From IMG/VR virus record IMGVR_UViG_3300046517_000932: a stretch of 29,312 nt of DNA; one strand, written 5' to 3'. This DNA is from an uncultured virus (IMG/VR IMGVR_UViG_3300046517_000932) (taxonomy: Duplodnaviria > Heunggongvirae > Uroviricota > Caudoviricetes). Within the stretch, counting starts at the first letter, position 1; every line of letters starts with the position of its first letter. The notes beneath the pieces are model-generated. The model was given only the letters and a program-made list of their open reading frames with translations, had not been told where the DNA came from and did no database searches. The position numbers and the translations under genes are program-made. Below are positions 1 to 29,312 of this stretch, one piece after another.

Positions 1-1
1 C

Positions 2-3000
2 GCGCGCGCCGAAGGCCATCGCCAGGCGTCCGTTCAACGACACGTGCGCGTCATCGGCGCCCATGAGATCCGCCAGGTCAGCGAACGCGCCGGCGCACTG
101 CTCCGTGTGGAACTTGGCCGATGCCACGTCACGCAGCACCCAGTTACCCGACTGGACGTCGCGCAGGCCGAACATCTCCTTGAGCGCCATCGTCGAATCA
201 GGTGCGACGGTCCGCCCGCCGACGCGCTCGAACGAGTCCGCGACCTTGAGCTGGAACCGTGCCGATTCCTTGGAGATGCGCGGCGCACGTTTCGCCTCTT
301 TCTCCATCCAATCCCAGCCGATCCTCCCGACCTTGGCGGCCGCGACGTGATTCGCGAACGCGTCCGAACCCTTGTACGATCGGTACCGGATCACGCCCAG
401 GAAGCGATCGCCCATGAGGTTCCACGCGCGATGCAGCGGGTTCTCGGTCTGGTTGCGGACCTTCGCCATCAGCTTGAGCACCTCACGCTTACGGCCGAAC
501 TCACTGCGCGCCGCGTCGATCTCATCGTGGCGCGGCTTGTTCTTTTGCAGCGCATCGCCCCACTTCTTATCCGCCGCGTCGTGCCGCTTCTTCAGATCCG
601 CCAGCTTTGCATCCAGATCAGGCTTCGGCGCCCAGCCGCGCCGCTTGCGGTTCTCGACTTCACGCTCGACGCCGTACATCTCCGCGCGAATGTTGCCCAT
701 CTCCGCATACAGCTTGTCCGTCTCGTCGCGGAGCGCCTTGCTTTCATGGAACAGCGCCATCGACGCGTCGCCGTGCGCCTCGTACTGCTCGGCCTCCTCC
801 GCCGTCAGCATCGTGCCCTCGTACTCCTCGCGCAGGCTGTCGAGCACGCCCGTCACGTCCGCCGGCGTCTTGCAGCCCTCCAGCCGGTCGCGCAGGGACT
901 GCAGGCCAATCGCATAGTCCTTGCGCGCTTGAGCCGACTCAGCGCTCGGCTCCTGGCCGATAGCCGCATAGATGCGATCGACCAGGAACCCGGCGCCAGG
1001 ATCCATACCGCCATCGCGCAGCGCGGGCCAATCCACTTCGCCGAACAGGTTCGACTTCGTGATCAGGGTTTTTGCCTCGCGCGGGTTCTGCTCGAGCTCG
1101 TCCCAGTCGATCGCCGTCGCGAACACGCGCGCGCCTTCCTTCTTTGCTCGCGTGATCACCTCGAGCGCCGCGCGTTCCTTCCGGGATCCGCCGATGTGCC
1201 CGGTGTCGGCATAGCGATAGTTCTCGCTTGACGGACGGTCGACGTCGGCCTCGACCGGCTCCTCGCGCGCGGCGACGCGCTCCGCCACCTTCTTGACGAG
1301 CGCTTTCGCCTTGTCGCTGTGCGGATTGCGCGCCAGCTCGTCGGCGAGATCCTCGCGGTCTTCGGCGAGCTCGACGTCGGGATTCGTCGGCGCCGGCATG
1401 GCGGGTTCGACGACGGGCTCTGCAGCGGCCGCCGCCGGCGCGGCATAGGCGCGCAGCTTGTCGCGCACCATGTCGGCGAACTGACCCATGTCGCCAACCG
1501 ACGGGACATAGCCCTTGGCCTTCGACTTCAGGCGATCCGCGACCGTTTGCCGGAATTGATCCGGCTCGTTGTCGGCCATTTCGATGTAGGGCTCCGCATA
1601 ACGCTTGAGAGCCTCCGCGACGTCGTCAGCATACTCCGCACGGTCATCCCCATCGGCCATATGCGCCATCTCGTATTGCTTGGTCTCCGCGTCGCTCAGC
1701 TTGCGGTTATAGACCGCCACGCCGTTGCGTGCATAGTCATGGTGCACCTCGCCGACGGCCGGACGATCTTCGGTCCGGACAAAATCTTTCGGCGCGGTAC
1801 TGATGCCGACCGGACGATTGACCATCGCGTAACGATGCTCTTTCGCAGATTCCACCGGCGCCGCTTGCTCGACGGCCGGCGATTCCTCGCGATGCCAGCG
1901 ACCGTCACGGAACACGAGACCGTCGGCATTGCGATCGCCGTCCTTCGGACCCTCCATCGCCTCGCGCTTTGCGATGTACCGCCCGAGCCTCATACGTTCT
2001 TCGGCAATGTTGCGTGCAGCCTCATTGCTGACCGCCGCGCTCGTACGGCGCCCACCACCATTAAACTCGCGCTCGCCGGCCTTTCGGTTGCTCGCGATCT
2101 CGCCGCCCATCTGCTCAAACTTGTCACGCAGTTCAGGCAGTGAGCGCGAGCCATATGCACGATGGCTTTGCTCGAATTCTTCGGCGTCCGCTTTCTCGTC
2201 CCGCTGTGCACGCGTCAGCCGCTGATCTTCCGGCGTCTTGTGATAGGCGGCCGTCGCGCGCTCTACCGCGTCTGCCTTGGCATTCGCAGTCATCCAGCGA
2301 CCATCGACGCCGAACTTGTACTGCCAGTGGCCGGCGAACTCGCGCAGCAAACCGACTGATTCCAGATCCGATTCCGCCACCGGCGCCGCCTCAGCGACCA
2401 TCTCCGGATACTTCGCCGCGATCTCTGCCGGCACGCCTGCGTCCTTCGATGCCGCAGCGAATTCGGCACGCGCGTCGCGCATCTTCTGCTCATACTCAGC
2501 GACCAACTTATCGTCGCGCTTCGACTCGTCGTAGCCGCCCATCGCCATCGCGCCGGACGACAGCTCACGATAATGCTTCGCCTTCTGGTGACGCTCAGCG
2601 ATCTCCGTCAGATTCGCCGCATGAGCGCGCGCAGCACGCCCCGTCTTGGTCATCCGAGCAACTCGTTGCTTCACGTCTGCCAGGAACTGCGCTTTCGTCT
2701 GTCCGTGCCCGGTACCGAACCAGCCAGTAGCCTTCAGCTCGTCAAATTTCATCTTCGACAGCTCCGCGAACGCAGCGTCAGCGTCGTCGTTGTCGAGGTG
2801 CTGCTTGATACGATCCAGCGGCGTCGACTCCGCGACCGGCGCAGCGGCCGCCGGCGCCTCGCCGGCCTGCTCTTTCTTGAATGCCTCTGCGAGCTTGATG
2901 AACTTCTTCGGCTCCCACTTCATCAGGCTATCCATCGTCTCGCGCAGCTTCTTCTCGCCGAAGTGCGCGCCGTGCTTCGCCAGCATCGCGGCACCGACCT

Positions 3001-5680
3001 CGTCGAATAGCTCCTTGGCGCGCACCTTGTCGGATTTGTTCTCTGCGCTCGACTCCTTGCGCTTCTTCTCCGCTTCGGCGGCCTGCTCCTTTTTGTAGCG
3101 ATCGATCTGCGCATCGATGTCGCCGCGCTTCGACAGCGGCACGTTCAACTCACCGTGATCCATCGGGCGCGCGGGCGCCGCCGGCTTTTCATCGGACTTC
3201 ACCGGATAGATCGGATCCTGACGGTCGTTGTCGCCGGCCGGCGGCATATCCGCGCTTGTCCAAAACCGAACGGTCGAATCCGCGTTCACCTGCGCTTTCC
3301 CGTCGACGATCGGATGCGCGATCACCAGGTGATTGCGTTGATAGTGCACGCGGTACAGGTTGCCCTTGCCGTCGCGAACCGTCGTGCCATCGTGCAATGC
3401 CGACGCGATCGTTACGCGACCGTCATCCGCCGCAGGCGTTTCCTCGCGATGCCAGCGCCCATCCTTGAAAACCAGGCCATCCGCGTTACGCTCGCCGTCT
3501 TTCGGGCCTGCGTCGACCGGCGCGGCCGCAGCCTCAGCAGGTTTCGCGATCACCAGCATGCGTGCATTGGCGCCGGTTTGCGACGGCAGATCCGAGCCCT
3601 TGAAGGTGTTTGCCGGCAGCTTCTCGACGTCGGCGCCGTGCTCATCGAGCCAGGAACGGAACGCCGTCGCGCGCTGATCGGTTCCGAAGAACACGCCCTC
3701 GCCCGCGATCGCGACCAGCTTGCCGCCCGGCTTGAGCATGTCGAACGCGCGCATGATGTGCGTCGCGTCCTTGCGATCGGAGAACGGGGGGTTCATGATC
3801 ACCGCGTCGTATTGCTTGCCCGGTTCGAACGTGTCGAAGTCGTGCGCCGCGATGTTGTGCCCCTTCGCGCTCAGCACGTTGCGCAAGGTGTCGGAGATCT
3901 CGATCGCGTCGACCGTTGCGCCGGCGTCTCGCGCCGCGTCCGCCAGGTGTCCGTTACCGGCCGACGGTTCGAGCACGGACATACCCGGCTTGACGCCCGC
4001 CATCTCCGCCATCTTGGCCGCGAGCGGTTTCGGTGTCGGGAAGAAATCGATGCCGACCTTCTTGCCGACCAGCGCGCGCTCCGCCGCCTTGATCGGATCC
4101 TCTTTTTTCACGCCGTCACGGAACGTCAGATATTCGGCGAGCGCCAGGCGCAATTCATGGTCCGTGTTGATGCCGAGGCGCGCCAGGCGGTCGACCTTCT
4201 TGACCTGCTCGACGTTCCACCAGCCGAGCCCATAGCTGATGTCTTTCTCGTCCAAGTACTTTTTGAGATCCTTGACCATCGCGCCGTCAGGACCGCCTGA
4301 CGCACGCAGGCGTTCGATCAGGGGCTTAGCGCCGCGCTTGCCTTGCAATTTATCGATCAGTTGCGACTTGTTGGCGCCGCCAGTGCCCCACGACGGCCGG
4401 TAAATTTTCGCGTTGCGGATGTCGTCCGGTTCCGGCGCGCGGCCCTTGCGCTCGAGCTGCTGCTGATACGTCAGATTTCGATCCGCTTCGTGCATAGCGC
4501 TGCGCACGGACGCATCGAGCGATTCGACGGCCGCGCGAGTGCTGATTCCCTTCAGATGCCGCGCCTCACCCGCCTCGATCGCGTCCGCCAGGTTGATCAT
4601 CGTGCCGGCGATCGCGAGACGCCTGCGCGCATCATCGTCCGCACCGGCCGCCATGCGCGCACGGCGTGCGGTATTGGCGAGACGATCGCGCCCGAGATCC
4701 GCGTTAGCCTGATCCGCGAGCTTTTGACCAGCCGCGCGCAGCTTTGCCGCCTGCTCTTTGCTACGGTCGACGGCCGCCGCGTTCTCTGCGCGCTTTTCCT
4801 CCTCGCCCGGCTCATACTTCGCGGCCGGCGCCGACACTGCCGCCTGCGTCGCGCCGCTGAGGTGCTTCTCGCGGATGAACCAGCCGCCGTCCTTGCGGAA
4901 CGTGTACGGATCGATCGCCGCCGCTTCGTGGCCGCTCAGATCCTTACGCACGACGCCGCGCAGGACTTTGCCCTTGGCAGTCGTGTGCTGGACGATATCG
5001 TGCGCGGCCGGCGCCTGCTCATCGGCCGCCGGCGGATCGATCCAGTCATTGATCTGGAACGGGACCACGCCGTTTTTCTGCTGCTTGCCCTGCGTCGTGC
5101 TCGCCAGGTGCGCGAATACCTTGCCGTCCTCCTCGCGCACGCGGCCGAGACTCAGGATCCGCCACGTGTCGCCGTCGTGCTCGACCGTCTTTTCGCCTGG
5201 CTTCGCTTGAGGCGGAAGGGGCTTCTCGTCCTTCGCCTGCTCCGGCGCGGCCGTTTCTTTCGCCGCCTCGACGACTGGCTCGACCTTCTTCTCCGGCAGG
5301 GGATCCGGCGCCGCCGAACGCATATCCGACACGTGCATACCCAGCCGCTCGATCACGGCGCCCGGCTCGAGCCCGTCGATATGCGCCATCGCGTCGATCA
5401 GCTTGGCACGTTGCTCCGGCCGCATCTCCATCAGCGTCGAGCGCATGCGCGCTTCGCCGCCGTGCTTGGCGAGGAACTTGTCGAGCTTGGGAGTTTTCTT
5501 AGCGGCTTTGGGCGCTTCAGGAGCGGGACCGAACAGGTGCCCCTGCTCGTGCGGTTTCATCGCAACGTGCGCCGTGCGCATGTGCGGTTTGACGTATGTG
5601 CCATCCTTCCGATAGCCGCCGGCGACGTGCACCGGCATGCTAAACAGCGGAAGCTGCGACTTGCGAAGAAAGAAGATCAT
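2..5680 (-). CDS. Giant polyvalent protein (>1890 aa, runs off the window's left edge): N6-adenine DNA methyltransferase + DarA-C-like + LPD5/LPD1-like segments
   Basis: Hand-translated open frame from ATG 5680 (MIFFLRKSQLPLF...) with no stop to position 2; absent from the ORF track because it has no stop in the window. MTase motifs DFFPTP, VLEPSAGNG and IMNPPF (~3555-4050). YAMVNRPVGISTAPK...RNGVAVYNRKLSDAETKQYEM (~1660-1840) resembles DarA C-terminal domain. DTGHIGGSRKE (~1170-1215) is LPD5-like. FGLRDVQSGNWV...LADL...SLNGRLAMAFGAR (<200) is LPD1-like. Confidence 0.88.
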   Translation of the reverse strand, partial: MIFFLRKSQLPLFSMPVHVAGGYRKDGTYVKPHMRTAHVAMKPHEQGHLFGPAPEAPKAAKKTPKLDKFLAKHGGEARMRSTLMEMRPEQRAKLIDAMAHIDGLEPGAVIERLGMHVSDMRSAAPDPLPEKKVEPVVEAAKETAAPEQAKDEKPLPPQAKPGEKTVEHDGDTWRILSLGRVREEDGKVFAHLASTTQGKQQKNGVVPFQINDWIDPPAADEQAPAAHDIVQHTTAKGKVLRGVVRKDLSGHEAAAIDPYTFRKDGGWFIREKHLSGATQAAVSAPAAKYEPGEEEKRAENAAAVDRSKEQAAKLRAAGQKLADQANADLGRDRLANTARRARMAAGADDDARRRLAIAGTMINLADAIEAGEARHLKGISTRAAVESLDASVRSAMHEADRNLTYQQQLERKGRAPEPDDIRNAKIYRPSWGTGGANKSQLIDKLQGKRGAKPLIERLRASGGPDGAMVKDLKKYLDEKDISYGLGWWNVEQVKKVDRLARLGINTDHELRLALAEYLTFRDGVKKEDPIKAAERALVGKKVGIDFFPTPKPLAAKMAEMAGVKPGMSVLEPSAGNGHLADAARDAGATVDAIEISDTLRNVLSAKGHNIAAHDFDTFEPGKQYDAVIMNPPFSDRKDATHIMRAFDMLKPGGKLVAIAGEGVFFGTDQRATAFRSWLDEHGADVEKLPANTFKGSDLPSQTGANARMLVIAKPAEAAAAPVDAGPKDGERNADGLVFKDGRWHREETPAADDGRVTIASALHDGTTVRDGKGNLYRVHYQRNHLVIAHPIVDGKAQVNADSTVRFWTSADMPPAGDNDRQDPIYPVKSDEKPAAPARPMDHGELNVPLSKRGDIDAQIDRYKKEQAAEAEKKRKESSAENKSDKVRAKELFDEVGAAMLAKHGAHFGEKKLRETMDSLMKWEPKKFIKLAEAFKKEQAGEAPAAAAPVAESTPLDRIKQHLDNDDADAAFAELSKMKFDELKATGWFGTGHGQTKAQFLADVKQRVARMTKTGRAARAHAANLTEIAERHQKAKHYRELSSGAMAMGGYDESKRDDKLVAEYEQKMRDARAEFAAASKDAGVPAEIAAKYPEMVAEAAPVAESDLESVGLLREFAGHWQYKFGVDGRWMTANAKADAVERATAAYHKTPEDQRLTRAQRDEKADAEEFEQSHRAYGSRSLPELRDKFEQMGGEIASNRKAGEREFNGGGRRTSAAVSNEAARNIAEERMRLGRYIAKREAMEGPKDGDRNADGLVFRDGRWHREESPAVEQAAPVESAKEHRYAMVNRPVGISTAPKDFVRTEDRPAVGEVHHDYARNGVAVYNRKLSDAETKQYEMAHMADGDDRAEYADDVAEALKRYAEPYIEMADNEPDQFRQTVADRLKSKAKGYVPSVGDMGQFADMVRDKLRAYAAPAAAAAEPVVEPAMPAPTNPDVELAEDREDLADELARNPHSDKAKALVKKVAERVAAREEPVEADVDRPSSENYRYADTGHIGGSRKERAALEVITRAKKEGARVFATAIDWDELEQNPREAKTLITKSNLFGEVDWPALRDGGMDPGAGFLVDRIYAAIGQEPSAESAQARKDYAIGLQSLRDRLEGCKTPADVTGVLDSLREEYEGTMLTAEEAEQYEAHGDASMALFHESKALRDETDKLYAEMGNIRAEMYGVEREVENRKRRGWAPKPDLDAKLADLKKRHDAADKKWGDALQKNKPRHDEIDAARSEFGRKREVLKLMAKVRNQTENPLHRAWNLMGDRFLGVIRYRSYKGSDAFANHVAAAKVGRIGWDWMEKEAKRAPRISKESARFQLKVADSFERVGGRTVAPDSTMALKEMFGLRDVQSGNWVLRDVASAKFHTEQCAGAFADLADLMGADDAHVSLNGRLAMAFGAR

Positions 5681-5708
5681 TAGGGGGCCTATTAAGAGCG
5701 TCCCCCAC

Positions 5709-5724
5709 ATGATTACGTCACGAC
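5709..5724 (-). promoter_or_regulatory. Putative late promoter
   Basis: GTCGTGAC-GT-AATCAT upstream of the giant gene. Confidence 0.55.
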
Positions 5725-6240
5725 GTCAGAAGCCTTATAGAATAAGACTCTTAGCGACTTGATCATCGCGGGTTTTTCCCGCGTCGCGCGGGCCTTCTCG
5801 ATGAACTCCGCGACGGGCATAGCGATGATGCCGCCAAAGAATCGCGGATCGTCGTAGTGCGCCAGATACGCTTTCTTTGCGGCCGCCATCGAGGCAAAGC
5901 CGAGGAAACACTTGTCCTCGTCGTACTTGCTCCAGTCCTTGCGCGTCATCTGGCGAACGATGTAGACCTCCGGCGCCGACTCGTCCGGACCCATATAGAC
6001 GTCAACCGGATCCCCGTCGACACCCTCCGTTCCGGCGATCTCGCCGTAGGCGTACTCGAACACGGTCCGCCACTTCGCGCCGGTCTCGTCGACGCCCTCG
6101 CGCACGGTGCCCGCCGGGTTTTCGATATTGATGTCGAGCCCGTTCCACTTCATGCGCAGCTTTTTGTAATTGCCGGCCGCCGCCTGCGCGGGAGTCGGTT
6201 TTTTCCAGCCGTCGGCACGGCCCTTCAACAGCAACATCAT
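5713..6240 (-). CDS. Inorganic pyrophosphatase-like (InPase) domain protein of the polyvalent-protein type
   Basis: GNYKK...GLDINIENPAG...YGEIAGTEGVDGDPVDVYMG...DEDKCFLGF...AYLAHY. Start re-assigned to ATG 6240 (MMLLLKG), which overlaps the upstream stop codon. Confidence 0.8.
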   Translation of the reverse strand: MMLLLKGRADGWKKPTPAQAAAGNYKKLRMKWNGLDINIENPAGTVREGVDETGAKWRTVFEYAYGEIAGTEGVDGDPVDVYMGPDESAPEVYIVRQMTRKDWSKYDEDKCFLGFASMAAAKKAYLAHYDDPRFFGGIIAMPVAEFIEKARATREKPAMIKSLRVLFYKASDVVT

Positions 6241-7385
6241 TTCGCCCCCAGTACGCTTCGCAGGTAGTCGCCGAATTCCTTGTCGTCCCCCGGCTCGTCT
6301 TGAATGGTCGGAACCCACCGGCCGCGACAGTGCGGATGTTGAGCTCCGGCCGCAATCCAGTACATCTCCTCCGGCTCGCGATGCACGAGGATGGTCCCGA
6401 CGCGCTTGCGCGGCGCATTGGATCGCCCCATGTTCGTCTTGCCCGGCCATATCTGTGTCGTGCCGTCCTTGTCCGGCGCGTCCGCCGCGACCACCTCCAT
6501 GATCGTGCCGTCGATCTTGCGGCACCAGGAGCAGGCATTGCGGTATTGCTCGACGCGCTTGAGCTTGGATCCGATCGGCATGCTCGAGACGTACCCCTGG
6601 TTCTGGTTCTCCGTCGTCTCCGTCTCCGCGATCCGCCGCCAGTCACGATTGAGCGTCGCGAACTCGTCGACGAGCGTCGTCTGCAGCGAGTGACGCGGCC
6701 CTGGCGTGCCGAGGAACGTCTGCTCCGTGTGCTCGAGCACGACCTGGCGCATGCGATGCCGCGTGTTATCGGCGACGCGCTGGACGTTCTCCACGCCGCG
6801 CACGCGCGCATAGTCGAGGATGATCGACTGCACCGGCGACATCGTGAACTGCGCACGCGCCGCGCTCACGGTCGCCGGAAGCGCCTCGAGCAGCTTGTCG
6901 GCCTGCTTGGCTGTCAGATTCTCAATGTTCGCCTGCACGCGGCCCATCATCGTCGAACGCACCGCGAGCCACTCCGCCTCAGTCCGGAGATCGTCCGGCG
7001 GCAGGTAGCGCATCGCGAGGTAGTCGACGACCATCATCCAGTCATCGAGATCAAACGCCGACGGCGGCAGCGCCTCGAGGTAGAGCTTGACGAGCGCCTG
7101 CTCGGACGCGGACCAGCGCTGCATGTATCCCTCCGGCCGCGCGACGCGCGATCCCCCGCGATGCTTCTCGCCGGCGAGCCACTGCTCGAGCTCCGTGCGG
7201 AACCCGTCGAGACGCATCAGTCCCCGCCGCGTGAACAACTCCACCAGGCGTCGCACGAACGGGTTTTCGTGCTCCGACCAGATCGAATCGTCGTCGTCAT
7301 GGCTGTGAATCGCCTTGTAGATCGTGTGCAGCGCGCGGTCGGACTGCTGCTCGGTCAGCTCGCCGATATCAAGAAGTAGGGTCAT
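6237..7385 (-). CDS. Phage head morphogenesis protein (SPP1 gp7/Mu F-like)
   Basis: RDWRRIAETE, CSWC and C-terminal HPHCRGRW motifs; located near the portal gene. Confidence 0.75.
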   Translation of the reverse strand: MTLLLDIGELTEQQSDRALHTIYKAIHSHDDDDSIWSEHENPFVRRLVELFTRRGLMRLDGFRTELEQWLAGEKHRGGSRVARPEGYMQRWSASEQALVKLYLEALPPSAFDLDDWMMVVDYLAMRYLPPDDLRTEAEWLAVRSTMMGRVQANIENLTAKQADKLLEALPATVSAARAQFTMSPVQSIILDYARVRGVENVQRVADNTRHRMRQVVLEHTEQTFLGTPGPRHSLQTTLVDEFATLNRDWRRIAETETTENQNQGYVSSMPIGSKLKRVEQYRNACSWCRKIDGTIMEVVAADAPDKDGTTQIWPGKTNMGRSNAPRKRVGTILVHREPEEMYWIAAGAQHPHCRGRWVPTIQDEPGDDKEFGDYLRSVLGAK

Positions 7386-7391
7386 AGGCCC

Positions 7392-7407
7392 ATCATAAAG
7401 TCACGAC
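7392..7407 (-). promoter_or_regulatory. Putative late promoter (leaderless mRNA)
   Basis: GTCGTGAC-TT-TATGAT, 6 nt, then ATG 7385. Confidence 0.6.
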
Positions 7408-7465
7408 ACACTTACTCATTTTTGATACACTCCGCGTTCGTCGAATCCATCAAATACCGCACGCC

Positions 7466-7921
7466 ATGAAGAAAAGATCTGTCCCCCGCTCGAAAAGAGT
7501 CACGAATGCCATGCAGATCGCCGGCGCCCGGCCGGCACTGCGTGCCATCCTATCAATCATGGCGACGTGGGACGCGCCGAACGGCCCGGAAGCAGATCCG
7601 GCGGATATCGTCGGCCTGCAAGGGTTTTTCCTCGGATATGATCGAGTGTGCAAAAACGCTGGAGTGCCGTTTGATGCGTCGATCGCCAATGAAATCCTCG
7701 ACCGGATGCACCACGACCAGCCGTTATCGCGCGCCGACATACACACGCTGCAGGTGGAGGCATCCAAGCTATTGCGCGCCGCTAGGAGCGTGCGCAGCGT
7801 CGACATCTGGATCGAAAGCCTGCAGGACATGGAGATCTACTGTCACGTGCACGGCTGGCAATGGAAGGGAATCGGGAGAGCGCCGGAAGGTTTCTCCGCC
7901 GGCGTGCAGATCGCCGCGTAA
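7466..7921 (+). CDS. Hypothetical protein inserted on the opposite strand within the head module
   Basis: 151-aa ORF filling the gap, with protein-like composition; an operator-like site lies upstream at 7412. Confidence 0.6.
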   Translation: MKKRSVPRSKRVTNAMQIAGARPALRAILSIMATWDAPNGPEADPADIVGLQGFFLGYDRVCKNAGVPFDASIANEILDRMHHDQPLSRADIHTLQVEASKLLRAARSVRSVDIWIESLQDMEIYCHVHGWQWKGIGRAPEGFSAGVQIAA

Positions 7922-8029
7922 CGTGCGGATACGGTCAGATCATCGCGGGAGATACGCTCACTCTGACTGCGGGCCGTTTTAACCGACGTTCCCGCTCACG
8001 GCGTCGCCCTCTCGCCAAGGAACGCTTTC

Positions 8030-8045
8030 AGTATGCAATCACGAC
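8030..8045 (-). promoter_or_regulatory. Putative late promoter with no downstream ORF
   Basis: GTCGTGAT-TG-CATACT. Confidence 0.45.
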
Positions 8046-8644
8046 TCGTCTTTCTGGCCGCCCTTCTCGTGCCGCGTGATCTCGTTCCAATGGATCTGAT
8101 GCACGCGGCCGCTCGAGTCTTTCACATGCGCGCCAGTTTTCCCGGTCTCACCGATCACCTCGCCGGATCCCGTGAAGTCACCCGCCTCGAAATGTAGGCG
8201 ATCGCCGGCCGCGACGTTGTGCGAGCCAAATTCGCCCTTAGGCTCCTCCGGCTCCTCTTTCTTCAACGGCGCGTCGCCCTTCGCAGCTTTGGCGAACAGC
8301 ACCAGGCGATTTCCGCCGAACGCTTTCACGATCATCTTGTCCTCGCGCGCATCCGGCGCCACAGTAAGGTATCGACGCATGCCGGCCGCGTCCTCGACGA
8401 TCATCCCATCTTCGCCCTGGTCGATCACGTTGTAATGCTGCGTCGCGCGCTTCTTCGCGCCGAGCACGTGTTTCCAGCCGACCTTATGCCGCTCGCCGTC
8501 GCAGTCCACCGTCGCGCCGTGCTTGCCGTGCGCGACCACGCGCCCCGCGCGCGGCCCCTTCACGTGATTGATGTAGACCTCGTCCCCGATGTCGACGCCC
8601 GGGTTCTGAACGGGTTGGTCTTTCTGCTTGGGATCCATGATCAC
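8039..8644 (-). CDS. Hypothetical virion-associated protein (possibly two SH3/KOW-like beta repeats)
   Basis: Overlaps the portal stop codon. Similar segments VDIGDEVY...GRVVAHGKHGATV...HKVGW and VAAGDRLHF...GEVIGETGKTGAHV...HQIHW. Confidence 0.7.
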   Translation of the reverse strand: MIMDPKQKDQPVQNPGVDIGDEVYINHVKGPRAGRVVAHGKHGATVDCDGERHKVGWKHVLGAKKRATQHYNVIDQGEDGMIVEDAAGMRRYLTVAPDAREDKMIVKAFGGNRLVLFAKAAKGDAPLKKEEPEEPKGEFGSHNVAAGDRLHFEAGDFTGSGEVIGETGKTGAHVKDSSGRVHQIHWNEITRHEKGGQKDES

Positions 8645-10419
8645 GGCTCGATGGTGAAGACCGGCAGGCCGAACGACTTTGTCATCTCATCCGCGTCATC
8701 GCCCTCAGCGCCGCCGCCGACGTCGTCCGGATTGACTGCGCCCGCATCGGCCGCGCCAGGTTTGCCAAAATCGCCGCCGGCATCGTTCTGCGCATCAGGC
8801 TTGCCGAACGCCGCCGCGCCCTTGTCGTCCTCGCCATCCTTCGGCGCGCCCGGTTGCTCTTGCCCCGGTTGCCCGAAATCGCCCTCCTCCGGTTGCTGCT
8901 GCTGGTTCACTGCCTGCCAAACCGGGAGGAGCGACGGATTCAACGGCGCCGACCCGATGCCGCCCGGGATCTTCGGGAGATCGTCCTCCGCGCGCATCTC
9001 GTCCCAAGTCATCGTCAGCTTCTTGCGATCCTGCGCGAGCTGCGGATCCTCCTCGTCGAGACCAGTCCACCGGAAAACGTACTTGTCGCCGAATTCCTGC
9101 ACGATAAAGTCCGTGAACAGGTTCTCAAAGTACGCGAGCAGCGGCCGCAGGCCCTTGTCTTTCGAGTTGGCGAGCTTTTCCTCTGTGTCGTTGCCGGAGA
9201 GCGACGACGACGTGCCAGCACTGAACGACTCGAAATTGATCTCGTCCGGACCGATGCCGTAGATCGCGCAGATCAGCGACGACAGGAACGACATCCACTT
9301 TGCGAACATCATCTCGTTCGCCTCGACGCCGAAATTCTCGAACGCCGCGCGCGACTCCTGATCCTTGGACACCATCACCGGCAGCGCCCATTGATTGTTG
9401 ACGCCCTTGACCATCGAATTCCACATGCGTTTGAACGCCGCGACGTCCTGCTCGCTGAAATTACCGGTCAGGTGCAACAGTCCTTTCGGGATCTGATTCG
9501 AGTCGAAATACTTCGTGTTGTACGTGAAGGCATTCAGAAAGCCCGTCACCACGCGCACGAGCAGCTCGGTTTCCGACAGACCATAGCCGCCGATCATCAC
9601 GTCGGTGCGCGGGTTGCGCGGCACGTAGATCAGATCGTCGTACGTGTAGAGCGATCGGATATTGCCCTGCACGACCTGCAGCGCAAAGATCTCGTCGTCG
9701 CCCTGGTAGCCCTGCTCGGTGCAAAGGCGCAGCGTCGCGCCGTCGACCGCGTACATCCCGTCGAGACCCAGGGACTTGTCGCGCTTCCACTCGGTTTCGA
9801 TGCCGGCCGAGTCGAGCGTCAGACTGTCGCGCACCAGTTTCGCCATGAACGACGAGAAGTCATCGCGCTTGAGACGCATCCGTGTGCGCGGCCTGGTCTC
9901 CCAACCGGAATTGAGGAAGAAGTTTTCGAGCAGCGCGATCGACTTTTTGTCGTCCGAGCTCGCATGGCCGTCCGTGTCTTTCAGCGTGATCTTGAAGCCC
10001 GGACCCTTGCCATTCGTCTGCACGCGGCAGAAGCGCTGCACCTGGCGGATCCGCGTCATGATCACCGCGTTCAGGATCGGCGTGCCCTCGACCATCGAGC
10101 GCATGGAGTCGAAACTGAATGCACTCTGTTTCTCGTACCAGTCACCCATCACGCTTACCTGCATGTCGTCCAAGAACACGGACTGCATGCCGGGCAGCTT
10201 CTTTTGCGCCGCCAAGGAGGGATTCGGGATCACGCGCGACGCGCTGAGCGCTTTGCTCATCTCCGTCGCCTCGTACTGATCCTGCATGAACTGAATCAAG
10301 GGAAGCATCTGATCCGGCGACGCGGTAGCCAGCGAAGACTTTTGCAACTCAGCCTGCGCGGCCGTGCGCTCATCCGCTGGCGCGGATCCGGAGAAAGCAA
10401 TGTGGGCGAGATTTTCCAT
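8641..10419 (-). CDS. Phage portal protein
   Basis: VRDSLTLD, YAVDGATLR, PRNPRTD...GYGLSETE, YNTKYFDSNQIPKGLL, ICAIYGIGPDEINF, SKDKGLRPLL and an acidic tail. ATG 10419 preferred over GTG 10425 (see late-promoter finding). Confidence 0.88.
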   Translation of the reverse strand: MENLAHIAFSGSAPADERTAAQAELQKSSLATASPDQMLPLIQFMQDQYEATEMSKALSASRVIPNPSLAAQKKLPGMQSVFLDDMQVSVMGDWYEKQSAFSFDSMRSMVEGTPILNAVIMTRIRQVQRFCRVQTNGKGPGFKITLKDTDGHASSDDKKSIALLENFFLNSGWETRPRTRMRLKRDDFSSFMAKLVRDSLTLDSAGIETEWKRDKSLGLDGMYAVDGATLRLCTEQGYQGDDEIFALQVVQGNIRSLYTYDDLIYVPRNPRTDVMIGGYGLSETELLVRVVTGFLNAFTYNTKYFDSNQIPKGLLHLTGNFSEQDVAAFKRMWNSMVKGVNNQWALPVMVSKDQESRAAFENFGVEANEMMFAKWMSFLSSLICAIYGIGPDEINFESFSAGTSSSLSGNDTEEKLANSKDKGLRPLLAYFENLFTDFIVQEFGDKYVFRWTGLDEEDPQLAQDRKKLTMTWDEMRAEDDLPKIPGGIGSAPLNPSLLPVWQAVNQQQQPEEGDFGQPGQEQPGAPKDGEDDKGAAAFGKPDAQNDAGGDFGKPGAADAGAVNPDDVGGGAEGDDADEMTKSFGLPVFTIEP

Positions 10420-10425
10420 AGACAC

Positions 10426-10441
10426 AGCGTACTGTCACGAC
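10426..10441 (-). promoter_or_regulatory. Putative late promoter of portal (leaderless mRNA)
   Basis: GTCGTGAC-AG-TACGCT, 6 nt, then ATG 10419. Confidence 0.6.
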
Positions 10442-10465
10442 GCGCACAGACGTCGCCGATCACAC

Positions 10466-10494
10466 TTGCTCATTTTTGAGCAACTTGATATAGT
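10466..10494 (+). promoter_or_regulatory. Sigma70-like promoter overlapped by a palindromic operator
   Basis: TTGCTC-17 bp-TATAGT; the perfect inverted repeat TTGCTCA-TTTT-TGAGCAA at 10466-10483 covers the -35 element. Confidence 0.7.
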
Positions 10495-10500
10495 TCGCCC

Positions 10501-10841
10501 GTCCACAAAGACAACCCTTTGGCAGTAACAGCACAAACCACCGTGCTCGACTGGAGTGTTCGTGAAATCTCCCCGGTATCCCGCGCCGGCGTTTGAAGCG
10601 GGACGCTTCGAATCAGTAGTCCTAACGCTATGCGAGGACCATGACGCTTATTTTGTATCTGCTGTCGCTGCTCTGGATCCCAGCGACACAGTTTGTGAGG
10701 CCGAGACCCGTTGCTATGCCGATGCACGGAAGGCCATTAGACCGTAACCCGGCGATACCTATGGATTACGGCTAGTGCAGCGGGGCTCAGCAGAAGGATC
10801 CAGTTTTACGCAACGCCCGCGCCCTAACCCGGCGCGGTTTT
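10501..10841 (+). ncRNA. Candidate ~340-nt structured RNA or attenuator leader
   Basis: No credible ORF; serial hairpins; bounded by a promoter and a terminator-like hairpin. Confidence 0.5.
10817..10841 (+). terminator. Intrinsic terminator-like hairpin
   Basis: CCGCGCC-CTAACCC-GGCGCGG-TTTT. Confidence 0.55.
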
Positions 10842-10857
10842 CCAACAGAAGGACTTG

Positions 10858-11049
10858 ATGGACGAGCAGAACCCGCAGCGCCCGAAGATCGAGGTTGATC
10901 TCGCCGAGTCGGTTATCAGAATTTTCGATCTGGCCGCCGCCAAGGGTTACGACGTCGTCGGCGCAATCGTCGAAAAACTCGCGTTCCCGCCGAACCCGCA
11001 GATCAGGAACCTAGTCGCCAACGTAGCGCGCCGTAAAGAACCATGCTGA
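10858..11049 (+). pseudogene. Short, degenerate MazG-like NTP pyrophosphohydrolase fragment
   Basis: IEVDLAESVIRIFDLAAAKGYDVVGAIVEKLAF resembles the 'EELADxxIRxxDL' half of phage MazG-like proteins; the N-terminal half is absent. Confidence 0.45.
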
Positions 11050-11104
11050 ATAGCATCAAAGTAAGCAGCGCAGCGCCCACCCAATTACACACCAGAGAAA
11101 GACC

Positions 11105-11380
11105 ATGAACCAGAAGAAAGCCAAAGGCCTGCGTCGCGCCGTTCGTGCAGCGTTCGACAAGGATCCGACCGAAGTCGAGACCGACAAGCGGTATCACCGC
11201 CACAACCTGGCGAAATTCGGCCCGGGAGTATTCGAGCACCGCGCGCTGCACATGAATTGCGGCCGCGCGATCTATCAGCGCCTGAAGAAGGCAATCCGCA
11301 CTGGCGTGCTCGTTGCCGATCAATTCACCGCGCCGCGCGCCGTTCGCCGTGCCGAGCTCGAGATGCACCACGCAGCGTAA
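11105..11380 (+). CDS. Hypothetical basic phage protein
   Basis: ORF with a purine-rich RBS, followed by a terminator. Confidence 0.7.
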   Translation: MNQKKAKGLRRAVRAAFDKDPTEVETDKRYHRHNLAKFGPGVFEHRALHMNCGRAIYQRLKKAIRTGVLVADQFTAPRAVRRAELEMHHAA

Positions 11381-11405
11381 GCGGGACCGCCCCAGCATCG
11401 AACAC

Positions 11406-11428
11406 ACCCGGCTCCGGCCGGGTTTTTT
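11406..11428 (+). terminator. Intrinsic terminator
   Basis: ACCCGGC-TCCG-GCCGGGT-TTTTT. Confidence 0.8.
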
Positions 11429-11443
11429 ATACCCGAGACCACA

Positions 11444-12001
11444 ATGACCACGCAACCGAAGCCTAGCGAGACAGCGATCGTCGGCATGCTCACCGACGAG
11501 ATCATCAAACTGCGGGATGAAAACAAGCGCCTGCGCACGACACTCGCCGAGTGTGGCAACGCCGTCGGCGGGATCGTCGGTCCGCAGTGCACGATCGAAT
11601 TCCTCGAGTGCGTCTCCCAGGAGGTGCGCCTAGTCACCGAGCGCCTGCGCCGCGAGCACGCCGCTGCGCACCAGGCCGCCGAACGCGCCCGCGAGGAGCG
11701 CAACCGCGTAGGCGTCGAGATCCGCCGCGAGTGGATGACCAAGACCGCCGACGTCTGCAAGGAGCGCGACCACTGGAAGGCGAACCACGACGCCCAAGTG
11801 TCGCGCGCCCGGTTCCTGATCGAACGCGGCGACATCCCGCTCGAGCGCGTGCGCGCGTATGAGGAGATGGCGGCCCTCAAGGCGTTCCACGCATTTTTCA
11901 ATGACCGTTGCGAAGGCCTGTTCGCCCAATTCGGTATGCCTGCAATCGACGCCTACAACACCGCCGCTACGGGCGCCCTCGCGCCAAAGGATCCGCTATG
12001 A
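11444..12001 (+). CDS. Hypothetical coiled-coil phage protein
   Basis: 185-aa ORF with host-like codon usage; ATGA overlap with the next gene. Confidence 0.75.
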   Translation: MTTQPKPSETAIVGMLTDEIIKLRDENKRLRTTLAECGNAVGGIVGPQCTIEFLECVSQEVRLVTERLRREHAAAHQAAERAREERNRVGVEIRREWMTKTADVCKERDHWKANHDAQVSRARFLIERGDIPLERVRAYEEMAALKAFHAFFNDRCEGLFAQFGMPAIDAYNTAATGALAPKDPL

Positions 12002-12360
12002 GAATCGAGATCACCGACCGCGAGCACTGGCTCGAGCGCGTCAACGCCGCCATCAACCGCATCGAGACCGAGCGCAAGAAGCGCGACATGGAATACGTCG
12101 ACGAGTGGCGCGCGAGCATTTTCGGCGGCCGCCTGCTCATGATCATCAACCCGCACGCCAAACCCGCCCATTGTGTCGACTACCCGTCGATCTACGGCTG
12201 GGACACCTACGGCACGCTGCTCGAGATGCGCGCCGCTCTGCAAAGCATCGGTACCGGCCGGATCTGGTTTGGCGAAGCCGAGATGATTTCGGCCCCTCCG
12301 CTTACTCAAAAAACAGTATCAGTAGAAATTTCACAAAGCGTTATTTTTTCTGTCCGGTAG
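11998..12360 (+). CDS. Hypothetical phage protein
   Basis: Start re-assigned to ATG 11998 (MRIEITDREHW), coupled to the upstream stop. Confidence 0.65.
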   Translation: MRIEITDREHWLERVNAAINRIETERKKRDMEYVDEWRASIFGGRLLMIINPHAKPAHCVDYPSIYGWDTYGTLLEMRAALQSIGTGRIWFGEAEMISAPPLTQKTVSVEISQSVIFSVR

Positions 12361-12372
12361 CGCACGCAAACG

Positions 12373-12401
12373 TTGATCACTTACTCTTTTTTGAGTAATA
12401 T
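12373..12401 (+). promoter_or_regulatory. Promoter with operator in the spacer
   Basis: TTGATC-17 bp-TAATAT; TTACTCTTTTTTGAGTAA at 12381-12398; a weaker copy at 12302-12319. Confidence 0.55.
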
Positions 12402-12454
12402 GCTCACACAGGTCGGGCGCACGGTGCGCCCGCTGCGACACGAGGGACAAGCAA

Positions 12455-12709
12455 GTGAGCACAAGTGAATTTGAATGCGGCGACATCGCATTGATCAAGA
12501 AGGATGGTGAGACAGACCCGTCCAAGTTGCCCGAGTGCGTGATCGTCAGCGGCCCAATCGGCCCGTCGCGCTTCTACAAAGTCGGCATCGCCGGCGGAAA
12601 AACCGATCACTTCGCCGAGCGCGAGCTCATGCACAAACCGAAGCAGGCCGATCGCCTTACGCCCGTCGAGTGGAAGGACTGCGCATGGATCCCGGAGGTA
12701 CTGCGATGA
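12455..12709 (+). CDS. Hypothetical phage protein
   Basis: GTG start after GAGG; ATGA coupling downstream. Confidence 0.65.
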   Translation: MSTSEFECGDIALIKKDGETDPSKLPECVIVSGPIGPSRFYKVGIAGGKTDHFAERELMHKPKQADRLTPVEWKDCAWIPEVLR

Positions 12710-13071
12710 ACCGAGCACACGAACTTTCCGGCGCAGAGCTGGACATCGCCGTCGCGATCGCGCTGGGCGCATCGAAGGGAAAGACCGCAACCGAGAACGT
12801 CATCGCCTGCGGCACGCCCCTTACCTTCCGGTCGAATATGTTCGTTCTCGTCAATGCTGCGAGCGTGTCGGTTCGCTGGCGCCCGACGGTCGACTGGTCG
12901 CAAGGCGGCCCGCTGCTCGGACTCCTGGTGGAAAACGGCTATGTGCTCCTCAAGGCACCGACTGAACCCGTAGGTCTCCTCAAGGGCGGAAACCTGATCG
13001 AGGGTGCGGACGTCCTCGAGGCAACGTGCCGCGCCGTCGTTGAGATGTTTTCGAAGAAGGAAACGGCGTAG
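12706..13071 (+). CDS. NinX/DUF2591-like phage protein
   Basis: ELSGAELDIAVA...WRPTVDWSQGGPLL...ATCRAVV; start at ATG 12706. Confidence 0.65.
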   Translation: MNRAHELSGAELDIAVAIALGASKGKTATENVIACGTPLTFRSNMFVLVNAASVSVRWRPTVDWSQGGPLLGLLVENGYVLLKAPTEPVGLLKGGNLIEGADVLEATCRAVVEMFSKKETA

Positions 13072-13289
13072 TGCAGACCCGCCGGCAGTCCCTGCTCGAG
13101 ACCGTGCTCAATACGGCGATCGGATACCTGATCAGCCTGGCCGCACAGCTCGCCATATTCCCGCTGTTCGGGATCCGCATCCCGTTTCACAGCAATCTGG
13201 CGATCGGCGCCGCGTTCACGGTCGTGTCGATCGTGCGCGGCTTCTACGTTCGCCGCTTCTTCAACTGGTTTCACTCGAGGACAGCATGA
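13071..13289 (+). CDS. Small membrane protein common in phages
   Basis: MQTRRQSLLE...; two hydrophobic segments; ...YVRRFFN. Confidence 0.7.
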   Translation: MQTRRQSLLETVLNTAIGYLISLAAQLAIFPLFGIRIPFHSNLAIGAAFTVVSIVRGFYVRRFFNWFHSRTA

Positions 13290-13678
13290 CACCGCAGCAG
13301 AAGCTCAAGCACCTGATTTTGAACCGCCACGCGGATTTGACGCAGCAGGATACCGTCGAGATCACCGCCGACAACGTCGACGAGCTCTACGACGCGATCG
13401 ATGAACCCTGGGACGCGCGCAGCGAGGTGCGCAGCAGTGGCGTCAAAACCGGCCTGCCGTGCGACTGGTCGCGCCACTACGAGTCGGACGCAGTCGCCGC
13501 CCAGGCGCCGGATGGATCCTGGATCGGCTGGACCTACTGGTACGGCGGAGGCAAGCACGGCGAGCCCGAGGCGATCGACTGGATCGAAGACGCGTACGAC
13601 GTGACCGTCACCGAGGAACCGCGCACGATCATTCACCGGACGTTCACGAAAGTCGAGGTGACGGATGAAGCCGTTTGA
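13286..13678 (+). CDS. Conserved hypothetical phage protein
   Basis: SRHYESDAVAAQAPDGSWIGWTYWYGGGKHGEPEAIDW; ATG 13286 with RBS GAGG. Confidence 0.75.
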   Translation: MTPQQKLKHLILNRHADLTQQDTVEITADNVDELYDAIDEPWDARSEVRSSGVKTGLPCDWSRHYESDAVAAQAPDGSWIGWTYWYGGGKHGEPEAIDWIEDAYDVTVTEEPRTIIHRTFTKVEVTDEAV

Positions 13679-14003
13679 TCTCGAACTCGCCAAGGCAGGC
13701 GATCCGATCCAAGTGATGTATGACGATGCATGGACCGACGCGCATTTCGTCGGCCTCAACAAGATTGGTTATGTCGTTGCGCAGGGAGATTTTCGCTGCG
13801 GTGATCTCTCGACGTGGACAAGCAGTCACGTTCGTATGGCGCCCAAGAAGCGCATCGTGTACGTGAACCTGTATGACCAGGTGAACCCTTTCACTAGCCA
13901 GCTTGGGAAATTTGCTGTGTGGCACGAAGACGAACATACGGCACGGGATGTTTTTGCACGTGGTTGCGTCGCCGTCGCCGTCCCGGTGGAGATCGAGGAA
14001 TGA
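13665..14003 (+). CDS. Hypothetical phage protein
   Basis: MKPFDLELAKAG-type N-terminus; RBS GAGG. Confidence 0.7.
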   Translation: MKPFDLELAKAGDPIQVMYDDAWTDAHFVGLNKIGYVVAQGDFRCGDLSTWTSSHVRMAPKKRIVYVNLYDQVNPFTSQLGKFAVWHEDEHTARDVFARGCVAVAVPVEIEE

Positions 14004-14281
14004 GCAACGAATACCCGATCAGCAGTGTCGCCGACTTTCTGACCATCCCCGAGGACAAGATCGATGCCTGTTTGGCGGACTTCAAATCGTGGATCTCTCT
14101 CGCGCGCCACTCGTCCGCCATCTCGACAATGCTTCAGGCGTGCGCGCCGGCAGAAATCTCGGCGATGTTTGTGACGCACAGTTTCCTCTGGATAGACGAC
14201 GGCGTGCCGGGCCTTCGCCACATTCAGATCACCGACCAGAACGATCACGAGATCGTCCGGATCCCAGTCTCAACAGACTAA
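14000..14281 (+). CDS. Hypothetical phage protein
   Basis: ATG 14000 (MSNEYPISSVADFL) coupled to the upstream stop. Confidence 0.65.
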   Translation: MSNEYPISSVADFLTIPEDKIDACLADFKSWISLARHSSAISTMLQACAPAEISAMFVTHSFLWIDDGVPGLRHIQITDQNDHEIVRIPVSTD

Positions 14282-14373
14282 CAATCTGACTCGCACACCG
14301 CCGCCCGGCACAGCCGGCGCGGCATCTGAAACTGGCCCGCCACACGCGGGCGCACATAGGGCGCAGGAGAATC

Positions 14374-14790
14374 ATGAACGCGAAAGAACTGGCCGCAAAG
14401 CTCGCCGGCGCGACGTACCGCGACGTGATCAGCAAGGAACTCGCAGCCGAGGCGAAGGCCGCCGGCTTGGTCGTCGTCTACGGTCAAAGCGATGATCTGA
14501 TGGAATTCGAAGGCGCGATCTATGACGAGCTGGGCGCATACGACGGCACGACGGCATTCGTCGACGCAAAGGGGCTGCTGCCCGAGCGCGACCAGATCGA
14601 GGAAGACGACGTTCTGAAGGAATTTTTCGCTCGCCAGCCGCACGCCAAGCCGATCCATGCTCTCTGGTGCCCGGATAGTCTTTACTCCTGGACGTTCAAG
14701 ACGGACATTCCGCACGAGACATTCGAGATCACCGAGGACGGCGATCCGTACTGCCGAGGCATCGTTTTCGCACTGGCGGACCTGGCATGA
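14374..14790 (+). CDS. Conserved hypothetical phage protein
   Basis: GLVVVYGQSDDLMEFEGAIYDE...WTFKTDIPHETFEI...YCRGIVF; RBS AGGAG. Confidence 0.8.
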   Translation: MNAKELAAKLAGATYRDVISKELAAEAKAAGLVVVYGQSDDLMEFEGAIYDELGAYDGTTAFVDAKGLLPERDQIEEDDVLKEFFARQPHAKPIHALWCPDSLYSWTFKTDIPHETFEITEDGDPYCRGIVFALADLA

Positions 14791-15149
14791 GCAAATCCCT
14801 TTCCACCCAGGCACAGGCCGAGCTGGGCAACTGGCTGATCAAAGGCGATACCGGCGTGTCGTCGCAGACGATGGCAGCGATCGCACTGGGCGCGACGAAC
14901 CTCAGCTCGACCGGATGGAACGTCGACGCGCCGCATGATCCGGCCGACTTCGGCCGCTGCTACCGCCTGGTGCAGAAGGTGCCCGAGATCCGCGATCACT
15001 TCCCGCGCATCGCCAAGAAGGTGAAGACGTTCGCCGGCATCCTGCACGAATGGGACGCCCTGGTAAGGATCTACGAGCGCGACAAGCCGAAGGGCGAGAG
15101 CACCGAGCTCTATCGCCGCATCAAGGAACTGCGAGGCGACAAGTCATGA
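14787..15149 (+). CDS. Conserved hypothetical phage protein
   Basis: GDTGVSSQTM...PHDPADFGRCYRL. Confidence 0.75.
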   Translation: MSKSLSTQAQAELGNWLIKGDTGVSSQTMAAIALGATNLSSTGWNVDAPHDPADFGRCYRLVQKVPEIRDHFPRIAKKVKTFAGILHEWDALVRIYERDKPKGESTELYRRIKELRGDKS

Positions 15150-15457
15150 AAGTTGGCGACTTCCTTTTTTATACGGGCCTCGTGTCCTTCGTTGCAGCAT
15201 TGTTCTATTGGGCCATATTCTCGGATGGTGCCAAGGAGCGCGCGGCAGAGCGAGCGGCGCAGGAACGCTCGGACGCGACACCGCACGTCATCCGCGAGGC
15301 GGACGGCTGCAAGGTGTATGCGTTCAAGTCTGGTGACTGGCACTATTTCACGCGCTGCACCGACGGCAGCGTGACGACAGAGCGTAATTGGTCGGAGCGA
15401 AATGGAAAGCAGACAGTCCACAAGTCAGAAACGATCGTCACGGAGAACAACCGATGA
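15146..15457 (+). CDS. Membrane-anchored hypothetical protein
   Basis: ATG 15146; N-terminal TM helix; DGCKVYAF...HYFTRC. Confidence 0.7.
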   Translation: MKVGDFLFYTGLVSFVAALFYWAIFSDGAKERAAERAAQERSDATPHVIREADGCKVYAFKSGDWHYFTRCTDGSVTTERNWSERNGKQTVHKSETIVTENNR

Positions 15458-15846
15458 AGACCGCCGAACTGACCGGAGTACTCCTCGACTACTGGGTCGC
15501 GCGCGCCGAGGGACACGAACGCGTCAAGATCATCGGTGCAGGCGAGCGCCTGAATGGCGTGCGAGTCGAGCAGGACACTTGCGCCGCCACTACGCCGGGA
15601 TTCCCCGACTGGTGGCAGCCGTACCACGCAGAGACTTGGCACAACGCCGGCCCGATCATCGAGCGCGAGCTCGGCACCTTCTCTGTCGAGCGAAACGGCA
15701 ACGGCGACCTTGTCTGGTACTGGGCAGACATGGGACGCACGTTGACCCGCTACCGTCTCGGCGGCAAGACGCACCTGGTCGCCGCGATGCGCGCCTATGT
15801 CGCCAGCAAATTCGGCCATGAAGTGCCCGACGAGGTGCCGGCATGA
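15454..15846 (+). CDS. NinX/DUF2591-like phage protein (second paralog)
   Basis: MKTAELTGVLLDYWVARAEG...WHNAGPIIERE...LVAAMRAYVASKFG. Confidence 0.75.
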   Translation: MKTAELTGVLLDYWVARAEGHERVKIIGAGERLNGVRVEQDTCAATTPGFPDWWQPYHAETWHNAGPIIERELGTFSVERNGNGDLVWYWADMGRTLTRYRLGGKTHLVAAMRAYVASKFGHEVPDEVPA

Positions 15847-16025
15847 GCGCCCCCGCTGTCAAGATCGAATGGACTGACGTGTCGCTCGACGACGTCCTGC
15901 GGCACTTCGTGAAAGACTTTGTGTTTAAGGACGGCTCGACGTTGGTCGAGCACCAGGCGTTCGTCGACACCGCAAAGAACCGCGTCGTTTTCAAACTGAC
16001 GACGCGGCCGCCAACAGATACATAA
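15843..16025 (+). CDS. Small hypothetical protein
   Basis: ATGA coupling, RBS GAGG, followed by a terminator. Confidence 0.65.
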   Translation: MSAPAVKIEWTDVSLDDVLRHFVKDFVFKDGSTLVEHQAFVDTAKNRVVFKLTTRPPTDT

Positions 16026-16051
16026 TCTGATCGCAGTTTCCGCAGAGCCAT

Positions 16052-16084
16052 ATGCTGCAGGGGTTTCCGACCTGCGGCATTTTT
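16052..16084 (+). terminator. Intrinsic terminator
   Basis: ATGCTGCAGG-loop-CCTGCGGCAT-TTTT. Confidence 0.7.
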
Positions 16085-16106
16085 CATGGGCGCTACTTGG
16101 ACAACC

Positions 16107-16156
16107 TTGCGCGTTGATCATTTTTGAGTAATACTGCGTTGCTCATTTTTGATTAA
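16107..16156 (+). promoter_or_regulatory. Probable promoter with tandem operators
   Basis: TTGCGC...TAATACT; operators TTGATCATTTTTGAGTAA (16114-16131) and TTGCTCATTTTTGATTAA (16139-16156). Confidence 0.65.
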
Positions 16157-16169
16157 CACACGAGGCTAT

Positions 16170-16595
16170 ATGGACCAAGAAACGCAGTACGCGATTGGAC
16201 GCGTCGAGCACTTCACAAAAACGTGGCGCTTCCAGCGTGCGAATCAGCAGATCGCAACCGTTGAGGACGGCCACGACACGTGCGCCGGCCTGAACGTCTC
16301 CGATCTCGAGGCATTCATCGCGCACCGCGACGCCGCGCTCGCCGCAATGCGGCAGGTGCGCCCTTCCCTCGCGTTCTTCAATCTCGACACGACGCCGATC
16401 GATGCCGTGCTGCCCGATATCGAAACCCCGGCAACCGACGATGAGTCGAGACTCAAGGTATTCGACGCCGCACTCAATGCACTGATCGCCGAGGCGCGAG
16501 CGGCCGGCGTCGTTCTCACCGTCGAGACGAAATCGCTCGAGCCCCTCGCCATGCGCAACTACGAGATGGTCGGATCTGTGAGGCTCGCACGATGA
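16170..16595 (+). CDS. Hypothetical phage protein
   Basis: ATG 16170 after GAGG. Confidence 0.7.
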   Translation: MDQETQYAIGRVEHFTKTWRFQRANQQIATVEDGHDTCAGLNVSDLEAFIAHRDAALAAMRQVRPSLAFFNLDTTPIDAVLPDIETPATDDESRLKVFDAALNALIAEARAAGVVLTVETKSLEPLAMRNYEMVGSVRLAR

Positions 16596-17011
16596 CACAG
16601 CTCTATAGCTACGCCGAGAGCGCAACCGCCGAGCGCTTCCACGGCCAGTTTGATTCAGTCGCGGCCGCGATCGCCGAGGCGCTTAGCGAGTATGCGCCGA
16701 ATCAGGACGACCGCGTCGTCTACGTCGGCGAGAACGAGCCTTTCGAACCGGACTATGACTCGCTCGCCGAGGACATCGTCGAGCGGATTAGCGAACAGGC
16801 CTACGACGAAGTTGGCGAAATAGCTGACACGATCGGCCCGTTCAGCGAGAAGGAAATGCAGCCGCTCGCCGACGCGATCAAGGCATGGGTCGGCGCGCAT
16901 GCCGGTATCTCGTGCTGGAAGGTCGAAAAGATCAAGTCATACGGCCCGGGCGATGCCGACTACGAGGCCGCGCGCAACATGCTGAAAATCTCCGGCGAGG
17001 TGACTCAATGA
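16592..17011 (+). CDS. Hypothetical acidic phage protein
   Basis: ATGA coupling on both sides. Confidence 0.75.
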   Translation: MTQLYSYAESATAERFHGQFDSVAAAIAEALSEYAPNQDDRVVYVGENEPFEPDYDSLAEDIVERISEQAYDEVGEIADTIGPFSEKEMQPLADAIKAWVGAHAGISCWKVEKIKSYGPGDADYEAARNMLKISGEVTQ

Positions 17012-17958
17012 ATCGCGACCAGATCCGCGAGATTTTCCTGCGCAACGGCTTCACGGTGAAGGAAGGCCAGTCCGACCTGAAACCGTACGTGTACGCCGCC
17101 GCCGAGGAGCTGCTCCAGGCATCGCGTCCGGCAAGCGGCGACGACGACCTGGCCGCCGCGCAAGGTTCCATGCAGGACTTCGCTCGAGCAGCCGATCTGA
17201 TCCAGAAGGTAGCCGCAGCAGCAACGAACGGCGAGGCACTGGCGGCAGTCCTGTCCTATCGCAAGGACGTTCGCCTCGAAGCGCTCGCCGATGGCGGCAA
17301 GGGTGAGGCGTCGCTCACTCGCTGGCAGAAAGCGCAAATGGCTTTTGGAGGCACAGCCCCGCAAGCCGAGTGCGCACCGCGTGAGGCGCAGCCGGTGGCG
17401 CCCGCAAAGGATAGAGCACGTTCATTTGTTCGCGATCTAATGCGAGACCTAAAGCGTGAATCAGGGTTTCTGATGAGCGACCGCGAACAGGAAGTGATTT
17501 TGAACGCGTTTATCAAATTCGCAGCCCCTACGCCTGAGCGTGCGGACGCCGACACAGCGGAGGCGAAGCCGCAGACTGACGCGGAAGCGCTCTATGACGC
17601 ATGGGAAAGCACGATCGCATATATGGGCGAACAGCGTGCCGCCACTCCCGCGAGTCAGGAGCGTGCGGACGCCGGGAAGGATGCGGCGCCTCCAATGCAA
17701 CCACTTGTCGTTGACCGGCAGGGCACTGTCCGATTCGCGGAAAACGCGGTAGTGCGTCATCTGCTCGACAAAGGAAGCATCGACCTGAACGCGCTCGCCG
17801 TGGAGGAATTCAGCGACGCGGACCGTGCGCAGTTCGCGCAGTTAATCGGCTACTCAGTCAGCGGATACGGTGAATTGCACTACGTTTCGGACGAGAGTTA
17901 TGAGCGCGCTGCGGCCCAGGTAGACGCCGCAATCCTAGCCGCGAACAAGGGGAATTGA
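17008..17958 (+). CDS. Mosaic hypothetical phage protein
   Basis: MNRDQIREIFLRNGFTVKEGQSDLKPYVYAAA N-terminus, Ala/Pro-rich linkers, and C-terminal RFAENAVVRHLLD...QFAQLIGYSVSGYGEL. Confidence 0.75.
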   Translation: MNRDQIREIFLRNGFTVKEGQSDLKPYVYAAAEELLQASRPASGDDDLAAAQGSMQDFARAADLIQKVAAAATNGEALAAVLSYRKDVRLEALADGGKGEASLTRWQKAQMAFGGTAPQAECAPREAQPVAPAKDRARSFVRDLMRDLKRESGFLMSDREQEVILNAFIKFAAPTPERADADTAEAKPQTDAEALYDAWESTIAYMGEQRAATPASQERADAGKDAAPPMQPLVVDRQGTVRFAENAVVRHLLDKGSIDLNALAVEEFSDADRAQFAQLIGYSVSGYGELHYVSDESYERAAAQVDAAILAANKGN

Positions 17959-17959
17959 T

Positions 17960-18235
17960 ATGAAATACATCGTTGTTGTTTTGGAAGGCGTCGAGTCGAT
18001 TTTCACGTTCCCGCGCAGCGTCGATCACGATCGCATGCATGAGGCGATCGAGGCGATCCGGTTCGGATCTGAGCGCAACTGGTCGCGCAAATTTCGCGAA
18101 GGCGAGGCGATCGCGGCCGGATTCGTCGACGGCGGAGTTTGTCACGGCCGAAGCGAGACGCTCGACCTGGACTCGCGAGGCGAGGCAGATACGAAGCTTT
18201 TCGCCGCCAACGCCGCGAGACAGGTGAGCGCATGA
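17960..18235 (+). CDS. Hypothetical phage protein
   Basis: MKYIVV...AGFV...CHGRSETLDLDSR. Confidence 0.75.
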   Translation: MKYIVVVLEGVESIFTFPRSVDHDRMHEAIEAIRFGSERNWSRKFREGEAIAAGFVDGGVCHGRSETLDLDSRGEADTKLFAANAARQVSA

Positions 18236-18420
18236 GCATCCGCAAATATTGGCGCCGGCATCCGGTACAGCTTCGCGCGCTCGCACTCGTGCTGCTGATC
18301 GTCATGCCCGCCTACCTTCCGATTATCGCCGTCGTGCAGTACTGGCGGGACATTCTCGACGAGGTCGCCGCGCAATACCGGGAAACCTGGCGCGTGCTCA
18401 TCAAGGGGATCGACGCATGA
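18232..18420 (+). CDS. Small membrane protein
   Basis: ATG 18232; one hydrophobic segment; coupled on both sides. Confidence 0.6.
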   Translation: MSIRKYWRRHPVQLRALALVLLIVMPAYLPIIAVVQYWRDILDEVAAQYRETWRVLIKGIDA

Positions 18421-18626
18421 GCAAGATCGAATTCATCACAATCCCGGAAGACTTCCCGGCCGTTTTCATCGACGAAAAACACATGCCGGACGCCGTCGCA
18501 GGAACCATCGAGGAAGGCGAGCACAGAGGAACGTACATTTTCTCATGCAAGGCGCGTGCCGAGGAGTTCTGCTGGAAGCGCGGACTCGAATTTGAGTTTG
18601 TCGACGACGACGAGGAGGCTCGGTGA
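18417..18626 (+). CDS. Small acidic hypothetical protein
   Basis: ATG 18417 coupled to the upstream stop. Confidence 0.6.
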   Translation: MSKIEFITIPEDFPAVFIDEKHMPDAVAGTIEEGEHRGTYIFSCKARAEEFCWKRGLEFEFVDDDEEAR

Positions 18627-19234
18627 GCAGCATCGACTACAAGCACCTGCGCGAGATCGCAGAAGCGTCGACGCGAGGCGACTGGGTTTCGTTCGTGCCG
18701 TGCGGCGCCGCAGTGAATCCGTCTGGTGCCGCGTTCCTCGCCGGACCACCGCGCCGGACGATGGACCGCTCGGAGGGGTTCCGTCCCGAAGACGCACAGC
18801 ATATCGCCGCGTTCCGACCAGACGTTGCGCTCGCCCTTCTCGACCGGGTTGAGGCGCTCGAGGCGCAACTCAAGGCCCAAGCGCGCGCCGCGCTCGCCGG
18901 CATGGACGCCGCGACGCGTGCCAGCTCGATTCGCCTCGAGCTCGCCGAGAAGGCCCGCGCCGAGTCGTCGCCGGAGGCACTGGCGTCCGAGCGCGCAGCG
19001 AATGCGATTCTGACCGAGGAGAACGAGCGCCTGCGCGCCGCGCTCGAGGCAGAGCGACAGCCCTGGATCTCCGTGAGTGACGGCCTGCCGGAAATTCGCG
19101 CGCTCGCCTTCACGCCGACGGACAACCGCCTGATACAACACCGCATCATCCCGGGCGGAATGTTCAGGCAGATCGCCAAAGAAGCGACGCACTGGATGCC
19201 GTTGCCGTCGAATCCGCCGAAGGTGCCGGCATGA
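18623..19234 (+). CDS. Ead/Ea22-like protein with C-terminal DUF551-like domain
   Basis: IDYKHLREIAEAST...DAQHIAAFRPDVALALLDRVE; WISVSDGLPE...THWMPLP. Confidence 0.7.
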   Translation: MSSIDYKHLREIAEASTRGDWVSFVPCGAAVNPSGAAFLAGPPRRTMDRSEGFRPEDAQHIAAFRPDVALALLDRVEALEAQLKAQARAALAGMDAATRASSIRLELAEKARAESSPEALASERAANAILTEENERLRAALEAERQPWISVSDGLPEIRALAFTPTDNRLIQHRIIPGGMFRQIAKEATHWMPLPSNPPKVPA

Positions 19235-19491
19235 TGCGCATTCATATCAGTTTCGGCCCGACTCGCAAGAAGCCGCGTGTCGGCGATCGCCGCACGACTA
19301 AGAAACACGGCGAGCAGATCCGCGTGTTCAGGATGGCCCGCGACACACGCGGCAACGTCATCGGCTACGACTGCACAGGAGGCAGTCAGAAATACGATTG
19401 GGTGCCGCTTCACGATGCAGCGAAGCACGGCGCCGCGCACCATCTGACCGCTGAAGAACGTGCCGCGATCGTCGGAAAGGAGGCCACGTGA
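19231..19491 (+). CDS. Hypothetical basic protein
   Basis: Coupled ORF with RBS. Confidence 0.6.
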   Translation: MMRIHISFGPTRKKPRVGDRRTTKKHGEQIRVFRMARDTRGNVIGYDCTGGSQKYDWVPLHDAAKHGAAHHLTAEERAAIVGKEAT

Positions 19492-19865
19492 CCGTGTACG
19501 TCGACGACATGAACGCGCCGTACGGCCGCATGAAGATGTGTCACATGCTGGCGGACACCGACGCGGAGCTGCACGCGATGGCCGAGCGGATCGGAGTCGC
19601 GCGGAAGTGGCACCAGGCGCCGCCGAGGCACTCGAGTCACTACGACATCGCACAGAGCAAGAAGGCACTCGCGATCGCCGCCGGCGCCGTCGAGATCACC
19701 TGGCGCCAGGCCGGCGCGATGAACACCCGGCGCCGCGTTACTGGCGAGCTCGGAGATCCGGCCGACGCGCTCGAATGGTCGCTGGCGTTTTGGGCGCGGC
19801 GCCGGCGCGAGCGTGCGGAGGAGGCTGAGCGAGTCAACGGCCTGTTCGTCGCACCAACAGATTGA
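19488..19865 (+). CDS. DUF4031-like protein
   Basis: MTVYVDD...CHMLADTDAELHAMAERIG...HYDI...AIAAGAVEI. Confidence 0.75.
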   Translation: MTVYVDDMNAPYGRMKMCHMLADTDAELHAMAERIGVARKWHQAPPRHSSHYDIAQSKKALAIAAGAVEITWRQAGAMNTRRRVTGELGDPADALEWSLAFWARRRRERAEEAERVNGLFVAPTD

Positions 19866-19998
19866 TCATCTGCTCACAGTTTCGCGCCTAGCCTTATTCG
19901 ACGCAGCACCGGGCGCCCCGGCCCAATCCCCCGGGCGCACATAGGGCGCACTATCAAAACACACGCATGTACATAGGTACATAGGCACAGAGGTACAT

Positions 19999-20682
19999 AT
20001 GAAGGAACACCCCATTCTGTTCAACCGCGAGATGATCCGCGCGCTCCATTCAGGCCGCAAGACGCAGACACGCCGAATGGTCACGCCGATGCGCGGAATG
20101 CAATCCGAGTGGCTCACTATCGAGGGGATCAACAGAAGCCCGCGCCTTTACACCTGCCACACGAATCCCGATCGCCTTTTCGGCGCGCAGATGGAACATC
20201 CACGAGGCGGCCCGCTAGGTTGGGTCAAGTGCCCGTATGGCGAGCCCGGGGACCGGCTATGGGTGCGCGAGACGTGGAGCGCCGACTTCGCGAACCACTA
20301 CCCCTACGATCGCGTGTGGTACGCCGCCGACAGCGACCGGGCGCACGACATAGAGATCCGCGACGGCGTGAAGGGCATCTACAGCCCTGAGAGCCGGGAA
20401 TTCGTTCCATTTCGCTGGCGACCGAGCATCCACATGCCACGCGCCGCGTCGCGCACGGACCTCGAGATAACCCGCGTGCGCGTCGAGCGCCTGCAGGACA
20501 TCAGCGAGGAGGACGCCGAGGCGGAAGGCGTCGACTTCCTGCGCCACGTGCCCGACGCGGACGAGACGCTATCCGCTCGAGACCTGTACCGGATCCTATG
20601 GGACAGCATCAACGAGGCGCGCGGATTCGGCTGGAGCACGAACCCCTGGGTATGGGTCGTCGAATTCCCAAGCGCATTTTGA
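19999..20682 (+). CDS. ASCH/PUA-like phage protein
   Basis: PILFNREMIRALHSGRKTQTRR...CPYGEPGDRLWVRETW...WRPSIHMPR...VERLQDISEEDAEAEG...NPWVWVVEF. Confidence 0.8.
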   Translation: MKEHPILFNREMIRALHSGRKTQTRRMVTPMRGMQSEWLTIEGINRSPRLYTCHTNPDRLFGAQMEHPRGGPLGWVKCPYGEPGDRLWVRETWSADFANHYPYDRVWYAADSDRAHDIEIRDGVKGIYSPESREFVPFRWRPSIHMPRAASRTDLEITRVRVERLQDISEEDAEAEGVDFLRHVPDADETLSARDLYRILWDSINEARGFGWSTNPWVWVVEFPSAF

Positions 20683-20686
20683 TTGA

Positions 20687-20845
20687 TATGTACCTATGTA
20701 CCCATGTGCATCGGTACATAGCTACATCCACACGTCCGTACCTGCACACGCACGTGCGCTCATAGGTGCGGACGTTTCTACGTGCGCCGGCACGCACGTG
20801 CCAGCCTACAAACCGATGTATGATCCAGCGCACCTACATACGGAG
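20687..20845. repeat. Degenerate short (4/8-bp period) repeats upstream of parA; candidate centromere/par operator
   Basis: TATGTACCTATGTACCCATGTGCATCGGTACATAGCTACAT...CCTACATAC; an inverted copy of the first 15 bp lies at 19969-19983. Confidence 0.5.
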
Positions 20846-20851
20846 GTGCCA

Positions 20852-21568
20852 ATGTCACGGATCATCACAATAGGAATGAAGAAGGGCGGCCCGGGCAAGA
20901 CGACGATCGCGACGAACATCGCCGCAATGTGCGTCACGGCCGGCATGAAAACGCTTCTGGTCGACACCGACGGCCAGCGCACGTCGGCGCACTGGGCAGG
21001 CAATCGGAGAGAGCAGGGCGTCGAACCGGCGATCACCTGCGTCGAGAAAACGGGCAAATGCGGCCGCGATATCGCCGAGCTCGCCGACAATTACGACGTC
21101 GTCATCGTCGACGCCGGCGGACACGACAGCATCGAACTCCGCCAGGCGTTCGCCGTCGCGGATCTTTGCATTATGCCGCTGCGACCGTGCCAGCCCGACG
21201 TCTGGACACTGCCGGACATGCTCGAGCTGATCAACGAGATCGAGGAGAAATCCGGCACCCGGCCGCGCGCGTCCGTTCTGATCAACGGCAAGGAAGCGCC
21301 GCGCAAGGTGAGGGGAGGGTACCGGGAGACACAGGACACGCGCGACACTATCGCCTCGATCCGGCAGGCGTTCGGCGACGCCGTGCCCGTGCTGGAGTCA
21401 ATGGTTTCCTATCGCCCGGCATTCTGGCGCGCGTTCCCCGCCGGAATGAGCGTCGTCGAGCTGCCCGAGTCGGCCCGCGCCGAGAGCGCCAAGGAAGAAC
21501 TGACGAACCTTTTCAAGGAGATTTTCGATGTCGAATACTCGTCAGCCGATCAGCGTCGTGCAGCCTAA
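20852..21568 (+). CDS. parA: ParA-family (short, type Ib-like) partition ATPase
   Basis: Deviant Walker A KGGPGKTT, LVDTDGQ and YDVVIVDAG; RBS GGAGG before ATG 20852. Confidence 0.9.
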   Translation: MSRIITIGMKKGGPGKTTIATNIAAMCVTAGMKTLLVDTDGQRTSAHWAGNRREQGVEPAITCVEKTGKCGRDIAELADNYDVVIVDAGGHDSIELRQAFAVADLCIMPLRPCQPDVWTLPDMLELINEIEEKSGTRPRASVLINGKEAPRKVRGGYRETQDTRDTIASIRQAFGDAVPVLESMVSYRPAFWRAFPAGMSVVELPESARAESAKEELTNLFKEIFDVEYSSADQRRAA

Positions 21569-21911
21569 AACCCTTACCAGCGAGGAGCGCGCGGCCCGCC
21601 TGGACAAAGTCGACGCATGGAGTGAGACGCCGGCGCGCGAAGCACTGGGCGAACCGGCGGCCGAGAGTAGGGCGCCCGCGCCCGCCGCGCAGGAACCGCC
21701 GCCAGCGCCTCCGCGAGAGGAACCGAAGCACCTGGCACCAGCGCCGGCCGCGACGCCTCCTAAATCGATGCACGTGCGCATGCCGATCGATACGTACGAG
21801 ATGCTTCGGGACATCGCGCACGTCACGCGCGAGCACATGAACGACATCATCGCCCGTGCGACGTTGAAGGAGTGCCGCCGGATCCGCGATGCGCTCGAGA
21901 AAGGGAAGTAG
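21528..21911 (+). CDS. Probable ribbon-helix-helix partition adaptor (ParG-like)
   Basis: Directly follows parA; disordered Pro/Ala N-terminal half; C-terminal SMHVRMPIDTYEMLRDIAHVTREHMNDII fits an RHH pattern. Confidence 0.65.
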   Translation: MSNTRQPISVVQPKTLTSEERAARLDKVDAWSETPAREALGEPAAESRAPAPAAQEPPPAPPREEPKHLAPAPAATPPKSMHVRMPIDTYEMLRDIAHVTREHMNDIIARATLKECRRIRDALEKGK

Positions 21912-21945
21912 GGCGCGCATACCTCCTTCCTGCAAAACCGGCTTT

Positions 21946-22218
21946 TTCGTGTTTTGACCGACCGCTGGATTCGTGTTTTGACCGACCGATTTACCATGAT
22001 TAAAGAATGATTAGAAAGGATTAGCACTTCGCAAAACCAGTCATAAGCACATGATTTCAAAAGGTTTTGCAAAATGCGCCGGTCGGTCATAACACGAAGA
22101 TTGGTCGCTCAAAACACGAATGCCGGTCGGTCATAACACGAACGTGGTCGGTCAAAACACGAATCTGGTCGGTCAAAACACGAATCGACGGTCGCTCAAA
22201 ACACGATAGTTATGCACA
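21946..22218. repeat. Iteron replication origin
   Basis: Six direct 18-bp iterons GGTCGSTCAWAACACGAW at 22081, 22103, 22125, 22146, 22167 and 22190; two inverted copies at 21946 and 21970; AT-rich GATTA-repeat spacer between the clusters; DnaA box TTATGCACA at 22210-22218. Confidence 0.88.
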
Positions 22219-22264
22219 ACGGGTTTCGGCGCTTGCGTGCTACGCTTCAGCGCGGAGGAACGAC

Positions 22265-23095
22265 ATGAAAAACGCCATTGATCTCGCCAAAGGCCTGCAG
22301 ACGAAAGCAGCGGGGCGCCGGCCGCCGGCACAGCTCGAGTTCTGGTCTGATCGCGTGCGAGGTCTGCCGAACGCGTTGGCGCGTTGCGCTCTGTTCACTG
22401 CCGGCAGCAAGAAGGACGTCCGCGCCGTGTACCGCGACGAGCCGATCGTCTCCCTTCAGAACTTCACCGTTTTATACACCGGCGACGAGCTCCGCCAGGA
22501 CGACCAGGACGTTTTCCTGCAGCTCGTACACCTGGCGCGAGGTCTACCGCTCGGATCGAGGATCGAGATCACCGGCAACGCAGTCCTGAAGGTGCTCGGA
22601 TGGGGACGATCGAAGCGGGACTATGCGCGCCTCCGCGCGAGCTTGAAGCGTCTGAAAAAGGCCAACGTCGAGGTGAACGGCGACGACAATCGAGGCTTCA
22701 TCGGTAGCTTACTGATGACGCTCGCCTGGGAAGGCCAGGACGCCGACGACGCCGACGGCGAGGGCACTAGCACGCACTGGAACATCTCGCTTGATCCGAA
22801 GATCATCGCGCTCTTTGGAACCGACACCTACTCACTGATCGACTGGGAGATGCGACTCAGACTCGCGCCATTGGCGAAATGGTTGCACAGCTTCTACATC
22901 ACGCACCGCGAGCCGATGCCCTACAAGGTGGAGACGCTGCACAGACTGTGCGGCAGCCGCACACGACTCCTTAAGCACTTTCGCGAGTCACTGAAGGACG
23001 CGCTCGAGGAGCTGAAGCAGGTTGGATTCCTCGTCGAATTCGACATTGGTACGGACCTGGTAACGGTGCGTCGCCGGTATGCGCTTGCCGCGTAG
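22265..23095 (+). CDS. Plasmid replication initiator, TrfA-like
   Basis: RGLPNALARCALF, YTGDELRQDDQDVFLQL, LAKWLHSFY and LHRLCGS; RBS GGAGG; adjacent to the iterons. Confidence 0.85.
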   Translation: MKNAIDLAKGLQTKAAGRRPPAQLEFWSDRVRGLPNALARCALFTAGSKKDVRAVYRDEPIVSLQNFTVLYTGDELRQDDQDVFLQLVHLARGLPLGSRIEITGNAVLKVLGWGRSKRDYARLRASLKRLKKANVEVNGDDNRGFIGSLLMTLAWEGQDADDADGEGTSTHWNISLDPKIIALFGTDTYSLIDWEMRLRLAPLAKWLHSFYITHREPMPYKVETLHRLCGSRTRLLKHFRESLKDALEELKQVGFLVEFDIGTDLVTVRRRYALAA

Positions 23096-23165
23096 ACGCA
23101 ACTACCTGTCAACTGAACCCCAACGCCGAAGGCATGACGGTTAGTTGTCTTTTCCCAAGCTATCA

Positions 23166-23462
23166 ATGCTAACGACTGCCACTCCGATGCGGAACCGAGG
23201 TAAGGCGCTCGATCATGCCGACGTTCAGCGCGCGCCAGGCGTGCGCGGCGACCTGGTGATCGGCCAGGAGAAATCCTCCGCACTCAACCGCTACACCAAC
23301 ATCGCGCGCTTCCAGACGGGAGGCGCAGCCGATCCGCAGCCGATCCCGCCGCTTCACGACGCCGCGCTTTCCTGGATGGGTCCGCTAGGATTCGTCCTGA
23401 CGGGCATTGAATTCGTCGACGGCACCGCCTACTCACAGTCCTGGTGGTGCCGTCCCGGTTAG
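23166..23462 (+). CDS. Hypothetical protein
   Basis: LHDAALSWMGPLGFVLTGIE...YSQSWWC; start codon uncertain. Confidence 0.6.
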   Translation: MLTTATPMRNRGKALDHADVQRAPGVRGDLVIGQEKSSALNRYTNIARFQTGGAADPQPIPPLHDAALSWMGPLGFVLTGIEFVDGTAYSQSWWCRPG

Positions 23463-24106
23463 ATCTTGCGACCCCAGCCGAGCGCCGCCGGGCGGCTGTA
23501 CCCAGCGAACTTGACCTTGAGCCAATCGCGCGAGCGCCCGCGCTGATACGGCGCGTCGAGTCGCTTACCGACCATGCCTTCGAAATCGTGCACTTTGACC
23601 TGCTCGAAGACCCATGCCCCCGCCGCGACGATGCCGGTCACGTAGACCAGCACGGCCGTGTTCTCGAACGAGTCTCGCAATACCTGCTTGCGCTCGACGA
23701 GCGGCAGGCGCCGAAGGTCGCGCTCACCATCGGCGAGCATGTCGAACACATAGAGGCGCGCCGGATGCTTTGCCACTGCGACGCTCACCTTAAACGGGAC
23801 CGAGGTGCGCGCGCGGATCTGCAGTCGCTCAAACGATGACTGCCCGGTAGGCTCGTCGACCGTGAGCTCCGCATCCCACACGAAATCGCCGGGCACCCGC
23901 TCGACCGCCGCGACCACATCAGGAAATGAGCGGTTCATGAGGTTGCCCTGCCGGGAAATCAGCTCGACCCGGGCGCCGCTCTTGCGCACGAGACATCGAA
24001 AGCCATCGTATTTGAGTTCGTACAGCCAGCCCTCGCGGGAAAACGGCGCACGACTGAGCGTGGCGAGCATCAGATCGGCGGCATCGATAAGCGGGACGAC
24101 GCTCAC
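23459..24106 (-). CDS. Minimal ATP-dependent DNA ligase (adenylation domain, LigD-ligase-like)
   Basis: Motif I ELKYDGFR, plus SRQG, WDAEL, YVFDML, EGMVGKR and Y...RSRDWLKVK. Confidence 0.85.
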   Translation of the reverse strand: MSVVPLIDAADLMLATLSRAPFSREGWLYELKYDGFRCLVRKSGARVELISRQGNLMNRSFPDVVAAVERVPGDFVWDAELTVDEPTGQSSFERLQIRARTSVPFKVSVAVAKHPARLYVFDMLADGERDLRRLPLVERKQVLRDSFENTAVLVYVTGIVAAGAWVFEQVKVHDFEGMVGKRLDAPYQRGRSRDWLKVKFAGYSRPAALGWGRKI

Positions 24107-24285
24107 GGGTTAGGCAACCGCGCACTGACATAGGCGAGCTTCGCCCAGGCGTTATTCGGATCGCATCCGGAATAGGCGCAGAAGTGCTCGAAGTCATCGA
24201 GCACCGTATGACCGGCCTCATCCGTTTGCAGCGTGCGGCCGTCAATGACTGTCTTGAGCAACTCGACGGGATCGCCGTAGCACAT
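24103..24285 (-). CDS. Small hypothetical protein
   Basis: ATG 24285 after GGAGG; overlaps the ligase start. Confidence 0.6.
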   Translation of the reverse strand: MCYGDPVELLKTVIDGRTLQTDEAGHTVLDDFEHFCAYSGCDPNNAWAKLAYVSARLPNP

Positions 24286-24425
24286 GATTGAGCCCTCCGT
24301 TGACGCGATCAGACGAGCAAGCACGGTGCCAGAGCGATCCGGCCCTAAAACGTTGCTAAACTTTATTATGTCAACCAGTACACAGAATGTTGACGAGTGG
24401 GGCCAATAGTGGCACCATTATTCGC

Positions 24426-24677
24426 ATGGCCTCCACACAAAAAATCCTCGACCAGATGCAGCGCGAACCGGCGAACGTCCGGTACAACGACCTGCACAAG
24501 GTCTGCGAAGAACACTTTGGCAAAGCCCGTCAATCCGGATCGAGCCACGCCATCTTCAAGACGCCCTGGCTTGGCGATCCCCGCGTGAATATTCAGAACG
24601 ATCACGGGAAAGCGAAGGCGTATCAGGTGCGCCAGGTTTTGGAAGCAATCGCGAAACTCAAGGAGCAGCAAAAATGA
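24426..24677 (+). CDS. hicA: HicA-like toxin
   Basis: NVRYNDL...RQSGSSHAIFKTPW...NIQ...AKAYQVRQV. Confidence 0.75.
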   Translation: MASTQKILDQMQREPANVRYNDLHKVCEEHFGKARQSGSSHAIFKTPWLGDPRVNIQNDHGKAKAYQVRQVLEAIAKLKEQQK

Positions 24678-24997
24678 GCGTTGATCACTACACCTACCGC
24701 GTGACGTGGTCTCCCGAAGACCGGGAGCACGTCGGACTGTGCGCCGAATTCCCGTCGCTGTCCTGGCTCGCCGAGACGCCCGAGGAAGCGCTCGCCGGTA
24801 TCCGCCGCGTCGTCGTCGAGAGCATCGATGATATGCGCGCCAACGGCGAGCCGATCCCCGAGCCGATCGCCGAGCGCAATTACAGCGGCGAATTCCGCGT
24901 GCGCATCCCGCCGCAGGTTCATCGCGCGCTCGTCATCCAGGCCGCCGAGCAAGGCGTTAGCCTCAACCGACTGGCGAGCTCGAAGCTCTGCGGCTGA
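24674..24997 (+). CDS. hicB: HicB-like antitoxin
   Basis: WSPED...AEFPSLSWLAETPEEAL...YSGEFRVRIPPQVHRAL...GVSLN. Confidence 0.85.
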   Translation: MSVDHYTYRVTWSPEDREHVGLCAEFPSLSWLAETPEEALAGIRRVVVESIDDMRANGEPIPEPIAERNYSGEFRVRIPPQVHRALVIQAAEQGVSLNRLASSKLCG

Positions 24998-25039
24998 ACG
25001 GTCCTCGACGCCGAACGTCCGGCACCACGCCGATAGGAA

Positions 25040-25228
25040 ATGGACATGACAACGCGCAACAATTTCGATGACTGGGCCTCAGCAGTGTCGCGCGAGCTGA
25101 CGAGTCTCGGCATGCCGATGCTCGAGGCAAAGCACGTACCGTACGACAACGAAGACTGGTTTCGGCACGAATTCGACGCCGGCGAGAGCCCCGCACTGTC
25201 GGCGGCAGACTGGCACGCCGCACAGTGA
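25040..25228 (+). CDS. Small hypothetical protein
   Basis: RBS AGGA; 62 aa. Confidence 0.55.
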   Translation: MDMTTRNNFDDWASAVSRELTSLGMPMLEAKHVPYDNEDWFRHEFDAGESPALSAADWHAAQ

Positions 25229-25236
25229 GGACCGCC

Positions 25237-25464
25237 ATGAGCACCGACAAGCGCTGGACATACCGGCAGATCACCGACGCCGCCGAGGAACAGATCAAGC
25301 TTGCGATCAAGGAAGCAGACGAAAATCCCGATCTTGGCTATCTCTACCGGCAGCGAGCGAACGGCGCCTACGAACTCTGGTTCAAACTGACACAGGGATG
25401 GATCAACGATGGAGACATCGGTCGACTGCGAGATCTGATGAAAGAGCGCGCCAACAGATCATAG
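25237..25464 (+). CDS. Small hypothetical protein
   Basis: MSTDKRWTY after GAGG; followed by a terminator. Confidence 0.6.
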   Translation: MSTDKRWTYRQITDAAEEQIKLAIKEADENPDLGYLYRQRANGAYELWFKLTQGWINDGDIGRLRDLMKERANRS

Positions 25465-25489
25465 ATCTGTCGCGTCACTCGCCAAAAGC

Positions 25490-25525
25490 AAAGCCCGGCA
25501 AGCGTTTCCGCTGTCGGGCTTTTTC
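25490..25525. terminator. Bidirectional intrinsic terminator
   Basis: AAAGCCCGGCA-loop-TGTCGGGCTTTTT, with A/T tracts on both sides. Confidence 0.75.
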
Positions 25526-25626
25526 TTTGGGCGCCTATAGGGCGCAAATCAGGGATTGGTCACTTCATCTCGCGTGCTCCAGGGTGCGTTAAAGGGATCT
25601 CAATATGGGTGCTACCGAAGAACCTC

Positions 25627-25642
25627 ATGATTCCGTCACGAC
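25627..25642 (-). promoter_or_regulatory. Putative late promoter with no downstream ORF
   Basis: GTCGTGAC-GG-AATCAT. Confidence 0.5.
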
Positions 25643-25679
25643 GGTACGGTCGCGCACTTAATTATTTTTGATCATGTGC

Positions 25680-25709
25680 TTAACCTTTTTTGATCAAGAA
25701 TGTTATGAT
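25680..25709 (+). promoter_or_regulatory. Extended -10 promoter with operator-like site, driving the large RNA candidate
   Basis: TGnTATGAT at 25701-25709; TTAACCTTTTTTGATCAA at 25680-25697 resembles the phage operator. Confidence 0.6.
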
Positions 25710-25716
25710 TCGTCTC

Positions 25717-26512
25717 ATGCGTTCGGGAGTAGGCACCCGATATGCCGTGAAAGCGGACGTGACGCGGTGGTTAGAGTCCACGCCGGAGACGTAACCGGCA
25801 CGATTGCGCTGAGGGTGAGCATCCGCTGCCGGAGCGGCCCGAAAGGGATATTCGGATGGGGATTAGCGAGCAGTGCCTCATGTGAAAAAACCATCGCAGC
25901 ACAGTATGGCTAAGACACCGGCCAGGACTGTTCGAGAAGCACGCGAGACTGGTGTAGATGGAGTCGCGAGCCGAAGGGCTTACGCATTGACGTCCGAAGG
26001 TGCCAGCGCGTGACTATCGTTAGCGGATTGACTGGCCCTAAGCAGTCGTTTTCAAAGCGCGTTCCTCGAGCGCTCTTTGCAAACCCAGCGCTACGGCGCA
26101 CACAAACCGGCCGCACCGATAGAGCGGACGCACGAGCCTCGTAACGTGCCGATTGACTGGCGTAATGCAGTCGCCAATCCGACGTCTCGACGTCTACGCA
26201 GATCAGGCAAACGCGGCCCTCTGCTTACGGTTGAATCAGCGTGACGGCCGCCAGAGCGCGGCACTCTCAAGCGTGACGATCGCATCCGGGACAGCATGGC
26301 GCCCCGGAGACTTGTCGAAGTCCGTTCCCCGGCGAGCGGTCGTCAGACTTGAGGGTGTAACCAACCTATCGTGGAATGCAGGTTCGTGTGAGGTGATAGG
26401 CGCACGAGGAAACCGGCGGATTGACGCCACGCCTGCCACTCTCAACCAGGTCTGTCGCAGTACCTCCCCGTAATGCGATTTCAGGGCGCCCTTCAACCGG
26501 CGCCCTTTTTTT
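25717..26512 (+). ncRNA. Candidate large (~790 nt) ornate non-coding RNA
   Basis: No credible ORF; promoter- and terminator-bounded; many hairpins (GAAA and UACG tetraloops, T-loop-like loop) and nested long-range helices. Confidence 0.7.
26483..26512 (+). terminator. Intrinsic terminator
   Basis: AGGGCGCC-CTTCAACC-GGCGCCCT-TTTTTT. Confidence 0.8.
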
Positions 26513-26514
26513 CG

Positions 26515-26949
26515 TCACGTTCGCTCAAGCACGAGAAGCCCGCTTTTCGTCACCCCGCAGCGCCGCCAGCCGGCCGCGATAAAGCAATATCCAGGGTTTG
26601 CTGACCGCACCCGGCGCGCGTCGACGAAGGTGTAATGCCGGCTATCAGGCCAGAGGCAATCAGCAATCGCGTCCGCCTGTCGAATGAGTGTCGAGCTGCG
26701 ATGCGCCGATTCGTTGCGGAAGACGGCGCAGTTGATGCCTTGCTGGCCGCTGTCATCGATGAATTTTCGCCAAGCAAAGCAGGCGTCGCCGGCGGCCGTT
26801 CTGAGCACGACCTTTTCCCCTGGTCCGACAAACAGTTTGCGCGTGCGGCCGTCGACGTACCGGCGCGCTGAGTAGTGTCGTTCATAGAGCTCGAGACAGT
26901 CCTTGTCGCCGTCCTTCGTCAGCCACCATAGAGGCGCCGCGTCGCTCAC
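26515..26949 (-). CDS. Possible Mom/GNAT-like DNA-modification protein
   Basis: RHYS, GINCAVFRNES and YTFVD...NPGYCFIAAGW; GTG 26949 coupled to the upstream stop, with RBS GAGGT. Confidence 0.55.
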   Translation of the reverse strand: MSDAAPLWWLTKDGDKDCLELYERHYSARRYVDGRTRKLFVGPGEKVVLRTAAGDACFAWRKFIDDSGQQGINCAVFRNESAHRSSTLIRQADAIADCLWPDSRHYTFVDARRVRSANPGYCFIAAGWRRCGVTKSGLLVLERT

Positions 26950-27143
26950 GCGATCACCTCGCGGATCCGCGCGCACACCGTCGCCGGCCCGTCTAGGATC
27001 AGATCCTGCACCTCCTCGCGCGACGCCGCGTCGAGATCGTTGAACGCCGCCGCTTCTTCTTCGCCGATGACGAGCGGCCCGTTCGTGCGCAGCTCGAGGA
27101 AGGGATTCACCGCGCCGATCAGCGCGTATCGATGGAACCGCAT
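26946..27143 (-). CDS. Small hypothetical protein
   Basis: RBS AAGGAG; late-promoter motif upstream. Confidence 0.65.
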   Translation of the reverse strand: MRFHRYALIGAVNPFLELRTNGPLVIGEEEAAAFNDLDAASREEVQDLILDGPATVCARIREVIA

Positions 27144-27172
27144 GGAGTCGTCTCCTTCATTGGGATGACTCC

Positions 27173-27188
27173 ATCATTGCGTCACGAT
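27173..27188 (-). promoter_or_regulatory. Putative late promoter
   Basis: ATCGTGAC-GC-AATGAT upstream of the gene starting at 27143. Confidence 0.5.
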
Positions 27189-27538
27189 TCCGCGCACGGT
27201 TCCCAAACCTTCACGCCCGCGTCGCGAGCTCGCGCCATCATGTCGGCCGTGCCGTCTCCACCAGGAAACGCCGTGACGCCATCCGGTTGCCAGTCGTCGA
27301 GCATGCGCGCGTTGCGCAGCGGCCCGGCGCGCTTGCCGTACTTCTTCCATTCGGCCGGCACGCCGAGATATGGCACCTGGCGCGCCTTCGCCCAGTCCTC
27401 CGCGTGCTTGTCGGCACCCGTCGGACAGGCGCCGTGAATCAGCAACCTGATCAGCCGCTTGGCGTGCGCGCGATCGAGCGCCGCATAGACGGCGCCGACG
27501 TCGCGGTAGTCGCGCCCGCCGCAGACGAGCAGCCTCAT
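27182..27538 (-). CDS. YspA/SLOG-family (DUF2493-like) protein
   Basis: MRLLVCGGRDY, IHGACPTGAD, AEWKKYGKRAGPLRNARM and FPGGDGTADM. Confidence 0.85.
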   Translation of the reverse strand: MRLLVCGGRDYRDVGAVYAALDRAHAKRLIRLLIHGACPTGADKHAEDWAKARQVPYLGVPAEWKKYGKRAGPLRNARMLDDWQPDGVTAFPGGDGTADMMARARDAGVKVWEPCAES

Positions 27539-28002
27539 CAGCGGTGCTTTTCCAGCAGGCGCTTGATCGCGCCGTCTTCGTCGTCAGCCAGGTAGCTGTG
27601 CGTGGACTCATCGATGTCATGCCAGCCAGGCAGGCCCATCGATTCGACGGAATTGAGCTTCTGGATTCGGTGCGTTTTCCCATTGGAAAGCGTCACAGCA
27701 GTGTGCGTGCCGTCCATCGGATCCTTAACGCGCTTCTTGCTCGCAACCGTGACGCCAGCGGGTTTCGCGTGCTCCGCGTCGTGCTCGAACAGATCGCCCG
27801 TCGACTTGACCGGATCCAGGCCCTTGAACGGAGACGGCGGAATCGGCTTTTTCGCCGGCGCCGGGAATAGGACCATCTGGTGATCGTTCAGAGGCGGCCG
27901 CGCGCGCTTCACGCGCTTGTCCGAGTGCGGTTTGACTACGACGCCATCCTTGCGCGTGTAGCCCTGCACCATCGACTTGAGGAGGAGGAATAGTGGTTTC
28001 AT
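27538..28002 (-). CDS. Hypothetical late protein with LLLKS...GYTRKDG N-terminal motif
   Basis: 154-aa ORF; its N-terminus resembles that of the giant protein. Confidence 0.75.
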   Translation of the reverse strand: MKPLFLLLKSMVQGYTRKDGVVVKPHSDKRVKRARPPLNDHQMVLFPAPAKKPIPPSPFKGLDPVKSTGDLFEHDAEHAKPAGVTVASKKRVKDPMDGTHTAVTLSNGKTHRIQKLNSVESMGLPGWHDIDESTHSYLADDEDGAIKRLLEKHR

Positions 28003-28008
28003 GCCACC

Positions 28009-28024
28009 ATTCTGCGATCACGAC
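28009..28024 (-). promoter_or_regulatory. Putative late promoter (leaderless mRNA)
   Basis: GTCGTGAT-CG-CAGAAT, 6 nt, then ATG 28002. Confidence 0.6.
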
Positions 28025-28138
28025 GCGCGCGGGAAAATGGCAGCGAACAGACACAAAGTGTGTTGGCGGTTTGCCGCAAACCCACGCCCAGCATAACGGC
28101 GCCGTACTGGCCGCCGAGCTCCGGGCGCAGGTCGGGCG

Positions 28139-29311
28139 CTAGTAAGCCTTCTCGATGAACAAAATACAGCCTGGCGATGCCGGCCGCGTGATGATGCCGC
28201 GTTCCTCGCAGTTGCCCGTATCCGGATCGAATGACACACAGCGGCCGCAGCGCTCGCCAGGCGGAATGTGCTCGAAGATCTGCGCGACGGCCGGCGGCAT
28301 ACCGACCTGCTTCGCCACCTCGACGAGATCCTTTTTCGGGTTGACGTCCGGCATGATGAACGTGCTCGTCCCGTGCGCGCGCGACCAGGCAACGTCGCAA
28401 AGCATGTTGGCGTAGGAAAAGTGAGGGTCGATGCCGACCTTCTTGACCGATCGCCGATACGCGTTCGTCTCCTCGTCTTTCTCCGCGACGAGCGCCGTCT
28501 TTGTGAAGTGGTGGAACGCGCGCGGCAGCACGGCGGCCGTCTTCATCACGCCCTTGTCCATCACCTCCTGAATCAGCCCTTGCGGATCCGGAAACAGGCA
28601 CGTCGCCGACGTGATTCGCGCCATCGAAACCTGCATGCACTTGTACTGGTCCATGCGCAGCGTATAGCGATCGCGCGCCTCCTCGTCGGTGCGCCGCTCT
28701 GACACGTCGAGCTTTGGCGCGTCGCCCCACTGAATCATCCCCTCCTTGACCGTGCCGAAGCTATCGCAGATGAACACCCGGCCAGGATGCCGCGCGGCGA
28801 ACTTCTTCGCGTCGTTGTAGTTCGGGTTGATTTCGACCACGCACACCGCGACGCCGTACAGATCCATGAGCTCGGACGAGCGCGCGAACGGATCAGCGTC
28901 GTAAGTCTCCTCGACGTGAATCGTCGCCTGGCGCCCGTCGGGCAATCGCTCTTTGATCACGTGCACGTTGAAATTGCCCATCTGGTCAATTCCCATGTAC
29001 GTATCGCGCGCGCGAGACTTCCAGACGATCGGCGGATTCGCCAGCTTGCCGGCCTCGACGCAGGCCGCGCAGTGCTCGAGCGTCACCGGCACCTGCGACG
29101 GATCGAGGTACGGCTTGCCGAGCTTCCGGTTAAAGAAGTTTTTCATGTCCGTCGCCGATGTGAACGCGTCCATGATTTCGCCGGCCGCGATCGTCGGAGA
29201 CAGGAACTGGGGGAAGTGAATCGAGCGGATCCGCAGCGGCCGCTCTTTCTTCTCGACGCTGTAGTCGATCGGCTTGTCCGCCGCTGGGTTATCCGCGATC
29301 CACTCGCCGAC
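28139..29311 (-). CDS. Terminase large subunit (GpA-like), C-terminal part; 5' end outside the window
   Basis: Frame is open to the window edge (VGEWIADNP...FFNRKLGKPY); RNase H-like nuclease motifs MGIDQMG, VVEINP and DPHFSYA. Confidence 0.8.
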   Translation of the reverse strand, partial: VGEWIADNPAADKPIDYSVEKKERPLRIRSIHFPQFLSPTIAAGEIMDAFTSATDMKNFFNRKLGKPYLDPSQVPVTLEHCAACVEAGKLANPPIVWKSRARDTYMGIDQMGNFNVHVIKERLPDGRQATIHVEETYDADPFARSSELMDLYGVAVCVVEINPNYNDAKKFAARHPGRVFICDSFGTVKEGMIQWGDAPKLDVSERRTDEEARDRYTLRMDQYKCMQVSMARITSATCLFPDPQGLIQEVMDKGVMKTAAVLPRAFHHFTKTALVAEKDEETNAYRRSVKKVGIDPHFSYANMLCDVAWSRAHGTSTFIMPDVNPKKDLVEVAKQVGMPPAVAQIFEHIPPGERCGRCVSFDPDTGNCEERGIITRPASPGCILFIEKAY

Positions 29312-29312
29312 C

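Follow-up and report, generated by a model that had tools for sequence, protein, structure and literature searches.

What does a phage keep in a kilobase of DNA that encodes no credible protein? The question is raised by a 29,312-nucleotide stretch from an uncultured Caudoviricetes virus, recovered from a rhizosphere metagenome and analysed here as a whole (the window). Its reading as a phage-plasmid holds: portal and large terminase proteins are matched in PHROGs, ParA and TrfA are encoded according to profile matches, and a replication iteron array is present. An earlier note on this DNA proposed that a gene-free gap in it specifies one ornate non-coding RNA of about 790 nucleotides, bounded by its own promoter and terminator, and either related to GOLLD and ROOL or of a new class. 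Every motif quoted in that note was found at its given position. The overall picture that we favour is a different one, in which the gap probably yields several small folded RNAs in a row, one of them from a catalogued family and others found piecemeal in further phages, and not a single giant ornate one.

The gap itself (25465-26514) is genuine. The upstream + strand operon stops at 25464, where it is followed by a terminator hairpin of its own, and a convergent - strand gene ends at 26515. None of the 11 open reading frames in the gap, of 43-106 amino acids, has a PHROGs or Pfam match at E <= 0.01, in line with the gene-free stretch described before. The claim of a non-coding + strand product also stands, given these family-less frames and, on that strand, the Proteo-phage-1 match and the stability of the bracket helix presented below. 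Contigs from four DNA runs are identical to the window across the gap, with zero variation; among the 14 runs listed, none is an RNA run that contains it. The operon terminator region is the left border mark and lies outside the RNA unit; it shares 79% identity over 62 nt with Bordetella phage PHB04 (locus L102, 3298-3357), where it follows a regulator gene. Because 80 loci carrying a flanking gene (protein identity up to 85%) have no similarity to the gap, and because the convergent genes of a TrfA relative (L098) abut with no gap between them, the RNA unit is accessory. Five loci around TrfA relatives have nothing in common with the gap, a search of a plasmid collection gave no matches, and a synteny search with the 79-aa neighbour gene gave a single weak locus. 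An Rfam scan of 17 synteny loci returned one tRNA and nothing else.

Features of the gap are listed in the table. Both proposed bounds are present, as a promoter-like site at one end and a + strand terminator with its T-run at the other. The promoter scan found two sites in 2 kb, where shuffles lead one to expect 0.6. The direct repeats beside the promoter-like site lie in an AT-rich patch, overlap the -35 hexamer and are possibly an operator, judging by their position. Read on the - strand, the terminator stem is followed by GAAAT and lacks a T-run, and the terminator is predicted to be effective on the + strand only. Its similarity to a terminator-bearing sRNA in Rfam is weak (24.9 bits, cut-off 50) and was not counted as a match. 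Transcription, transcript ends and processing are what we infer from these sequence signals.

Table. Features of the gene-free gap and its left border, in window coordinates.
Feature	Position	Strand	Details
Operon terminator and short GGGCGCC/GGCGC hairpin	25482..25547	+	Inverted repeat I2 at 25482-25530
Two 18-nt direct repeats	25657..25696	.	CTTAA...TTTTTGATCA, spaced 22 nt; repeat family D4
Promoter-like site, sigma-70-type, extended -10	25680..25709	+	TTAACC, 18-nt spacer, TATGAT, TG before second hexamer; 9/12
Leader with M1	25716..25803	+	Core 25762-25801
Proteo-phage-1 RNA motif (Rfam RF03044)	25823..25901	+	53.8 bits, gathering score 42
3' extension of Proteo-phage-1	25902..25990	+	CGCGAGACTGG (25942-25952), ACACCGG/CTGGTGT hairpin, AGCC-GAAG-GGCT hairpin
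Two 26-nt hairpin units	26023..26173	+	26023-26048 and 26148-26173, 81% alike; repeat D1
Three-hairpin Gamede block	26176..26245	+	84% identity over 70 nt, E 2e-9, Ralstonia phage Gamede
Bracket	26261..26358	+	GGCAC, P1 11 bp (GCACUCUCAAG/CUUGAGGGUGU), 2x2 loop CG/GA, P2 10 bp, 52-nt cargo
3' segment	26371..26475	+	Second CACTCTCAA copy at 26437-26459, 74% like 26262-26284; repeat D2
Intrinsic terminator	26483..26512	+	Stem 26483-26506, 8 pairs, 7 G-C, then TTTTTTT

We compared the gap with known RNA families by scanning 25400-26700 against the 4227 models of Rfam 15 at E <= 10, and the whole window at gathering score. The only family above its cut-off in the region is Proteo-phage-1, and GOLLD, ROOL, OLE, raiA and other large non-coding RNAs gave no covariance-model match at E <= 10. 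Membership in a large-RNA family is thus not borne out, and none of the families that the earlier note had put forward for a covariance-model check scored above its cut-off; what it did find is a known family, over 79 nt. ARAGORN calls no tRNA or tmRNA gene, permuted tmRNA included, in the window, and the corresponding Rfam models are also without match, while the same tools call tRNAs and a permuted tmRNA in phage PHB04; identity as a tRNA or tmRNA was dropped. GOLLD (RF01998) and ROOL (RF03087), large ornate RNAs (PMC12286853), resemble the gap in being phage-associated, long, gene-free and structured. They are reported to lie near tRNA genes (PMC5737381). Unlike them, the gap shares its parts piecemeal and bears no sign of a single conserved fold.

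Folding statistics point the same way. Perfect complementary 6-, 7- and 8-mers number 89, 16 and 2 in 25717-26512, compared with 93.9, 25.2 and 6.2 in shuffles. Since such words are no commoner than in shuffles, the pairs ATGCGT/ACGCAT, CGGATTG/CAATCCG and GGTTGA/TCAACC are unremarkable, and the long-range helices once thought to define domains amount to 6-7-nt complementarity at chance level. Folded as a whole, the region reaches z -2.72 on the + strand, where none of 20 shuffles is as stable, and z -2.10 on the - strand (20 shuffles per strand). Among seven sub-segments assessed with 200 shuffles per strand, 26250-26370 has z -3.90 on the + strand (0/200 shuffles as stable) and -1.18 on the - strand. 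The remaining six + strand sub-segments lie between -0.98 and +0.84, with the Proteo-phage-1 segment, at -0.06, no better than shuffles and 26371..26475 at +0.84. As the sole stand-out segment is 26250-26370 (+), the domain drawn between CACTCTCAAG and CTTGAGGGTG, with its three inner hairpins, is confirmed and the + strand favoured. Folding beyond that of shuffles therefore holds for this piece and fails for the other six, and some stretches of the gap may be no more than spacer.

These results bear directly on the proposal of one multi-domain RNA of about 790 nt, in a new class comparable to GOLLD or ROOL. The stretch is bounded by one promoter-like site and one terminator, the whole-region z score is low, and CGGATTG/CAATCCG would close a 144-nt multi-hairpin domain, all of which would suit a single RNA. 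The - strand value is nevertheless near the + value, complementary words are not enriched, significance is confined to one sub-domain, and the large-RNA families are without match. Moreover, the parts are scattered independently among phages. More than 160 loci were fetched, and none holds more than one gap part; at least two parts in the same order were met nowhere but in Gamede, as a block followed by a bracket. The whole region as a unit is absent from every locus examined. We consider a single RNA unlikely, although with no relative that has the whole arrangement a higher-order fold joining the modules might still exist.

The first of the parts, M1, is defined as ACG, then a hairpin H1 abutting GCCGG-AGACGTAA-CCGGC (hairpin H2), then AC. 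The window core fits this definition, with H1 as GTGG-TTAGAGT-CCAC (25767-25781) and the 20-mer GCCGGAGACGTAACCGGCAC as H2 (25782-25801), identical at 20 of 20 positions. The exact 20-mer is present in 55 viral contigs, and M1 copies occur in five isolate phages. Loci were picked by an exact H2 match, so H2 is invariant by construction. H1, by comparison, was identified in 38 of the 42 distinct sequences, where shuffles give 5.6 of 42, and its predicted stem covaries, with 11 types of stem seen; the GTGG/CCAC type occurs in three of the 38, the window's own included. Enterobacter phage Arya and E. coli phage Bas97 match a 26-nt stretch of M1 perfectly (100%), and PHB04 matches 27 nt of the M1 region at 93%. 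No Rfam family matched M1 in the window or in the M1 loci scanned. What follows M1 varies: commonly an open reading frame with a ribosome-binding site, elsewhere a tRNA 5 nt away (L111, L104) or a bracket. Proteo-phage-1 was found in one of the 55 M1 loci scanned (L152, 41.9 bits).

The Proteo-phage-1 match (E 3.1e-7 for the whole window) is full-length, spanning model positions 1-82 of 82, and exceeds the curated cut-off, but it accounts for only 79 of about 800 nt. It keeps two hairpins, their one-base joint and the conserved loop letters. The second loop might pair with the 3' tail as a pseudoknot, through GCCGG/CCGGC in the consensus and GCGA/UCGC in the window; this possible pairing was recognised by eye and is absent from the Rfam structure line. 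Beyond the model, the 11-mer CGCGAGACTGG recurs at a similar 3' offset in three of six canonical loci and with one letter changed in two more (alignment A1), and the conserved non-coding block of the canonical loci extends over about 230 nt compared with 82 nt in the Rfam model. No BLAST match between the six canonical loci and the gap was found at E <= 0.1. Bacterial genomes searched for RF03044, first three and then 151, gave no matches, and control genomes gave none either, so that this absence carries no weight. The family is a candidate sRNA from Weinberg et al. 2017 (PMC5737381), is not mentioned in that paper's main text, and appears by name in no paper returned by our literature search. 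Five of the six canonical copies sit between nin-type and holin genes, with terminators after them, whereas the window copy belongs to a stand-alone unit at a convergent junction.

That canonical position is the place of a late-gene leader and favours a cis-acting role, in which M1 and Proteo-phage-1 would act on the transcribing RNA polymerase or on how stable the RNA is, as nut, put or rRNA-leader elements do, and the unit would then control read-through, in the window antisense to the converging late genes. The two-hairpin form with its one-base linker recalls put RNA, and the frequent position of M1 immediately 5' of an open reading frame with a ribosome-binding site would fit as well. In the window, however, no + strand gene follows the terminator and the next gene converges, and the motifs are separated from the terminator by another 600 nt of structured modules. 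Of 48 distinct loci, 3 have a promoter-like site in the 220 nt upstream of M1; on the other strand the number is 2 of 48. A cis-acting leader is accordingly very improbable here.

The middle of the gap is made of blocks with one partner phage each. Between the two 26-nt units, whose pattern has no viral matches, lie a long hairpin, a GCGC-TACG-GCGC hairpin and a block (26097-26152) with 84% identity over 56 nt to Burkholderia phage Bcep22 (9001-9054). The Bcep22 site is a 420-nt unannotated gap with one HNH gene on either side and a tRNA-Ser nearby, and two hairpins are kept between the pair. In the Gamede block, pairing of the first hairpin is kept through two double changes, and the consensus fold reaches -27.25 kcal/mol on the + strand and -19.65 on the - strand. 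Two 1-nt indels rule out a reading frame shared with Gamede. A pattern for this block matched Gamede alone in viral contigs and nothing in metagenome contigs; in genome contigs it gave six matches, about the chance number, none beyond 29 nt. Neither Gamede nor Bcep22 holds a second gap piece at E <= 0.05. Relatives of the 3' segment were searched for and none was found; its second CACTCTCAA copy offers a possible alternative pairing with 26348-26357. Because M1, Proteo-phage-1 and the Bcep22 and Gamede pieces occur apart elsewhere, the modules are mutually independent.

Several observations might suggest that the gap acts as DNA, whether as an attachment site, as what is left of a transposon, or as a plasmid origin with TrfA iterons. 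The RK2 iteron, given as TGACA(G/C)(A/T)TGAGGGGC in PMC9499019, is in part similar to CTTGAGGGTG, and trfA lies 2.4 kb upstream. The true iteron array, though, is at 21946-22218, with six 21-22-bp direct repeats in helical phase and two inverted copies (21946-22207), a DnaA box and an AT-rich region, and the three copies of the iteron-like word in the gap differ in orientation and are not phased; an oriV in the gap was rejected on these grounds. M1 in Bas97 lies directly 3' of the integrase gene, but the Bas97 M1 region is unmatched in 5,426 E. coli genomes. M1 is not a host-gene fragment, since its 20-mer occurs in none of 401 sampled bacterial genomes, and an attP identity was likewise set aside. 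Finally, the Gamede gap carries an unannotated TnpB fragment, whereas the window has no TnpB similarity (best tblastn E 0.077, outside the gap), and a TnpB pseudogene was discarded. Strand asymmetry and G.U pairs also favour RNA. A DNA-level element is largely refuted and retains next to no probability.

The stable domain near the 3' end is an instance of a second module, the bracket, defined as GGCAC and P1 (CACyCUCAnG / CnUGAGGGUG), followed by a small internal loop, a P2 that covaries and a cargo that varies. The window fits this definition with an intact helix of 21 pairs that has only G.U wobbles, and the U.G pairs agree with the strand shown, as the earlier note had it. The same architecture is found in eight other instances. 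Across the nine, P1 is conserved in sequence and P2 covaries through G-C, C-G, A-U and U-A pairs; with so small a set, the conserved P1 could also reflect a DNA site or a site bound by protein. In 725 kb, both strands included, 8 of 12 matches to the 3'-half motif are preceded on their own strand, at a distance of 63-96 nt, by a 5' half. A tenth bracket (L161), whose first 10 P1 pairs (CACUCUCAAG/CUUGAGGGUG) are identical to those of the window, lies between a tRNA-Met and a run of five tRNAs. Directly after P1, a trailing hairpin GAAUGCGCAGGCUGAUGCGC is found in L121, L136, L140, L161 and Gamede, and also in L134 and L124, where a bracket was not scored; all that the window offers is GAAUGCAGGUUCGUG, 16 nt farther downstream, and such a hairpin is not clearly present. 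A second canonical bracket at 25981/26236 was rejected, its 3' word CAGCGTGACGG occurring in three loci without a nearby 5' half. The bracket pattern has one match in metagenomes, which falls within an open reading frame that looks by eye like a copper-protein gene.

The cargo of the window's bracket is predicted to fold into three hairpins that form a cloverleaf-shaped four-way junction, with a tetraloop at the place of the anticodon loop. In L121 the cargo is tRNA-like by eye, with typical D- and T-arms, and the bracket extends the apparent acceptor stem; ARAGORN makes no call there. M1 or bracket modules stand beside or between real tRNA genes in L111, L104, L161 and PHB04. This proximity, the cargo tetraloop, the lack of a called tRNA or tmRNA in the window and the chance-level folding of most sub-segments would all be expected of a decayed tRNA or stable-RNA cluster that has lost its tRNAs and its function and whose cargo has degenerated. 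Such decay is hard to reconcile with a Proteo-phage-1 copy still above the curated cut-off, an M1 core at 20/20 with H1 paired, a whole bracket helix of 21 pairs, and an intact promoter-like site and terminator, and we regard a functionless remnant as rather improbable.

The favoured string of small RNAs can be set out as follows. The gap would be an accessory, self-contained non-coding unit, an RNA moron, at the convergent junction of two operons in a TrfA/ParA phage-plasmid. Transcription would start at the promoter-like site near 25709 and proceed rightwards until the terminator at 26512. The transcript of about 800 nt would be a chain of separately evolving modules and not one fold: the M1 leader with two coaxial hairpins, Proteo-phage-1 and its extension, the Bcep22 and Gamede blocks, and the bracket. 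The same building set is found in tRNA and stable-RNA clusters and in leaders of other Proteobacteria phages. Host RNases may cut the precursor into several small stable RNAs, as with precursors of tRNA clusters and rRNA, and the bracket helix, at about 21 bp, is as long as a site for RNase III. Once released, the Proteo-phage-1 RNA and a tRNA-shaped RNA without anticodon loop would work in trans, with targets in the host or the phage.

Two known systems offer comparisons. Phage tRNA clusters yield stable small RNAs, such as species 1 and 2 RNAs of phage T4, and like them the window has a seemingly promoter-driven, gene-free array of small folded RNAs; unlike them, it contains no recognisable tRNA or tmRNA. 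RNase III cuts leader-trailer stems in rRNA operons and hairpins in phage T7 mRNAs. The bracket appears analogous, with a helix of about 21 bp and a small internal loop flanking structured cargo, but its conserved P1 sequence has no counterpart in rRNA or T7 RNase III sites, and the likeness would be one of working, not of family.

A further reading, which we offer tentatively and regard as unlikely, is that the array descends from phage tRNA clusters, has no tRNAs left and now works as a delivery cassette. The precursor would be marked by M1, and cut brackets would release the tRNA-shaped RNA without anticodon together with the Proteo-phage-1 RNA. As decoys or as regulators, these would counter host tRNA-directed defences or RNA-processing enzymes, and the whole would be a swappable kind of RNA moron, shared by Beta- and Gammaproteobacteria phages and not yet described as such. 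A literature search on modular tRNA-like phage RNA arrays found nothing relevant, although earlier descriptions of M1 or the bracket may exist.

Gene-free stretches that lack an explanation are common in phage genomes, and the present one illustrates that a kilobase-sized ornate RNA candidate can break down into reusable RNA parts. M1 and the bracket are outside the families of Rfam 15 and are defined well enough for covariance models, distribution mapping and tests of processing signals. They also link Proteo-phage-1, an orphan family, to a larger building set. Should the released RNAs be tRNA mimics or regulators, the array would be the RNA counterpart of protein-coding morons.

The gap between the converging operons (25465-26514) is non-coding. 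As the earlier note held, it contains no credible gene: none of its 11 ORFs (43-106 aa) has a PHROGs or Pfam match. The motifs quoted in that note all lie where it placed them, and a consensus scan recovered the proposed promoter and terminator as one promoter-like site with an extended -10 (25680-25709) and one + strand terminator (26483-26506). The thermodynamic case for the single large fold proposed there is weak, because the whole region gives z-scores of -2.72 on the + strand and -2.10 on the - strand (20 shuffles per strand), complementary 6-, 7- and 8-mers are no more frequent than in shuffles (89, 16 and 2 observed versus 93.9, 25.2 and 6.2), and only one of seven + strand sub-segments is exceptional. 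That segment, 26250-26370, has a z-score of -3.90 with 0 of 200 shuffles as stable (-1.18 on the - strand); the other six range from -0.98 to +0.84. The suggested membership of the GOLLD/ROOL class was not borne out by an Rfam scan at E <= 10, which found no resemblance to that class and nothing similar to OLE, introns, RNase P, tRNA or tmRNA. ARAGORN called 0 tRNAs or tmRNAs in the window.

The window is a phage-plasmid, and the RNA unit (about 25717-26512) sits where a + strand operon and a - strand operon converge. Coordinates are collected in the table.

Features of the phage-plasmid and of the RNA unit
Feature	Coordinates	Strand	Basis or description
Portal	8641-10425	-	PHROGs
ParA-like protein	20696-21568	+	PHROGs
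HicB-like protein			PHROGs; in the window
Inverted iteron copies	21946-21988		two
TrfA	22067-23095	+	Pfam
Direct repeats (iterons)	22078-22207		six, 21-22 bp, GGTCGGTCAwAACACGAA type
DnaA box	22210		perfect match
Last gene of + operon	25225-25464	+	own terminator hairpin 25482-25530
Bracket	26261-26358	+	GGCAC, P1 11 bp, 2x2 loop, P2 10 bp, 52-nt cargo with three hairpins
Last gene of opposing operon	26515-26976	-	
Large terminase	28139-29311	-	PHROGs

The iterons, their inverted copies and the DnaA box (21946-22218) mark the plasmid origin. Since the iteron/DnaA-box region overlaps the start of the annotated TrfA ORF, trfA probably begins further downstream than annotated. The gap itself was considered as oriV, as CTTGAGGGTG is similar to a portion of the RK2 iteron in the form quoted in PMC9499019; this reading was rejected because the genuine phased iteron array lies elsewhere, upstream of trfA. 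Inverted clusters of 8-bp repeats of the ACATAGGT type (19963-20005 and 20692-20726) border a 227-aa gene upstream of parA and are likely a partition site or operator. On the - strand, a protein of >1900 aa with methyltransferase and DarB-like matches (2-5710) is followed by a protein with a minor-head or DarB-like domain (5713-6525), suggesting an injected polyprotein of the P1 Dar type that counters restriction. A small YspA/SLOG-family protein (27182-27538, -; Pfam PF10686, E 3.9e-22) is encoded amid the late genes adjoining the RNA unit.

The region as a whole is not conserved in phage records, a plasmid collection, or loci chosen by flanking-gene or TrfA homology. BLAST against 50,697 phage records matched only one 70-nt piece, in Ralstonia phage Gamede, and the plasmid collection gave no match. 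In 80 viral loci with a flanking-gene homologue (identity up to 85%) the match is confined to its coding part (26514-26600), and five TrfA-relative loci have only the TrfA region in common with the window. One of these, L098, carries a homologue of the 79-aa gene followed almost immediately by converging genes, with no gap. Because these relatives lack it, the unit looks like an accessory insertion. Across the gap, contigs from four metagenome runs are identical to the window and thus offer no microdiversity; none of the 14 listed runs is an RNA run.

At least three family-level RNA modules have the + strand as their sense strand. The first, M1, is an uncatalogued two-hairpin leader (25762-25801; H1, 25767-25781; H2, 25782-25801). 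Sub-segment BLAST matched 25777-25802 at 100% identity to unannotated stretches in Enterobacter phage Arya and E. coli phage Bas97, and 25775-25801 at 93% identity to Bordetella phage PHB04; in a three-way alignment the likeness reaches back to CATGCG at the predicted transcript start. The 20-mer GCCGGAGACGTAACCGGCAC is present in 55 viral contigs, and H1 abuts it in 38 of 42 distinct sequences versus 5.6 of 42 after shuffling. H1 takes 11 different stems, three of its four pairs show double changes, and ACG usually stands on its 5' side; the invariance of H2 is by selection of the loci, and the covariation of H1 is not. Downstream of M1 lies an ORF with a ribosome-binding site in many loci, a bracket in some, and a tRNA-Arg 5 nt past M1 in L111 and phage IFTN2. 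M1 matches no Rfam family at any of the 55 loci, the 20-mer is absent from 401 sampled bacterial genomes with one mismatch allowed, and the Bas97 M1 region has 0 matches in 5,426 E. coli genomes.

Some 160-250 nt upstream of M1, on its strand, L109 (1078-1172) and L122 (649-743) carry sub-threshold matches to the Methylophilales-1 RNA (52.1 bits, cut-off 79.9; E about 2e-8), which may belong to this building set as one more module. In nine loci (L106, L108, L110, L112, L127, L129, L131, L133 and L138) the stretch GCGGGGAAGCATGG...TTCCGCG...CCATGC is conserved ~70 nt upstream of M1, and directly before M1 it can be drawn, by eye only, as an H-type pseudoknot. In the PHB04 locus (L102 1-1320; NC_047861 about 45113-46432), tRNA-Met, -Asn and -Pro and a permuted two-piece tmRNA (Rfam 104.5 bits; ARAGORN tag ANDDYIRAAA) all lie where the record annotates nothing.

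The second module, Proteo-phage-1 (RF03044), is the sole Rfam match above cut-off in the whole window (25823-25901, +; 53.8 bits versus 42, full model length). Six canonical loci (L090-L095), picked by pattern from the Rfam consensus, have in common about 230 nt of conserved non-coding sequence; the 82-nt model spans just a portion of it. Five of the six are flanked by NinG or other nin-type genes on one side and holin genes on the other, the sixth follows head genes, and terminators follow the motif in those scanned. In these lambdoid-type viral contigs the block (about 1429-1660) begins with a terminator, and morons are inserted 3' of it. A window 11-mer 3' of the motif recurs at a similar offset in three of the six and with one letter changed in two more. 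Among the 55 M1 loci only L152 has a Proteo-phage-1-like match (41.9 bits), so the two modules are mostly independent.

Further blocks are held in common with Bcep22 and Gamede. The stretch 26097-26152 has a counterpart of 84% identity in Burkholderia phage Bcep22, which lies within a 420-nt unannotated gap with an HNH gene on each side and a tRNA-Ser nearby. The stretch 26176-26245 is 84% identical to Gamede; its first hairpin stays paired through two double changes, and two single-base indels rule out a common reading frame. The unannotated 1-kb gap of Gamede also contains a 5'-truncated TnpB-like ORF (L082 2683-3321; NC_054958 about 3104-3742; Pfam Cas12f1-like TNB domain, E 3.8e-24, and OrfB_IS605), with no counterpart in the window. 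A weak HgcC-like RNA match (29.2 bits) runs over the 3' end of this ORF, where a guide-RNA remnant would be expected.

The bracket, a leader-trailer helix in which P1 and P2 enclose a variable cargo, is the only thermodynamically outstanding domain. Its architecture recurs in Gamede (directly 3' of the block common to the window), Bcep22, L136, L137 (two copies), L155, L159 and L121. P1 is conserved across the set, P2 covaries freely, and the U.G pairs fit the strand shown. The first 10 P1 pairs are the same, letter for letter, in L161, a 60.7-kb contig with a 131-nt stretch 90% identical to Bcep22; its bracket is flanked by tRNA-Met on one side and a run of five tRNAs on the other. By eye, the cargo and P2 of L121 look tRNA-like; ARAGORN makes no call there.

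Relatives are few for most pieces. Among phages of Proteobacteria the modules occur independently of one another, often within or next to a tRNA or tmRNA cluster; the tRNA link was confirmed in L161, L111, L104 and PHB04. We favour reading the unit as a processed array of modules and consider this fairly probable. A single precursor would start at the promoter-like site and end at the terminator. It would be cut at the ~21-bp bracket, which matches an RNase III site in size, and at other places, and the RNAs set free would act in trans.
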